Below are positions 1-64,000 of a stretch of 64,000 nucleotides of DNA, piece after piece (position 1 is the first letter of the stretch; each line of letters opens with the position of its first letter). Source of the stretch: Patescibacteria group bacterium (GTDB lineage Bacteria > Patescibacteriota > Microgenomatia > PFEM01 > JAHIFH01); the NCBI GenBank assembly GCA_035529375.1, contig DATKWU010000005.1, positions 521 to 64,520 on the forward strand, read 5' to 3'. The notes beneath the pieces were generated by a model. That model had not been told where the DNA came from, searched no databases, and worked only from the letters and a program-made list of their open reading frames with translations. The position numbers and the translations under genes are program-made.

Positions 1-198
1 ATTGAAAAGTTCGTCAATACCTCTGGTTTAACTGGTTACCGCGCCATTTATATTAATAACGCTGATCAATCACCTAATATTGACATCTTTTTTGCTGTTT
101 CCAATGACCCTAATAAAGTCATCCATATCGCCAATGGTATCCTAGATCCAGAAATTTTTGAACGAATTGTTGACAGTCTTAACTACGAAGCTAAATAA
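1..198 (+). CDS. C-terminal fragment of an unidentified protein whose gene starts upstream of the window
   Basis: Frame 1 stays open from position 1 to TAA at 196-198 (...IEKFVNTSGLTGYRAIYINN...DSLNYEAK*). No recognisable motif. Confidence 0.4.
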   Translation: MEKFVNTSGLTGYRAIYINNADQSPNIDIFFAVSNDPNKVIHIANGILDPEIFERIVDSLNYEAK

Positions 199-201
199 AG
201 A

Positions 202-1887
202 TTAGCGAGATCTCATTTTATATTTTAAAATTAACCCCTTAATTCCCTCTCCTCTGGTCTGATGCCAACCATTATTTAAATAAAGTTGATTAGTTTTAAT
301 TTCCTGGCCATCAATGATTAACCTACCCTGGCTCTCTTTCTCTATCTGATATTCTCCTTCTGCTAAAATCTCAAACATCATCTCTTGATTACCGGAAAAA
401 ACAATCTTCTTGCCCACTACATAAAGATCGCCCAAGCCAGTCAGCAAATAATTCTGCTTTAAAAAATTGACATCTTCGGTTGCCAAGGTCCAAAAATTGC
501 TTTTATTCCAATAAATAAATTTAGTTTGATTTCTTCTTAATTCTTCTGTCAAACTAGGAAAGGGTTGAGAAAGACCGTGAACAAACAGCGGAAACGGTTC
601 GCAACAGTAAAAGTATCCAGGCTGGCGATAAAGATGATAGCCCGTCATGTCATAAACTGCATCGCCAGGTTCAGAAACTAACAAAATATTATTGACAATT
701 TGAAGCTGGCCTGTATTTTTCCATTTTGTTTGGACTCTTTCTGATTGCCAAAGACCAAAACAAGAAAGAGAAAAAAGCGACAACCAACCAATCAGCCAAA
801 GTAAACCAATTTTTTTCTGAAGCCAATGACCCAAATCAACCAAAAAGATAGCCGCCAATAAGCAAAGAATCACTAGTAAAGGCAAGTAGTTTTGTAAAAG
901 AGTGATGTAAATAAAAAAGAAAACCAAGAAAGCAAAGCCAAGAAAAGAAAAAATTAAAAATAAACTGATTAACTGATAACCTTTAAAAGCTGCTTGAAAA
1001 GCTTGTTTAATTAAACCTGCTACCCCTAAAAAAATAACGAAAATGGTCAAACACCAAGGCAAACTGCGGCCACCTAAACCATAAAAAGCATCATTGGGAA
1101 TAAAAGGAAAGATTGGGTCAAAAAACATTTTGCCATAACTTCGATTAATTTCATAAGGCAACAAGAAAACTGAATAAATTACTTTTGGAATATCACCTAA
1201 AAGAAAAGCAAATAAAAATAAAGCCAAAAAAGGAATTAAAACACCTAAATGAAAAAAGAAAAAATTCTCCCAGAGTTTTTTCCAGGTACCGCGACTAACA
1301 AAAAGCAGACCAGCGAATAAACCCAAATAACCAAAAGCGACTTTCATTAAAATCAAAAAAGCCAAACCATAGGTAAATCCAGCCATTAAAAGAAAAAGTC
1401 GCTTCTTCTTTTTCTTTTCTGCCATTAAAAGAAAAAGAAAAGAAGCTAACCAAAAGAGCAAGGAAAAATTATCAGGTCTAATTTCAATAGTTTTGCTTAA
1501 ATTAAGAGGCAAAAGAGCCCAGAAAAAAGCGGCCACAACCCCGGTTAAGCGATTAAAAGCTAAATTGCCAATATAAAAGAGAACTAAAAGAGTGGCCAAA
1601 AAAACCAGGAAATTAAGAGCCCGGGCAAAAAAAAGAACCACCACGCCTTCTTTTAAGAATAAAAATAAGGGGGCAAAATAGGCAATCAAGAAAGGCGAAA
1701 AAGAGTAACCAAAATCTCGATAAGGCATTTGACCTTGAGCCAGAAGATAAGACCGATACAAATGACGAAACTCGTCCTCATCAAAAAAACGATTCATGGC
1801 TAAATCAAACCGGAGAGCCAAGCAAAAAAGAATGGCGATGATTCCCAAAAAAACAACTAGGTTGTTAAAATTAAAGAATTTTTTCAT
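202..1887 (-). CDS. GT-C fold integral membrane glycosyltransferase, PMT/ArnT (GT39/GT83)-like
   Basis: 561 aa with about 12 hydrophobic helices. The first extracytoplasmic loop carries the acidic motif FDEDEFRH, matching the DE motif of PMT/ArnT-type GT-C enzymes. A C-terminal soluble domain of about 150 aa follows. Confidence 0.6.
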   Translation of the reverse strand: MKKFFNFNNLVVFLGIIAILFCLALRFDLAMNRFFDEDEFRHLYRSYLLAQGQMPYRDFGYSFSPFLIAYFAPLFLFLKEGVVVLFFARALNFLVFLATLLVLFYIGNLAFNRLTGVVAAFFWALLPLNLSKTIEIRPDNFSLLFWLASFLFLLMAEKKKKKRLFLLMAGFTYGLAFLILMKVAFGYLGLFAGLLFVSRGTWKKLWENFFFFHLGVLIPFLALFLFAFLLGDIPKVIYSVFLLPYEINRSYGKMFFDPIFPFIPNDAFYGLGGRSLPWCLTIFVIFLGVAGLIKQAFQAAFKGYQLISLFLIFSFLGFAFLVFFFIYITLLQNYLPLLVILCLLAAIFLVDLGHWLQKKIGLLWLIGWLSLFSLSCFGLWQSERVQTKWKNTGQLQIVNNILLVSEPGDAVYDMTGYHLYRQPGYFYCCEPFPLFVHGLSQPFPSLTEELRRNQTKFIYWNKSNFWTLATEDVNFLKQNYLLTGLGDLYVVGKKIVFSGNQEMMFEILAEGEYQIEKESQGRLIIDGQEIKTNQLYLNNGWHQTRGEGIKGLILKYKMRSR

Positions 1888-1957
1888 TAAAATGGATTTT
1901 ACTGGTTTGAAGCTTTTTTTTCAATCTGGTTCTGGTTTAAAATTTTTTGGTCAGATT

Positions 1958-1966
1958 TGCTACAAT
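1958..1966 (+). promoter_or_regulatory. Candidate extended -10 promoter (TGcTACAAT) for the downstream membrane-protein gene
   Basis: The sequence TGCTACAAT lies 8 nt upstream of the ATG at 1974. AGGAAAG sits between the -10 element and the ATG. The transcript may have a very short leader. Confidence 0.3.
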
Positions 1967-1973
1967 AGGAAAG

Positions 1974-3755
1974 ATGAAAAAACTTTTGATTCTCCTTTTT
2001 CTTGGTTTAATTATTCGCCTTTTCTTTATTCCCAACCCCGGTTTTGCGGCTGACATTGCTTATTGGAAATCCTGGAGTTTAGCCGCGGCTGAAAAAGGGA
2101 TTGTCTGGACCACTCTGGAAACCAATTACAATTACGCCCCCGCTTTTCTCTATTACCTAAAAGCCGTGGGTTCAACCTATCTTTTTTTAGCCCAGCCAAT
2201 AAATCTCCAAGCCTTTTGGCAAGCAACCAATCTCCTTTTTCTCCTTCTCATCAAGCTACTAGTCATTATTGTTGACTTACTGACCGCCTACGGCCTCTGG
2301 TGGCTTCTGGAAAAGCATTTAAAAACCAAAACACCCAAAAGAATAAACCTGCCTTTAATTGCCGCTGGATTTTACCTTTTTAATCCCTTCATCATTTTTA
2401 ATGGTGCCTACTGGGGTCAAGTCGGCTCAATCGGGACTGGTCTTCTCTTTTTAAGTTTAATTTTACTTTGGCAAAAGAAATCCCTCCGGGCCATTGGTGT
2501 CATTACCTTAGCTTTTCTTTTAAAACTCCAAATGCTTTTTTATCTTCCCCTCCTGCTTCTCTGGATTTTTAAAAAAGAGGGCTGGCAAAAATTAATTACC
2601 TCTTTAGGAACGATGACCATTGTTTTCTTTTTAGTTTGTTTGCCTTTTATCCTTAGTCATCATATGGAGAAAGTAACCACCTTGATTCTCGCTTCGGCTG
2701 ATTACTTTCCTTATCTTTCCTTAAATGCTTATAATCTCTGGTGGTTGTTTGCCAAAGGAGCTGGCTTTACGACCATCGACCGAATTCTTGTTTTTGGCAT
2801 CACTCCGGCAAAATTTATTGGCCTTTTTCTTTTCTTTGTTTTTTACCTTCTATCTTTAAGTCTTCTTTGGCAAAAAACCAATAAAAAAACCTTGATCAAA
2901 ACCTGCCTTTGGGTGGCTTTAGCTTTTTTTATGCTGCCCACCCAAATGCATGAGCGCTACATTTATCCTGCTTTTCTTTTTCTAGCCCTGATGATTCCAG
3001 AAATCAGTCAGCTTTACCAAGAAAAACCGCGATCTATTAAGTTATACTTTTACCTATTAATCATGACTCTATTACCCTTAACCTGCTTTTACAATCTCCA
3101 TAATGTTCTAGCGATTAACTATCCTCAATACGCTTTGTCCATCTTGGCTCAATTAAATTTTAACGAACTAACTCTAATCGTGGCAGGTATCCATTTAATC
3201 CTTTTTCTTGGCTTAAGTATCATCTTTATCAAAGAAATTAATCCCCGATTGAGCCTCACGATCCTCTCTATAGCAGCCTTTATTATTATTTCTAAACAAG
3301 CCGCCTTTCTCGCTACTAAAGAAATTCCTTTAACCAAAATTACGCCTATTTATCAAAAACAGGATTATGGCTTACCAATGAAAAATTTGACTGTTAATTC
3401 AGCTTGGGGACCAAAATCCTGGAGCTTTCTTTCTTCAAACTACTTTTTTTACCGTCAAGGGCTTGGTTCTCATGCCAATTCTCAAATTATTTACCCTCTT
3501 AACGGCCAATTTAAACGCTTTACTACTGATGTGGGCATTGACGCCGAAGCCGGTATTCAGGGAACAGTTGAGTTTAAAATTCTGGCTGATGGTCAGCTTC
3601 TTTATGAATCAGGCAAGGTAGGGAGATTCGATCTACCCCGCCACGCTGAAGTCAATATTGAAAAAGCCCAAAATCTTGAATTAATTATTACTGATGCTCA
3701 AGACGGCATTAATGATGACCATGCTGATTGGTTAAATCCAACCCTCTACAAATGA
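1974..3755 (+). CDS. Polytopic membrane protein (GT-C-like) with a C-terminal NPCBM/NEW2 carbohydrate-binding domain
   Basis: The track ORF begins at 1947. The preferred start is the Met at 1974 (MKKLLILLFLGL, preceded by AGGAAAG). At least 12 TM segments. The C-terminal ~110 aa (GIDAEAGIQGTVEFKILADGQLLYESGKVGRFD...DAQDGINDDHADWLNPTL) match the NPCBM domain signature (DxxDHADW) known from GH98-associated modules. Confidence 0.6.
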   Translation: MKKLLILLFLGLIIRLFFIPNPGFAADIAYWKSWSLAAAEKGIVWTTLETNYNYAPAFLYYLKAVGSTYLFLAQPINLQAFWQATNLLFLLLIKLLVIIVDLLTAYGLWWLLEKHLKTKTPKRINLPLIAAGFYLFNPFIIFNGAYWGQVGSIGTGLLFLSLILLWQKKSLRAIGVITLAFLLKLQMLFYLPLLLLWIFKKEGWQKLITSLGTMTIVFFLVCLPFILSHHMEKVTTLILASADYFPYLSLNAYNLWWLFAKGAGFTTIDRILVFGITPAKFIGLFLFFVFYLLSLSLLWQKTNKKTLIKTCLWVALAFFMLPTQMHERYIYPAFLFLALMIPEISQLYQEKPRSIKLYFYLLIMTLLPLTCFYNLHNVLAINYPQYALSILAQLNFNELTLIVAGIHLILFLGLSIIFIKEINPRLSLTILSIAAFIIISKQAAFLATKEIPLTKITPIYQKQDYGLPMKNLTVNSAWGPKSWSFLSSNYFFYRQGLGSHANSQIIYPLNGQFKRFTTDVGIDAEAGIQGTVEFKILADGQLLYESGKVGRFDLPRHAEVNIEKAQNLELIITDAQDGINDDHADWLNPTLYK

Positions 3756-6013
3756 AAGAAATAAAAAGAATAACCAAATTAATCCCTTTTCTTCTAATCA
3801 TCATCGCCATTGTCTTCAACCTCTGGACTTTGGTACCAGAACTTTATATTCAATCTGACCTCAATGACAATATCTTTCAACTTGGTCTAATTAACCGAAT
3901 GAATCAGGTTTGGGAAGAAGGTAATTTTTTAGATTTGATTGACCATTGGGTGCCCAACTGGGCTGATGGTTATCCTCTGCCTTTTTATTACTCCCATTTA
4001 CCCCATTTAGTCACAGTGGCGAGTTACAAACTTATTGAACCTTTTCTGCCCCTCCAATTCTTTGATTATTTTCATCTTCTCCAATATCTAATCCTTGTTT
4101 TTACTCCTCTGGCTTTTTATATTGGTGCTCGAAAATTCTGTTTCTCAAAATTAACTTCTGGCTTAATTGCTCTGTTTTCCTCCCAACTTTTAACTGATGG
4201 TCTTTACGGAATTGATGTCTCAAGCTATGTTTGGCGAGGCTACGGCCTTTCTTTACAAGCTTTAAGTGTTTTCTTCTTACCTTTGGCCCTTGGTTTTACT
4301 TGGCAAGCTGTCAAAGAAAATAAAAAATATCTGGTGGCAATTGGCTTTCTTGTCGCCTGTCTAGCTTCTCACCTCGCCACTGGTTATATTGGTCTTCTTT
4401 CTTGCTTGTTAATCCCTTTGGCCTTAGTCAAACTGCCTAAGAGAAACTGGCTTTCCTCTTGGCAAAAAGTCATTTCTAAACCTAAATGCATAAGTTTAAT
4501 TAAGAACTATATGCGTCTTTTGATTGTTTTCTCAATTACATTTATCTTCCTTTCCTACTGGTTCATACCCTTGTTTCTCAACAATCAATATCATGCTGTT
4601 AGTTTCTGGGACCCACCCAGTAAGTGGTTTTCTTATGGATTCGAGAGTGTTATCAATCTTTTCCTTAATGGTGATTTACTAGACTTTGGCCGCTTACCTA
4701 TCCTAACCTTCTTAACTATTCTTGGCTTCCTGATTGCGGCTTTTCGCGCTCAAAAGCCCAGGCATCGCTTTTTCTTTTTTCTTTTTCCTTTCTGGCTAAT
4801 TCTCTTTTTTGGCAAACCGTTTTTTGGAGACTTAATTAACCTCTTTCCCTTATTAAAGGACTATCATCTTCATCGTTTCATTATTGGTGTCCATCTAGCC
4901 AGTATTTTTCTTATTGGTATTGGCCTTAATTGGCTAATTACAAGAATTCTGAGGCTTAAATTTTCTCCTGATATAAATATATCTTTATGTATCGTTGTAA
5001 TTCTTATTATTTCTTTACCTGTCTTTCGCCAAACCTACAATTACCTTGATTTGAACAGAGAATGGCTTCCAGGAGCCAATCAAGAATTTATTGAAGATTG
5101 GGCTAACTTAGGCAAAATAGTCCAGAAGCTCAATGAGCTTCCCCGAGGACGAATTTACGCTGGTCGACCAGGCAATTGGGGCCGAAGTTTTAAAGCAGGA
5201 CCGACACCAGTCTATATGGCTCTCTCTGCCCGTGGTTTTGAAATTGGTGGCTTCTTGCCAGAAACTTGGTCCCTCAACTCTGATCCTGAACAATTCTTTA
5301 ATGAACAATTACCAGAGCACTACAATCTCTATAATATTCGCTATTTGGTTAGCCCCCTTGATTATTCAGTCCCTTCTTTTGCTGAAGAAATTATTAGTTA
5401 TGGCAACTACAAACTCTCTGAAATTGAAACAACTGGCTATTTTGACCTAGGTTACTCTGATCTTAATGTTCTCAGTTCAAAAGAAAACCTTTTTAACATT
5501 ACTCGTTCTTGGATTATTTCTCCTTGGGTAAAACAAAAACAATTCCCCGCCTTAATCTTAAAAGGCCAATCAGATGCCAGTTGGCAAATTAAAATGACTG
5601 ATGAAGCTAATTATCAAGCCCTTAATCAAGAATTTAATCTCTTCGTAAGTCCAGTCTTTAATCAAGAACAACCTTTTAAAATCAACCCTCAAGGAAAAAT
5701 TTTACAAGAAGAGATAAACTTCCAAGAATATGAGGCTAGTATTGAAATTGACGAAGCATGCCAAGATTGTTTAATTGTTTTTAAAATGACTTACCACCCT
5801 AACTGGCAAGCAACTATCGATAATCAACCTGTCCAAAAAATAATGGTCTTCCCGAGCTTTATGGCCACCAAAGTTAACCCTGGAAAACACCAAATTTCTT
5901 TTAAATATCAACCAGCTCTCATTAAACCCCTTCTTCTAACCTTAGCAATCGTCACGCTTATTATTTTCCTTCGCCTAAAAAAACGCCTGCTCTCGAACCG
6001 CCTCTTTACCTAA
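3752..6013 (+). CDS. Large polytopic membrane protein, YfhO/GT-C-like, with a C-terminal extracytoplasmic domain
   Basis: The preferred start ATG at 3752 overlaps the previous gene's stop as ATGA, suggesting translational coupling. The N-terminal half is rich in hydrophobic helices; the C-terminal ~300 aa are soluble. Confidence 0.5.
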   Translation: MKEIKRITKLIPFLLIIIAIVFNLWTLVPELYIQSDLNDNIFQLGLINRMNQVWEEGNFLDLIDHWVPNWADGYPLPFYYSHLPHLVTVASYKLIEPFLPLQFFDYFHLLQYLILVFTPLAFYIGARKFCFSKLTSGLIALFSSQLLTDGLYGIDVSSYVWRGYGLSLQALSVFFLPLALGFTWQAVKENKKYLVAIGFLVACLASHLATGYIGLLSCLLIPLALVKLPKRNWLSSWQKVISKPKCISLIKNYMRLLIVFSITFIFLSYWFIPLFLNNQYHAVSFWDPPSKWFSYGFESVINLFLNGDLLDFGRLPILTFLTILGFLIAAFRAQKPRHRFFFFLFPFWLILFFGKPFFGDLINLFPLLKDYHLHRFIIGVHLASIFLIGIGLNWLITRILRLKFSPDINISLCIVVILIISLPVFRQTYNYLDLNREWLPGANQEFIEDWANLGKIVQKLNELPRGRIYAGRPGNWGRSFKAGPTPVYMALSARGFEIGGFLPETWSLNSDPEQFFNEQLPEHYNLYNIRYLVSPLDYSVPSFAEEIISYGNYKLSEIETTGYFDLGYSDLNVLSSKENLFNITRSWIISPWVKQKQFPALILKGQSDASWQIKMTDEANYQALNQEFNLFVSPVFNQEQPFKINPQGKILQEEINFQEYEASIEIDEACQDCLIVFKMTYHPNWQATIDNQPVQKIMVFPSFMATKVNPGKHQISFKYQPALIKPLLLTLAIVTLIIFLRLKKRLLSNRLFT

Positions 6014-6606
6014 TAAATAAATCAAAATATTACTTAAAAAATCAATAAACGCAGGCTTTAATTAAGAAAAAAACAACTACTAGAGGACTTGTTGAATAAA
6101 CTGTCGCAAAACAATAATTTCTTCTATTAAAAAACTATTAGACTAAAGCTTTAACCTAAAAATGGCGCTTTTATTAATTAATCACTTCTTTAGCAAACAA
6201 GGAAAAAGGTCGCTAATTTAAACACTTTTCGAGATACTCTAGGATAGATATATAAACGAACCATCTTTGTTAATATTTTTAGAAATTGTTAAAGGAATTT
6301 ATCTACTTCATTAATAACTGAGATTACTTTTTAAACAAATGAGCTTCTTTAGTCACAATAAAAACTAACCAACAATTCTATAGGTTTACTTTATTTTAAA
6401 ATGACTCTTTTATATCAAAACATATCAAGTTCTCCTCGGCTAAAATATTTTTAACCTTGATATACTATGCAATCTTATGACAGATTAATTAGGTAATTTT
6501 GCGGTAATTATTATTCGTGTGAATCTTTATGAAAATCTTTACAAAGACTTTTATTACCCTCCTTTATACCTGATCTAAATAGGTCAAACTCTACAAAAAT
6601 TGCCTC

Positions 6607-6636
6607 TTGACAAGTATCTCCAGCCCTTATTATAGT
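6607..6636 (+). promoter_or_regulatory. Candidate sigma70-like promoter (TTGACA-18-TATAGT) in an 815-bp AT-rich noncoding stretch
   Basis: TTGACA at 6607-6612 and TATAGT at 6631-6636. Further TATAAT-like hexamers lie at 6648-6662. The site is about 200 nt upstream of the ORF at 6829. Confidence 0.25.
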
Positions 6637-6828
6637 AGTTTTGTTCTTATAATTTAGTATAATCTTTTATAATTTGAAGCTAAATTAAGTTTGCGGGAAT
6701 TTTCAAAAATGACAAAATATAGCCAACATTATTCTTTCGAAAAATCAAAAAACTTTACTGGTCTTGCTGAGGTTTTCGTAGCTCTCCTAATTTTCAGTTG
6801 TGCTTTTATTTGGCTCTTTCTTTAAAAC

Positions 6829-7293
6829 ATGGACCTGCCCAAACTCTTTCGCTCCTATCTTGAATCACAAAAGGTTTCTTCTGTCACCATCAAAAATTAT
6901 GTGGCCGACATTAACAACTTTCTTAACTGGTTAACAAAGAAAACAGGAATCAAATATCAAGTCGCCGGTAAAGGAATTTTTAATCTTTTTAACCAACAAA
7001 CAATTGAAGAATATAAAACTGATTTAATTGCCAAAAATACTCCCCTGTCGACGATCAACCGTCGTCTTTCAGCTCTAAGAAAATTTGGTTATCTTGGTCT
7101 TAGTCAAGGATGGCTAAATAAAAATGAGCTTTCTCAAGTAAAAAATCTTCGTTTTTCAACCAAACATCCCTACCAAGGAGTCCTCATTAAATTTAAAAGA
7201 CATCTAGAAAGACAAGAAGCCAGTCAAATAACCATTAATAACTATCTTTCAGATTTAAGGCACTTTTTAAGTTGGTTGGAATTAAAAACGTAG
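6829..7293 (+). CDS. Protein made of two tandem tyrosine-recombinase N-terminal SAM-like (core-binding) domains, with no catalytic domain
   Basis: Two repeats, each resembling the XerD/phage-integrase N-terminal domain (NYVADINNFLNWL...[17 protein letters not shown] and NNYLSDLRHFLSWLE). The stretch [12 protein letters not shown] is almost identical to the N-terminus of the downstream 2122-aa protein. Confidence 0.6.
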   Translation: MDLPKLFRSYLESQKVSSVTIKNYVADINNFLNWLTKKTGIKYQVAGKGIFNLFNQQTIEEYKTDLIAKNTPLSTINRRLSALRKFGYLGLSQGWLNKNELSQVKNLRFSTKHPYQGVLIKFKRHLERQEASQITINNYLSDLRHFLSWLELKT

Positions 7294-7305
7294 CTTAACA
7301 AAACT

Positions 7306-13803
<6,498 letters not shown>

Positions 13804-13826
13804 ATCAAAGCTATAATTGAGAAGTT

Positions 13827-15788
13827 ATGGAAAATAAAATAATTTGGGATATAGAAAAAATCATGGGTTGGTTAATCATCAGCTTAGCTTTTCTCTTGCC
13901 AATCTTTTTCCTGCCAATTACAATCGATTTTTATGAGTTTAATAAACAAACTCTTTTGATTGTTTTTACTAGCCTCCTCCTAATCCTTTGGTTGATAAAA
14001 ATGGTTTTGAACCAAAAGCTTGTTTTCCGAAGATCACCTTTAGATCTTCCTCTTCTTCTTTTAATGATCGCTTTTATCATTGCTAGCTTAATGACTAAAA
14101 CTCACAAGACTATTCCCTTTTTGGCATCAACCGGCACAGGTACAATCATTAGCTTAACGCTTATCTACTTTATAATCACTAACAATTTAAAATCTAAATT
14201 TCTCCCTTATTTATTTTCAAGTCTAATTATCAGTGCTGTTTTTCTTTCACTAGCCACTCTCTATCAATCTTCTGGTCTGACAAGCTCTTTCACTAATCTT
14301 CCTTGGCTAGAAGATAAATGGTTTACTCCTCTTGGTAGTATACTAATTCTAATTTCGTTTCTTTTTCTTGGCTTAATCCTTACCCTTTACCTCTTCGTTA
14401 AGCAACTTAATAAAAAAGAATATTTAATAACATTTCTAACTGGTGGCGCTTGTTTCATTATTACCTTAAGCTTGATTTTAAGTATCCATAACCTAACTCC
14501 AGAACTAGGTAAAGATTTTGCTTTTCTCTCTTACCGAGATAGTTGGATTATTAGCATTGAATCTCTTAAAACCAATCCTCTTTTTGGAGTTGGCCCAGGT
14601 AATTATATTTCTGCTTTTAGTCGCTTTAAACCTTTAAGTTTTAATCAAAATGACTTCTGGAATTTCCGTTTTGATCGAGCAATAATCTATCCCCTTGACT
14701 TATTAACGACTGGTGGTTTATTAGTCTTTTTTGCTTACTTATTTTTAATAATTAAAATCGGTCTTCTCTTTTTTAAAAGTTACCAACAAAGAAAAGAAAA
14801 CCAAAGATTACTTTTAATTATCCTGGCTATTACCCTTATTATTCCCTGGTTGATTGGAATTAACTTAGTTATTCTCAGTTTAACCTACATCTTGTTAGCT
14901 TTTTTCAATCTCAAGCCTGAGGAAACAAAACAACTATCTTTCTCCTCAAAAAAAATCCCGCCTATTATCTTAACTGTTGGCTTAGCAATTATTCTCTTTT
15001 TTGTTTATCTCTGGGGGCGAATTTATGTCGCCGAAATTGTTTTTACACAATCACTTGATTCCTTAGCTAAAAATCAAGGCATCCCTACCTACAATCAACA
15101 AATTAGGGCGATTAAACTCAATCCCTATTCACCTCTTTATCGTCGCGTTTATTCTCAAACCAATCTTATTCTTGCCTTTGCTCTAGTTAACCAACCAGAT
15201 CAAGCCAGCCGAGACTGGGATAAAATAACTAGTTTGTTCCAACAAACAGTGAGAGAAGCCAAAATTGCCACTGTTCTTAACCCGACTGATGCGGTTAATT
15301 GGGAAAATCTAGCTCAAACTTATCGCAGTCTTCTTAGATTTGCTGATAAGTCTGATCAATGGGCCATTACTAGTTACCAACAAGCAATTATTAATGATCC
15401 TCTTAACCCTCAAATTCGCATCGAATTAGGCGGACTCCACTATAGTCTTGAGGATTTTGAACAAGCGACTCGTCAATTTGAAATCGCCGTTTCTCTTAAA
15501 TCAGATTATGCTAACGCTTATTATAATCTCTCCGCCACTTACCGAGAAAGAGAAATGTATCAGGAAGCTTATAACGCTATGCAAAATGTGGTTAATTTAG
15601 TTGATCCTAATTCAACTGACTACCAAAAAGCTAAGAATGAATTAGAGGCTTTAGCTAAAGAATTACCCCAACAACAAGAAAAAGCTGTTTCTCCTGAAAC
15701 AGAAGAGTCTAGCTTAACTGAACCCTCGCCTTTACCTTCACCAATAACTCAACCACTAATCAACTTATCAGAAGAATCATCTCCCTAA
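13827..15788 (+). CDS. O-antigen ligase (Wzy_C)-like polytopic membrane protein with C-terminal TPR repeats
   Basis: 653 aa. About 12 TM helices over the first 400 aa. The C-terminal ~200 aa carry TPR-like repeats (YANAYYNLSATYREREMYQEAYNAMQNV). Likely co-transcribed with the giant gene (23-nt gap). Confidence 0.55.
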   Translation: MENKIIWDIEKIMGWLIISLAFLLPIFFLPITIDFYEFNKQTLLIVFTSLLLILWLIKMVLNQKLVFRRSPLDLPLLLLMIAFIIASLMTKTHKTIPFLASTGTGTIISLTLIYFIITNNLKSKFLPYLFSSLIISAVFLSLATLYQSSGLTSSFTNLPWLEDKWFTPLGSILILISFLFLGLILTLYLFVKQLNKKEYLITFLTGGACFIITLSLILSIHNLTPELGKDFAFLSYRDSWIISIESLKTNPLFGVGPGNYISAFSRFKPLSFNQNDFWNFRFDRAIIYPLDLLTTGGLLVFFAYLFLIIKIGLLFFKSYQQRKENQRLLLIILAITLIIPWLIGINLVILSLTYILLAFFNLKPEETKQLSFSSKKIPPIILTVGLAIILFFVYLWGRIYVAEIVFTQSLDSLAKNQGIPTYNQQIRAIKLNPYSPLYRRVYSQTNLILAFALVNQPDQASRDWDKITSLFQQTVREAKIATVLNPTDAVNWENLAQTYRSLLRFADKSDQWAITSYQQAIINDPLNPQIRIELGGLHYSLEDFEQATRQFEIAVSLKSDYANAYYNLSATYREREMYQEAYNAMQNVVNLVDPNSTDYQKAKNELEALAKELPQQQEKAVSPETEESSLTEPSPLPSPITQPLINLSEESSP

Positions 15789-15832
15789 AGTAGAATTTTT
15801 AAGGTTTCAATGTTAAAATTAAAGTAAGTATT

Positions 15833-15906
15833 GGGCCTGTAGCTCAGTTGGCTAGAGCGTCGCATTCGCATTGCGGAGGTCGAGGGTTCGACTCCCTCCA
15901 GGTCCA
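15833..15906 (+). tRNA. tRNA-Ala (anticodon CGC)
   Basis: Cloverleaf folded by eye. Acceptor GGGCCTG/CAGGTCC with G3:U70. Anticodon loop TTCGCAT. T-arm GAGGG-TTCGACT-CCCTC. No encoded CCA. Confidence 0.85.
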
Positions 15907-15910
15907 CTCT

Positions 15911-15984
15911 GGGCCGTTAGCTCAGTTGGCTAGAGCGTCTGCATGGCATGCAGAAGGTCGCGGGTTCGACTCCCGCACGGTCCA
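15911..15984 (+). tRNA. tRNA-Ala (anticodon GGC)
   Basis: Acceptor GGGCCGT/ACGGTCC with G3:U70. Anticodon stem TCTGC/GCAGA, loop ATGGCAT. Lies 4 nt after the preceding tRNA-Ala. Confidence 0.85.
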
Positions 15985-16044
15985 CTTAAAAGTAACTTCT
16001 AGGCTTTTTGTTATAGGAAAAAACGAAAAAATAAGAGAATATTA

Positions 16045-17175
16045 CTACTTAAGATAGCTTAAAGGATTAACAGCCACGCCTCCGTTCCTTATCTCAAAGT
16101 GAAGATGAATACCTGTACTCCGCCCGGTTGAGCCTATTTTTCCAATTGACTGTCCCCGACTAACATTTTGACCAGGAGAAACATAAATTGCCGACAGATG
16201 AGCATAAAGAGTGCTAAAACCATTACCATGGTCAATCAAAACCCGATTACCATAAGCCCAAGGGGCAGGCCAACCAGCCACTATTACTGTTCCTGAATCA
16301 GCTGCCAGAGCATTTGGAGCACTATTATTAGCAATATCAATTCCAGGGTGGTACCAAACAAAATATTGAGTAATTCGGCCGCTCGCTGGCCAAACAAACT
16401 GACCGGTGCCAGTAATCGTCCCAGCGGCTGGCACCTCCGCATAATAACGTCTTGGTTCACTAGGTGTTGCCTTAGGCATAATCCCTTCAGGAACAACCAA
16501 TTCTTGACCAACCGCTAAAGCAAAAGTTTCATCATTAGCAAAGGAGTTGTAAGGCCAGTTAACAACCACCTGGGCATCAACTTGGTATTTTCTGGCAATC
16601 GAATAGATTGTTTCTCCGTGTTGGACTTTATGGGAAATACCAGTGACCGGGAGAATTCTTAAGACACTACCTACCTTGATTGATTTAATTGTCTCAAGAT
16701 TATTCTCCCAACGAATCGTATCAATGGAAACACCAAATTTCTCGGCAATGGTTGAAACCGTATCGCCTGACTTAACCGTGTACTCAATAATCTCTGAACG
16801 GGGTTTAATTGACTCAAGAGTCGAGGTTTCTATCTCTCCTTTAGTGGCGGAAATAACAGCCGTCGCTTCAGCCTGCTGCCAGGAACTCTCTGTCAATCCA
16901 GGGAAATTCTCTTCAATTAAAACCGGTCCTAGGGTAATTCCTATCACAATTAAAAGCATCATTCCGGAGTGAACAAAAGGCCGACTGTAGCGTCCCCGCT
17001 GACGGTAAAGAACCACCGCCATCTTTGACTTACCCCCTTCGAACAAATGAAAAATTCTAGCGGTTTTTTTGCGAGAATAACGACCTAAACTACAGAGGAA
17101 TTGCCAAATATCTTTTTTAAAAGAGGGGTGCTCCATAAGTGGAACCAGGTTAACATAGGCAGAAGTAGAAGTCAA
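16045..17175 (-). CDS. LysM-domain M23 family metallopeptidase (cell-wall hydrolase)
   Basis: Two LysM motifs (YTVKSGDTVSTIAEKFGV, HKVQHGETIYSIARKYQV). C-terminal M23 signature (GIDIA...GTVIVAGW...HLHFEIR). N-terminal TM segment; the true start may be the internal Met (MAVVLY). Confidence 0.85.
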   Translation of the reverse strand: MTSTSAYVNLVPLMEHPSFKKDIWQFLCSLGRYSRKKTARIFHLFEGGKSKMAVVLYRQRGRYSRPFVHSGMMLLIVIGITLGPVLIEENFPGLTESSWQQAEATAVISATKGEIETSTLESIKPRSEIIEYTVKSGDTVSTIAEKFGVSIDTIRWENNLETIKSIKVGSVLRILPVTGISHKVQHGETIYSIARKYQVDAQVVVNWPYNSFANDETFALAVGQELVVPEGIMPKATPSEPRRYYAEVPAAGTITGTGQFVWPASGRITQYFVWYHPGIDIANNSAPNALAADSGTVIVAGWPAPWAYGNRVLIDHGNGFSTLYAHLSAIYVSPGQNVSRGQSIGKIGSTGRSTGIHLHFEIRNGGVAVNPLSYLK

Positions 17176-17185
17176 TTTAACCGCT

Positions 17186-18454
17186 CTAGCCTTGATTGAG
17201 AGTCTTTAAGAATTCGCTGTTAGATTTGGTTTTAATTAAACGTTCTAAAAATAATTCTGTTCTCTCATTCGCCCCGAGCATATCAACCATCTTTCTCATG
17301 GTAATAATTTTAGGATAGACTGTCTTGCCGTAGAGAAGTTCTTCTTGTCGGGTCCCAGAGCGTTGAATATCAATCGCCGGATAAACTCGCCGCTCGGCTA
17401 ATTCTCTAACCAAATGGAGCTCCATATTACCGGTCCCTTTAAATTCTTCGTAAATCAAATCATCCATTTTCGAACCTGTTTCAACCAAACAGGTACCAAT
17501 AATCGTTAGCGAACCACCTTTCTCAATGTTTCTGGCGGCACCAAAGAATTTCTTTGGAGGCCAGAGAGCGGCTGGATCAAAACCACCAGTCAAAGTTCGC
17601 CCCGAAGTGGGAATACTGAGATTATAAGCACGGGCTAAACGGGTGATTGAATCCAAAAGGATAATCACGTCTTTGCCAAGTTCTACCAGCCGTTTAGCTC
17701 GCTCTAGAGCTACTTCAGCTGCGCTTGTCTGCTGTTCTGGTGGCTCATCAAAATTAGAAGAAATAACCTCACCTTTAACTGAACGGGCAATATCAGTCAC
17801 CTCTTCTGGTCTTTCTCCTACCAAAACTGCCATCAAATGAATATCTTTGTAGTTCTCGGTAATCCCATTAGCAATATCCTTTAAAAGCCAAGTTTTACCT
17901 GCTTTAGGTGGTGAAACAATTAAGCCCCGTTGGCCTCTACCAATCGGCGAGATAAGGTCAATAACTCTAGTAGAAACAGGTGCCTTGCCTGTTTCTAGTT
18001 TAATTTGTTCCTCAGGATAGAGGGGCGTCAAACTCTCGAAAACTGGTCGCTTACCTACTTTATCTGGAGCCAAATCATTAATTTTTTCTACTTTTAAAAG
18101 GCCATAATAACGTTCATTTTCTTTTGGCTCTCGGGCCTGGCCACCAATCATGTCACCAGGACGGAGATTGAAACGGTGAATTTGGGAAGAGGAAATATAA
18201 ACGTCTCTGTCAGAAGGCGAAAATTTAGGTCTAAGATAGCCGTGACCTTCAGGAGCAACCCCTAAGATCCCCTCGACAAAGTGAGTTGGCACATCTGCAT
18301 CGGGAATCCGCCGATTATCGACAACCCCATTAAATTCATTTTCATAGGGAGTTTCTTTTTTCCCCACAAACTCATCGGCCGTTAACAACTTCTTCTCGGT
18401 TTTAGAAACGGCTTCTTTTTTCTCTGAAGCAATAAATTTCTTAGATACTGGCAT
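17186..18454 (-). CDS. rho: Transcription termination factor Rho
   Basis: RNA-binding OB region (GILGVAPEGHGYLR) and ATPase core (GLIVSPPKAGKTWLLKDIANGITENY...LMAVLVGERPEEVTD...ILLDSITRLARAYN). Confidence 0.9.
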   Translation of the reverse strand: MPVSKKFIASEKKEAVSKTEKKLLTADEFVGKKETPYENEFNGVVDNRRIPDADVPTHFVEGILGVAPEGHGYLRPKFSPSDRDVYISSSQIHRFNLRPGDMIGGQAREPKENERYYGLLKVEKINDLAPDKVGKRPVFESLTPLYPEEQIKLETGKAPVSTRVIDLISPIGRGQRGLIVSPPKAGKTWLLKDIANGITENYKDIHLMAVLVGERPEEVTDIARSVKGEVISSNFDEPPEQQTSAAEVALERAKRLVELGKDVIILLDSITRLARAYNLSIPTSGRTLTGGFDPAALWPPKKFFGAARNIEKGGSLTIIGTCLVETGSKMDDLIYEEFKGTGNMELHLVRELAERRVYPAIDIQRSGTRQEELLYGKTVYPKIITMRKMVDMLGANERTELFLERLIKTKSNSEFLKTLNQG

Positions 18455-18782
18455 TAAGGAATCTAACCACTAATTTAAGGGAGAATTTAATTCACCAATC
18501 TACAATCTAATTTAAACAAAAATTAAAACACTCTGTCAAGAGGCAAACTTTCGATTCTCGAATGGAGAGTAGTGTGCCTGCCCTACACACCACCCTCCAT
18601 CCCAAAATCGAATCTAAAATCTTGACATTTTCTTGACGACTGTGTTATTGTCAACTTGGTATTTGAGTCGCCTGTCCTGACTCAATACCAACATGCGAAG
18701 GGCATTGCTATTCGTGGTAATCTGTCCAGCGATAGTAATGCTCTTTGTTTATTACTAAAGCTTAATTGTAAAAGTGAATTCT

Positions 18783-18809
18783 TGACAAATTTAACATATT
18801 TTGTCAAGA
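18783..18809. promoter_or_regulatory. Perfect 9-bp inverted repeat CTTGACAAA-N9-TTTGTCAAG (operator-like) in the rho upstream region
   Basis: The palindrome is visible directly. A further TGTCAA half-site lies at 18812-18817. Located in the 480-nt untranslated region between radA and rho. Confidence 0.3.
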
Positions 18810-18936
18810 GTGTCAATCCTATAAGAAAATCTTCTGAAAAAACTGACAGTCCTATAGTTTATACTATTATTATATTAGCTTCATTTTAACCACTTTTAAA
18901 AGGAATATCAAGTATTGTGGATAAATAAGGGAAAAG

Positions 18937-20253
18937 TTATTTCTTAAATAATTCTCTGGCTAATTGACTAACTGAAGCAAATTTCTCCGGAGAAATAATT
19001 TCAGTCAAACCTAATTTTCTGGCTTCTTTTTTCCTTTTATCAGTTTGACTAATTTCTCTTATCTCCCCCAAGAGACCAATCTCACCAAAACAAACCGTTT
19101 TGGGATCAAGAGAAATGCCTTTAAAGGAAGAAATAATCGCTAAAGCAACGCCTAAATCACTCCCAGGCTCATCAATTCTAATGCCGCCAACAACATTAAC
19201 ATAAACATCAAAAGTAGCTAAGGGCAATCTTAATTGTTTAGTTAACACTGCAGAGATAAGCTGTAAACGCCGACCATCAATTCCTTGACCAATTCTTCGT
19301 GGTATAACTAAGGTTGTGGGTACAACTAAAGCTTGAATTTCTACCAAAACAGGTCGGGTCCCTTCTAAAGTAGCCACTACCACTGAACCTGGAGTTTTCT
19401 TAACTCGCTCTTTAAGAAAAAGCCTAGAAGGGTTAGTCACTTCAATTAAGCCTTTGTCGGTCATTTCAAAAACACCGACTTCGTCGGTAGCCCCAAAACG
19501 ATTTTTTGTTGCTCTCAATAATCTCGCTCCTCCAAATCTTTCGCCTTCAATATAAATAACCGTATCCACCATATGCTCAAGAACTTTAGGCCCAGCAATC
19601 GCTCCAGCTTTGGTTACGTGGCCAACGAGAAGTAAAGGAATCCCTTCTTTTTTGGCAACTTTAAGAAACATAGCCGCTGACTCCCTTACTTGGCCAACCG
19701 ATCCTGCCATTCCTGATAAACTGCTTGTCCAGCAAGTTTGAATAGAATCAATAATCACCATTTTAGGTCTTAAATCTCTAATCTGAGCACAAATTGTTTC
19801 CACATTAGTTTCCGTTAAAAAAAGTGTTTCTGGAATTTTCAAATTTAATCTTTGGGCCCTGATTTTTATTTGTTGCAGCGATTCTTCTCCGGAGACATAA
19901 AGAGGAGGTGTTCTTTTTTTATCTATCTGACTGATTAACTGAAGCATTAAAGTACTTTTACCAATCCCTGGTTCACCACTGACCAATACCACTGAACCAG
20001 AAACTATTCCTCCACCAAGAACCAAATCAAATTCACTTATCCCTGTTTTCATTCTTGATTGAAAAACCGATTTAATTTGGGAAAGTTTCTGAGGTTTAGC
20101 TTGGGAAATAATTTCTCCGCTTACTCTATCTGGAATGCCCAATTTTGTCTCAACTAGACTATTCCATTCTCCACACTGAGGACAACGACCCAACCACTTT
20201 GGCGCTTCTGCTCCACACTGTTGGCAAACAAATTTGGTAATCGGTTTCGCCAT
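18937..20253 (-). CDS. radA: DNA repair protein RadA/Sms
   Basis: N-terminal C4 zinc finger (CQQCGAEAPKWLGRCPQCGEWNS), RecA-like Walker A (GEPGIGKSTL), KNRFG motif and a Lon-protease-like C-terminal domain. Confidence 0.9.
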   Translation of the reverse strand: MAKPITKFVCQQCGAEAPKWLGRCPQCGEWNSLVETKLGIPDRVSGEIISQAKPQKLSQIKSVFQSRMKTGISEFDLVLGGGIVSGSVVLVSGEPGIGKSTLMLQLISQIDKKRTPPLYVSGEESLQQIKIRAQRLNLKIPETLFLTETNVETICAQIRDLRPKMVIIDSIQTCWTSSLSGMAGSVGQVRESAAMFLKVAKKEGIPLLLVGHVTKAGAIAGPKVLEHMVDTVIYIEGERFGGARLLRATKNRFGATDEVGVFEMTDKGLIEVTNPSRLFLKERVKKTPGSVVVATLEGTRPVLVEIQALVVPTTLVIPRRIGQGIDGRRLQLISAVLTKQLRLPLATFDVYVNVVGGIRIDEPGSDLGVALAIISSFKGISLDPKTVCFGEIGLLGEIREISQTDKRKKEARKLGLTEIISPEKFASVSQLARELFKK

Positions 20254-20263
20254 GAAGAAAAAA

Positions 20264-21415
20264 CTATTTATAGCCTATTGGTTTCTCTTTTAGAACTAAT
20301 CCCAAACTCATTCTTCTCCCCTCTTTATCAATTGACTCAATATAACAATCAACTTTATCACCAACTTTAAGAGATTTTTCCGCAGGAATTTTAGAAATAT
20401 GAATTAGACCCTCAATTCCTTCCTCTACATCAACAAAAGCACCAAATGGAGCCAAGCGAACAACTTTACTCTTGACTCGAGCATCAACCGGATATGTCTT
20501 TTCAATCGCCTCCCAAGGATCAAGTTTGAGCTGTTTAATAGAAAGATTAAGTTTACCAGTCGTTTTATCAACCGCCAAAACTTTAACTTTAATTTTATCA
20601 CCTACTTTATAAAACTCTCCGGGGTCTTCAACTCTTTGCCAAGAAATCTCCGAAATATGAACCAATCCTTCTAGTTCAATTTTGTCTGGTTTAATTTTGA
20701 CAAAAAAGCCAAAAGGCATCACGCCTGTGATCTTACCAGAAAAAGTATTGCCAATTTTAATCTTCCTAAGTTCTTCTTCTTGCGCTTTGAGAAGAGCGGC
20801 TTCGGAAACTTCTCTCTCTGAAAAAATTAATCGATTTTTGCCTCGATCCACTTCGATCGGCTTTACTTCAATCTGTCGGTTAATCAATCTTTCTATCTTT
20901 TCTTCCCATTTAGAACCAAATTGAGAGGCGGGGATAAAACCTTGTAGACCTTTGGCCTCAACCACTAAACCCCCTTTATTAACTTCCCTACCTGTCACTC
21001 TTACGGCCCCACCTGTTTTCATCTTTTCCTCAAACCGACCCCAGAGATAATCAGCTGCCGCTTTTTTAAGAGAAAGCAAAGTCTGACCTTTATCGTTTTC
21101 TGGTTGACTTACAACTGCCTCAACTTGACTCCCCACTTCCAATTCCTTAATAAAGTCTCTAGCCGCTTTCATTTCCCGATCAATCACCATCCCCTCGCTC
21201 TTACCGCCGATATCTATATAAAGGATACCTTTGGTTTTTTCTACTACAATTCCGTTAATCACATCGCCTCTTTTCCAGCCATGTAACTGATGCTTTGTTT
21301 GTTTAAGAAGCTCTTCCATAGTTGTGGGTTGTTTTTTAGAAGAACGTTTAACCGAAGCCTTGGGAGAAGACTTTTTAGTCTGTTTCTCTATTTTTTTCGA
21401 TTTTCTTTTTTTCAA
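20264..21415 (-). CDS. rpsA: 30S ribosomal protein S1 (short form with about four S1 domains and a Lys-rich N-terminal tail)
   Basis: Repeated S1 OB-fold motifs (G-IV-G-V--I---G-FV-I). The Lys-rich N-terminus may mean the true start is the internal Met (MEELLKQ). Confidence 0.8.
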   Translation of the reverse strand: MKKRKSKKIEKQTKKSSPKASVKRSSKKQPTTMEELLKQTKHQLHGWKRGDVINGIVVEKTKGILYIDIGGKSEGMVIDREMKAARDFIKELEVGSQVEAVVSQPENDKGQTLLSLKKAAADYLWGRFEEKMKTGGAVRVTGREVNKGGLVVEAKGLQGFIPASQFGSKWEEKIERLINRQIEVKPIEVDRGKNRLIFSEREVSEAALLKAQEEELRKIKIGNTFSGKITGVMPFGFFVKIKPDKIELEGLVHISEISWQRVEDPGEFYKVGDKIKVKVLAVDKTTGKLNLSIKQLKLDPWEAIEKTYPVDARVKSKVVRLAPFGAFVDVEEGIEGLIHISKIPAEKSLKVGDKVDCYIESIDKEGRRMSLGLVLKEKPIGYK

Positions 21416-21516
21416 ATTCCATTTACCTCACTTTCAAGAAAGTTTTTCTATTCTACCTTAAAATTAAGAGTTTGCCAAGTCTTTTTATTGTTTTGAGGTT
21501 TTAGAAATACCAAAAA

Positions 21517-21634
21517 GGCCAGCCCTGACCTATTTTCGCAGACCCTTGCGGATCAACTATCGTCGGCGCTGAAGTGTTTGACTTTCGTGTTCGGAATGGG
21601 AACGAGTCGTTCCACTTCGCTCCAAGGACTGGCC
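21517..21634 (-). rRNA. rrf: 5S ribosomal RNA
   Basis: The reverse complement begins GGCCAGTCCTTGGAGCGAAGTGGAACGACTCGTTCCCATTCCGAACACG and ends ...GGCTGGCC. About 118 nt. Lies downstream of 23S on the same strand. Confidence 0.8.
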
Positions 21635-21692
21635 AATTTTTTATTTTGACTCCTTTAAAAGTGAATAGAACAATTTTAATCTACCAAATTTA

Positions 21693-24640
<2,948 letters not shown>

Positions 24641-24723
24641 TGAAGATTTAATCCACCTCCGCCCTTATGGGCTTTGGTAGATATTTTATTACTTTATTCT
24701 ATTCACTTTTCAAGGAGCCAAGG

Positions 24724-24796
24724 TGGACCGAAGCGGCTTCGAACCGCTGACCTCCTGTATGCAAAACAGGTGCTCTGCCAACTGAGCTATCGGCCC
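24724..24796 (-). tRNA. tRNA-Ala (anticodon UGC), in the spacer upstream of 23S
   Basis: The reverse complement GGGCCGATAGCTCAGTTGGCAGAGCACCTGTTTTGCATACAGGAGGTCAGCGGTTCGAAGCCGCTTCGGTCCA folds with G3:U70 and anticodon loop TTTGCAT. Confidence 0.9.
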
Positions 24797-25020
24797 AATT
24801 TTTTTAGCTCTTCATCTATTTCTTTGAGATAAGCTAAAAGAGTCTCGTATTCAGTCATCTTAAGATGATATCTAGTACTATCATGTCCGGGCCAAATTTC
24901 TTCAGAGTCTTCCTCTTCCTCTCTCATCCTTTTTTGAACTTTTCTGAGCCTCTCAAGGGCCTTCTCCTGACTTTGAAGAAGAGCCTTTTTTTTCTCTTCT
25001 TTTGAGATCTGGTTATTCAT
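24787..25020 (-). CDS. Small (77 aa) highly charged coiled-coil protein in the 23S leader region; may be spurious
   Basis: An uninterrupted frame in AT-rich DNA (MNNQISKEEKKKALLQSQEKALERLRKVQKRMREEEEDSEE...) with a heptad-like pattern. Its 3' end overlaps the tRNA-Ala by 10 nt. Confidence 0.3.
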   Translation of the reverse strand: MNNQISKEEKKKALLQSQEKALERLRKVQKRMREEEEDSEEIWPGHDSTRYHLKMTEYETLLAYLKEIDEELKKLGR

Positions 25021-25219
25021 TTCTCAAATTCTTTATTTCTTCTTCGATACTGATTAAATGTGCTCGGGCGACATTCAACTGCGACTCTTGTAACTCTGTA
25101 GCTGAATCCTCGTGTTTAACGCCCTTAAAATTTTTTAACGCTTCATCAAGCTTTGCCTTAGCTTCTTCTTTTTTTATTAATAATTCTTGATATTTATTGA
25201 CCATTTTTCCAAAAAACAA
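25013..25219 (-). CDS. Small (68 aa) coiled-coil protein; overlaps the following ORF by 8 nt; may be spurious
   Basis: MFFGKMVNKYQELLIKKEEAKAKLDEALKNFKG... Uninterrupted frame. Starts 7 nt after a terminator-like hairpin read on the same strand. Confidence 0.3.
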   Translation of the reverse strand: MFFGKMVNKYQELLIKKEEAKAKLDEALKNFKGVKHEDSATELQESQLNVARAHLISIEEEIKNLRNE

Positions 25220-25241
25220 AAAAGTCGCCCGGAGGCGACCC
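25211..25241 (-). terminator. Intrinsic-terminator-like hairpin: GTCGCC-CGGA-GGCGAC followed (on the minus strand) by TTTTTTGTTTTTT
   Basis: Perfect 6-bp GC-rich stem and tetraloop at 25224-25239. A 13-nt T-rich run follows on the minus strand at 25211-25223. On the plus strand the tail is the weaker CCTTTT. Confidence 0.5.
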
Positions 25242-25378
25242 TTTTAAGGTACCTAAGAAATCAGACTACGTCCCACGCCAAAAGAACTTGGTGATAACGT
25301 AATATTTCATCTGATTTCCCATAAGATTAAACCCGTCTGGGTTAAGCCTCCTTAATTACAATCTTATTATATGAGATT

Positions 25379-25407
25379 ATTATACGGAATGACAGAATAG
25401 ATGTCAA
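25379..25407 (-). promoter_or_regulatory. Consensus sigma70 promoter, TTGACA-17-TATAAT, firing toward the 23S side
   Basis: The reverse complement of 25379-25407 reads TTGACATCTATTCTGTCATTCCGTATAAT. Both hexamers are perfect consensus with a 17-nt spacer, as is typical of rRNA P1-type promoters. Confidence 0.55.
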
Positions 25408-25451
25408 GCGGCTAGATATCCACTCTTTTTTATGTTAAAATTTTTCTGATC

Positions 25452-25525
25452 GGGCGCGTAGCTCAGTGGTTTAGAGCGCTTACCTGATAAGTAAGAGGTC
25501 CCTGGTTCGATCCCAGGCGCGCCCA
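25452..25525 (+). tRNA. tRNA-Ile (anticodon GAU), oriented opposite to the flanking 16S/23S genes
   Basis: GGGCGCGTAGCTCAGTGGTTTAGAGCGCTTACCTGATAAGTAAGAGGTCCCTGGTTCGATCCCAGGCGCGCCCA. Anticodon loop CTGATAA. A good 7-bp acceptor stem. Confidence 0.9.
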
Positions 25526-25568
25526 CTGCGTCAAGCCACAGTGGCGTGGTCAAAAAAGACGCCTAATT

Positions 25569-27716
25569 ATGCCCGAAAAAGAAAAAATAATTTTAGAAAT
25601 AAGAATACCTCGCGAAAACGAGTATACCCCAGAATCGGCGGCTAATCTATTCTCTGGTTTCAGTAAAGCCCTTTCTTCTCAGTCAATCTTTCAGAGAATT
25701 CTTAGAAAACAATCAGAACCCTTGATTTTAGAAATTACCTGTCATCAACAAGGAATTCACTTTTATGTGGCTGTTTCTGAAGAACTTTTGCCTTTTTTAG
25801 AGAGCCAAATCTTGGCCGCTTATCCCCTTGCAATTCTTAATCGTGTCCCTGACTATCTCCAAAATTGGGAAAAAGAATCTCTGAAAATCGGCCAGATGAC
25901 TCAATCAACCAGTTATTATTATCCTATTAAAACCTATAAAGAATTCACTGATGTTGATTCACTCTCCTCTATTTTAGCGGTGATGTCAAAAGCCAGCGAA
26001 AATGATCTTTTGTTAATTCAGTTAGTCCTTCAAAAAGCCAGTTCAGGCTGGCAATCGTCAGCTCAAAGGGCCATCACTAAAGGAATCAGAATCAGTGAAA
26101 CAGAAAGGCAAGCTTTACCTGGAGAAAATTTGATTAAACAAAAAATTGAAGAAGGCGGATTAAAAACGGGTATCCGACTAGCTACTTCTTCGGAATTGCT
26201 TTTAAAATCATTAGCTGGTGGTTTTGCTCCTTTTACTCGAGGTGATGGTAACTCCCTAGCTTTCAAAAAGCCTTCTGTTCTAAATAAAAATAAATTAAAA
26301 AACGCCATCTTAACCCACCAATCAGGTTTTACCCCACGTTATCAAATTTTTTCTGTTTCTGAATTGGCCACTTTCTGGCACCTGCCTGGACAAAGTGTCA
26401 AAATTCCTAATATTGCTTGGGGGCGTTCGGTTTTAACCGAAGCACCAGAAAATTTACCAATAGCTGAAGGTTTAACCGAAGAACAAAAGTCAGAAATTAA
26501 TTTCTTTACTAGAACAGAATATAAAAATAAATTGATGACTTTTGGCATAAAAAAGGATGATCGTCGTCGTCATATTTATGCCGTTGGTAAATCTGGTACC
26601 GGTAAATCAACTATGATTGCCAACATGGCCATTGATGATCTGAAAAAGCGCCAGGGTTTGGCAGTAATCGATCCTCATGGTGACCTTTCAGAAATTCTTT
26701 TGGACTATATCCCCTCTCATCGGATAAACGATATCTGTTATTTAAATCCGGCTGATAAAGAATATCCCTTCTCTATCAATATTCTTGAGGTTGATGATCC
26801 TGCGCAAGCTGAACTTGTTGCTTCTGGAATTGTCTCTATTTTCTATAAACTCTACGCTCATTCCTGGGGACCAAGAATGGAATATATTTTGAGAAATACT
26901 TTACTCACCCTGGCTCAAACGCCCAACACTACTTTGGTTGATGTTCCTAGAATTTTAACTAACAAAAATTTCAGAAACGAAATCGTCGAAAAACTTCAAG
27001 ATCAAGTTCTGACCAGCTTTTGGACCGAAGAATATAATAAGATGCCAGACAGATTAAGAGAAGAAGCTATTAATCCCATTTTGAACAAAGTCGGCCAATT
27101 TGTTACTTCACCTTTAATCCGCAGTCTTATTGGCCAACCCAAATCAACTATTAATTTAGAAAGAATCATGAATGAGGGCAAAGTGATTATTCTTAACCTC
27201 TCCCAAGGACGTTTAGGAGAAGATAATGCTGCTCTATTAGGAGCAATGTTAATTACCAAAATTCAATTAGCCGCCATGAATCGGGTTAATATTCCTGAAG
27301 AACAAAGACGGGATTTTTATCTTTACGTCGATGAGTTTCAAAACTTTGCTACCAGGGCTTTTATTAAAATTCTTTCTGAAGCAAGAAAATATCGTCTTAA
27401 CCTTTGTTTAGCTAATCAATACATGGCTCAAATTGACGAAGACGTCCAGAAAGCAATCCTGGGAAACGCTGCCACTTTAATTTCTTTTCTAGTTGGCGCC
27501 GAAGACGCCAATATCTTAGAAAGAGAGTTTGGGGGTATTTATACAGAACAAGATTTGGTTGGTCTTTCCAACTTCCAAGTCGTGACTAAACTAGCGGTTG
27601 ATAATATTACTTCCAGACCTTTCTTTGCCTATACCCTACCCCTACCTAAATCTAAGAACCAAAACCGAGAAAAAGTCATCAGAGTTTCAAGAGAAAGATT
27701 TTCTTATAAAAAGTAA
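25569..27716 (+). CDS. TrwB/TraD/VirD4-like (FtsK-HerA superfamily) P-loop ATPase with an N-terminal ~330-aa domain of unknown function and no predicted TM helices
   Basis: Walker A GKSGTGKST, followed by the family-typical AVIDPHGDL. Walker B YLYVDEFQNF. Downstream LCLANQYMAQID. The N-terminal third has no recognisable motif. Confidence 0.65.
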   Translation: MPEKEKIILEIRIPRENEYTPESAANLFSGFSKALSSQSIFQRILRKQSEPLILEITCHQQGIHFYVAVSEELLPFLESQILAAYPLAILNRVPDYLQNWEKESLKIGQMTQSTSYYYPIKTYKEFTDVDSLSSILAVMSKASENDLLLIQLVLQKASSGWQSSAQRAITKGIRISETERQALPGENLIKQKIEEGGLKTGIRLATSSELLLKSLAGGFAPFTRGDGNSLAFKKPSVLNKNKLKNAILTHQSGFTPRYQIFSVSELATFWHLPGQSVKIPNIAWGRSVLTEAPENLPIAEGLTEEQKSEINFFTRTEYKNKLMTFGIKKDDRRRHIYAVGKSGTGKSTMIANMAIDDLKKRQGLAVIDPHGDLSEILLDYIPSHRINDICYLNPADKEYPFSINILEVDDPAQAELVASGIVSIFYKLYAHSWGPRMEYILRNTLLTLAQTPNTTLVDVPRILTNKNFRNEIVEKLQDQVLTSFWTEEYNKMPDRLREEAINPILNKVGQFVTSPLIRSLIGQPKSTINLERIMNEGKVIILNLSQGRLGEDNAALLGAMLITKIQLAAMNRVNIPEEQRRDFYLYVDEFQNFATRAFIKILSEARKYRLNLCLANQYMAQIDEDVQKAILGNAATLISFLVGAEDANILEREFGGIYTEQDLVGLSNFQVVTKLAVDNITSRPFFAYTLPLPKSKNQNREKVIRVSRERFSYKK

Positions 27717-27736
27717 CCTCAACTTTTCAGTGGCAT

Positions 27737-27767
27737 TAAAAAACCACCTTGATTAGGTGGTTTTTTC
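27737..27767. terminator. Bidirectional rho-independent terminator (AAAAAACCACCT-TGATT-AGGTGGTTTTTT) between the ATPase gene and the 16S 3' end
   Basis: 7-bp stem ACCACCT/AGGTGGT, 5-nt loop, flanked by an A6 tract upstream and a T6 tract downstream. Convergent genes lie on either side. Confidence 0.7.
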
Positions 27768-27888
27768 TTTAACCCTATTTACTGTGGTAGGAGACGTTAG
27801 TTTTGTTTCCTATCTCATAAATGAGATAAGCAAGAAAAACCAACAAAATCTTGGGGTGTCTTTTCCGCCAAAGGCGGATCGTTCACTC

Positions 27889-29350
<1,462 letters not shown>

Positions 29351-29505
29351 AAAAAAATTTCCTACCACAATAAATATTGTTAAAGGTTTACTATTCAATT
29401 TTCAAAGGACTCCTAAAAACTTAAAATCCCGGACCAAGCCGGGATTAATGCTTTATTGCGGGCAAACGCCCGACCTGGTCATTAAACTATGTCATTTCTT
29501 GGTTG

Positions 29506-29534
29506 ATGATAACAAAATAGTTCTTAACTGTCAA
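29506..29534 (-). promoter_or_regulatory. Candidate 16S promoter, TTGACA-17-TATCAT, lying within the 3' end of mnmA
   Basis: The reverse complement of 29506-29534 reads TTGACAGTTAAGAACTATTTTGTTATCAT. Located about 160 nt upstream of the mature 16S 5' end. Confidence 0.5.
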
Positions 29535-30625
29535 TCCCTATTCAAGCTAATTATTCCGCCTCCAAATACTTCCTCGCCTTGATAAAAAACCGCTGCTTGA
29601 CCAGGAGCGACGCCTCGTTCTGATTCATCCAAAACAACTTTTACTTCTTTCTTTCCTCTAATCCTTGCTTTCAGAAGATCACCCTGATGACGAATTCTTA
29701 CCTGACACTTTATTTCTTTTTTAGGCGGATTTCCAGAAAGCCAATTAACGTCTTTAACTAAAAATTCTTTCTTTTCTACTTCTTTGCCAAAACCGACGAC
29801 TAACTGATTCTTTTTAACTTTCTTATCAACTACATAAAGAGGTCCTAGGACTTTTTTGTCAGTAATCTTAAAACCGTGCCTTTGGCCCACCGTATACAAA
29901 GGCAATCCTAAATGTTTACCAATCACTTGACCTTTAAGATTAACCACTTCACCAGGAATGATTTTTTCTTTAATTTGCCGTTTTAAAAAAGGTCGATAAT
30001 CATCTTCTGGGAAAAAACAAATTTCTTGAGATTCAGGTCTTTCGGCCACTGGTAACTGCCATTTTTTAGCCATTTTAATTACTTCTTTTTTTTGATAATC
30101 ACCAACAGGAAAAAATATCTTGGCTAGCTTTTTTTGATTAAGATTGTAAAGAAAATAAGATTGGTCTTTTTTCTTGTCTTTTCCCTTTAAAAGATGAAAC
30201 TGTTTGTTTTTTACTATCCTTGCGTAATGACCGGTGGCCAAATAATCGTGGCCTAAATTTTGAGCATAAGTCATTAATTCTCCAAATTTGATAAAACGAT
30301 TACAAACAACACAAGGATTTGGGGTTCGTCCTAAACCATATTCTCTTAAAAAGTAGTCAACTACTCTTTTTTTAAAAAGAGGGGCCACAAAGTCAACTTT
30401 AAAAAAAGGTATCTTTAATTGACTAGCGGTTCGTTGAGCCGATTGTAAACTGGCGGTATCGCAACACTTATTTAAAAAAGTCTGATCTTTTTCCCTTTCT
30501 GACCAAAGTTGCAGATGGAAACCCGCTACTTTGTAACCTTGTTTGACCAGTAAGACTGCGGCCACTCCGGAATCAACTCCCCCGCTCATAGCAACGGCGA
30601 CTTTTTGTTTCTTCATGCCCCTCAT
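29531..30625 (-). CDS. mnmA: tRNA-specific 2-thiouridylase MnmA
   Basis: PP-loop SGGVDSGVAA at the N-terminus. Conserved Cys residues (CCD, NPCVVCN). Typical length of 364 aa. Confidence 0.88.
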   Translation of the reverse strand: MRGMKKQKVAVAMSGGVDSGVAAVLLVKQGYKVAGFHLQLWSEREKDQTFLNKCCDTASLQSAQRTASQLKIPFFKVDFVAPLFKKRVVDYFLREYGLGRTPNPCVVCNRFIKFGELMTYAQNLGHDYLATGHYARIVKNKQFHLLKGKDKKKDQSYFLYNLNQKKLAKIFFPVGDYQKKEVIKMAKKWQLPVAERPESQEICFFPEDDYRPFLKRQIKEKIIPGEVVNLKGQVIGKHLGLPLYTVGQRHGFKITDKKVLGPLYVVDKKVKKNQLVVGFGKEVEKKEFLVKDVNWLSGNPPKKEIKCQVRIRHQGDLLKARIRGKKEVKVVLDESERGVAPGQAAVFYQGEEVFGGGIISLNRD

Positions 30626-30697
30626 TTTATCACGGAAGCCAAATGGAGCTTAATATAATTCTTTTTCGGGTGGAGAAATGGCTGTATCAGCGATAAA

Positions 30698-31444
30698 TTA
30701 TCTTCTTTTATAGACCCTGCTCAAAAACAGGGTAAGTTCAAATAAAACGATAAGAGGTAAAGAAAGAAGAATGTCGGCCAAAACTGAATCAATGGGAAGA
30801 AGGATAGCGAAGAAAAAAGAACCCAGATAAATCCACAGACGTTTTCGGCTTAACTCTTGGCGGCTGATGAGGTCAAAACGGACTAAGCAAAGCAAGAGAA
30901 TTGGAAACTGGAAACTAATTCCCATTAGAGTGGAGATTAAAAGAAAGGTAGACAGAAGCTTACTGATATCTAACATGCTGCCGATACCTAATTGAACTGA
31001 TTTGGCCTGGAAGACCTCGATCTGCCATTTCATAATTAGAGCCCCGAAAACAAATCCAATTAAAAAAAGGATGACGGAAAAAGGTAAGAATTTGATTATT
31101 CTTTTAAACTCTTTTCTCTTTAAAGCTGGTTTTAGAAAAGACAAAACCTGGATGATTAAAAGAGGAAGGGCGACTACCAATCCAGTAGCGATCCCGCAGC
31201 TGATGGCTAGATTAATGAACTGAAAAGGAGAGGTAAAAACAATGTTTATTCCTTCAAGAGGGAGAAGACTAAGTAAGAATTTAATGATTTTTTCATAAAA
31301 GATAAAACCAATAATTGTAGCAACAACAAAAACGGCGACGGTAAAAATGATTCTTTTTCTGATTTCTTTGAGGAAAGGGGAAAGTTTTTCTTTTATCTTG
31401 GCTAATTCAGAAGAATTTATAGGTTGGATATTAGTCGCAACCAT
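30698..31444 (-). CDS. tatC: Sec-independent protein translocase subunit TatC
   Basis: 248 aa with six hydrophobic helices. TatC-like N-terminal amphipathic motif (FLKEIRKRI) and central SPFQF...ALPLLIIQVLSFLKPAL region. Confidence 0.75.
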   Translation of the reverse strand: MVATNIQPINSSELAKIKEKLSPFLKEIRKRIIFTVAVFVVATIIGFIFYEKIIKFLLSLLPLEGINIVFTSPFQFINLAISCGIATGLVVALPLLIIQVLSFLKPALKRKEFKRIIKFLPFSVILFLIGFVFGALIMKWQIEVFQAKSVQLGIGSMLDISKLLSTFLLISTLMGISFQFPILLLCLVRFDLISRQELSRKRLWIYLGSFFFAILLPIDSVLADILLSLPLIVLFELTLFLSRVYKRR

Positions 31445-31453
31445 GATGCCTTA

Positions 31454-31621
31454 TTAAGCATTACCTTTGTCTTTTTTGTCGGTGCCTCCCGAGGCGTCTT
31501 TAAATTCTTTGAGTGCCTTAGCTACCCCTTCAAAGAGTTCTGGGATTTTCTTACCTCCGAAGAGGAAGACAACGATGACAGCGACAACTATTAGTTCTGT
31601 GGTCCCGATTGAGCGGAACAT
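31454..31621 (-). CDS. tatA: TatA/TatE family translocase subunit (55 aa; below the ORF-track cutoff)
   Basis: Translated by hand: MFRSIGTTELIVVAVIVVFLFGGKKIPELFEGVAKALKEFKDASGGTDKKDKGNA. TM helix, then FGG-K-PE hinge, then amphipathic helix. GGAGGTG lies 6 nt upstream of the ATG. Ends 10 nt before tatC. Confidence 0.7.
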   Translation of the reverse strand: MFRSIGTTELIVVAVIVVFLFGGKKIPELFEGVAKALKEFKDASGGTDKKDKGNA

Positions 31622-31667
31622 ATCCTACACCTCCTTTTTATTTTAACCTCGCGAATAACGCAGGTTT

Positions 31668-31859
31668 TTAATCCTTACGTGATTCGCTTTTTTCAGTAGT
31701 CCCGGTAAGGCCGTCTTTGATTTTTTTAATTTCTCTGAAGCTTTCTCCCCCTACCCTGCCTAATTTAATGGCGAATTTACCGCCAAACAGGACCACAAGG
31801 ATCAGAACAATAAGAATTACTTCTGTTGGACTGATATTTTTTAAGAAACTAAACATTTG
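31668..31859 (-). CDS. Second TatA/TatB-like subunit
   Basis: From the internal Met of the track ORF: MFSFLKNISPTEVILIVLILVVLFGGKFAIKLGRVGGESFREIKKIKDG (TM, FGG-K hinge, amphipathic helix). Start choice uncertain. Confidence 0.5.
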   Translation of the reverse strand, partial: QMFSFLKNISPTEVILIVLILVVLFGGKFAIKLGRVGGESFREIKKIKDGLTGTTEKSESRKD

Positions 31860-31914
31860 ATTAAATTTGACTATATAACTCAATATAACAAAATGCAAGA
31901 GCTAAAACAAATGG

Positions 31915-32160
31915 TTATTTTTTACCCATACTAGCTGCAAACCAATTAGAACCATCATAATACTCCAGACTGTTGGTTTGCAAGTTAAATCCCAAGATTC
32001 CCTGTTTGGCCTTTTTTGGTCTCTCCCCTGTTTTCCAGGAGGCAATTTTGGGCATGCCGAGCATTAAGAATAAGTCTTGACCGATATTTAGCAGGAGCGG
32101 ATAACTCTTTTCCATTTTGACTTCACATCCATTGTATAGACTTTTTTCTTTTGGTGTCAA
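31915..32160 (-). CDS. Small (81 aa) protein whose C-terminal ~50 aa are homologous to the C-terminus of the adjacent giant Ser/Pro-repeat protein
   Basis: PKIASWKTGERPKKAKQGILGFNLQTNSLEYYDGSNWF aligns with SIPSWNTTGRPKKAKKGTFGFNVESKTLEFWNGTSWL of ORF 32191-36333. Confidence 0.5.
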   Translation of the reverse strand: MTPKEKSLYNGCEVKMEKSYPLLLNIGQDLFLMLGMPKIASWKTGERPKKAKQGILGFNLQTNSLEYYDGSNWFAASMGKK

Positions 32161-32190
32161 GTTTTAAGGGGGAGAAAAATTTTTGAGGGG

Positions 32191-35100
32191 TTAGCTGATT
32201 TTTTTCATTGGCAATTTCAGCCAAGAAGTTCCATTCCAGAACTCCAATGTTTTGCTTTCCACATTAAAGCCAAAAGTGCCCTTTTTAGCTTTCTTGGGCC
32301 GGCCAGTAGTGTTCCAAGAAGGAATGGAAACAGCCTTTAAGCCTAAATAACCCCTCTTGCTAACAACTTCCCTACCAACAATGAGGGGGTGTTTGTTAAA
32401 GATAACTGGCGCCGGAGGCGGAGTAGGAACAGGCCGAGGACTGGGCGAAGCTGAAGGTGAGGGGCTAATACTGGGTGAAGGTGTTGGTGAGGGTGAACCC
32501 GGTGTTGGTGAGGGTGATGGCGATGGGCTGGGGCTAGCAGACGTCGGTGAGGGTAGTGAGGGTGATGATGAAGGCGATGGAGATATTGAGCCACTGAGTG
32601 AGACCGACGGACTAAGACTAACGAGAATCGACGGTGAAACGCTTGGACTAATTGAGGCTGAGGGGCTGAGACTGGGTGAAACACTTGGACTAACTGATGC
32701 TGATGGACTAACGCTGGGTGAAACGCTTGGACTAACTGAAGCAGACGGACTGACCGATGGACTAGCCGAGGGGCTAAGCGATGGGCTGGCTGAAGGGCTA
32801 ACACTTGGACTAACTGAAGCAGAAGGACTAACGCTGGGTGAAACACTTGGACTAACTGATGCTGATGGACTGACACTTGGACTAGCCGAGGGGCTAAGCG
32901 ATGGGCTGGCTGAAGGGCTAACTGAAGGGGAAACACTGGCTGACGGAGAAACGCTAGGACTGACCGATAGACTGACCGAGGGACTCAGACTCGGTGAAAC
33001 AGACGGACTCAGACTCGGAGAGACACTTGGTGAAACTGACGGACTTAAAGAGGGACTAGCCGATGGTGAAATACTGGCACTCGGACTAAGGGAGGGACTA
33101 ACGCTTGGTGAAATTGAAGGAGACAAACTGGGACTCAAACTGGGAGATACCGAGGCAGATGGTGAAACACTTGGCGATATCGAAGGCGAAACCGATGGGC
33201 TTACTATCGGAGACAGACTTGGCGATACACTCGGTGAAATTGAAGGCGAGACCGAAGGGCTAGCACTCGGTGATACTGATGGACTAATACTGGGTGAAAT
33301 TGAAGAAGATACTGAAGCACTTGGTGATACCGATGGACTCACACTGGGTGATACTGAGGGACTAATTGACGGACTGACTGATGGTGAAGCAGATGGGCTA
33401 ACACTTGGAGAAACACTCGGTGAAACACTTGGACTGACGCTCGGCGAAACCGAAGCAGATGGTGAGACACTCGGCGATACTGAAGGAGAAAGCGATGGGC
33501 TCGCACTAGGTGAGGCCGACGGACTAATTGATGGGCTTACGCTTGGAGATGCGCTTGGTGATACTGAAGGGCTAATTGATGGTGATATCGAAGCCGAGGG
33601 AGATACTGAGGGGCTGATACTCGGAGAAACGGAAGGAGAAACTGATGGACTAACACTTGGAGAGACACTGGGGCTAATACTCGGGCTAACCGATGGCGAA
33701 ACACTAGGTGAAACACTTGGGCTGATCGAAGCAGAAGGACTAATTGATGGTGAAGCTGATGGGCTAATTGATGGTGAAGCAGAGGGAGATGCCGATGGTG
33801 AAACACTTGGACTAGCGCTTGGAGAAACACTGGGCGATACAGAAGCTGAAGGAGAAACGCTCGGACTCACAGAGGGTGAAATACTGGGTGAGACTGATGG
33901 ACTAGCTGATGGACTCACAGAGGGTGAAATACTGGGTGAAACTGAGGGACTAGCGCTTGGACTAATACTCGGACTGACTGAAGCGGAGGGTGAGACTGAT
34001 GGGCTGACAGATAGACTGGCACTGGGTGAAACAGACGGACTTACAGACGGTGAAACACTTGCCGATGGAGAGACTGAGGGTGAGATTGATGGCGAGACAG
34101 AGGGACTGACTGAGGGAGATGCCGATGGTGAAACTGATGGACTAGCGCTTGGACTAACACTCGGACTCACAGAGGGTGAGACACTGGGTGAGACTGAAGG
34201 TGAAACACTTGCCGATGGGCTGACTGACGGACTGACTGAAGGACTCACACTAGGTGAGACTGATGGGCTGACAGATACACCGATAGAGGGTGAAACTGAT
34301 GGACTTACTGAAGGCGAAACAGATGGACTGACACTGGGTGAAACTGAAGCCGATGGACTGACTGAAGGGCTGACTGAAGGTGAGACTGATGGACTAACTG
34401 ACGGAGAAACAGATGGACTGGCACTGGGTGAGACTGATGGGCTGACTGACGGAGAAGCAGATGGAGAAATTGAAGGTGAGACGCTGGCACTCGGTGAAAC
34501 GGATGGGCTTACCGATGGACTAACTGAAGGTGAAACTGAAGGAGAAACGCTAGGTGAAACACTCGGAGAAACAGACGGACTCACAGAGGGTGAGACACTT
34601 GCCGATGGAGAGACTGAAGGTGAAACTGATGGCGAGATAGACGGACTGACCGAGGGAGATGCCGATGGCGAAACAGATGGACTAGCGCTTGGACTAACGC
34701 TCGGACTCACAGAAGGTGAAACACTGGGTGAGACTGACGGTGAAACACTAGCTGATGGAGAGACTGAAGGTGAAACTGAAGGTGAAGCACTCGGAGATAC
34801 ACTCGGGGAAACTGAAGGCGAAACAGATGGACTAGCGCTTGGAGAAACAGACGGTGAAACACTTGCTGATGGACTAACTGAAGGAGAAACGCTGGGTGAA
34901 ACCGACGGGCTAGCGCTTGGACTAACGCTCGGACTGACTGAAGCGGAGGGTGATACTGACGGACTCACAGAGGGTGAAACACTGGGTGAGACTGATGGAC
35001 TAACTGAAGGCGAAACAGATGGACTAGCGCTTGGAGAAACACTGGGCGATACAGAAGCTGAAGGTGAAACGCTCGGACTCACAGAGGGTGAGACGCTGGG

Positions 35101-36333
35101 GCTTACTGAAGGACTTATAGATACACCGATAGAGGGTGAAACGCTTGGAGAGACAGACGGCGAAGCAGAAGGACTGACCGACGGTGAAACGCTTGCCGAT
35201 GGACTAACTGACGGGCTGACCGATGGTGAGACGCTGGGTGAGACTGATGGACTTACAGACGGACTGGCACTAGGACTCACTGAAGGACTAACTGAAGGAG
35301 AAGCAGAAGGACTGACTGAAGGTGAAACACTTGCGCTCGGTGAAACAGACGGACTGACCGAGGGTGAGACGCTGGGGCTGACAGACGGGCTCACACTGGG
35401 TGAAACTGATGGACTAACGCTTGGAGAGACAGACGGCGAAACGCTTGCTGATGGACTGACACTGGGACTCACTGAAGGACTAACTGAAGGAGAAACCGAT
35501 GGACTGACTGAAGGAGAGACTGAAAGCGAGACTGAAGGGCTAACACTCGGCGAAACACTCGGAGAAACCGATGGACTGGCTGAAGGTGAAATACTGGGAC
35601 TCACTGAAGGACTAACTGAAGGGCTCACACTAGCTGAGGGAGAAACTGATGGTGAAACCGATGGGGAAATCGATGGTGAAACAGATGGACTGACCGAGGG
35701 GGAAATCGATGGTGAAACAGATGGACTGACCGACGGGCTAGCACTTGGCGAAACACTCGGGGAAGCTGAAGGAGAAACCGATGGGGAAACACTGGGAGAG
35801 ACACTTGGACTGGCTGAAGGACCAGATGCCGTCAAAACCTGCGAGTGGGATTTATCTGTATCCAAAGGAATTATGGCGCCGGCAATTTTGACCCGGAAAT
35901 AATAGGTGGTGCTAGAAGAAACATTGGCCGTCGGGACAATACAAACATCAAATTCGTTATTCTTTTTTTTAGTAACCGCGCAAGTATAAGTACCGCTTTC
36001 AATGTATTGCCCTTGCGAGGTGGTGTCAGTCAAAAGCCATTGCCCAACCACAGGTGGAGAAGGATTCCCTTCGGTTGCTTGACCATCGGCATAATTCCAG
36101 TGATTAGCAGCACCAAAAGACGTCCAACCATCAATATCATTAAGGGAATACTCCATCGTCCAAGCCCCACTCCCGTTTGTGTTACCTGTTTCCCCAATAC
36201 GGATTCTCAATCTGGTCTTGTTGATATTATTGGGTAAGGTTGGCTTGGTATTTTCATTAGCCAGCTGGCTTGATGGTTCGATACCATCGTCCTGAAACCA
36301 TTTCCAATTTCCTTGGTTGGGTGTAAATGCCAT
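32191..36333 (-). CDS. Giant (1380 aa) protein: N-terminal ~170-aa globular domain, ~1100 aa of tandem [V/A/I/L]SPS tetrapeptides, Pro-rich linker, conserved ~55-aa C-terminal domain
   Basis: The non-repetitive N-terminus (MAFTPNQGNWKWFQDDGIEPSS...YYFRVKIAGAIIPLD) has no obvious signal peptide. About 275 VSPS/ASPS/ISPS/LSPS units follow. Then PSPSPSPTPGSPSPTPSP...PVPTPPPAPV. The C-terminus is shared with ORF 31915-32160. Confidence 0.8.
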   Translation of the reverse strand: MAFTPNQGNWKWFQDDGIEPSSQLANENTKPTLPNNINKTRLRIRIGETGNTNGSGAWTMEYSLNDIDGWTSFGAANHWNYADGQATEGNPSPPVVGQWLLTDTTSQGQYIESGTYTCAVTKKKNNEFDVCIVPTANVSSSTTYYFRVKIAGAIIPLDTDKSHSQVLTASGPSASPSVSPSVSPSVSPSASPSVSPSASPSVSPSVSPSISPSVSPSVSPSISPSVSPSVSPSASVSPSVSPSVSPSISPSASPSVSPSVSPSVSPSVSLSVSPSVSPSVSPSVSPSVSPSVSPSASVSPSVSPSVSPSVSPSVSPSVSPSVSPSVSPSVSPSASVSPSVSPSASPSVSPSVSPSASPSVSPSVSPSVSPSVSPSVSPSASVSPSVSPSASPSVSPSVSPSIGVSISPSVSPSVSPSVSPSVSPSASVSPSVSPSASPSVSPSVSPSVSPSVSPSVSPSVSPSASVSPSVSPSASPSVSPSVSPSVSPSASVSPSVSPSASPSVSPSVSPSVSPSASPSVSPSVSPSASVSPSVSPSVSPSVSPSVSPSASPSVSPSASPSVSPSISPSVSPSVSPSASVSPSVSPSVSPSVSPSVSPSVSPSVSPSVSPSVSPSASVSPSISPSASPSVSPSVSPSASPSVSPSVSPSVSPSVSPSVSPSASVSPSVSPSVSPSVSPSVSPSIGVSVSPSVSPSVSPSVSPSVSPSASVSPSVSPSVSPSVSPSVSPSASPSVSPSASPSVSPSVSPSISPSVSPSASVSPSVSPSVSPSASLSVSPSVSPSASVSPSISPSASPSVSPSISPSVSPSASPSVSPSISPSVSPSVSPSASVSPSVSPSASPSVSPSASPSASPSISPSASPSISPSASISPSVSPSVSPSVSPSISPSVSPSVSPSVSPSVSPSISPSVSPSASISPSISPSVSPSASPSVSPSISPSASPSASPSLSPSVSPSVSPSASVSPSVSPSVSPSVSPSVSPSASPSVSPSISPSVSPSVSPSVSPSASVSSSISPSISPSVSPSASPSVSPSISPSVSPSLSPIVSPSVSPSISPSVSPSASVSPSLSPSLSPSISPSVSPSLSPSASISPSASPSLSPSVSPSVSPSLSPSVSPSLSPSVSLSVSPSVSPSASVSPSVSPSASPSLSPSASPSVSPSASVSPSVSPSVSPSASVSPSVSPSASPSLSPSASPSVSPSASVSPSVSPSVSPSASVSPSVSPSLSPSASISPSVSPSILVSLSPSVSLSGSISPSPSSSPSLPSPTSASPSPSPSPSPTPGSPSPTPSPSISPSPSASPSPRPVPTPPPAPVIFNKHPLIVGREVVSKRGYLGLKAVSIPSWNTTGRPKKAKKGTFGFNVESKTLEFWNGTSWLKLPMKKIS
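32370..35820 (-). repeat. About 3.4 kb coding minisatellite: tandem 12-nt units (plus-strand register about GGTGARACNGAT/GGACTRACTGAA) encoding the SPS tetrapeptide array, ending in a Pro/Ser-rich tail
   Basis: 12-nt periodicity with many imperfect copies is visible throughout 32.44-35.83 kb. Shadow ORFs appear in several frames and on both strands. Confidence 0.9.
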
Positions 36334-36558
36334 TTTTTATTTTTTTTCCATTAAATAACCGCCGTACCCATCAACGGCTAAAAACATTGTAACAAGATAA
36401 CAACCTCTAAGAAAACCACTGAAGAGGGGTTTTAACCAAGTTTTTTGATTAAGTCTTTGGTTTTTCCCCCAGCCAGGAATTTCGCTATCAGTTTCCAACC
36501 AGCCTTGGCAACTGTTTTTAAAATCATCCTGACTCCAGCGGTTTTTTTGATTAAATTG

Positions 36559-37665
36559 TTACTGTGCCGGACGTCGATAATGGGCAAGGCCAATTTCTAG
36601 ATGCTGGATAGTGGATTGAGCCGAAAAAATCACCCCGGAGGAAGGCAAGGATGATTTTTTCCTAGCCGGTTTGGTAGCGATATGTTTTGAACTGAGTTTG
36701 GCTTCTTTAGTTTTGAGTTTTTTCAAATCTTCATCGGTCCAACCTTTAACCGGCCAGAATTTCTCCACCAACCAAGAAACCGGATGCTTCTGATCTGGCA
36801 AACCCTTCAAGATTTGTTCCCAGACTTTTTTTCTGACCTCGTGCTGATCCTTACCTGAAGCAGGCCAAGGAAAACTAAAAGTGGCGTTTTTCGTCCGAAA
36901 CATATGGGCATACCAAGTTTGGTGGTTAACCAGCACCCGGCCACCTTTCAACCAGGTTTTACAAGCGACTTCAATGCCTTGATGTCCCCAATTGCCAAGC
37001 GTTTCATCACACAAATTCCAATCCCAATATAATTGACGCAGACACATAAAACATGATCCTTGAATTGACATTATTTCGGTTAATCCCTTCTCCTTCTTAT
37101 CTTTTTTGTATTCTGGCCGGCGGCGATATTCACCAAAATAAGCAAATGTGGGTTGAGCGTCAAAACAATAGGAATCGCTCTGGGGCCGCTCTTTGCCGAT
37201 CCAAAGCATTTTTTTCTTCATTTTGTTCCCACAAGCAGGACATTTGGGTTCCCGATCTTGGTAAACTCGCTTGCCGCATTTATAGCACTTCCAGTCATAA
37301 GCCCACAGATTTCTCATCACCGGAAGCATCACCACTTTTTCATCCACTTTTCGGAAAGCCTCAATCATTTTTCTATCAAAACCCTTATCAAATGAACAAT
37401 GAGCGTCCAATTTCATCACGTATTTGGCCCGGCTTAAGCGACAGGCCAGATTCTGAGCCGCCCTTTGGCCAATCGCCGGATTAACATAAATTAGACTCAC
37501 CCGATCATGTTGTTCTATGGGTGAGTTGGCCCATTGGCCATCTAAAACAGCAATCACTTCCGTATCGGCCTCGATATTTTTTAAAATATCCTCGATCGTG
37601 TTTTCCAGGAATTCCTCATTCCTGGCTGGTATTAAGATTGACAAATCACGCATAACCGACAGCAA
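36559..37665 (-). CDS. Family 2 glycosyltransferase (GT-A) with an inserted Cys4 zinc-ribbon and a Lys-rich C-terminal tail
   Basis: N-terminal LSILIPARNEE...VIAVLDGQ...KLDAHCSF (GT2 DxD/DAH region). CYKCGKRV...CPACGN insertion. Paralogous to ORF 44525-45331 (QGSC-W, GG-L-VN--TW-AH). Confidence 0.7.
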   Translation of the reverse strand: MLSVMRDLSILIPARNEEFLENTIEDILKNIEADTEVIAVLDGQWANSPIEQHDRVSLIYVNPAIGQRAAQNLACRLSRAKYVMKLDAHCSFDKGFDRKMIEAFRKVDEKVVMLPVMRNLWAYDWKCYKCGKRVYQDREPKCPACGNKMKKKMLWIGKERPQSDSYCFDAQPTFAYFGEYRRRPEYKKDKKEKGLTEIMSIQGSCFMCLRQLYWDWNLCDETLGNWGHQGIEVACKTWLKGGRVLVNHQTWYAHMFRTKNATFSFPWPASGKDQHEVRKKVWEQILKGLPDQKHPVSWLVEKFWPVKGWTDEDLKKLKTKEAKLSSKHIATKPARKKSSLPSSGVIFSAQSTIQHLEIGLAHYRRPAQ

Positions 37666-38053
37666 TAACCGCTATTGGCCGTAAATTAGTGCCAAGAGCT
37701 TTTGCCACCCTCCTTTCTCTAAAAGCCCCAATCCAAACTGAGGCCAAACCCATCTCAACTAATAACAGTTGTAAATAAGCACCACAAATAGTCGCGTCTT
37801 GGATTGAATACAAATTCCTACCTCTGTCTCCATACCTTTTGGCGTAAGCTTCTGGGTTGGTACAGATTACGAGATACAGCGGCGCGTCTAAGGAAATAAC
37901 CTTTTCTTTGGTGGCAATTACCTCAAAACCCCTAATTCCCCCGGCTGATGGCCCAGTTTTGGCTAAAGCAATCAACTTCGTCAAATCTGGCACTTCTTTT
38001 TCTTTAAATACCCTAATTGATTTTCTTTTTTTAATTACTTCTTTAAGTTCCAT
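37646..38053 (-). CDS. Short nitroreductase-family-like protein (135 aa)
   Basis: N-terminal KKRKSIRVFK motif (compare RRS-R-F of nitroreductases). C-terminal WIGAF...IAVIAVGYA. Overlaps the downstream GT2 start by 20 nt. Shorter than typical family members. Confidence 0.4.
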   Translation of the reverse strand: MELKEVIKKRKSIRVFKEKEVPDLTKLIALAKTGPSAGGIRGFEVIATKEKVISLDAPLYLVICTNPEAYAKRYGDRGRNLYSIQDATICGAYLQLLLVEMGLASVWIGAFRERRVAKALGTNLRPIAVIAVGYA

Positions 38054-38540
38054 CTAGTTCACAAAACTTTATTAATGCCTCAATAATCGCTTTGTTGTAA
38101 GAATCTATCAATTTCTTGTTGTATTTTCCTTTCCAGCTTTTTAATATTTTTTTTGGTTTTCTAAAACAACAGATTAAGTAAACGTCGTTGCTCAAATGGG
38201 GCAAATACTTGTCAACCGTAAAAGCCGATCTAGGGTCTTTCCAGCCCCAAAAATCAGCCTTTTTTCTTTTAATTAACTGCTTAATTTCTTGTGTCCAATC
38301 TTTATCAGGATGACGGATCATTAACTTATTTAGTTTCAAAAAATCTGGATCTTCATAAAAATCCTTATTATATGTTTTTACTTTTTTTCCACCCCTTCTA
38401 TCCCAGTTAAAACCCTTCTTCACACTACCCATCTTTACTCCCCCTATTTCAAGGAGTTTAGAAATAAACGAAGTCGCCGAGTTGGGACAACCAAGCACTA
38501 TATAAGTCTTTTCTTCCTTGCTGTGTATTTTAATCGTCAT
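38043..38540 (-). CDS. P-loop sulfotransferase-like protein (tentative)
   Basis: Preferred start at the internal Met (MTIKIH...), which gives an ATGA overlap with the upstream gene. YIVLGCPNSATSFISKLL resembles the PAPS-binding 5'-PSB loop of sulfotransferases. Otherwise no clear motif. Confidence 0.35.
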   Translation of the reverse strand: MTIKIHSKEEKTYIVLGCPNSATSFISKLLEIGGVKMGSVKKGFNWDRRGGKKVKTYNKDFYEDPDFLKLNKLMIRHPDKDWTQEIKQLIKRKKADFWGWKDPRSAFTVDKYLPHLSNDVYLICCFRKPKKILKSWKGKYNKKLIDSYNKAIIEALIKFCELDGT

Positions 38541-39343
38541 ATTATTCCATTTTTTTTGAACAATTTTTTTAATCTTTTGGTAACTAATGGCTTGCCTAGC
38601 CTGTTTTTTCCGTAAACGCAAACTTCCAGATTAGCGTTCTCTGACTCCCGGTCAACCGGCCTCCTATCGAAGGGGTGAAAGTGAATCACTTTCAGTGGTT
38701 TGTCGGCAATCTCATAAGTTTTAACAATATCTCTTCTTCTGGTCGCAAAATTATAGGTGATGTTGATTCGGTTGATTCTCTTTTTCAAATATTGGAATCT
38801 TTTTTTCTTGAGAATGTCCAGCAAGACGACTTCCTCGTTAGCCCGATAGGCGTCGGTTGTCCGCTTCCAAATATCGAAAATATATTCCGCCTTCGTGTCA
38901 AAGAATATCGTTCCCGTACTCCACCTTTTATCTAGCGTAAAATGAATAACCGTCTTGCCGTAATCAGTCAAAGCCAAATCGTAACCATCAAGCATTTGTT
39001 TCGCCTCGCCTTCAGTTATTTTTTGGAGCTGGAAAGCATCGTTGTCGTGATACCAAAAAATATCATCGCTGATAATGCCCATGTTATACAGGGTAATAAT
39101 CGCATTAATTTTAGTCGCTGTCGGTTTGATATGGTTGAAATTATCATCCCCAATGACCAATGCTTTAACCCCTTCATACTCGTAATCAAAGCTGGTCACC
39201 AATAAAATGTCTTTCCGTTTCCACCCCAACTCCAAACTGTTATCAATCTGGATTTTTATCAAAGACTCAACCTCACTACTCCAGTTGTACTGGTCACTTA
39301 CAAAACTTCTGTTTGGACTGATGTAAATTAGTAAGTTTTTCAT
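38537..39343 (-). CDS. Putative nucleotide-sugar glycosyltransferase-like protein (DxD-containing, family unassigned)
   Basis: Preferred start MKNLLIYISP gives an ATGA overlap with the upstream methyltransferase gene. YHDNDAF is a DxD-like motif. Rich in W/Y/K, like its neighbours. Confidence 0.35.
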   Translation of the reverse strand: MKNLLIYISPNRSFVSDQYNWSSEVESLIKIQIDNSLELGWKRKDILLVTSFDYEYEGVKALVIGDDNFNHIKPTATKINAIITLYNMGIISDDIFWYHDNDAFQLQKITEGEAKQMLDGYDLALTDYGKTVIHFTLDKRWSTGTIFFDTKAEYIFDIWKRTTDAYRANEEVVLLDILKKKRFQYLKKRINRINITYNFATRRRDIVKTYEIADKPLKVIHFHPFDRRPVDRESENANLEVCVYGKNRLGKPLVTKRLKKLFKKNGII

Positions 39344-39957
39344 TTGATCCAAAACCAACTTGGGCAACGGTCGCTGTCTTTTCCAATAACATACCAATTC
39401 TTTATCCTATTAGCCTGGGTATAGGCATCAACCGCAAACTTGACCTGCATATTTTCCCAAGCCCAAGGTTGCTTTCTCTTTTTAAAGTCCTCTGGATGAA
39501 TATAATCATGTCCAGCAATCGTCCCACCCTTCCTGACTTTCTTTGACCAACCATCAATGTCCTCAGCCACATACTTTAAAATATGATTGCCGTCAATATA
39601 AACAAAATCCAAACTCTCATTCTCAAAGTTCTTTAAAGCCTCCATCGAGGTTTTTCTCACAACGGTAGCGTTTTCGTAACGGGATAAAAGTTTCCAAGCC
39701 CGATGATAAAGATATTCTTGTCTCTCTACTCGGGCGTCTTCTACTCGATCAAAGCCGGGATAGGGTGTCCAATAATCTATGGCGTAAATTTTCAATCCCG
39801 CCTTACAAAACTTTCTAGAAAACCAGCCTTTGTAAACTCCGATTTCTGCTCCGATTTGGTAACCCATTTCCTTAAAAAAGCCAGGTAAATCATTTCGTGA
39901 AGAACCGGGAATCACAAAAGGGTTGTCTTGGTGTTTAATTCCTTTAATTATTTTCAT
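39340..39957 (-). CDS. Class I SAM-dependent methyltransferase, TylF/MycF (macrocin O-MT)-like
   Basis: FFKEMGYQIGAEIGVYKGWFS (motif I-like), IDYW, GGTIAGHDY. Size of 205 aa is typical of TylF-family sugar O-methyltransferases. Confidence 0.55.
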   Translation of the reverse strand: MKIIKGIKHQDNPFVIPGSSRNDLPGFFKEMGYQIGAEIGVYKGWFSRKFCKAGLKIYAIDYWTPYPGFDRVEDARVERQEYLYHRAWKLLSRYENATVVRKTSMEALKNFENESLDFVYIDGNHILKYVAEDIDGWSKKVRKGGTIAGHDYIHPEDFKKRKQPWAWENMQVKFAVDAYTQANRIKNWYVIGKDSDRCPSWFWIK

Positions 39958-39958
39958 T

Positions 39959-40630
39959 CTATTTTTTGTAAATTTCTTTCACTCCTTTCATTAAACTCGC
40001 CCTTACTTTCTTGCCGTTTCCCCAATAAGGCAAGTCGTAAATCGGCGCTCTTTCGGAATGGGTATAGTACCTCATACTCCGATGGGTTTTAACTTGAAAC
40101 ACAGGGTTTTTTGTTTTCCAATAATAAATCTTGTCAAAAATATCGTCTTTCTTTGTTCTCTCTTTGGGAAAGTTCTTTTCTTCTACTGACCACTGAGGCA
40201 ATCCTTTAAACTGTTCACCTAATACCTTTAGATAATATTTTCTGCCGATAACTTGGGCGTGGGTTGCCCCTTCCTTTTTGTAAAACCAGTAATTCCGGTG
40301 ATCACCCATGACATAGACATTCGAGTTTCGGTAACACCGATCCAATTCTCTTGGTCTGAAGGTAAAATAATCGGGAGGATACATGCAGTCGGCCTCGGCC
40401 GAGATGACGAAATCGGCCTTTGTGTTTTGACAGCCTATTTGAATTTGCCTGAACATATTAAAATTAGAAGCGCCCACGTTGCCGATGCAGATGTTTTTCC
40501 CAAAGTTAATCGGTTCTTGAGAAACGCTAATAATCGGCAAATCAGTCACTTTCAAAATGTTTGCTTTGATCCTATTTTCAAACTCAGGGTGCTCCTGATT
40601 GCTAGTGTAGTATATAATAGTTGCCGTCAT
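39959..40630 (-). CDS. Unknown-family protein; paralogue of ORF 41610-42272 (candidate GT-A-like transferase)
   Basis: Shares IISVSQEPINFGKN / IITISRKPLDWGKN, AEADCMYPPDYFTFRP / ADDDTLYPEQHFQFRP and C-terminal YDLPYWGNGKKVR / YDIPIWGKAKNLR with ORF 41610-42272. Confidence 0.5.
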   Translation of the reverse strand: MTATIIYYTSNQEHPEFENRIKANILKVTDLPIISVSQEPINFGKNICIGNVGASNFNMFRQIQIGCQNTKADFVISAEADCMYPPDYFTFRPRELDRCYRNSNVYVMGDHRNYWFYKKEGATHAQVIGRKYYLKVLGEQFKGLPQWSVEEKNFPKERTKKDDIFDKIYYWKTKNPVFQVKTHRSMRYYTHSERAPIYDLPYWGNGKKVRASLMKGVKEIYKK

Positions 40631-41649
40631 GTTAGCTTTTGATATAGTTTGACTACGTTTTCAATATGATATGGTTCCGCCATTTTGATTAATTTTTCAG
40701 GCCATTGATCGTATTCTGCTTTTAACTTTTTAACTCCTGCCAGCAGTTCTTTCATATTGTTGGCAGGCAGATAGTAACCTTCAATTTCTTTGTAGCTTTT
40801 TAGCGGGTAGGCAACGGTAGGAACTCCAAATGAGGCGGCATTGATAATTTTAGTGGGTGTTTTGTGAATGCTCTGATCTCCCAACTCCCAGCCCCCGATT
40901 ACCAAAATGTCAATGTTTTTGTAAAAATTAGCAGCATCTTCCCTCCCTTCAAACTTAAAACAAGTAACAAAATCAAAACCTATTTCTTTAACGGCCCTCC
41001 CTATTCGCCCATATATTTCTCTCGCAATTGGCGAAACGCTTCCGGTATATCCACAAGTATTAACTTCCTTCCGTTCTCTTCTTTGCCCTTCCCAATTGAG
41101 GTGGTGATGAGGGATAAGAACGACTTTGTTCGCTAAATGATTTTTCAGCCAATCGTAACTTCTCTTTGAGGCGGCGATTAAATTAATCCCTGGTCTTTTT
41201 TTCAGCTTTTTAATAAACTTGCCTCCATCCAAAACATCTACCCAGTCGCCATCCTCAATATCGTCTAAATTACTTGGCTTAAGATAAATGCAGACATCGT
41301 TCTTGTATTTTTTCTTTGGGTTAATTCTGGCACCCAAAAACTTAGCCATCTGATATCCTCTTATTTCTGTTGAAAGATAGCCTCCATGCTTCTTAGGCCA
41401 AAAAATGCTAATCATCCTTTCTTTGATATTCCTTCTTTCATCGAAATATTCGTTGATAGCATTGACCAGCTCTGAACTAAATCTTTTTAAATCCTGAAGT
41501 TCCTTGGCGTCTTTTTTTGTGCGTTTATCTCTTTGAACTTTATCGACCAAATGAAATATTTTAATGTTGGTTATTCCCAGTTCGTCAATTAATGCTCCTA
41601 TTGTCTTTTTCATACAAACTTTCTCCTTAAATTTTTTGCTTTTCCCCAA
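40627..41649 (-). CDS. GT-B (family 1-like) glycosyltransferase, tentative
   Basis: C-terminal region DILVIGGWELGDQS...KIINAASFGVPTVAYP resembles the nucleotide-sugar-binding half of GT1 enzymes. The N-terminal ~60 aa are Lys-rich. Confidence 0.4.
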   Translation of the reverse strand: MGKSKKFKEKVCMKKTIGALIDELGITNIKIFHLVDKVQRDKRTKKDAKELQDLKRFSSELVNAINEYFDERRNIKERMISIFWPKKHGGYLSTEIRGYQMAKFLGARINPKKKYKNDVCIYLKPSNLDDIEDGDWVDVLDGGKFIKKLKKRPGINLIAASKRSYDWLKNHLANKVVLIPHHHLNWEGQRRERKEVNTCGYTGSVSPIAREIYGRIGRAVKEIGFDFVTCFKFEGREDAANFYKNIDILVIGGWELGDQSIHKTPTKIINAASFGVPTVAYPLKSYKEIEGYYLPANNMKELLAGVKKLKAEYDQWPEKLIKMAEPYHIENVVKLYQKLT

Positions 41650-42272
41650 ATGGGAATATCATAAGCTCTTACTGGCCAAGGATATTTTCTTCTTCTTTGA
41701 TTTAATTTATCCATCGATTTCTGGTGGTAAAAACTAACTACTGGCGCTTTGGTATAAAATGTTTCAGCTTTTATCAAATCATATTTAAGCATTACCCGTT
41801 TATCTCCTAATTCCCCATGTAAACCATGACGCATCTTATCCAAGTTTTGAAGCCTATTTTCAATTGCTTTTATTATTGCGTTACGAGTGGCTATCATCAA
41901 CCCACCACCACAACGGGGCTTATGAAAATAGTATGATCTCCCCCATGTAAAAAGATGCCACCTATTCAGATTGTAAAAGAACCCTTCTTTATTTGGTCTA
42001 AATTGAAAGTGTTGTTCAGGATAAAGAGTGTCATCGTCTGCTATGGCTATGTAGGGAGTTTTAGCTAGCTTTGCCCCCCTTAACTTTTGCTCAAAGAGAT
42101 TTACTACCCCGTATTCCGTCTGAATCAAGTTCTTTCCCCAATCTAATGGCTTGCGTGAAATAGTAATTATTGGGCAACCACCAGACGCTTCCAATAGTTT
42201 TTCCTTATGAAACTCCGCCCACTTTTCAGGCACTAGGTTTGGTGTACACATTATTATTGTTAAATCCTTCAT
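41610..42272 (-). CDS. Unknown-family protein; paralogue of ORF 39959-40630
   Basis: See the paralogue entry. ADDD and W-rich motifs. Confidence 0.5.
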   Translation of the reverse strand: MKDLTIIMCTPNLVPEKWAEFHKEKLLEASGGCPIITISRKPLDWGKNLIQTEYGVVNLFEQKLRGAKLAKTPYIAIADDDTLYPEQHFQFRPNKEGFFYNLNRWHLFTWGRSYYFHKPRCGGGLMIATRNAIIKAIENRLQNLDKMRHGLHGELGDKRVMLKYDLIKAETFYTKAPVVSFYHQKSMDKLNQRRRKYPWPVRAYDIPIWGKAKNLRRKFV

Positions 42273-42553
42273 AGTAGTTTTCGGTAAAAATCTTTATTTA
42301 TCTTGGTAAAACCTACCTTCTCATATAATTTTTTGGCTGGTAGATTATCTTTATTCACTACCAATTCTACTGAATCCACATTTTTATCTTTAGCCAATGC
42401 CAATGCCTTATCAAGCAATTCAGTTCCAATGCCCATTCTCCGATGTGCCTTCTCGACTTCAACCACATCTATTATCATCACGTTAGCCTTCCCATTGTTA
42501 TAGAAAGTGCATAAACACGACCCGCTTTTTACCTTTATTTTTTGCTGTTCCAT
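42269..42553 (-). CDS. Small GNAT-family N-acetyltransferase
   Basis: Motif A region VEKAHRRMGIGTELLDKALALAK; 94 aa. Overlaps the DegT gene end by 19 nt. Confidence 0.6.
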   Translation of the reverse strand: MEQQKIKVKSGSCLCTFYNNGKANVMIIDVVEVEKAHRRMGIGTELLDKALALAKDKNVDSVELVVNKDNLPAKKLYEKVGFTKINKDFYRKLL

Positions 42554-43614
42554 TTATTAAATGTCTCCCCTATGTAATTAACATCTTCTATCGTTATCCG
42601 ACTATGAAGCGGAAGATAGAAATACTTATCTTCCAACCTATTCATATTCGGCAATTCCTGTTTCTTCTTACCAAACACTTCAAAGATGTCGTTCCTCAGT
42701 TGAACCAAGTCGCACTCAATGCCATTCTCTCGAAGGTATCTTATTAGCTCATCCCTTTCGTCTGACAGAATCATAAATAGCCAATAAGAACCACCACATA
42801 TCTTCCTATAAGAGGATAACTTTTTCATATAGGCTTCACATAAAGTTTTCCTGTACTCTAGGATTTCGTCTGTGTATTTAAGTCCTATTAATCCCAAGGT
42901 GGCGGCGATATCGTTCATATGGAACTTATAACCAGCCTCTTTAATTTCTTGAGCCATCTGGTGATTAACAACGCATCTCCACCCTGCTCGCTTTTTGGCT
43001 TCTCTGTCAATACCAAACCACCTTAATCTTTTAGCCCGATTGTAAATCTGTTTATTCCTAACCACCAACATCCCACCATCACCAGTAGTAAAATGCTTAA
43101 TCGCCTGAAAAGAGTAACAAATATAATCCCCATAGTCCTCACTTATTCCAAGTGACTGGGCAGCATCTATTACAACTGGCACTCCGTAACGCTTGGCGAT
43201 AGTAAAGATTCTCTTATCAACCTGAAGTCCACCCAAATTGACTACCACCAATGCCTTTGTTTTGTTACTTATTTTTTTCTTGACATCATCATAGTTCACC
43301 AAAAAATCTTCGTTAATATCTAAAAAATTAATATTGGCTTCTCTGTGGAGTAACGGCAGATTAGTTGCGGTACAAGTAAAAACAGCAGTTAAAACTTCAT
43401 CACCGCTCCCAATCCCGATAAGATGATATGCTAGTTCCAAGGCAGCCGAACCACTATTTACGCCTAGGCAATATCCATAGCCAAATTTCTTCCCAAAGGC
43501 TTTCTCAAATTCCTCTACTTTCGGTCCTTGCCCAAGCCATCTGGTATCGAATATCTTGGATAACTCCTCTAACCATTCTTCTTTATATATTTGTGGATGA
43601 AATAACTGAATCAC
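42535..43614 (-). CDS. DegT/DnrJ/EryC1/StrS-family PLP-dependent sugar aminotransferase
   Basis: GDEVLTAVFTCTATN, DAAQSLG, SFQAIKHFTTGDGGMLVV (PLP-lysine context). 359 aa. Confidence 0.8.
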   Translation of the reverse strand: MIQLFHPQIYKEEWLEELSKIFDTRWLGQGPKVEEFEKAFGKKFGYGYCLGVNSGSAALELAYHLIGIGSGDEVLTAVFTCTATNLPLLHREANINFLDINEDFLVNYDDVKKKISNKTKALVVVNLGGLQVDKRIFTIAKRYGVPVVIDAAQSLGISEDYGDYICYSFQAIKHFTTGDGGMLVVRNKQIYNRAKRLRWFGIDREAKKRAGWRCVVNHQMAQEIKEAGYKFHMNDIAATLGLIGLKYTDEILEYRKTLCEAYMKKLSSYRKICGGSYWLFMILSDERDELIRYLRENGIECDLVQLRNDIFEVFGKKKQELPNMNRLEDKYFYLPLHSRITIEDVNYIGETFNKWNSKK

Positions 43615-44537
43615 TATACCCTCCTTACAATTGTTGTCTTGTAACCAAGATGTTCCAAAATTTCCTTTCGGTGGTTGCCGTCAAGGATTTTGTAATGCTT
43701 ATTAACGATAATCGGCTCCTTGATGCCAAACTTTTTAACATCCCAATACATTCTTACCTTGTCATACATCCATTTTTCCAAATCCTCTCGTGGCTTGCGT
43801 CGGTGTTTTTTACAAAACATCTTAAAATATCTGGTCTGTAGAGGATGAACTCCTTGGTCTAATTCCGAATAATACATTCCCTGAACGTGATTACCCCTGA
43901 GCAACTTATTTAGTTCCACCCTTTCTAAACATGGGTTTTTAAAGCAATAAGATTCCAAACTCCTCGGGCGGGGATCGTCCTCCGTTGAGAGTTGGGGAAC
44001 ATGGCTAACTAACTCCCAATTTTTAAAATACCTTAAGATATTATGTTTATATCCTGAGGCCATACAAAAGTATTCTTTTTTACGAATGGCGGTGATAATG
44101 CAATACCTTGCCTTTTTTTGGAGGATATCCAATAAATCAAGCCATTCCTGAACCAACAAATAGTAGTGCGAGTTGATAAAGGACATGTAGTCAGCCACAG
44201 GTATCGCATCGATCAAATCCTGCATCCGACCACATCTCAAACTATACCTACCGCTAACTTTGGCCTGATAAGCCAATCCTCTTTCAACCGCTTCAGGATT
44301 AAATTCAGTCCCTACCACTCTCTCAAACCCCATATCTTCAGCAAATTTCAAAAACAAACCAGCATTGGTACCCATATCTACATAGGTTAGGCCTTTAACG
44401 TTCCCGTTAAAGTGGGGAACGACATAATTATTCCACTTACTTTTGCCCCAAAACTTACTGTTAATCTGTTTATCAGTCAGATCAGTTTTAACCCCATCCT
44501 CTAAATACTGGTAGTTAGTAAATTTCATTTGAACCAC
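43614..44537 (-). CDS. SAM-dependent methyltransferase-like protein (FkbM-like motif I) with a C-terminal domain of unknown function
   Basis: YVDMGTNAGLFLKFAEDMGFERVVGTEFNPEAV resembles methyltransferase motif I/II. C-terminal ...LDGNHRKEILEHLGYK unassigned. Confidence 0.4.
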   Translation of the reverse strand: MVQMKFTNYQYLEDGVKTDLTDKQINSKFWGKSKWNNYVVPHFNGNVKGLTYVDMGTNAGLFLKFAEDMGFERVVGTEFNPEAVERGLAYQAKVSGRYSLRCGRMQDLIDAIPVADYMSFINSHYYLLVQEWLDLLDILQKKARYCIITAIRKKEYFCMASGYKHNILRYFKNWELVSHVPQLSTEDDPRPRSLESYCFKNPCLERVELNKLLRGNHVQGMYYSELDQGVHPLQTRYFKMFCKKHRRKPREDLEKWMYDKVRMYWDVKKFGIKEPIIVNKHYKILDGNHRKEILEHLGYKTTIVRRV

Positions 44538-45331
44538 TTAGGTACAATTTCTTTTTCATAATAATCACGCCAAATTTTTAAAGTGTAAGCAAACCCATCT
44601 CTAGCTTCTTGGCCACCGTAGCCATGAGTCCGGGGGAATTTGCGGTGTTTGTGGGCGTGCCAAGTGTTTTTGTTGACCATCAACTTTCCGCCCGCTTGCC
44701 AAGTTTTGAACTGCATTTCGTGTGAATCTTGGTAGTGGGTTCCATACCCTCCGCTTTGCAGTTCGCCAATGACCTCATCCCACCATTTTTTCTTCATCAC
44801 CCAACAAGACCCCTGCATTGCCATCGTTTCATCCAACACGATTTCTTTCCTTTCTTTAGCTCTCCTCGGCCAATTAAGACCTGAAAACTTTTCTGTTTTG
44901 CCTCCTTTACCATCGCTGACTTTGCCGATAATTAACTTCATATAATCAACTGGGGGAATATCCATTACCTCCCATTTCTCAACATCCAGAAAGTAGCGTC
45001 TTGGGGTAACAATCCAGCTGTGTTTAATTTGGGAAGTTAATATCTTGTCATAGCCTTTGGCAAAAGTGGCGTGTTCGTCTGTCCGCATAATGTATTTGCC
45101 CCGAGCAACTCTTATACCGCAGTTGATGGCGTTCCTCATGCCCTGATTTTTGCCAAGATGAATCACTCTTAGGCGGGGGTCATCTTTTAATTGGGGGTTG
45201 GGCCAATAGCCGTCCAAAATAGCGATTACCTCAAGTCTTTCTCCCAAGACAGAGTTTGCCAATAGAGAATCGGTCGTCTTTTGGAGCAGAGGATCCTTGT
45301 AACTTGGAATGATCACCGATAGATTTATCAT
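44525..45331 (-). CDS. Family 2 glycosyltransferase (paralogue of ORF 36559-37665)
   Basis: LSVIIPSYKDP...VIAILDGYW...RTDEHATF. Shares QGSCW and WQAGGKLMVNKNTWHAHKH with the paralogue. Confidence 0.7.
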   Translation of the reverse strand: MINLSVIIPSYKDPLLQKTTDSLLANSVLGERLEVIAILDGYWPNPQLKDDPRLRVIHLGKNQGMRNAINCGIRVARGKYIMRTDEHATFAKGYDKILTSQIKHSWIVTPRRYFLDVEKWEVMDIPPVDYMKLIIGKVSDGKGGKTEKFSGLNWPRRAKERKEIVLDETMAMQGSCWVMKKKWWDEVIGELQSGGYGTHYQDSHEMQFKTWQAGGKLMVNKNTWHAHKHRKFPRTHGYGGQEARDGFAYTLKIWRDYYEKEIVPKWFK

Positions 45332-45413
45332 TATTAATTTCTTTCCACCCTCTTAATAAGACAAGCCCCAACTTTAAGAAGATTGCCGGGGCAGCAAATT
45401 CGGCTCTCATCTT

Positions 45414-46064
45414 TTATAGGAAGACTCGATCATAGTAATCGTATTTCAGGTTTTCTCGAATATTCCAGCTGTTAGGAAAGTTTGATTGGCCTTTGGTATA
45501 ACGGAAAGAGCCCGCACCGCCTTCTTTCATAATAAACCAATTGCCTTTTGTGTCGATGAATCCGAAATAAGAGATTTCACTTTCGTCTATCTCGACAATT
45601 TGATAACCATCGGTGGGTTGAGTTTCGGCGGGATGGATCGTTTCGCCAGTGGGGGCTTTGAGAGCCATGACTCCTGAATCTGGAGCTCCTCCTATTAGCA
45701 AACCCTCAGTCTTTCTGGCAAGAATGGAGTAGATGAAGTAAGAAATGCCAGCACCGGCGGCTAATTTGAGAAAGGCACGCTTGTCGAGATCGACAATCAC
45801 GGGCTTCTCTGCCTTCTCTTTTTTTTCATTTACTGATGGAGGTGGGGTTGATAATTTTTGGGAGTGAATAACATTGGCTTTCCGCGGAAAAAGGATTAAG
45901 CCAAAGTAGACTAGTAAGGGATAGAAGACAGCAACAATGATCAATTGTTTGTAAGAAACGGCAGTGATAAAAGCAACTACCACTGCCAAGATAGCAATGA
46001 TAAAAATGGGGTAAAACATAAAATGTCTTTTGTTCAGGACGGTATTTGTATGTGTTTGTTGCAT
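45414..46064 (-). CDS. Membrane protein of unknown function (N-terminal two TM helices, C-terminal soluble domain)
   Basis: Hydrophobic N-terminus MFYPIFIIAILAVVVAFITAVSYKQLIIVAVFYPLLVYFGLILF. No motif recognised. Confidence 0.5.
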   Translation of the reverse strand: MQQTHTNTVLNKRHFMFYPIFIIAILAVVVAFITAVSYKQLIIVAVFYPLLVYFGLILFPRKANVIHSQKLSTPPPSVNEKKEKAEKPVIVDLDKRAFLKLAAGAGISYFIYSILARKTEGLLIGGAPDSGVMALKAPTGETIHPAETQPTDGYQIVEIDESEISYFGFIDTKGNWFIMKEGGAGSFRYTKGQSNFPNSWNIRENLKYDYYDRVFL

Positions 46065-46078
46065 TAGTTTACCTTTTT

Positions 46079-47350
46079 TTATATTTCTTCTACTAATAGT
46101 TCTACAACGCTTGCTGATATAAAAGCAGTTGACCCATTATCGAGTTTAATTTCGTACCAACCTGAATTTTCGGAAACAAATTCAAAAGTGTCACCGTTTT
46201 TAGCTTCACCAATTACTTTTGAATCAGTTGTTGGACTTTGGCGAATGTTAGCGCTGGCTGATTCATCAATTTTAACTACCAGCATTGAGGTCTGTCCTAA
46301 AATTTGCGTTGAGGTCTGTTCCGGAGTTTGTGTAGGGGCCTGTTCCAAGGTTTGTGTAGAAGTCCGTCTTAAAATTTGTGTTGAAGCCTGTCCTAAAGCT
46401 TGTGTTAGAGACTGTTTCAAAGTTTGTGTTGAGACCTGTTCCGAGGCCTGATGGATGAGAGTGAGTATAGGGTTGTTTCTTTGGGTGGAGGAAAACCGAA
46501 TGTTCAGAAAACTAGAAGTAAAAAGAACCGCGAAGAAAAAAGAAGCGGCAGCAAACTCAGGGATCCTTTGGTAGATTTTTAATGGAGCGTAAGCCACTGT
46601 TCCTCTGGTAACGTTTCTCTTTGCAAGCGTAAGCATATTCTTTTCAAGATAGCCTGATTCTTTTTCAATAATTATCCTTTCAAGTAATCTTTTTTCCCTT
46701 TGGTTGAGGTTATATTTTTCAACAAAATCTTTATAGCTTTTAATGCCTTTAAGAAACTCATTTTTAAAATTTTCAAAAAATGATAAGACGGTACTTGCTT
46801 TAACCCAGGAAGTTTTTCTTTTACCCAAATAGTCTGCATAAGATGAATAACTGTCAATTAAATTATTACCTTTTTCTTCTTGGAGATGTTGGTGGAGGTA
46901 ATGAGTCATGTTTAGCAGACAGGTGGCATCATTGATAGATACTGATTTATAAGGTCCGCCGAAAAGAGAACCTTGACGCTGATATTTTTTATTGAAATAG
47001 ATAGAGTATTTTGTTGATAGAGACCTCATAAAACCCTCAAGAGAGTCTTTGGCGATTGGACATAAGAGCAAATGAAAATGATCAGGTGTTAGACAATAAG
47101 CAATTAGTTCAACTTTATTGAAATAATTTTTAGGTTGATGCGGTACGCCCCGAAAAGCGCGCCCTTTGACAGTGAAGGTTTTCTGGAGATCTTCAGATTT
47201 TTTGGGAAGAGTCAAATAGTCCTCCAGATGACTAAGAAAAACTTCGTAATCCTGTTTATCATTAAAGATGATTCCGTTTGCAATCCCCCGATTGTAGACA
47301 TGAAAGTAAATTTTACCTTTATTTGTTTTTTTAAGGCCTTGAGCAGTCAT
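46079..47350 (-). CDS. HuH-Y1 (IS200/IS605 TnpA-like) transposase-like domain fused to a hydrophobic segment, a Gln/Thr-rich octapeptide repeat and a C-terminal bacterial SH3-like domain
   Basis: N-terminus KGKIYFHVYNRG...LTPDHFHLLL (HuH) ...KKYQRQG. Middle TQTLKQSLTQALGQASTQILRRTSTQTLEQAPTQTPEQTSTQILGQTS. C-terminus KVIGEAKNGDTFEFVSENSGWYEIKLDNGSTAFISASVV (SH3b-like). Confidence 0.6.
   Translation of the reverse strand: MTAQGLKKTNKGKIYFHVYNRGIANGIIFNDKQDYEVFLSHLEDYLTLPKKSEDLQKTFTVKGRAFRGVPHQPKNYFNKVELIAYCLTPDHFHLLLCPIAKDSLEGFMRSLSTKYSIYFNKKYQRQGSLFGGPYKSVSINDATCLLNMTHYLHQHLQEEKGNNLIDSYSSYADYLGKRKTSWVKASTVLSFFENFKNEFLKGIKSYKDFVEKYNLNQREKRLLERIIIEKESGYLEKNMLTLAKRNVTRGTVAYAPLKIYQRIPEFAAASFFFAVLFTSSFLNIRFSSTQRNNPILTLIHQASEQVSTQTLKQSLTQALGQASTQILRRTSTQTLEQAPTQTPEQTSTQILGQTSMLVVKIDESASANIRQSPTTDSKVIGEAKNGDTFEFVSENSGWYEIKLDNGSTAFISASVVELLVEEI
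46283..46452 (-). repeat. About seven tandem ~24-bp coding repeats (GAGGTCTGTTCC-RRG-TTTGTGTT-like) encoding the TQ-rich octapeptide repeat
   Basis: Direct 24-nt periodicity is visible. The shadow ORF 46188-46451 on the plus strand reads as a VCVEVCS repeat. Confidence 0.8.
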
Positions 47351-47411
47351 GTTTCAAACTTACCATGCGAACAAAGGGGTTACAAGTACCAATTTGAGGC
47401 TAAAAAAACTG

Positions 47412-47547
47412 CCTTTAAAGGAGAAAAGATGTAAGGTTTATCTTGCAAGGAGTATTAAGGCGATCAAAAAAGCTAGGTAAATTAGGGCAAAACACTCGCT
47501 TTAAAGGAGAAAAGGTTTTAAGCTTTATCTTGCAAGGATTATTCAGG
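47412..47547. repeat. Two copies of a ~48-nt intergenic direct repeat (CTTTAAAGGAGAAAAG-TAAG-TTTATCTTGCAAGGA-TATT-AGG), each centred on the palindrome CTTGCAAG
   Basis: Copies at 47412-47460 and 47499-47547, roughly 85% identical. Located in a 515-bp intergenic region between divergent genes. Confidence 0.6.
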
Positions 47548-47913
47548 AGGTCACCAGCAGGAAGAAAGGAGTTTTGTGAGAATCTCGGAGTAGATAGGGC
47601 GCAATGGTTATCAGCATGACATACTAGATGATAATGTATGGAAAATTAATTAAATTTATGGATTTTTTCCTTCCTTCTTATGCCCTACCACCAGAAGACT
47701 AATCGGCTTTAAGTCCAGTCCCAACAATTCTTTCGTTTTTTTCATTAAATGATCCCGACCCTTACTCATTATTTTTTAATCTTTTTGTCTTCACTAGGAT
47801 CAATATTTAGAGAAATAAGCAAGTTTTTAAAGACTTTTGATTAAACCTTGACAAAGTTATAAATATTGATTATTCTTTTTATTAGTACATTTTATTTTAT
47901 TTTCTTTAATCTT

Positions 47914-48228
47914 ATGCAACATCAAAAGAACTGGTTTACCATTTCAGAAGCGGCTAAACATCTTGGTGTCTCCCCTGATACTCTGCGTCGCTGGGAAAAA
48001 GCTAAAAAAATTCCTGCCCCAACAAGAACAGCTGGTGGTGCCCGACGTTATTCGAAAGATCTCTTAAACGAAATCCTAGGTAAAGGCAAGGAAGAAAAGA
48101 AAGCTAGTCAACCAACAAAACCAGAATCTCAAGGTAAATCTTCTAATAAAAAACAGCTTCTAATAGGCTTAATCGCGGCAATTACTACCATGGCTATCTT
48201 TCTCCCTCTTCTCTTTTTCCTTCTCTAA
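47914..48228 (+). CDS. MerR/excisionase-type HTH DNA-binding protein with a C-terminal TM anchor
   Basis: Preferred start MQHQKNW. WFTISEAAKHLGVSPDTLRRWEKAKKIP is an HTH_17/MerR-like motif. C-terminal LLIGLIAAITTMAIFLPLLFFLL is hydrophobic. TTGACA lies at 47849-47854 upstream. Confidence 0.55.
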   Translation: MQHQKNWFTISEAAKHLGVSPDTLRRWEKAKKIPAPTRTAGGARRYSKDLLNEILGKGKEEKKASQPTKPESQGKSSNKKQLLIGLIAAITTMAIFLPLLFFLL

Positions 48229-48389
48229 AAGTTAGGCAAAATTAATCTCCAAACCTCTCATTAAAAATATGAAAGAAAAGGATACTGCCTGCGCAGAATC
48301 CCAAAGTAAAAATATTTTACTCCTTCCTGGGCAGGAAAAATAAGATTTGATTTGGCAGGAATTGGACAGAAGTAGATATATTTTTTACC

Positions 48390-49205
48390 TTAATTAGAAG
48401 TTGATGTTAAGTAGTTTACTATCTTATCAGCAACATTAACTTTGCATAACTTATCATAAACCCTAAATTGAGGACTGCGATTAACCTCGATAACCATTAA
48501 TCTTTTTTTATCAGCTAGTAAATCTACTCCAGCAAACTCAACCTTAAAAACTTTAGTAGCTTTAAGAGCCAGACTTTCTATCTCATTTTGATCAACTTCT
48601 GGTCCTTTCCCCTCTTCTGAATTAACAAATCGCTCATTTGTTTTTCTTTCCATGATTCCTAGAGATTGATTACCCAAAACAATCACCCGCCAATAAACCG
48701 GAGTTTTGATTAATGGCTGGTAAAACCAGTTACCTGAATAGGATTTTTTTGCCTGCTCAATTTGTGGTTGATTTTCAACTCTTATCACTCTTTTTGAATG
48801 ACTGCCAAACTCGGCTTTAAGAATAGCCGGAAAAATTGGCTTATCCAAAGTAGGAATCGTTGGTAAATTATTCTCCTTCAAAACCTCTGCTTGTCTAATT
48901 TTACCTAACTTTGGCCAACTCAAATAAGCTTCCTTATTCAAACATCTAGTTCTCCTGGGTAAGGCTTTAATTAAGGCCATTTTTTCTCTTAGAAATGATT
49001 TTTTGTGACGATGAGCCGCTGAACGAGGAATAACAAAATCAAAATCCTCTAGCTCTAAACCTTGGGGTAAAAAAAGCTTGCTTTTGCTAAATTCTATATC
49101 TTGGTAATTGATGATTTCTGGTTTAATCCCCTTGTATTTAGCAGATTGAGCGAGCCTCTGAGGTTCATATTCAGGTGGAAAGCGAGTAAGAATAAGAAGC
49201 TTCAC
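48390..49205 (-). CDS. RimK-like ATP-grasp ligase (paralogue 3)
   Basis: ATP-grasp C-terminal signature AGVDLLADKKRLMVIEVNRSPQF. Its 4-nt overlap with the upstream gene suggests an operon. Confidence 0.6.
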   Translation of the reverse strand: MKLLILTRFPPEYEPQRLAQSAKYKGIKPEIINYQDIEFSKSKLFLPQGLELEDFDFVIPRSAAHRHKKSFLREKMALIKALPRRTRCLNKEAYLSWPKLGKIRQAEVLKENNLPTIPTLDKPIFPAILKAEFGSHSKRVIRVENQPQIEQAKKSYSGNWFYQPLIKTPVYWRVIVLGNQSLGIMERKTNERFVNSEEGKGPEVDQNEIESLALKATKVFKVEFAGVDLLADKKRLMVIEVNRSPQFRVYDKLCKVNVADKIVNYLTSTSN

Positions 49206-50080
49206 TTTCGGGCTTTTTTAATCAAATACCTAATGATTTCTTTGGCGACGTCAATCTTGGTTCTCTTTTCAAAAACTTCGAACTGAGGGGCTTCATTAAC
49301 TTCAATAACGACTGGCTGATTATTTCGCTTGTCTAAAACCATATCAACTGAAGCAATTTCTACTTTCAAAGCTCGACAAGCTTTCTCTGCTTCTTCTTTA
49401 ATTGCCTGAGGAATTGTTTTCAAAACCTCTGATGAACCTACTGAACGATTCAAAACCAATTTTTCCTCTTTTTTCTGTCTCTTAAAACCGCCTAGAACCT
49501 GATAACCAATCAACATTAATCGATAATCACCGTCGTTAGGAACGTATTCCTGAAGCAAAAAGCCTGTTTTTTCAATCCTTCCTTTAATGGCTCGTTCTAA
49601 AACTTCCTTATCCTTAATTAATAAAGTTCCCATTCCCTGTCTGCCTCCCTTAGAAATCTTTAAAACAAAAGGATATTGAAAATTCTTAGCTTCCTCTAAT
49701 AATCTTTCTTTATTGGAAGCAAAACTTGTTTTGGGATAATTAATCTTATCCCCAGCTAGAATAACGCCACCAATGCTCTTAGCTCTCTTTTCCAAGCCTA
49801 AATCAGTTAAATAGTCATCAACAACAGGAATTTTATGCCTCTGAGCATAAAGAATAAGTAAGTTTGCCCATTCTGTCGCTCCTCCCACTGCCCGAAAATA
49901 GAATAAATTAAAATCTGCTAAAGATTCACCTTCATATAAAATTTTAAATTCGTTCCCCTTTTGTCTCAGGGTCAAATCATCATATTGGATTGGGATCAAT
50001 TCAATCCCTTCCTTTTTAGCGGATTCTAAAAATTTCTCTCCGGTATCAAACCAAACTCGATAAAATAAGGCAATTTTCAT
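49202..50080 (-). CDS. RimK-family ATP-grasp (alpha-L-glutamate ligase-like) enzyme (paralogue 2)
   Basis: YPFVLKISKGGRQGMGTLL...ASVDMVLDKRNNQPVVIEVNEAPQFEVF, typical RimK motifs. Confidence 0.7.
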   Translation of the reverse strand: MKIALFYRVWFDTGEKFLESAKKEGIELIPIQYDDLTLRQKGNEFKILYEGESLADFNLFYFRAVGGATEWANLLILYAQRHKIPVVDDYLTDLGLEKRAKSIGGVILAGDKINYPKTSFASNKERLLEEAKNFQYPFVLKISKGGRQGMGTLLIKDKEVLERAIKGRIEKTGFLLQEYVPNDGDYRLMLIGYQVLGGFKRQKKEEKLVLNRSVGSSEVLKTIPQAIKEEAEKACRALKVEIASVDMVLDKRNNQPVVIEVNEAPQFEVFEKRTKIDVAKEIIRYLIKKARK

Positions 50081-51400
50081 TTAAATTCTCCTAAATTGGG
50101 CTGATTCTATTGGCTCTGGTCTAACTAAAAAGCCCATCAAGTCCCTTAAACCTACTAAGAAAGGTGTTTTTAGGTGTGAACGCCTGGTAACACTAGCACT
50201 GGTTTTAATTCTCCTGCCTTTTAAGTAAAAAGTCAAACTAATTACTTTCCTTTCTTTCCTCTTACCTAGAGCCGATTGATAGTAACGGGTGAAAATCGTG
50301 TTCTCTGGAGTCAATAAGCCCAATTCTTCGGCCAGTTTTTTATCAATCGAGCTCCTTAGAGCTCCGGTATCTATCTTTGCTAAAACAGAGACTGTTTTCT
50401 TATTCGCCGCCTTAATCTTAACTTCCTCGAGAACATTAATAATTTTAGCCCCTTTTTTAGCAAGAACTTTATCAGCAAACCGCTCAGCAAAAAGGTCTTG
50501 GGCAATCTTTACCCCCTTTTCGGCTCCATCGACTGTTAAGCCTTCAACCCTCGCTAATCTCCCTCGTAAGGGCGCTAGATTAGCATTCTGAATATCTAGC
50601 CCCGGTCGAGCATTAAGTTCTAGAATCATTGGTCCTTTTTCCTTATCTAAAATGATATCAACTCCGAAAAAGCCTAACTGAGAAACAACTTCCTGAATTT
50701 TAACCGCTAAAATTAAGGTTTCTTCCCAAAAAGGTAACTTTAAACCATTAATTTTCTTCTTTGTCCCCGGAATAAGCTTAACTCTTCTGCCATTATAAAA
50801 GCCATAGGTCGTGATGCCGGTAGCTAAATCAATTCCCACTCCAATCGCTCCCTGGTGGAGATTAGCCTTTCCTCGAGATTCAGGCGTGGGTAAACGAAGC
50901 ATAGCCATTACCGGCACCTTATTAAAAACGATTATTCGAATATCGGGTGTCCCTCGATAAGTATATCTTTTAAAAATTGGGTGAATTTTAACTCGTTCTT
51001 CAACAAAAGCTTTGTCAGGTAGATTATGAAGGCTAAAACGCCCAGCAAAGATATCAAGAATATGTTGTCTGATTTGACTGATATCAATCTTCTCATCTCC
51101 CATTAAATACCATTCCCCTGCCCATTTGCCTTTTTTCTTAATGACTAAAATTCCATCTCCACCTAAGCCTCGACTTGGTTTAACGACGAAATTACCTGGT
51201 AGTTTTTCCCATTGAAAATTATTCAAATCTTCAATTGTCTCAAAAACTGCGTAAAGTTTAGGATGAGGCAGATTATGCCTGCTGAGAATTTTTTTGGTTA
51301 AAAGCTTAGAATCAGCAATCTTCCTCCCTCTTTTTTTATTAAAGCGGAGATAAACTTGATTACGGGCATTTTTACCTAGGAGATAATAGGTCTTTGCCAT
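50081..51400 (-). CDS. ATP-grasp ligase domain fused to a C-terminal retropepsin-like (DTGA) domain of the RimK-associated so-called Zn-protease family
   Basis: N-terminal ATP-grasp-like region. C-terminal SVLAKIDTGALRSSIDKKLAEELGL carries a D-T-G-A aspartic-protease signature, as in the family found next to RimK-like ligases. Confidence 0.6.
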   Translation of the reverse strand: MAKTYYLLGKNARNQVYLRFNKKRGRKIADSKLLTKKILSRHNLPHPKLYAVFETIEDLNNFQWEKLPGNFVVKPSRGLGGDGILVIKKKGKWAGEWYLMGDEKIDISQIRQHILDIFAGRFSLHNLPDKAFVEERVKIHPIFKRYTYRGTPDIRIIVFNKVPVMAMLRLPTPESRGKANLHQGAIGVGIDLATGITTYGFYNGRRVKLIPGTKKKINGLKLPFWEETLILAVKIQEVVSQLGFFGVDIILDKEKGPMILELNARPGLDIQNANLAPLRGRLARVEGLTVDGAEKGVKIAQDLFAERFADKVLAKKGAKIINVLEEVKIKAANKKTVSVLAKIDTGALRSSIDKKLAEELGLLTPENTIFTRYYQSALGKRKERKVISLTFYLKGRRIKTSASVTRRSHLKTPFLVGLRDLMGFLVRPEPIESAQFRRI

Positions 51401-51403
51401 AAA

Positions 51404-52303
51404 TTAACCTTCTTTTAAAACTCGTCGGAAGCGAAACAATTCTAAAAGCCGTATGCCAGTATAGCGACCAATAAGAATATCAAAAACAGGCACAATAATT
51501 AAAGTCAATTCAGGATTAAGCAGAACAAATTTTTGCAGAATTTGGAGTTTCATTAAACCAAAACAAGAAAAAGCCAAAATCAATGTCTCAATCGTGATTT
51601 TAACCGCTTCCCTTAAACTTCTTCCCTTTTGGACATCAATAAAGGCTTCAGAAAGAAGAATCAAAATGAGAATTGGGAAAATGGAAACAATAGCAATATC
51701 CATCCATTCTAATAAAGGAGCAAAAAGGACTACTAAAAGAACAGCCAAAGAAATAAACCAAAACAACAAGGCCATTCGTGGTAAATAATGAATCCTGATT
51801 CTAATTTTTCTCAAAAGAAAACGGCCAAAGTTAGTCATCGCCAAAATCGCAAAGAAAAGAAATAAACCAGGAATAATCCCGGTCGCATAAAGAGCCACGG
51901 AAATCATGGTAGGCGTAAAAATACCAAATCCACGAATACCAACTAAATGTCGTAAGGCAGCAATCACGGCAACTAGAATAGGTAATAATAAGATCAGAAC
52001 AATCGTATTAACCGGAACACCAGAGACAACGGCTCGATGGATAACGTGTTTAAAAAAATTAGTGATCCCTAGAGAACCTAATTGCTGTTCATTTAAAGCT
52101 CTATCCAACTCTGTTAAAGGTACTTGAGGCTCCGTCAAATTTCCTCTCTGTTCAGGAGGAATTGGCCAAACGAATTGACCCTGAGCCATAAGGCCATTGG
52201 TTTTTCCCAAAACAAAGAAAAAGCTAAAAGCAATTAATAAGAAACAAATGAACTTCTTAATCATCTTAACTCTATTATAGTAAACCGAAATCATTAGAAG
52301 CAA
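51404..52303 (-). CDS. Polytopic membrane protein, candidate 7TM partner of the ATP-grasp/retropepsin operon
   Basis: 299 aa. Signal-like N-terminus followed by about 7 hydrophobic helices. Immediately upstream of the ATP-grasp genes (4-nt gap). Confidence 0.45.
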   Translation of the reverse strand: MLLMISVYYNRVKMIKKFICFLLIAFSFFFVLGKTNGLMAQGQFVWPIPPEQRGNLTEPQVPLTELDRALNEQQLGSLGITNFFKHVIHRAVVSGVPVNTIVLILLLPILVAVIAALRHLVGIRGFGIFTPTMISVALYATGIIPGLFLFFAILAMTNFGRFLLRKIRIRIHYLPRMALLFWFISLAVLLVVLFAPLLEWMDIAIVSIFPILILILLSEAFIDVQKGRSLREAVKITIETLILAFSCFGLMKLQILQKFVLLNPELTLIIVPVFDILIGRYTGIRLLELFRFRRVLKEG

Positions 52304-52312
52304 GAAGAAAGA

Positions 52313-53044
52313 TTACTTGGCTAATTCAGCCTCAATAATCGTTTTGAAGTTTGAAAAAGGCACGGCACCAACTAACATTTGACCATTAATAAAGAAAGTT
52401 GGTGTTCCTTGAACGCCTACCTCCAATCCTAAATCTCTATCAGTTTCTATTACTTGAGTATATTTACCTGAATCAAGACAGGTATCAAACTCTGCTTTGT
52501 TTAATAAATTCAACTGACTAACGAAGTTATCAATATCAGCATCCACACTCTCTTTCCCAGACCACTCCTCTTGGTTTTCGAAAATAAGATTATGCATTTG
52601 CCAATACTGGCCTTGGTCGCCGGCACAACGGGCGGCCTCAGCCATCTTTTGAGCATGGGCATGAAATTGAAGAGGAAAATCATGAAAGATATAACGAATC
52701 TGGTCACCATATTCCTCCAATATCTGAGGATAACTCTCCATTACATATTTACCGCAATAAGGACATTGATATTCAGAAAATTCAACAATTGTCACGGGAG
52801 CATTTTCTTCACCTTTAACCGCCGCTCCTCCACTCTCAATTTTTTTAATTTGTTCTTCACCAAGCACTTCTCCTTGCTCTTGAGCGGCTTGAGGAGCAGG
52901 ACTCGCCTGGGCAATTTCCTTTTTTCCCTCCCCACCCTGGCCTAAAAATCTCATCACAAACATTCCTATCAAAAAAGCGACAATGAGGGCTAAGACAAAA
53001 ATAATTATGGTAGTTAGACTTCGTTCTTTTTTTTCTTCTGCCAT
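52313..53044 (-). CDS. DsbA/BdbD-like thiol:disulfide oxidoreductase, membrane-anchored
   Basis: N-terminal TM helix. Thioredoxin-fold active site EYQCPYCGKY. Confidence 0.8.
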   Translation of the reverse strand: MAEEKKERSLTTIIIFVLALIVAFLIGMFVMRFLGQGGEGKKEIAQASPAPQAAQEQGEVLGEEQIKKIESGGAAVKGEENAPVTIVEFSEYQCPYCGKYVMESYPQILEEYGDQIRYIFHDFPLQFHAHAQKMAEAARCAGDQGQYWQMHNLIFENQEEWSGKESVDADIDNFVSQLNLLNKAEFDTCLDSGKYTQVIETDRDLGLEVGVQGTPTFFINGQMLVGAVPFSNFKTIIEAELAK

Positions 53045-53046
53045 CT

Positions 53047-53235
53047 TTATTTACCTAAATAAATTGCTTCAACTGGACAAGAATCAACCGCTTCCTTTAT
53101 TTTCTCTTCTTCATCACCCGAAGGATTAATTATCTCCGCCTTGCCATCATTTCCAAGCTTAAATGTTTTGGGGGCAAGAATTGTGCAGGTGCCGCAACCA
53201 ATACATTTTGCCTTGTCAACGGCAGGTTTTCTCAT
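53047..53235 (-). CDS. Small 4Fe-4S ferredoxin
   Basis: 62 aa. CIGCGTCTILAP...SCPVEAI, single-cluster ferredoxin-like Cys pattern. Confidence 0.7.
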   Translation of the reverse strand: MRKPAVDKAKCIGCGTCTILAPKTFKLGNDGKAEIINPSGDEEEKIKEAVDSCPVEAIYLGK

Positions 53236-53270
53236 AACTTGGCGTATCCTAACATTTCTTTAGCCTCAAG

Positions 53271-54221
53271 TCAACTTTTTTGACCCCAGGAAGGCGCAGG
53301 CGTAGCTCCCTGATGAAGGTATTGGTAAACACCGGCCGCGGCCCGGGCACCGTCAGAGGCCGCAGTAATAAACTGACGAAAAAGAATCCCCCCTTGAATA
53401 CTAGCAATATCACCAGCCGCAAAAACTCCAGGAAGACTAGTTTCCATACCTGGATTGACTTTAATATAACCACCCTCATCAATCTCAATCCCTAAAGATT
53501 TGACTAAACTAGAAGTGGGTATTTGACCAATCTCAATAAAAACCCCGTCTACCTTTAATTCTTGATTATCTTTGTAAGGATTTTTTAAAATAAGACTCTC
53601 AACCTTTTCTGTCCCTTTAATTTCTTTAACTTCATTAGACAAAACCTCTTCGACCTTATCTGTTTGTTTCATTTTTTCCACCCAGGTTGGTTCAGCCCGG
53701 TATTCATCGCGGCGGTGAATAATATAAACTTTTTTAGCAAATTGAGCGGCATGAACAGCGCTGGTAACAGCGGAATCACCTCCACCAACGATAGCAACTG
53801 TTTTCTCCTTAAATAAAGGAATATCGCAATTAGTACAGTAAGAAACGCCCCTACCGATTAACTTATCTTCGCCAGGAATATTAAGAGAACGAAAAGAAGC
53901 TCCCATCGCCAAAATCAAAGTTTTTGCCTGATAAGGTCCTTTATCAGTCTTTACTTCAAAACCATCCCCACTTTTCGCTAAACCACCAACTCTCTCCTGT
54001 TTAATTTCGACCTCATATCTTTTTACCTGTTCAATCATCTTTTGCATCAATTCAGGTCCAGGAATAGATAAATAGCCGGGGTAGTTCTCGACTGTCCCTG
54101 CTAGAGTTCCTTGCCCTCCAGGCGTTTCCCCAATCAGCAGATGGTCAATTTTATAACGACTGGCATAAATAGAAGCCGTCATTCCGGCAACGCCAGCCCC
54201 AACAATAATCAAATCATTCAT
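53271..54221 (-). CDS. trxB: Thioredoxin reductase
   Basis: FAD GxGxxG ([16 protein letters not shown]). Redox-active CTNC. NADPH site [10 protein letters not shown]-terminal GDIA motif. Confidence 0.88.
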
Positions 54222-54534
54222 TCAAAACCTCCTCAATTAATTTTCTATAACCTTCTTTACCAGGAAAGCCGATTTGTTTCTTGACTGCTTTGCCTTCCTT
54301 GAAAATAATCACGGTGGGAATACTCATCACCCTATACTCTTGGGCTGTCTTGGGATTTTCATCAACATTTAATTTTCCTGCTTCAATTCTGTCTTGGTAC
54401 TCTCTGACTAACTCTTCGATCACTGGGCCTGCCATTTGACAAGGACCACACCAGGGTGCCCAAAAATCAACAAAAACCGGCATTGCTGCCTTTAAAACTT
54501 CCTGATCAAAATTTTTATCAGTTAAATCGATCAC
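54214..54534 (-). CDS. trxA: Thioredoxin
   Basis: [10 protein letters not shown] active site; 106 aa. Overlaps trxB by 8 nt. Confidence 0.9.
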
Positions 54535-54732
54535 TCTTAACTCCTCTTAAAACAGAAGTCATTAAAGCCATAAATTCTGCAAAACAACCAAAATCAAAAT
54601 TAAAGTCACCACTGCTAAAAGTAAAAGGAAATTTCTTTTTTCAAATAAAGACTGACTCGTTACTCTTGTCTTTCTCCGAGTTGTTTTTCTTTTTGTCGCT
54701 TTCTTTTTTCTTGCCATCTTCCACCTCCTTCC

Positions 54733-55491
54733 CTAGCTAGCAAGCCAGCCGCCATCAACATATAAGACTATTCCGGTAATATAGTCAGCTTCATCACTAG
54801 CCAAAAAGGCTGCCGCTCTACCAATGTCTTCAGGTTTACCTGCTCTACCTTTAGGTATTCTAGCTAACGTTCCTTTTAATTGTTCTTTATCCTCGGTAAT
54901 AAACTTGGTCATATCAGTATCCACTAATCCCGGCGCAATTGCATTAACATTAATCCCTTTTGGTCCCAACTCAACTGCCATTGCTTCGGTGAGGGCCACT
55001 GAGCCGCCTTTAGAGGTCGCGTAATGGGCAATATTACTTGAGCCAATCCCCACGCCTCCAGAGGCAACCGAAGCCATGTTAATAATCCTTCCGCCTGGAC
55101 CCATTAATTTCAAAGCCGCTTGAGAACAAAGAAATTGGCCTTTTAAATTAACATTAATGACTTTATCCCACTCTTCTTCAGGAATCGCTTCGAAAGGATG
55201 GACAGTCAGAATACCAGCGTTATTAACTAAAATATCTAATTTTTTCCACTTACTGCTAATCTCTGCAAACATTTTACTAACCGAAGCCACCTCAGAAACA
55301 TCGGCTTGAACAGCAAAGGCTTGACGGCCCATTTTTTCAATTTCCGTCACCACTATTTGAGCCTCTTCAATCTTGGAATGGCAATTGATAATCACATCCG
55401 CCCCTTGTTTAGCTAAGGCCAAAGCAATCCCTCGGCCAATACCCCGAGAAGCACCCGTCACTAAGGCTTTCTTTCCTGTTAAATCAAACAT
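54733..55491 (-). CDS. Short-chain dehydrogenase/reductase (FabG-like)
   Basis: TGASRGIGRGIALALA (Rossmann), NNAG, and the YATSK catalytic Y-x3-K. Confidence 0.8.
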   Translation of the reverse strand: MFDLTGKKALVTGASRGIGRGIALALAKQGADVIINCHSKIEEAQIVVTEIEKMGRQAFAVQADVSEVASVSKMFAEISSKWKKLDILVNNAGILTVHPFEAIPEEEWDKVINVNLKGQFLCSQAALKLMGPGGRIINMASVASGGVGIGSSNIAHYATSKGGSVALTEAMAVELGPKGINVNAIAPGLVDTDMTKFITEDKEQLKGTLARIPKGRAGKPEDIGRAAAFLASDEADYITGIVLYVDGGWLAS

Positions 55492-55512
55492 TATTTCACC
55501 CCCCCTCCTTTT

Positions 55513-56061
55513 TTATATTAACAAAATATTTAAGCCAATAAATAAGAATAACATTAAAATAACAAAAAATTTCTGTTGACGAAAAGTAATTTCTGTCTTA
55601 ACCTGCCAAAAGAGCCAACGATGAAGTTGCTCATCCTTACCCCGAACTAATAATTCAAACTCATCTTTTAGTAAATGCAAGGCCATGGCTATTACTAAAC
55701 CACTACCAAAAAGACTGCCAGTCGAAGTCAAAACAAAAAAACAAATAACATAAAGAATCAATTGAAAAAAAGCGCTATGAAAAGATAATCTAAACCTTTC
55801 TTCTTGGGTATCAACCAATAAAATTAGAGCTTCTTTAAATTGACGTTTATCAACTAATTGTTTCACCCTAATACTAGTTAACTCCTGAGGGTAGATGAAT
55901 AAAGTGTAGAGCAAGTGATCAAGGTCAAGAAGAAAAGTGCCTATTAAACCTCCTAGCCAGAGAAAAATGAGATTCCAGTGCCAACTCCAACGCAGTAAAG
56001 TAACTAGTAACAACCAAATAAAAGTAATGAGTAAATGACTCCTTATTTCTTTTTTAAGCAT
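55513..56061 (-). CDS. Membrane protein of unknown function
   Basis: 182 aa with about 4 hydrophobic segments. No motif recognised. Confidence 0.4.
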   Translation of the reverse strand: MLKKEIRSHLLITFIWLLLVTLLRWSWHWNLIFLWLGGLIGTFLLDLDHLLYTLFIYPQELTSIRVKQLVDKRQFKEALILLVDTQEERFRLSFHSAFFQLILYVICFFVLTSTGSLFGSGLVIAMALHLLKDEFELLVRGKDEQLHRWLFWQVKTEITFRQQKFFVILMLFLFIGLNILLI

Positions 56062-56777
56062 AGCTTTCTTAAAGCTTGGGCATTCTCAACCGCATAACCC
56101 AGGGCATCGTTGTTAAAATAGGCATAAATATCAAAACCCTGATTTTGCCAAACTCTGATCTTTTTTGCCCACTGCCTTAATTCTCTTTCAGTATAGCACG
56201 AAGAATAGAGTTGTGTCCTGCCATGAAAGCGGAGATAAACAAAATCAGCGGTTACTTCTCTGGTGATCGGCCAACCAGGATTATCTTGAAAAACAAGGGC
56301 AATCTTATTCTGCTTAAGAATTTGGTAGATTTCATCCGTCAACCAACTTTTCTCTCGGAATTCAAAGGCATAACGCCATTTTTTGGGCAGGTTTTTTAAA
56401 AACTCAACTAATCTTTCAGGGTTAGCCTTAAATCTCGGAGGCAACTGCCAAAGAACAACCTCTTTATTATTTTTAATCCCTTCAGCATTTTTAAAAAACC
56501 TTTTGACTGGTTCCTGACATTCCTTTAACTTCTTCATTTGAGTAATATAGCGACTACCTTTAATCGCAAAAACAAAATTCTTGCCTGCTCGTCGCCGCCA
56601 ATCTTTAAAAACCTCTTTTTTGGGCAGGTGATAAAAAGAAACATTTAATTCCAGGGTGTCAAAATGTCGGCAATAATAATCAAACCACTTAGATTGGGGC
56701 AGGTTTTGAGGATAAAAAACTCCTTTACCCCAATGAGAATAAGAAAAACCAGAAGTACCTATAAAGATCTTTCCCAT
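56043..56777 (-). CDS. DUF72 (YecE-like) family protein
   Basis: N-terminal IGTSGFSYSHWKGVFYP...FDTLELNVSFY is characteristic of DUF72. Confidence 0.75.
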   Translation of the reverse strand: MGKIFIGTSGFSYSHWGKGVFYPQNLPQSKWFDYYCRHFDTLELNVSFYHLPKKEVFKDWRRRAGKNFVFAIKGSRYITQMKKLKECQEPVKRFFKNAEGIKNNKEVVLWQLPPRFKANPERLVEFLKNLPKKWRYAFEFREKSWLTDEIYQILKQNKIALVFQDNPGWPITREVTADFVYLRFHGRTQLYSSCYTERELRQWAKKIRVWQNQGFDIYAYFNNDALGYAVENAQALRKLCLKKK

Positions 56778-57061
56778 AAATGCTTTTTCAGATCAACGTG
56801 TTTTTTATCTTTAAACTTTACGCCATCCTTTAAAAGCTTTTTTCTCTGCTCTCTAAAGCTTGGCGCTAATCTCCCCTCTTGACTAACGACTCGATAGCAA
56901 GGAATTGTTTTGGGATCAGGATTCCGATGAAGGGCGTTGCCAACTGCCCGAGCGGCCTTTGGCTTGCCCAGCTTAGCGGCAATTTGACCATAGACCGCCA
57001 CTTTACCAGCCGGAATTTGCCTAGTAAACTGATAAACCTTTTGAGAAAAACTTTGTTTCAC
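56759..57061 (-). CDS. MGMT-family (O6-alkylguanine-DNA alkyltransferase-like) DNA-binding domain protein
   Basis: 100 aa: HTH region (VYGQIAAKLGKPKAARAVGNAL) and IPCYRVV (compare the PCHRV active-site motif). Only the C-terminal domain is present. Confidence 0.65.
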   Translation of the reverse strand: MKQSFSQKVYQFTRQIPAGKVAVYGQIAAKLGKPKAARAVGNALHRNPDPKTIPCYRVVSQEGRLAPSFREQRKKLLKDGVKFKDKKHVDLKKHLWERSL

Positions 57062-57391
57062 CTATTTTGCCTCGTAGATAACTTTTTCTTTTTTCTTTTC
57101 CTGCCATTTTTTCCTTAGCTCTGTTAGCTTCCACATAAACAATCTGGCTGGATTTTCTACGTTAGAAGCATCTTTAACAAAATTCCTGGCTTTTTCGAGC
57201 ATTGGCCGAGGCAATTCCTTAGCCAATTTAATATAAAGAGCTTTCCGCTCTAAATCATTTAATTCTTCGGCTAAACGATAGCCAAAATCCTGAAATTCCC
57301 GAGAAATATATTTTTTTTCATCCCAACTAAAATCTTTCAGAACATCGCCAATTGCCTGAAGACCTTTTGTTTTATCTCTCTTTTTCACCAT
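57062..57391 (-). CDS. Hypothetical protein
   Basis: 109 aa, charged. No recognisable motif. Confidence 0.35.
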   Translation of the reverse strand: MVKKRDKTKGLQAIGDVLKDFSWDEKKYISREFQDFGYRLAEELNDLERKALYIKLAKELPRPMLEKARNFVKDASNVENPARLFMWKLTELRKKWQEKKKEKVIYEAK

Positions 57392-57392
57392 T

Positions 57393-58577
57393 TTATCTCT
57401 TTGTAATTAAAATTGGGGCTAAGGTTCCCAGAGAAGCCAAGATAAAAATCGTCTCTAAGGGTAAACCAAGAAAAACTAAAACTCCTGCCAATAAAAGGCC
57501 ACTAACAGCTCCCAGTCCTAAGGAAATTTCCATAAAATAAAGAGATTGACCGGTGCCACCATCAACTGCTTTCTGATAAGTTCGCACTAAAAAAGGAATA
57601 TGGAGCATTTGTTCCGCTACTCGATAGAAACTATCGACACCCACGATTATTAAAGGCGTTCGGGCAATAATTCGAACCAGCCAAGTAAGGAAACCGACCA
57701 TTGCTCCTAAATTAATAATCATTTTGGTGCCAACTTTATCAACAACCAGGCCGGTAAGATAAGTAATCACGGCCGCCACCAAAACCGCAGCGGCAACAAT
57801 TTCCCCAAAAGCTAAAATTTTCCCAACTAACAAAAATAAAAAGATTGGCCAAACTACCCCATACAAAGATGACTCCAATCCCCAACCAAAATAGCCCAAC
57901 ATCACCTTTTTATGAGTTCTAAAAAGGCGTAAAACGCTAGTAATTCGGGCATCTTGATGGGGCTTAATTTCCTTTGACAGCAAGGCAATCATCATCGCTA
58001 AAGTAAAAATTGCTCCGGCTGACAGAAAAAGAAACTGATAACCAAACTTTAGAATCATTAAACCTCCTAAAATTGGCGTCACCACGCCAATTAAAATATA
58101 GAAAGTTTGGCTAAGCCCAGTTTGTTTACCGAAATGCTGATGATCGCCCCGTTTAATAAAAAGCCCATGATAACCAAACCAGAAAAGAGCGGCGTGAATT
58201 CCCCAAAAAACAGAGACCAAAATCAGCAAAAAAGGATAGTTCTGACTAAAAGCAAGTAGGGCAACAAAAAGAAAAAAAGGAATAATTGAAAGAATTAAGG
58301 TCCTTCGATAACCGAGCCGAAAACTAATGTTTTCCGCTAAAGACATGGTCATTAGTTTAGAAACATAAATTAATAAATCATAACCTAAAACAATCAAAAC
58401 TGAGGTAGTAATGGTAAAACCTAAATTCCGACTAATGCTTAAGACATAAAGAGGTGAAAACAAGCCTAATAATTCGACCGCCATTCGGCGCAGAGTGACC
58501 ACAGCAATCACTGAACCTATCCCCTCGTTCTCTAAATGGAGCCAAGGAAAACCAATTGAATGAATAAAATGTTTCAT
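57393..58577 (-). CDS. MFS-type transporter-like membrane protein (about 12 TM)
   Basis: 394 aa, highly hydrophobic with regular helix spacing. Directly abuts the upstream 196-aa membrane ORF. Confidence 0.55.
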   Translation of the reverse strand: MKHFIHSIGFPWLHLENEGIGSVIAVVTLRRMAVELLGLFSPLYVLSISRNLGFTITTSVLIVLGYDLLIYVSKLMTMSLAENISFRLGYRRTLILSIIPFFLFVALLAFSQNYPFLLILVSVFWGIHAALFWFGYHGLFIKRGDHQHFGKQTGLSQTFYILIGVVTPILGGLMILKFGYQFLFLSAGAIFTLAMMIALLSKEIKPHQDARITSVLRLFRTHKKVMLGYFGWGLESSLYGVVWPIFLFLLVGKILAFGEIVAAAVLVAAVITYLTGLVVDKVGTKMIINLGAMVGFLTWLVRIIARTPLIIVGVDSFYRVAEQMLHIPFLVRTYQKAVDGGTGQSLYFMEISLGLGAVSGLLLAGVLVFLGLPLETIFILASLGTLAPILITKR

Positions 58578-59168
58578 CTATCTTTTTCTAAGATCTCCAT
58601 AAAAAACAAACAAAAAAGCCGTGCCTAATAAAGAAAGCAAACCGACTAATAAAAATAAGGGTTGAAAACCTAAATAATTAGCAATCACTCCGCCTAAGCC
58701 TGCGACTACAGCTCCACCCAAATCAGTGGTGGTGTAATAAATACTCCACTCAAAACCCTCCTGATGGCTGTCAACATGCCTAGTAAAAATGGCTAACCAG
58801 GTAGGATAAGAAAGGGCTGCGCCAAAACCACTAATAACTTGAATTAGGAAAATATGAGAAACTGTTCGGGCAAAAATATAAAGAAAAGCAGTCAAAGAAA
58901 TAATCAATGAACCAATAATCATCACCCAAAAATCATCGATTTCGCCTTTTTTCCTATCAATAAACCAAGCTAAGGGGATTTGGATTAAACATTTTGTCAA
59001 AAGAAAAACCGTTATCACCAAACCAGCCATTTCCACGTTGCCACCTTGAATCTGATTAGTTACAAAAACAGCAAAAATAGGATTGATCAATCCCCAACCA
59101 GAGAGCATGAGAATATCGGAAATGGTCAAAAAACGAATGACTTTGTTAATCGAAAAGCTAATTTTCAT
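58578..59168 (-). CDS. Six-TM membrane protein resembling the N-terminal half of an MFS transporter
   Basis: 196 aa. FIDRKKGE loop between TM2 and TM3, as in MFS motif A. The stop is immediately followed by the start of the next membrane ORF. Confidence 0.5.
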   Translation of the reverse strand: MKISFSINKVIRFLTISDILMLSGWGLINPIFAVFVTNQIQGGNVEMAGLVITVFLLTKCLIQIPLAWFIDRKKGEIDDFWVMIIGSLIISLTAFLYIFARTVSHIFLIQVISGFGAALSYPTWLAIFTRHVDSHQEGFEWSIYYTTTDLGGAVVAGLGGVIANYLGFQPLFLLVGLLSLLGTAFLFVFYGDLRKR

Positions 59169-59171
59169 TTT

Positions 59172-59756
59172 TTAATTAAATTGATTAGCGGCTCTTTCCC
59201 AGTCTTCAGTTAAAGCCAGCCTAATCGCTTTAACCGCTTTTTTAATTAATTGCTTAACTTTAGCCCTCTCTTCTCGCTTGAATTCTGCTAAAACATATCT
59301 CTCCACTAATTTCTCTTTACCAATCTTGGCTTTATCCTTCTTGACCGGATAACCAATACCTAAGCGAAAACGAACAAAGTCACCATTACCCAATTTTTCG
59401 ATAATTGATTCCAAACCACGATGACCAGCTGAACTCCCGCCTTTTCTGATTCTTACCTTCCCCAAAGGCAAATCAACATCATCATGGATGATCCAAATAT
59501 CTTCTGGCTTAATTTTATAATAACTAGCTATCTTGGCAACGGCAAACCCAGAAGCATTCATAAATGTTTGGGGCTGGACAAGGATAATTTCATCAATTCT
59601 AGTGATGAGACTGTTAAACCTTTTACTCTCCTGCCAGGCTGTTTCTTCTACTGGCATTAATTTCTTTAGTAATTCATCCAAAACCAAAAACCCTAAATTA
59701 TGGCGAGTCTTTTGATATTTTCTTTCTGGATTACCTAAACCAACAATAAGTTTCAC
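59172..59756 (-). CDS. pth: Peptidyl-tRNA hydrolase
   Basis: MKLIVGLGNPERKYQKTRHNLGF...HDDVDLPLGKVRIRKGGSSAGHRGL, canonical Pth motifs. Confidence 0.9.
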   Translation of the reverse strand: MKLIVGLGNPERKYQKTRHNLGFLVLDELLKKLMPVEETAWQESKRFNSLITRIDEIILVQPQTFMNASGFAVAKIASYYKIKPEDIWIIHDDVDLPLGKVRIRKGGSSAGHRGLESIIEKLGNGDFVRFRLGIGYPVKKDKAKIGKEKLVERYVLAEFKREERAKVKQLIKKAVKAIRLALTEDWERAANQFN

Positions 59757-60403
59757 CTTAGTAACTCCTTAACTTCCTTGTCACTGACTTGGTCAAATTC
59801 CTGATAAAATTGGCCAACAGCAAAAAACATCAGTGGTGCTTCCAGATAAACAATCTCATCTGCCTGTTCTTCTAGTTTCGGCATTGAATCACGGGAGATA
59901 ACCGGGATGGCAACCACAATCTTCTTGGGCTCTTGTTGCCTAATAACTTCTATCGCGGCCGCCATTGTCGCTCCAGTGGCCACCCCATCATCAGTAATAA
60001 TAACTATCTTATCCTCTAGTTTCACTGCTGGTTTATTCCCCCGATATTCTTTGACCCTTCTTTCTACTTCTGCTTTTCGACCCGTAATTTCTTTTTCAAG
60101 ATATTCTTTATCAATACCCAAACGACTTGTCAATTCCTCATTAATCACCGGCTCACCAGTGATCCCTACAGCGCCAATTGCCAACTCTGAATTATTTGGG
60201 GCACCAATCTTTTTAGTAACAAGAATATCTAATGGACAATTTAAAACAAGAGAAAGTTGTTTACCAATCACCAAGCCTCCTCGAGGGATTGCTAAAACAA
60301 TCAAGTCTTGACTGTCTTGAAAATCTTTTAATTTTTCGGCTAGTTTCTTGCCTGCTTCCTCCCTGTTTTTGAAAACCATCTCATTTCCAATTTTAGCACA
60401 CAA
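59753..60403 (-). CDS. Phosphoribosyltransferase-family protein
   Basis: PRPP-binding loop IVIITDDGVATGATM. 216 aa. 4-nt overlap with pth. Confidence 0.7.
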   Translation of the reverse strand: MCAKIGNEMVFKNREEAGKKLAEKLKDFQDSQDLIVLAIPRGGLVIGKQLSLVLNCPLDILVTKKIGAPNNSELAIGAVGITGEPVINEELTSRLGIDKEYLEKEITGRKAEVERRVKEYRGNKPAVKLEDKIVIITDDGVATGATMAAAIEVIRQQEPKKIVVAIPVISRDSMPKLEEQADEIVYLEAPLMFFAVGQFYQEFDQVSDKEVKELLR

Positions 60404-60463
60404 AAAAGCAGTCCGACCTGACGGCTTAAAAGCAGCCTGAAGACAAATTAAATGATCGAACTG

Positions 60464-60790
60464 CTATTTAATTTTAGTTAGCTGCTTTTTGGCAAAATCG
60501 CCTACAAATGGCAGTTTAAATTCTTCTCCTTGATAAGCCTTGAAAATCAAAACCAACCAGAGAATAAACCCCACAATCCAAAGAAGCGGAGAGAGCATCC
60601 AACCAATCACGGGCACAAACATTAAAATTGTCAAAGCACCAAAGACAATGATTGATTGCATGGCATGGAAACGAACAAAAGGGTCTTTCTCAATGAGAAG
60701 AAAAACAATTCCTGTTAACCAACCCAAAACATAAGAAAGAGCAGCGGCTGTGTTCTTGGGTAAACCGAGACCAGCTTTCATAGTGGCCAT
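60464..60790 (-). CDS. Small membrane protein, DUF4870-like
   Basis: AALSYVLGWLTGIVFLLIEKDPFVRFHAMQS pattern; three TM helices. Confidence 0.5.
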   Translation of the reverse strand: MATMKAGLGLPKNTAAALSYVLGWLTGIVFLLIEKDPFVRFHAMQSIIVFGALTILMFVPVIGWMLSPLLWIVGFILWLVLIFKAYQGEEFKLPFVGDFAKKQLTKIK

Positions 60791-60855
60791 AAATTTTCAC
60801 CTCCTTTCTATTCAAATAGTCCCACAAATTCTCAGTAGTTGTCAAGGATTGTTTT

Positions 60856-62100
60856 TTAGAACAAACTCATCTGTTTTTTCTCCTCTTTCTCTTCTCCCCA
60901 AATTCTTACTGTTCCAAAAACACCATCATAACCCGGATCAACAACAATATCACCTTCTCTTACTTTTTTAATTCCCTGGGCTACCTTTTCACCACTTACT
61001 TTGGCAATTTCCAAGGGATCTATCTTTAATAAAACATTAAATTCTGATTCAAATCTCTCTACTAAACGATTGTACTCAGTTTCAACTTTTTGGCTGGAAA
61101 CACCAACCCCTAAAGATTCTGATAAAATTTCCATTAAAGGCACTAACATTTTATAAGGAGGCCGATCCGGGGGCTGATAGTCAACTGGTCGAGTGGCCAG
61201 TTTTTCGACCCGATGCATCACCCCAATCGTCAAAGGTTTACCGCAAACTGGACAAGTCCAACCAACTCTTTTGGTCTCCTCTGGAGATTGTTTAATCTGA
61301 CAATTTCTGTGGCCTGTATAATGATACTTTCCTTCTTCAGGATAAAACTCTATTGTATAAGCAATTTCCTGCTTCTTAATCGCTCTTTTAATATCTTTAT
61401 AGCTAAAATTCTGATTTGCTATTTTGAAAACGGTTGTTTCTCTGCCTAATTTTTGGGGACTATGAGCATCACTAAAACTGATGATACTGCGACTGTCTAA
61501 TTCTTCAATCCGCCAATTCATGGCAGGATTACTAGAAAGGCCTGTCTCCACGGCATAAATTTGATCAGCAAACCGGCCAAAGCATTCTCTAAGAGAATCA
61601 AAACCAGACCGGGAACCATAAAGAGAAAACCAGGGCGTCCAAATGTGGGCCGGAATAACTAGGCAATCTTGAGAAACAGAAAAAACTAAATCACAAAGTT
61701 CAATACTTGATAAGCCTGTTATTGGTCGACCATCTGATAGTAATCTCACACCATAGCTTCGTAATTGCTGGTTAATTTTCTCAACCACTTTTAGGTTAGG
61801 AGCAAAAATAAGATTGTGAATTCGGTGACCTTTTCCCTTTTGCGAGTAAATACTCGAAATCTCGGTGGTCAACAAAAATAAAACATCACTAGGCTCATCT
61901 TTATAGCGATAAATCCCTTCATTAACTTCAATTAGATTTTCTCTAAGCTCCCTTACCCATAAGGGGTGAGTAAAATCAGCCGTCGTCACCAAATCAATCC
62001 CCTTTCTCTTTGCCCACTTAGCCATTTCAGGAATAATCATCTGCCGAGAAACAGCCCGAGAATATCTACTGTGAATATGAAGATCGGCAATTAGCTCCAT
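60856..62100 (-). CDS. PHP-domain protein with a C-terminal zinc ribbon, endonuclease Q-like
   Basis: N-terminal LHIHSRYS (PHP His cluster) with further His/Asp motifs. CPVCGKPL zinc-ribbon near the C-terminus. About 414 aa, as in EndoQ-type proteins. Confidence 0.55.
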   Translation of the reverse strand: MELIADLHIHSRYSRAVSRQMIIPEMAKWAKRKGIDLVTTADFTHPLWVRELRENLIEVNEGIYRYKDEPSDVLFLLTTEISSIYSQKGKGHRIHNLIFAPNLKVVEKINQQLRSYGVRLLSDGRPITGLSSIELCDLVFSVSQDCLVIPAHIWTPWFSLYGSRSGFDSLRECFGRFADQIYAVETGLSSNPAMNWRIEELDSRSIISFSDAHSPQKLGRETTVFKIANQNFSYKDIKRAIKKQEIAYTIEFYPEEGKYHYTGHRNCQIKQSPEETKRVGWTCPVCGKPLTIGVMHRVEKLATRPVDYQPPDRPPYKMLVPLMEILSESLGVGVSSQKVETEYNRLVERFESEFNVLLKIDPLEIAKVSGEKVAQGIKKVREGDIVVDPGYDGVFGTVRIWGEEKEEKKQMSLF

Positions 62101-62103
62101 CTT

Positions 62104-63087
62104 TTAGGTTTTAAGAAACTCAAGAAGGACAAAAATCAAATAGATTCCAAGTAAAATCGCTCCTTCCCAACGCTCCAGCTTTTTTTTGGTGCGAATAAAG
62201 AAATAAAAAAAGCCAAAAATGAGAACAAAAGCCATTGTAGCCAATAAATATTCATCAAAAGCCTGAATTCTAATCGGCGAAATCAAAGCCACTAAACCAA
62301 TAATCAAAGTCCCATTGGCTACGACTGAACCTAGTAAATCACCAAAAACCATTCCTATTTGTTTTTCCCGCACGGCCCTAAGCTCAAAAGCTAATTCAGG
62401 CAAAGATGTCCCTACAGCAACAATTACTAAACCAATAAGTAAAAGCGGTAAGTTAAGAGCAATTGCCATCTTGCTGGCAAATCTAACTAACATATCGGCT
62501 GAAAAAAGCAACAAAGCGACACCTAGAAAGAGCCAACCTAATTCCTTTTGAGTTTTTTGAGAATTCAATCTTTTTAATAAGCGAACTACAAATCCCTCTT
62601 CTCGCCCGTTTCTAGCTTCGGCTAGTCTCTTATTTCTCTCTTTTAAAATCAGAATATTGTAAAAACCATAAAGAGCCAGAAGAATCAAGCCGTCTATTTG
62701 ATTAAGATTCTTATCAAAAAGAAGAACCATCGGGGCAGCGCCTGCCAAAAAAGCATAGAAAACATCACGGCGAAGAAAAATTCCTCTGACCGCTACTGTG
62801 CCGCCAATCAAAGCCGCTCCGCCAATAACCAAGGATAAGTCAGCAATATTGGAACCAATGACATTCCCCAAAGCCAAATTAGGCCGACCCTCAAGCGCAG
62901 CCGTGATACCCACTACCAACTCAGGTAAAGAAGTCGCTAAAGCGAGCAAAAAAGAAGTAATCGCAAACTGACCAATTTGTGTCTTACCAGAAAGAGCCTT
63001 AAGATTAACCACTAAAATATCGGTAGCCTTAATTAAAATAACTGAAAAAACAAAAATTGCTAGTAAATAAAAAATACCCATTAACAT
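62104..63087 (-). CDS. Ca2+/Na+ (CaCA family, YrbG-like) antiporter
   Basis: Two alpha-repeats: ALATSLPELVVGITAAL and VAVGTSLPELAFEL. GNVIGSNIADLSLVIG. About 10 TM. Confidence 0.8.
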   Translation of the reverse strand: MLMGIFYLLAIFVFSVILIKATDILVVNLKALSGKTQIGQFAITSFLLALATSLPELVVGITAALEGRPNLALGNVIGSNIADLSLVIGGAALIGGTVAVRGIFLRRDVFYAFLAGAAPMVLLFDKNLNQIDGLILLALYGFYNILILKERNKRLAEARNGREEGFVVRLLKRLNSQKTQKELGWLFLGVALLLFSADMLVRFASKMAIALNLPLLLIGLVIVAVGTSLPELAFELRAVREKQIGMVFGDLLGSVVANGTLIIGLVALISPIRIQAFDEYLLATMAFVLIFGFFYFFIRTKKKLERWEGAILLGIYLIFVLLEFLKT

Positions 63088-63094
63088 TTCTGGA

Positions 63095-64000
63095 TTACCT
63101 TATTTTACTATTTTTATGACGGGCAATAAAAATCCACTTAGTCACCTCAATAGCAAAAAGATTAAGAAAACCAATCCCAAAAAGAAAAAGCCATTCATGG
63201 ATTCCTAAAGCATGGGTTTTTAACAAAATTTGGAGAGGAGAAAAATAGATGGCTAGGAAAAGCAAAAGAAAGCCGAAAAAAACTGAAACGGTTAAAAATC
63301 TATTGCTAAACGGATTATATTTAAAAATCGGTCTGCGTAAAGAACGACAAGCAAAAACATAAAAAAGAGAATTAATTCCTAAAGCAACGAACATGACTGT
63401 CTGAATATAGTGAAGGTGAAGGAAACCCTTAAGCAACCAGTAAAAAAGACCCAGTAGAATCAAATCAGTAGAAATACCAATAATAAAAATTAAGACTTTT
63501 AGTTCAAAGTCCAAAATTGGTGCTCCTCGCGGCCGCGGCAATTCATTCATCAACCCTTCTTCTTCTGGCTCAAAGGCTAGGGCAACAGCCGGCAAGCTAT
63601 CTTCAACCAGATTAACCCAAAGAATCTGAACCGCCGTTACCGGCAACGGTAGCTTAAGAAGAAGCGAGCCACCAATTAGAATAATTTCAGTAAAACTATC
63701 AGAAAAGAGATAAAGAACGACTTTTTTGATATTCTCGAAGATATTTCTCCCCTCTTCAATCGCCTGAACAATAGTAGAAAACTCAGAATCTAACAAAACC
63801 ATATCAGCGGTTTCTTTGGCGACATCTGAGGCCTCGCCGACAACAATCCCGATATCCGCTTGTTTTAGAGCCGGAGCATCGTTAACTCCATCTCCAGTCA
63901 TCGCTACCACTTCACCATTGTCTTTAAGAGCCTTAACTATTTTCAGTTTCTGTTGAGGATTAACCCGAGCAAAAAGGACTATTTTTTCTACCCTCTTTCT
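63095..64000 (-). CDS. P-type cation-transporting ATPase, C-terminal part (gene continues beyond the window end)
   Basis: The frame stays open to position 64000. ...KIVKALKDNGEVVAMTGDGVNDAPALKQADIGI is the hinge motif. C-terminal TM helices M5-M10. The 'M' in the track is an internal GTG codon. Confidence 0.85.
   Translation of the reverse strand, partial: RKRVEKIVLFARVNPQQKLKIVKALKDNGEVVAMTGDGVNDAPALKQADIGIVVGEASDVAKETADMVLLDSEFSTIVQAIEEGRNIFENIKKVVLYLFSDSFTEIILIGGSLLLKLPLPVTAVQILWVNLVEDSLPAVALAFEPEEEGLMNELPRPRGAPILDFELKVLIFIIGISTDLILLGLFYWLLKGFLHLHYIQTVMFVALGINSLFYVFACRSLRRPIFKYNPFSNRFLTVSVFFGFLLLFLAIYFSPLQILLKTHALGIHEWLFLFGIGFLNLFAIEVTKWIFIARHKNSKIR

Follow-up and report, generated by a model that had tools for sequence, protein, structure and literature searches.

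What role could a transposase-like domain have when it is joined in one polypeptide to a membrane helix and an SH3b domain? The question is raised by a gene at 46079..47350 (minus strand) of the window, the whole 64-kb stretch of DNA analysed here. Microgenomates are uncultured bacteria of ultra-small size, with no function assigned to much of the genome and with a surface that is central to their symbiotic life. Cells have repeatedly gained new functions by domesticating transposases, and the domesticated bacterial Y1/HUH proteins that we found described so far are soluble and RAYT-like. Here the HUH fold is built into a predicted envelope-spanning membrane protein of Microgenomates that belongs to a large conserved family.

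Domain architecture of the HUH-TM-SH3b protein

The gene encodes 423 aa plus a stop codon from an ATG start in the ORF list, and its extent is further supported by Pfam, an AF2 model and >350 full-length homologues. From the N- to the C-terminus, and always on the minus strand, the protein comprises a Y1/HUH core (aa 12-154, 46889..47317; Pfam Y1_Tnp, Foldseek and conservation), a helical extension that continues the HUH domain at its C-terminal end (aa 165-235, 46646..46858; AF2 helices and conservation), a single TM helix (aa 263-285, IPEFAAASFFFAVLFTSSFLNIR, 46496..46564; hydrophobicity and an AF2 helix at 263-282), seven TQ-rich octapeptides encoded by a 24-bp tandem repeat array (46285..46442; TRF and repeat search), and an SH3b domain (aa 356-419, 46094..46285; Pfam SH3_3, PDB sequence matches and Foldseek). 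An earlier sequence-only reading of this gene had pointed to an HV-x-x-RG motif (H17-V-Y-N-R-G), an HuH triad (H91-F92-H93), a hydrophobic segment, 24-bp repeats and an SH3b domain, and all of these were found where it had placed them.

Pfam Y1_Tnp (PF01797) matches aa 78-154 with an E of 4.8e-8 (33.6 bits against a cut-off of 23), and SH3_3 (PF08239) matches aa 366-416 with an E of 9.6e-14 (51.8 bits against a cut-off of 27). The AF2 model of the 423-aa protein has a mean pLDDT of 77.7, exceeding 90 over most of both domains, and places a Y1 fold at 12-230, a helix at 263-282 and an SH3 fold at 356-419. Using Foldseek against the PDB, the HUH part matched the ISDra2, IS608 and IS200 TnpA proteins and RAYT 4er8 at a probability of 1.00, while the SH3b part matched 2krs, 2kt8, 4krt and 9ovi; E values for the two parts span 3e-5 to 3e-4. 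The SH3b fit to 2krs, 2kt8 and 9ovi gave TM scores of 0.75-0.80 and an rmsd of 1.5-2.3 Å, and a PDB sequence search with this domain also returned 4krt and 2krs. By sequence and fold it belongs with the SH3b domains of endolysins and NlpC/P60 proteins (PF08239; 4krt, 2krs, 9ovi), but unlike in those proteins no hydrolase domain is attached to it anywhere in the 423 aa. NCBIfam gave only sub-threshold matches, to EntA-type SH3 regions and to REP_Tyr_transpos (22 bits against a cut-off of 80), and PHROGs gave only weak SH3b-type matches to lysis proteins. No known family accounts for the HUH-SH3b fusion.

Within Patescibacteria, the family occurs only in the Microgenomates branch, where it forms >350 clusters at 90% identity. 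Our membrane-anchored set holds about 245 sequences, most of them representatives of 50%-identity clusters, and SH3b is present in 241 of 246 anchored members. Soluble Patescibacteria paralogues are about 220 aa long. Three cluster representatives (P0041, P0082 and P0139) carry an additional in-frame MerR/HTH_17 domain at the N-terminus. A full-text literature search found no description of Y1_Tnp with SH3 or of a membrane-anchored HUH protein, and neither "SH3" nor "transmembrane" appears in the text of the TnpA_Y1 classification (Quentin 2018, PMC6006769). As far as this search shows, the family has not been described previously.

Membrane topology and the repeat linker

A single hydrophobic 19-mer (KD at least 1.65) is found at the same position in 118 of 118 full-length homologues. 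From the protein's own features we infer a bitopic, N-in/C-out arrangement, in which the HUH domain is cytoplasmic and the S/T/P-rich linker lies outside together with SH3b. Since the large N-terminal domain has no signal peptide, HUH is expected to stay cytoplasmic while the linker and SH3b are exported. The K+R content around the helix, 2.8 before and 1.9 after, is a weak charge bias, so the topology rests on the signal-peptide argument and on domain identity. The sequence-only reading had considered the topology odd, but with a TM helix between them each domain would occupy its usual compartment, and the two would not share one. Within the helix F273, L276, G280 and N283 are invariant or nearly so, which exceeds the needs of a passive anchor and suggests helix-helix contacts.

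TRF resolves the linker array at 46285-46442 into 6.6 copies of period 24 with 70% matches. The seven octapeptides read HQASEQVS, TQTLKQSL, TQALGQAS, TQILRRTS, TQTLEQAP, TQTPEQTS and TQILGQTS. These 24-bp repeats are limited to a clade of about 80% identity, with approximately 5 to 8 units and about 2 in a 61% relative; elsewhere in the family the linker is an unrelated S/T/P/E sequence of 34-151 aa. The array is a lineage-specific spacer and would form an extracellular stalk or linker, leading to an SH3b domain that is predicted to bind the wall. Slipped-strand length variation had also been proposed for the repeats. They are in frame and just 70% alike; they can shift stalk length over evolutionary time but cannot work as an on/off slipped-strand switch.

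The HUH domain and its active site

The HUH core is the best-conserved region of the protein, with a mean identity of 60% to 109 homologues compared with 7% for the linker, and many of the invariant residues fall outside the active site. It contains a conserved, family-specific β-hairpin insert at aa 47-77 (GxPHQPKNY). The helical extension is 48% identical and conserves a YSSY serine motif, W182 and Y206; a serine motif beside the catalytic Tyr has been described for class-2 subclasses (Quentin 2018, PMC6006769).

The HUH motif H91-F92-H93 is encoded by CAT TTT CAT at 47072..47080 (minus strand), and in a profile alignment H91 and H93 correspond to H67 and H69 of ISDra2 TnpA. They are kept in 95% and 99% of 118 close homologues, and in 82% and 91% of the 245 membrane-anchored members. 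The same alignment pairs Y132 of ISDra2 TnpA (KYIESQ), which we took as the catalytic Tyr from the title of PDB 2xo6 ("Y132F mutant"), with Y151 in the helix MTHYLHQH (46898..46900, minus strand). At the equivalent position, the soluble paralogues have the class-2 signature YIHxNP. The Tyr first put forward, Y123 in KKYQRQG, does exist and is 89% conserved, but the ISDra2 alignment and these paralogues place the catalytic position at Y151. Y134 was also rejected; it aligns with ISDra2 Y116 (NPSY), in a stretch that AF2 models as a strand.

The residues around this Tyr distinguish class 1 (Y---Q) from class 2 (Y---NP) (Quentin 2018, PMC6006769), the class-2 Asn being a metal ligand, N119 in E. 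coli (Quentin 2018, PMC6006769; Messing 2012). In the window protein the context is Y-L-H-Q-H-L-Q, where positions +3 and +6 are Q and H155 stands at +4 instead of the class-2 Asn; Y-x-H-x-H is conserved in the 9-member subclade to which it belongs. Across 99 soluble paralogues Tyr is present in 95% and Y---NP in 78% (77/99), whereas among the 245 membrane-anchored members Tyr is present in 57%, N at +4 in 10%, and Y---NP in a single sequence. The remaining 43% of anchored members have Phe, His or another residue in place of Tyr, and two of the three HTH-fused representatives have Phe. HUH and Tyr are both intact in 52% of anchored members compared with 92% of soluble ones, and 30 of 245 anchored members combine HUH and Tyr with N, Q or H at +4. 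Tyr losses are scattered, as 51 of 105 non-Tyr members have a nearest neighbor that bears Tyr. Of the active site expected by the sequence-only reading, the histidines are thus largely kept in homologues, while Tyr is frequently replaced and the Asn of Y---NP is essentially lost. This pattern indicates that the membrane-anchored HUH domain is conserved as a fold and not as an enzyme. Since the window protein keeps H17, HUH, Y151 and a subclade-conserved His at +4, it may nevertheless still be catalytic. The soluble paralogues, which keep the catalytic signature while the anchored branch drifts, provide a clean natural experiment in neofunctionalisation.

Mobility and relationship to Y1 transposases

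The gene is present in one copy in the 64-kb window, and its synteny is kept in 11 loci over an identity range of 80% to 29%. A search for inverted repeats on either side gave nothing convincing, only 71-75% AT-rich arms, and no tnpB was found; the gene is flanked by one for a membrane protein and one for a MerR-type HTH protein. Dispersed REP-like or palindromic repeats and IS ends are likewise absent from the 64-kb window, where the only repeats are coding repeats in two giant genes, a tRNA pair and a duplication in the leader of the HUH gene. A phage collection yielded no relatives beyond one match at 29% identity, and plasmids gave only "transposase" matches at 24-29% identity. The HUH-TM-SH3b gene is not a mobile element. 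These results agree with the sequence-only reading, which had reported neither inverted repeats nor tnpB and had proposed a domesticated HuH nuclease or ssDNA-binding domain joined to a cell-wall or protein-binding module.

The fold and HUH motif are shared with IS200/IS605 TnpA (ISDra2, IS608, IS200), which includes the best PDB matches (2xma, 2xo6 and 2xm3, E 3e-5 to 6e-5), but sequence identity to the window protein is just 13-16%. TnpA proteins also differ in being single domains of about 130-150 aa with Y---Q, subterminal hairpins, multiple copies and often tnpB, none of which is seen here. The class-2 RAYT/TnpA_REP proteins (E. coli YafM, PDB 4ER8) share the Y1/HUH fold (Foldseek 4er8_A, E 9e-5). 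Like RAYTs, the HUH-TM-SH3b protein is single-copy (in the window), vertically inherited and domesticated, and its Tyr helix is followed by a serine motif; the soluble Patescibacteria paralogues additionally share the YIHxNP signature. It differs from RAYTs in lacking flanking REP/REPIN sequences within the 64-kb window, in the loss of Y---NP and the dispensable Tyr of the anchored branch, in the approximately 30-aa β-hairpin insert between helix A and strand 2, and in its fusion to a TM helix and a predicted extracellular SH3b domain.

The partner gene and the surrounding locus

The gene adjoining the 3' side of the HUH gene (45414..46064, minus strand) starts 14 nt past its stop codon and encodes a 216-aa protein with three TMs and no known family. 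A homolog of this partner lies immediately downstream, adjacent or overlapping, in every Y1-TM-SH3b locus with DNA past the HUH gene; no soluble paralogue has one beside it. We found 152 homologs, all unnamed, and no Pfam, PADLOC or PHROG match. In the AF2 model the partner has a small β domain, which is predicted to be extracytoplasmic. Its best PDB fold matches, to Polo-box and Pur-alpha at E 0.13, are not meaningful.

Downstream of the pair, a family-2 glycosyltransferase (44525..45331, minus strand; Pfam Glycos_transf_2) is the first gene of a co-directional envelope-glycan block. Wherever a locus extends past the pair, the genes that come next are GT2 or sugar-nucleotide genes. More broadly, these loci contain GT2, DegT aminotransferase and methyltransferase genes downstream and Wzy_C/TPR or large membrane proteins upstream. 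No competence or transfer genes adjoin the HUH gene.

On the other side, a divergent gene (47866..48228, plus strand) encodes a 120-aa tail-anchored MerR/HTH_17 protein with a C-terminal TM (Pfam MerR, E 4.8e-16). Comparison of its HTH with the one at the N-terminus of P0041, P0082 and P0139 gives 55% identity (E 6e-14), and the tail-anchored protein is a probable DNA-binding partner of the HUH protein. This neighbor is conserved in loci L086-L088; as it is confined to the clade of about 80% identity, we rejected it as a family-wide partner. A defense-system reading was also dropped, since PADLOC finds nothing for the HUH protein or its partner and matches the HTH protein alone, to mad1.

Upstream of the HUH gene, the repeat search identified a leader element in two copies of 65-70 nt (47397..47553, unstranded) with the palindromes CCTTTAAAGG and CTTGCAAG. 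It is about 86% conserved in L086 and L087 and is also duplicated in L088, but conservation is limited to the clade of about 80% identity and is at about the level of coding DNA. No conserved operator or hairpin was identified. The 220-nt leader RNA shows no structure signal on folding (z 0.33), Rfam has no match to 45000-48500 at E <= 1, and a promoter/terminator scan was at chance level (7 promoter-like sites found, 7.0 expected).

Proposed function and alternatives

Our preferred explanation, to which we give a probability of roughly 0.4, is that the protein belongs to a trans-envelope pair of the ToxR/ToxS kind, in which its HUH module has been domesticated, binds nucleic acids and is mostly non-catalytic. 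A RAYT-like class 2 Y1/HUH domain would face the cytoplasm, and the SH3b domain would reach the cell wall on its flexible stalk. What is kept of HUH would be a fold that binds nucleic acids and probably metal, and no longer a transposase, with the nucleophile Tyr and the Asn metal ligand dispensable across the family. The HUH protein and the downstream 3-TM protein would form an obligate pair, with the β domain of the partner also outside, and in the window lineage the tail-anchored MerR-type HTH protein probably participates. Such a complex could couple wall state or surface contact to DNA at the inner membrane face, and its output would probably be control of the adjacent envelope-glycan genes. 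Toward a link to DNA we counted the N-terminal HTH fusions and the same HTH type encoded next door. Against this explanation stand the confinement of the MerR neighbor to the close clade, the lack of a conserved operator or hairpin, the catalytic residues kept by the window protein, the weak charge bias around the TM helix and the uninformative partner fold.

ToxRS, TcpPH and VtrAC are bitopic regulators with a co-encoded membrane partner. They share with the present pair the logic of a cytoplasmic N-terminal domain for nucleic-acid binding (putative here), one TM and an extracytoplasmic domain, if our orientation is correct, and a small membrane protein with an extracytoplasmic β domain encoded directly downstream. 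However, there is no homology, the outer domain here is SH3b, and the three-TM partner has a fold without a PDB match. Because an HUH fold with putative DNA binding takes the place of the OmpR-type winged helix, the resemblance is one of analogy and not membership. To our knowledge, HUH domains do not serve as the DNA-binding domains of transcription factors. The PASTA kinases PrkC/PknB and the RsgI anti-sigma factors are wall-sensing bitopic proteins; they likewise have a cytoplasmic effector, one TM and an extracellular domain that binds wall polymers, as is predicted here, but the effector in our case is HUH and neither a kinase nor an anti-sigma domain.

A more specific version is possible but tentative: HUH, together with the MerR-HTH, may be the DNA-binding output of a new CPR trans-envelope signaling pair, in which wall or host contact through SH3b and the partner is passed along the conserved TM helices to the envelope-glycan genes, and a subset including the window member may still nick ssDNA. 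If the signaling reading is true, the protein would be unprecedented in two ways, as an HUH protein anchored in a membrane and as an HUH domain taken into signaling. The HUH-TM-SH3b protein, the 3-TM partner and the tail-anchored HTH protein make up a defined three-part module that is clonable.

Alternatively, the protein could be an envelope-assembly scaffold without a nucleic-acid role, in which HUH is a cytoplasmic protein-interaction or metal-binding module that organizes or controls the downstream glycan enzymes while SH3b and the partner position the complex. The invariable linkage to glycosyltransferase and sugar-nucleotide genes, wherever downstream sequence is available, fits this, as do the conserved TM residues, the membrane partner and a catalytic motif that decays while the fold stays. 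We consider it somewhat unlikely, because a DNA-binding HTH has been added to the same polypeptide in three representatives, the same HTH type lies beside the window gene, and a scaffold leaves the retention of the HUH histidines unexplained.

Quite unlikely is an active membrane-tethered ssDNA nickase or transesterase, acting on incoming ssDNA during uptake or on a chromosomal or episomal hairpin, with SH3b localizing it to wall sites. The window protein has H17, H91/H93 and Y151, and its +4 His, within the subclade-conserved Y-x-H-x-H, could substitute for the Asn ligand; the strong constraint on the HUH core, the histidines kept in 82-91% of the family and the 30 of 245 members with HUH, Tyr and N/Q/H at +4 are also in line with activity. 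Against this, Tyr has been replaced in 43% of members in many independent events, Y---NP is gone from 244 of 245, no hairpin or REP-like targets were found within the window, and the neighbors include no competence or transfer genes.

It is extremely improbable that the gene is a decaying relic, that is, a dead IS200-like or RAYT-like gene accidentally fused to a wall-binding protein and without function: the loss of Tyr and the NP motif in many members and the weak Pfam score (33.6 bits) would suit a relic, but the conservation data already contradict it, as 241 of 246 anchored members and >350 clusters at 90% identity keep the architecture, conservation peaks in the HUH core (60%) with many invariant residues beyond the active site, and none of the loci examined has a broken reading frame.

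Domain architecture and family

The HUH-TM-SH3b gene (46079..47350, minus strand) encodes a 423-aa protein in which Pfam places a Y1_Tnp domain at aa 78–154 (E = 4.8e-8, exceeding the curated cut-off) and an SH3_3 domain at aa 366–416 (E = 9.6e-14), with sub-threshold matches only in NCBIfam. Tandem Repeats Finder located a 24-bp repeat within the gene at 46285–46442 (6.6 copies, 70% matches), which translates to seven TQ-rich octapeptides. The AlphaFold2 model, for which 49 homologues were used (mean pLDDT 77.7), is confident for the Y1 fold and its helical extension (aa 12–230) and for the SH3 barrel (356–419); between them lie a helix (263–282) and then a disordered linker. Foldseek matches in the PDB fell into two groups: Y1 transposases (ISDra2, IS608, IS200, Sulfolobus TnpA, and the REP-associated transposase 4er8), and SH3b domains from endolysins and NlpC/P60 proteins, the latter also matched at the sequence level. 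Together with the lack of convincing inverted repeats flanking the gene and of tnpB nearby (ORF list and neighbour annotation), these results bear out the sequence-only reading, which had described a Y1/HUH domain, repeats and an SH3b domain without insertion sequence features.

The folded 260-aa N-terminal domain lacks a signal peptide and is followed by one TM segment, an S/T/P-rich stalk and the SH3b domain, an arrangement that implies an N-in, C-out orientation; the charge bias around the TM is weak. The topology had earlier seemed odd, but this disappears if, as the domain arrangement indicates, HUH lies inside and SH3b outside, each in its own normal compartment.

A search among 5.8 billion proteins returned 353 homologues, whose sources are named Patescibacteria, Microgenomates, and Woesebacteria and whose products are labelled only “SH3 domain-containing protein” or “putative transposase”; among the matches listed, query coverage is 97–100% and both Y1_Tnp and SH3_3 are present. 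Exhaustive HMMER searching with aa 1–262 gave 195 clusters with an E threshold of 1e-30 and 2133 when it was relaxed to 1e-10. Every one of the 118 full-length members has a single strongly hydrophobic segment, at a constant position, and then a low-complexity linker of 34–151 aa that is rich in T/S/P/E. The SH3b domain is found in 241 of 246 membrane-anchored members, two of which carry two, and the five without it appear truncated. The TQ octapeptides are confined to a clade of ~80% identity, where unit number varies. Mean identity of 109 homologues to the window protein (overall at most 61%) is 60% in the HUH core, 56% in SH3b, 48% in the C-terminal extension, 37% in the TM helix, 16% in the juxtamembrane stretch, and 7% in the linker; TM residues F273, L276, G280, and N283 are invariant or almost so.

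Full-text literature searches did not find this architecture described. The TnpA_Y1 superfamily classification includes DnaA-like and HTH C-terminal additions, and the words “SH3” and “transmembrane” do not occur in it (Quentin et al. 2018, PMC6006769). The protein belongs among the domesticated Y1/HUH proteins, an already known kind.

A three-TM partner protein

The partner gene (45414..46064, minus strand; 216 aa) starts 14 nt past the stop of the HUH-TM-SH3b gene; the NCBI annotation has a shorter, 201-aa product from an internal Met. A homologue lies directly downstream (overlapping or within ~20 nt) in every HUH-TM-SH3b locus with DNA after the gene, and none was seen at roughly 70 loci of the soluble paralogues. 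The partner has no match in Pfam, PADLOC, or PHROG, and its 152 homologues, all unnamed, come from lineages shared with the HUH-TM-SH3b family. Alignment and modelling give two N-terminal TM helices, a variable charged loop, a conserved D-I-D-K-R-A-F-L-K motif just before the third TM, and a C-terminal domain of four strands and a helix (pLDDT >90). This domain should lie outside the cell; it resembles no PDB fold significantly. At aa 88–122, the same motif and its hydrophobic helix form a Tat-signal-like element, here mid-protein after two TM helices.

In ToxR/ToxS-type pairs, the DNA-binding protein is bitopic and the gene downstream encodes a small membrane partner bearing an outer beta domain. 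The gene logic here is similar, as analogy rather than homology, and the wall-sensing design of PASTA kinases and RsgI offers another likeness, again not homology. The best-supported reading, to which we give a probability of roughly 0.4, is a bitopic envelope protein whose domesticated, mostly non-catalytic HUH domain would bind nucleic acid at the inner face of the membrane and whose SH3b domain would engage the wall, the protein working only in complex with its partner.

Gene order and the HTH link

The HUH-TM-SH3b gene is not a mobile element. It is present once in the 64-kb window, which contains no dispersed REP-like or IS-end repeats; phage records hold essentially no relatives, and those on plasmids are only “transposase” matches at 24–29% identity. 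Loci at 80% identity (L086–L088) share the order RimK, RimK, divergent MerR-type gene, optional nitroreductase, HUH-TM-SH3b, partner, GT2. In a 61% relative (L089) the HUH-TM-SH3b/partner/GT2 core is present and the upstream RimK, MerR-type, and nitroreductase genes are missing. The core recurs in relatives at 29–47% (L001, L003, L004, L006, L007, and L047), with glycosyltransferase, sugar-nucleotide, and methyltransferase genes after it and, often, Wzy_C/TPR or large membrane proteins before it. In the window the nitroreductase gene has been deleted from the intergenic region upstream of HUH-TM-SH3b, leaving its last ~27 codons at about 47662–47742 (minus strand; 89% identity to the intact L086 gene). 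Three consecutive ATP-grasp genes (48390..51400, minus strand), two RimK-like and one sugar-transfer-associated with a fused aspartyl or Zn-protease-like C-terminus, make up a conserved block that close relatives share, likewise upstream of the locus. Two glycan-cluster genes, 43614..44537 (minus strand, 307 aa) and 41610..42272 (minus strand, 220 aa), have no Pfam match. The position of HUH-TM-SH3b and its partner ahead of the envelope-glycan genes suggests these as the target of the system.

Three cluster representatives (P0041, P0082, and P0139) carry an in-frame MerR/HTH_17 domain before the HUH domain, and in two of them the catalytic Tyr position is Phe. In the window, a divergent gene (47866..48228, plus strand) encodes a MerR/HTH_17 protein of 120 aa that is tail-anchored by a C-terminal TM helix; it matches PADLOC model mad1 (E = 1.3e-12), and its HTH is 55% identical to the fused one (E = 6e-14). 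This neighbour is conserved in L086–L088 but not in distant loci. That the HTH is split off in the window and fused in these representatives is an argument for a DNA-related task at the cytoplasmic end of the system. A scaffold for glycan assembly, without any nucleic-acid role, would also suit the gene order, but against the HTH link we consider it rather unlikely.

A 65–70-nt element occurs twice in the 5′ leader of the HUH-TM-SH3b gene (47397–47466 and 47484–47553; spacing 87 nt), each copy containing palindromes CCTTTAAAGG and CTTGCAAG. There is one copy in L086, one in L087, and two in L088; the element is kept only in close relatives, roughly as well as coding DNA. The divergent HTH protein may use these copies as operators. 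The leader had no Rfam match and no detected RNA structure, and promoter-like sites were no more frequent than chance.

Decay of the active site

In the N-terminal-domain profile, ISDra2 TnpA H67/H69 align with H91/H93 of the window protein, Y116 (NPSY) with Y134, and catalytic Y132 (KYIESQ) with Y151 in MTHYLHQH; PDB 2xo6, a Foldseek match, is titled “Y132F mutant”. The alignment rules out Y123 (KKYQRQG), which had been misassigned as catalytic from the sequence. Soluble relatives have YIHxNP at exactly the Y151 position. In published classes 1, 2, and 3 the Tyr context is Y---Q, Y---NP, and Y----Q, respectively, with a metal-ligand role assigned to N119 of E. coli TnpA_REP (Quentin et al. 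2018, PMC6006769), whose active site comprises Y115, H59/H61, N119, H123, and E161 (Messing et al. 2012, PMC3479197). Judged by the alignment, the soluble motif and these contexts, the HUH domain is of class 2 (RAYT-like) origin and the position to follow is Y151.

The soluble paralogues, proteins of ~205–230 aa (Y1 core plus extension) in GTDB Patescibacteria genomes, often occur as several diverged copies in one genome. We compared 347 distinct sequences on one profile (soluble, n = 99; membrane-anchored, n = 245). Tyr occupies the catalytic position in 95% of soluble and 57% of anchored proteins (the latter otherwise His 36, Phe 31, and others), Y---NP is found in 78% against 1/245, and Asn at +4 in 84% against 10%. 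The first and second HUH histidines are present in 96% and 99% of soluble proteins and in 82% and 91% of anchored ones, and HUH and Tyr are both intact in 92% against 52%. The anchored homologues thus largely keep the HUH histidines noted from the sequence, and far less often the catalytic-position Tyr. The nearest neighbour of non-Tyr members bears Tyr in 51/105 cases and a different substitution in 27/105, pointing to scattered losses. Such losses, with the HUH core as the most conserved region, indicate that selection in the anchored branch keeps the fold, not the chemistry.

The window protein is in the minority that retains HUH and Tyr together with a potential substitute ligand, with Y-x-H-x-H kept throughout its nine-member subclade, and may itself have residual catalytic activity. 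An active membrane-tethered ssDNA nickase would fit this subclade, but set against the losses elsewhere it seems improbable. That the protein is a functionless relic is contradicted by the conservation data and hardly deserves credence.

Other features

Locus L018 has a 34-nt direct repeat (11057–11090 and 11811–11842, 91% identity) on either side of a soluble ~224-aa HUH paralogue (11116–11790), and a second paralogue (63% identical) lies 5 kb away. Elsewhere in the window, two giant ORFs, 7435..13803 (plus strand, 2122 aa) and 32191..36333 (minus strand, 1380 aa), are packed with short in-frame tandem repeats, with a 9-bp period at 9062–9600 and a 12-nt period over 32441–35800, respectively, and presumably encode repetitive surface proteins. 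A tandem pair of tRNA-Ala genes (15833–15985, plus strand) has anticodons CGC and GGC and is 81% identical.

Follow-up and report, generated by a model that had tools for sequence, protein, structure and literature searches.

A cluster in which several ATP-grasp ligases, a retropepsin-like protease domain and a polytopic membrane protein are encoded side by side raises the question of what these proteins make or modify together. Such a cluster was found at positions 48390-52303 of a 64,000-nt stretch of DNA (hereafter the window) from a Microgenomates-group Patescibacterium. The original prediction, made from the sequence alone, saw an ATP-dependent peptide-ligation or poly-amino-acid system with unassigned target, and this is still the right level of claim. 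It was to fall if domain searches failed to support its assignments or if the genes were not co-conserved; since searches for ATP-grasp, Zn_protease and 7TM_transglut domains were all positive and the genes proved to be co-conserved, neither was the case.

Operon organization and conservation

The predicted operon was confirmed as four co-directional genes on the minus strand (Table 1), with all open reading frames (ORFs) found where they had been placed. They encode a 7TM_transglut-family membrane protein, a fusion of an ATPgrasp_ST ligase with a retropepsin-like domain, and two RimK-family ligases. The junctions, as read from the sequence, revealed spacings of 3, 0 and -4 nt: 3 nt separate the stop codon of the 7TM gene from the next ATG, the TAA of the fusion gene abuts the ATG of RimK-family ligase 1 without a gap, and ligases 1 and 2 overlap by 4 nt (GTGA). 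For the 7TM gene, the ATG at 52264 is favoured by relatives and by the NCBI annotation; the mechanical ORF list gave a TTG start at 52303 (299 aa, 51404-52303). The gene for a membrane-anchored DsbA-like protein ends 48 nt before this ATG. It was syntenic only in closer relatives (L001-L011, L015, L030) and not in the Shapirobacteria loci, and it is not counted as part of the core.

Table 1. Features of the operon and its upstream neighbour (positions in the window)
Feature	Position	Strand	Evidence
RimK-family ligase 2, 271 aa, GTG start	48390..49205	-	PF08443 1.8e-19; PF18030 (Rimk_N)
RimK-family ligase 1, 292 aa	49202..50080	-	PF08443 8.9e-25
Fusion protein, RloC-like ATP-grasp ligase followed by C-terminal retropepsin-like protease, 439 aa	50081..51400	-	Domain profiles, orthologues
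Retropepsin (RimB/RloA-like) domain of the fusion, aa about 318-430	50111..50449	-	PF05618; profile match to RloA-type structures
ATP-grasp ligase domain of the fusion, aa 13-286, ATPgrasp_ST/TIGR02291-like	50543..51364	-	PF14397 4e-66
RloB-like membrane protein, 286 aa	51404..52264	-	Pfam 7TM_transglut 3.9e-25; family alignment A2
Upstream neighbour (not core), membrane-anchored DsbA-like thioredoxin-fold protein	52313..53044	-	Thioredoxin_4 2.9e-33

Comparison with related loci showed the 7TM gene immediately 5' of the fusion gene in 82/82 cases, and one or two RimK-family genes downstream of the fusion in 50 of the 61 loci whose sequence extended far enough; in at least three of the remaining 11, this position was occupied by a different ATP-grasp ligase. 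The 7TM gene and the RloC-type fusion gene form the invariant pair, and the RimK-family genes, present in 0, 1 or 2 copies, are the variable part. Orthologues of the fusion, about 430-480 aa in length, were identified in at least 80 Patescibacteria species-level genomes.

The ligase-protease fusion

The ligase half of the fusion protein (AF2 model with pLDDT 80.8) exceeded the cutoff of PF14397 by a wide margin (4e-66). It matched TIGR02291 at positions 12-313 of 317 (2.2e-79), with 266.7 bits lying below the cutoff of 314.2, which is exceeded by standalone relatives of ~320 aa that are 39-44% identical to it. TIGR02291 probably represents the RloC family, an equation of our own that is not stated in the rlo paper. 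The domain does not possess the N-terminal pre-ATP-grasp domain of RimK, retains the Lys, Arg and D/E/N Mg-binding residues, and has its closest folds in RimK (5zk6, 4iwx) and ArgX/LysX. RimK and ArgX/LysX are enzymes that extend protein C-termini. Being related to TIGR02291, the fusion ligase is best described as RloC-like, and it belongs to a family other than RimK. In each of the three ligases of the operon, the Lys that binds ATP, R189 and the D/E/N triad for Mg are retained; catalytic residues are intact in all three and in the protease.

The aspartic-protease-like domain that had been predicted in one of the ligases was located in the C-terminal part of this protein, where PF05618 (Zn_protease/RimB-like) matched above its cutoff of 27 (7e-7, 29.7 bits). 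The catalytic D344-T-G-A comprises residues 344-347 (window 50360-50371) and is accompanied by a G417-x-R-D420-L motif; in the protease alignment A1, D(T/S)GA is invariant and the G-x-x-D-L motif is present. Profile comparison of the domain resulted in RloA-type 9g59 (1.1e-8), 9g58 and 2pma, followed by ApRick and Ddi1. In the alignments with 9g59, 9g58 and 2pma, K342, D344, R384 and R407 align with the polyglutamate-contacting residues K46, D48, R114 and R137 of RloA, a mapping made by motif spacing and without the RloA sequences themselves. D344, R384 and R407 are invariant in alignments A1 and A3; for K342 this holds in A1, with conservation of at least 90% in A3. In RloA, mutation of R114 or R137 led to loss of polyglutamate cleavage and of complementation. 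Such a basic K/R/R channel would suit acidic chains and gives no support to the Lys-rich tails that had been suggested as targets; no Lys-rich C-terminal tail (at least 7 Lys in the last 15 residues) was detected in a scan of the C-termini of window ORFs of at least 150 aa. Since the fusion protease has no signal peptide and its retropepsin domain, like 79/84 orthologous domains, contains no cysteine, the domain is cytoplasmic, like RimB.

The two RimK-family ligases

Both downstream genes matched PF08443 above the cutoff, but reached only 101 (ligase 1) and 103 bits (ligase 2) against TIGR00768 (cutoff 143) and 67 and 46 bits against the RimK equivalog PRK10446 (cutoff 331). Judged by these scores, they are members of the family and not RimK orthologues. 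RimK provided the best solved relatives of both, namely 7qyr, 5zct and 4iwx for ligase 1. Their active sites are intact: K141, R189, D248, E260 and N262 are retained in 66/66 members of the ligase 1 class, and in the ligase 2 class the first four are retained in 25/25 and N262 in 24/25, while RimK His215 is exchanged for Ser in both classes. Ligase 2 carries the Rimk_N pre-ATP-grasp domain and has a more diverged nucleotide pocket, in which the Mg and ATP residues are kept and the positions of RimK E178, D187 and N213 are occupied by P, Y and E; its gene was found in only 21/61 related loci. The VIEVN motif noticed earlier occurs in both proteins, as VIEVNEAPQF in one and VIEVNRSPQF in the other, with two residues between N and P instead of the one that had been given. 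The description of the three ligase genes as triplicated had to be abandoned, as the operon combines two ATP-grasp families and ligases 1 and 2 are only 27% identical. With catalytic residues kept among the orthologues of both classes, this identity indicates that the RimK pair is old.

The RimK/RimB (and RimA) system has as its substrate RpsF, the ribosomal protein S6, whose C-terminal residue is Glu. A classical modification of this kind, in which S6 is polyglutamylated by the RimK-family enzymes and trimmed by the fused retropepsin, with no part for the neighbouring 7TM protein, would agree with the presence of two RimK-family genes closest to RimK among solved structures, with a cytosolic, cysteine-free protease partnered with a ligase as in RimB, and with the precedent of a ligase-protease hybrid, RimBK (PMC11957791). 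We nevertheless consider it unlikely, since the protease is fused to an RloC-type ligase and not to RimK, the invariant pair consists of the 7TM and fusion genes while the RimK genes vary and in some loci give way to other ATP-grasp proteins, the two RimK genes of the operon stay far below the PRK10446 cutoff, and 7TM-ligase and retropepsin-7TM-ligase chains occur in relatives. The rpsF gene was not found in the window by tblastn.

The membrane protein

In the 7TM protein (AF2 model with pLDDT 79), a signal peptide is joined through a short extracellular linker to a 7TM core with N-out, C-in topology and basic cytoplasmic loops. Only about 60 residues lie between signal peptide and TM1, and no transglutaminase domain was detected using Pfam, NCBIfam or the family alignment. 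The Pfam 7TM_transglut match spans profile positions 56-247 only, and the NCBIfam RloB model was matched only at 312-508 of 508 (80.5 bits, cutoff 900), so that of the transglutaminase-plus-7TM architecture of RloB the 7TM half alone is present. As its fold matched nothing solved (no significant PDB match), a transport role for this protein is a guess.

Fusions and neighbours in related loci

Besides the 7TM-ligase and retropepsin-7TM-ligase single-chain architectures, relatives revealed fusions of ligase, retropepsin and MATCAP carboxypeptidase and of ligase-retropepsin with a second ATP-grasp domain. A MATCAP-family domain was identified in the same chain in 48 of 150 representatives of the fusion's relatives; the operon of the window contains none. 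These architectures tie the 7TM, ligase and protease parts together. In relatives, the operon is also adjoined by peptidases of the M28, C26 and MATCAP families, which are known to act on glutamyl or C-terminal residues.

These partners also bear on a possible envelope amidation, in which the ligases would add amino acids to sugar-acid or peptidoglycan carboxylates of a cell-envelope glycan or a lipid-linked precursor, with the 7TM protein as flippase or scaffold and the protease in a secondary role. The Pfam name of PF14397 ('sugar-transfer associated ATP-grasp'), a YdjC-like carbohydrate-deacetylase domain fused in relative P0246, several glycosyltransferase genes elsewhere in the window, and the cell-shape and beta-lactam phenotypes of Pseudomonas rlo mutants (PMC12239564) are in line with it. 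This function is nonetheless quite improbable, as no glycosyltransferase adjoined the 7TM-fusion pair wherever the genes of related loci were listed or scanned, fusion or adjacency recurs with peptidases (retropepsin, MATCAP, M28, C26) and more amino-acid ligases, and the protease retains residues for contact with a peptide (polyglutamate).

A RiPP-type (graspetide-like) pathway, with the ATP-grasps cross-linking or extending a ribosomal precursor, the protease removing the leader and the 7TM protein exporting the product, is very improbable, for although the combination of ligases, protease and membrane protein resembles RiPP clusters and ligase 1 gave weak NCBIfam matches to the ATP-grasp peptide maturases GRASP_SAV_5884 (7.5e-9) and grasp-with-spasm (2e-3), both far below cutoff, the abutting and overlapping genes leave no room for a precursor gene, no ORF with an acidic C-terminus, small or otherwise, was found near the operon, the graspetide ligase PsnB appeared only at rank 48 among the fold matches of the fusion ligase, behind RimK and LysX, and many reduced genomes conserve the cluster much like a block of housekeeping genes.

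Comparison with known systems

In Pseudomonas aeruginosa, rloABC encodes the secreted retropepsin RloA, the inactive-transglutaminase-7TM protein RloB and the ATP-grasp protein RloC, and has a role in cell shape and biofilm formation as well as in tolerance to hypo-osmotic stress and antibiotics (Lormand et al., mBio 2025, PMC12239564). Osmotic tolerance, shape, biofilms and beta-lactam sensitivity are under the control of the RloB/RloC pair. A triple rloA protease mutant is suppressed by deletions of rloB and rloC (PMC12239564), which implies that the protease has to remove something made by the ligase and the 7TM protein. RloC-type ligases, the Pseudomonas enzyme among them, are without an identified product, monomer or acceptor (PMC12239564). 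The Patescibacteria operon likewise unites a 7TM_transglut-family protein, a TIGR02291-like ATPgrasp_ST ligase and a D-T-G-A retropepsin with the K, R, R substrate-contact residues. In contrast to RloB, its 7TM protein has a signal peptide and short linker in place of the transglutaminase domain, and in contrast to RloA, its protease has neither signal peptide nor disulfide cysteines. As the C-terminal part of a cytoplasmic ligase without a signal peptide, it would act on the opposite side of the membrane. In addition, the operon comprises one or two further ligases of the RimK family, and its host is a Patescibacterium, while RloB was reported to be 96% proteobacterial (PMC12239564).

With the RimK/RimB system, the operon shares genes resembling RimK-family alpha-L-glutamate ligases and a cytosolic retropepsin, and in both, ligase and protease can form one polypeptide. 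RimB not only shortens polyglutamate but also increases the activity of RimK about fourfold, and RimBK of Desulfotalea psychrophila is an active RimB-RimK hybrid (Little et al., JBC 2025, PMC11957791). While the protease is N-terminal to a RimK-type ligase in RimBK, it is C-terminal here to an RloC-type ligase that has no pre-ATP-grasp domain, and the RimK genes are separate; furthermore, the Patescibacteria system is obligatorily paired with a 7TM protein. The conserved module of RimK-like, retropepsin-like and 7TM-transglutaminase genes that had been assumed has experimentally studied counterparts in rloABC and RimK/RimB (PMC12239564, PMC11957791). The transglutaminase domain to which the family name points is absent from the Patescibacteria operon.

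The operon also resembles a predicted peptide-ligation module that joins an aspartyl protease and a 7TM protein to ATP-grasp ligases. This module reportedly goes back to the amidoligase gene-neighbourhood predictions of Iyer, Abhiman, Burroughs and Aravind in Mol Biosyst in 2009, from which the Pfam families ATPgrasp_ST, 7TM_transglut and Zn_protease are said to derive. Two further systems are functional analogues. In the eukaryotic tubulin tail code, TTL/TTLL ATP-grasp ligases are opposed by MATCAP and CCP carboxypeptidases, which likewise pairs several specialised ligases for C-terminal or branch amino acids with removing peptidases, whereas the system described here is bacterial, membrane-anchored and without MATCAP in its own operon. 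PgsBCA/CapBCA, the poly-gamma-glutamate synthetase with its depolymerase CapD/PgdS, resembles the proposed machine in that polyglutamate is made at the membrane, with ATP and without ribosomes, and in having a hydrolase of its own; PgsB, however, is a Mur-ligase-fold enzyme making gamma links, and homology to the 7TM protein or the ATP-grasp ligases is lacking.

Proposed function

Altogether, the Patescibacteria operon is related to the Rlo and Rim polyglutamate systems of Pseudomonas, in reduced and rearranged form. We favour, with moderate confidence, a function as an Rlo/Rim-family, membrane-docked machine that writes and trims alpha-linked acidic, probably glutamate, peptide chains. The RloC-like ligase would be docked at the cytoplasmic face of the RloB-like 7TM protein and, together with one or two RimK-family ligases, would use ATP to form oligo- or poly-glutamate with alpha linkages, or another peptide of similar acidity, either free or on the C-terminal carboxylate of some acceptor. 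By analogy to TTLL enzymes, the ligases may share labour between initiation and elongation. The retropepsin domain would dimerise and cut acidic chains, limiting or releasing the product, and would probably also stimulate the ligase, as RimB does with RimK. The 7TM protein would serve as membrane dock and possibly as a conduit to the outside. By analogy to rloABC, the physiological role may lie in envelope or osmotic homeostasis. As the fusion scores below the cutoff of TIGR02291 and the RimK genes below that of TIGR00768, ligase specificity may differ from glutamate, and as the protease is cytoplasmic here and RloA is secreted, the genetic logic of Pseudomonas may not transfer directly. The exchange of RimK His215 for Ser in both RimK classes and the lack of acidic C-termini among nearby ORFs also count against this function.

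A further-reaching proposal, which we regard as possible but rather doubtful, takes the operon as the simplest representative of a widespread class of membrane-coupled non-ribosomal peptide polymerases that has so far escaped recognition. The 7TM-docked ATP-grasp ligases would make poly-alpha-glutamate or a defined hetero-oligomer to which each of them contributes a single kind of residue. This acidic alpha-peptide would be moved to the cell surface by the 7TM protein, and its length or its release would be controlled by the fused retropepsin (or by MATCAP in relatives). The polyanion might then be an envelope, osmotic or host-contacting component of epibiotic, genome-reduced CPR cells.

The question of the product and target of RloB/RloC was first posed in 2025, and the same machinery is found here in simpler form in a very distant, genome-reduced phylum. 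This suggests that the periplasmic transglutaminase domain and secretion of the protease are not essential to the core chemistry and that, at least in the Patescibacteria lineage, one molecule on the cytoplasmic side is handled by both ligase and protease. Natural fusions (7TM-ligase, ligase-protease-MATCAP) and multi-ligase operons offer compact constructs for biochemistry of the product. If the polymerase proposal were true, the system would stand beside the poly-gamma-glutamate capsule machinery as its alpha-linked equivalent and would supply the missing RloBC product of Pseudomonas and Vibrio. Patescibacteria genomes comprise about 1 Mb, and the maintenance of the system in at least 80 species-level genomes of this size suggests that it matters to these organisms.

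Gene content and organization of the operon

The four ORFs of the original prediction lie on the minus strand between positions 48390 and 52303, and searches against Pfam confirmed three ATP-grasp ligases and a membrane protein among their products. The membrane protein (7TM) matched 7TM_transglut (3.9e-25), the fusion matched ATPgrasp_ST (4e-66) and, above cutoff, PF05618 Zn_protease/RimB-like (7e-7), while RimK1 matched RimK (8.9e-25) and RimK2 both RimK (1.8e-19) and Rimk_N. All families proposed for this check (ATP-grasp, Zn_protease, 7TM_transglut) were thus recovered, and the D-T-G-A protease-like domain said to be fused to one ligase was located at residues 344–347 of the fusion. The top NCBIfam model for the fused ligase was TIGR02291, "alpha-L-glutamate ligase-like" (2.2e-79). 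A description of the ligases as triplicated did not hold, as the fused one belongs to another ATP-grasp family (ATPgrasp_ST) and the two RimK proteins are just 27% identical. Both of the latter end in the motif noticed before, with the spacing VIEVN-xx-PQF instead of VIEVN-x-PQF.

In gene order, the junctions read as a gap of 3 nt, a TAA stop abutting the next ATG, and an overlap with the sequence GTGA, a layout typical of an operon with translational coupling. The ATG at 52264 is backed as the start of the 7TM gene by relatives and by the annotation at NCBI. Scans for promoters and terminators gave background level only and were uninformative on transcript boundaries. Convergent with the operon end is a gene whose product, a MerR-type HTH protein, has a transmembrane segment at its C-terminus.

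Location of features in the window and in related loci
Sequence	Feature	Position	Strand	Length
Window	7TM membrane protein	51404-52303	-	299 aa from TTG; 286 aa from ATG
Window	Ligase-retropepsin fusion	50081-51400	-	439 aa
Window	RimK1	49202-50080	-	292 aa
Window	RimK2	48390-49205	-	271 aa
Window	MerR-type HTH protein	47866-48228	+	120 aa
Window	Protein with weak transposase match	46079-47350	-	423 aa
Window	SPS[V/A/I]-repeat ORF	32191-36333	-	1380 aa
Window	Bacterial rRNA operon	21517-29355		
Window	16S-23S spacer tRNA	24724-24796	rRNA strand	
Window	16S-23S spacer tRNA	25452-25525	opposite to rRNA	
L005	Thioredoxin reductase gene with intein	3352-5457		
L039	RimK-DUF3541 fusion	7281-8852		
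L046	RimK-DUF3541 fusion	7182-9053		
L086	Expanded operon of a MATCAP-fusion locus	1870-10678		
L089	DUF3541 gene	902-2098		

Elsewhere in the window, an ORF with about 1100 aa of SPS[V/A/I] tetrapeptide repeats between non-repetitive ends accounts for a GC-rich (0.50–0.52), strongly GC-skewed stretch at 32–36 kb and may encode an extended surface protein. Another protein combines a weak match to IS200-like Y1 transposases (aa 78–154) with a hydrophobic segment, short repeats of the STQ(T/I)L type and a C-terminal bacterial SH3 domain, which is odd for a transposase relative. In the rRNA operon, about 3.2 kb of spacer with two tRNAs on opposite strands separate 16S from 23S.

Conservation of the operon among relatives

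Entries to which the proteins are 100% and 94% identical bear the names Patescibacteria group and Microgenomates group bacterium RBG_19FT_COMBO_39_10, and remoter homologues carried the names Woesebacteria, Shapirobacteria, Beckwithbacteria, and Paceibacterota. Stop-to-stop ORFs of 80 species-level loci from GTDB genomes and five from metagenomes were compared with the proteins of the window, and counts were made on 82 non-duplicate loci. Co-conservation was found, the 7TM gene lying directly 5' of the fusion gene on the same strand in 82 of 82. The retropepsin domain was present in 81 of these fusions, the exception being cut by a contig end. Of the 61 loci whose sequence continues downstream for 2.5 kb or more, 29 had exactly one RimK-family gene there, 21 had two, and in 11 none was detected by ORF scoring; an adjacent and co-directional RimK-family gene was found in 44. 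In at least three of the 11 RimK-less loci (L005, L016, L028), the next gene encodes another ATP-grasp protein. By these counts, the 7TM protein and the ligase-protease fusion form the core together with one or more additional ligases, and the second RimK gene is accessory.

The upstream block of DsbA, ferredoxin, thioredoxin reductase, thioredoxin and SDR genes was dropped as a component of the system, since its synteny is confined to closer relatives; in L005, the syntenic thioredoxin reductase gene is split by an intein with a LAGLIDADG endonuclease. In locus L017, which lacks RimK, a MacAB-like exporter (HlyD, ABC ATPase, MacB/FtsX permease) follows 3' of the fusion gene, and two further RimK-less loci (L021, L022) have ORFs of the same size and order downstream of the fusion; this could be an export link or coincidence. 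Many operon-bearing GTDB records (within L006–L079) are titled "uncultured Gammaproteobacteria bacterium" or "Pseudomonadales". Their proteins are 47–93% identical to those of named Patescibacteria; such titles are probably generic or erroneous and should not be taken for a proteobacterial distribution.

The fused protease domain

D344, G346 and A347 were invariant in a family alignment of 20 members, as were G417, D420 and L421 of a G-x-x-D-L motif, both motifs being retropepsin signatures (D-T/S-G-A and G-R-D/N), and (K/R)-x-D-(T/S)-G-A was kept in all 84 fusions surveyed. A domain-only profile matched the "putative ATP-dependent zinc protease" structures 9g59 (1.1e-8) and 9g58, also 2pma, the RloA-like protein from Legionella that the Rlo paper cites (PMC12239564), and then the retropepsins ApRick and Ddi1. 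RloA binds polyglutamate via K46, R114 and R137 around the catalytic D48, and the exchanges R114A and R137A abolish cleavage and complementation (PMC12239564). By alignment, K342, D344, R384 and R407 of the fusion are the predicted counterparts of K46, D48, R114 and R137, respectively; D344, R384 and R407 were invariant in both family alignments (A1 and A3), as was K342 in A1, its conservation in A3 being at least 90%.

A conserved disulfide occurs in periplasmic RloA orthologues and not in cytosolic RimB (PMC12239564). As 79 of 84 fused retropepsin domains contain no cysteine at all, and no signal peptide or transmembrane segment was found between ligase and protease of the fusion, the fused protease is, to judge from its sequence, a RimB-like enzyme of the cytoplasm.

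Active sites and fold of the ligases

All three ligases were aligned to an E. coli RimK reference sequence that agrees with the 5zct fragment. K141, R189 and the Mg triad D248/E260/N262 (RimK numbering) are present in each of them. Orthologues of the RimK1 class kept all five residues (66/66), and those of the RimK2 class kept K141, R189, D248 and E260 in 25 of 25 and N262 in 24 of 25 cases. Divergence is greatest in the window's RimK2, where P, Y and E stand in place of E178, D187 and N213 of RimK. The fused ligase retains a RimK-like ANLHQG motif and is missing the N-terminal pre-ATP-grasp domain. Its PDB search with the single whole-fusion sequence gave no match, so profiles were required; the predicted structure of the fusion (AF2, pLDDT 80.8) had RimK, including the RimK-RpsF complex, and ArgX/LysX as nearest folds, all of them enzymes extending protein C-terminal carboxylates.

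The membrane protein

The window's protein matches the 7TM half of its family only, with the NCBIfam RloB model aligned over positions 312–508 of 508, and leaves no room for a transglutaminase domain. In the family alignment, a signal peptide is followed by a variable low-complexity linker and a strongly conserved core, for which the AF2 model (pLDDT 79) predicts seven long helices after the linker. Foldseek of this model against the PDB returned nothing significant; the top matches were NqrD/RnfA-type subunits (E = 0.45, TM about 0.43–0.46). All Arg/Lys-rich loops and the RFRR tail were read to lie on one side, and from the positive-inside rule we infer an N-out, C-in topology, which would put the conserved R105-H106, Y160-L-P-R-M164 and R272 at the cytoplasmic face.

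Domain fusions and partner genes

Searched exhaustively with HMMER, 1.84 billion cluster representatives yielded 2086 relatives, 426 of them below 1e-30; the best 150 of the 2086 were scored with our own domain HMMs, and selected members were scanned with Pfam. Among these 150, 44 were ligase-retropepsin, 31 ligase-retropepsin-MATCAP (a carboxypeptidase family domain), 17 ligase-MATCAP with no retropepsin detected, 46 ligase alone, three 7TM-ligase and one retropepsin-7TM-ligase; in the rest, a ligase-retropepsin form was extended by a second ATP-grasp, by a YdjC domain or in some other way. Those ligase-alone forms that were tested scored above the TIGR02291 cutoff. A DUF3541 domain was fused to the RimK domain in L039 and L046 and, in L089, was found beside a 7TM-ligase fusion.

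The expanded operon of L086 encodes PKD-7TM_transglut (516 aa), ligase-retropepsin-MATCAP (800 aa), ATP-grasp (339 aa), ATP-grasp/RimK (333 aa), a standalone second MATCAP copy (575 aa) and a third further ligase of the ATP-grasp type (332 aa). Roughly half of the long MATCAP forms have a degenerate D-T-G motif and R407 position, both of which are largely intact in short forms such as the window's fusion; this suggests that a carboxypeptidase is able to replace the endopeptidase. Other relatives have a gene for an M28 or C26 (gamma-glutamyl-hydrolase-type) peptidase within the operon; C-terminal or glutamyl residues are what both families act on, in keeping with an acidic peptide as the product.

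Proposed mechanism and alternatives

RimK synthesizes poly-alpha-L-glutamate and adds glutamate to the RpsF C-terminus; RimB shortens such tails and stimulates RimK about fourfold, and a hybrid of RimB and RimK has protease activity (PMC11957791). P. aeruginosa is harmed by losing its three secreted RloA proteases, a defect that deletion of rloB or rloC suppresses (PMC12239564), so that the Pseudomonas 7TM protein and ligase make what the protease must remove. Homology of the locus to the Rlo and Rim machinery is very likely. Its function is best read, with somewhat better than even confidence, as that of an ATP-driven system docked at the membrane that would "write and trim" acidic alpha-peptide chains: several ligases would divide the work, the fused dimeric retropepsin would set chain length or release the chain, and the 7TM protein would serve as dock and possibly as conduit.

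A plain RimK/RimB system for ribosome modification is unlikely, since it is the RimK genes that vary, the constant pair being the 7TM protein with the RloC-type ligase. Slightly less probable still is amidation of glycans by the ligases, a reading favored by the name of the Pfam family, a single YdjC fusion and the envelope phenotypes in Pseudomonas, whereas no glycosyltransferase occurs beside the 7TM-fusion pair in any related locus inspected. A RiPP pathway is very improbable, its precursor gene being missing.

As to the acceptor in the write-and-trim reading, tblastn found no rpsF match within the 64 kb, and a scan of the window by our own thresholds found no ORF with an acidic or Lys-rich C-terminus, and thus no local candidate. 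Lys-rich tails, suggested earlier as targets, gained no support: the protease channel is basic, and no such tail was found among the C-termini of window ORFs of at least 150 aa, to which that scan was directed. The 7TM protein itself has a conserved C-terminal tail, which was rejected as a general answer because two relatives (P0372, P0374) fuse that C-terminus straight to the ligase.

Relation to known systems

In comparison with rloABC, the 7TM protein of the window has no transglutaminase domain, whereas RloB has one, and its protease is predicted to be cytoplasmic, whereas RloA is secreted; from RimBK, it differs in domain order and ligase family. With two defining rloABC features failing and these differences from RimBK, the locus is a variant of the Rlo/Rim kind and a member of neither. 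The reported distribution of RloB is 96% proteobacterial (PMC12239564). Our literature search found no paper linking RimK, RimB or Rlo to Patescibacteria, and a search for MATCAP with ATP-grasp in bacteria found nothing relevant. While the domain content was foreseeable from Pfam alone, the variant bears directly on what RloB and RloC make and offers naturally minimal constructs for finding their product.
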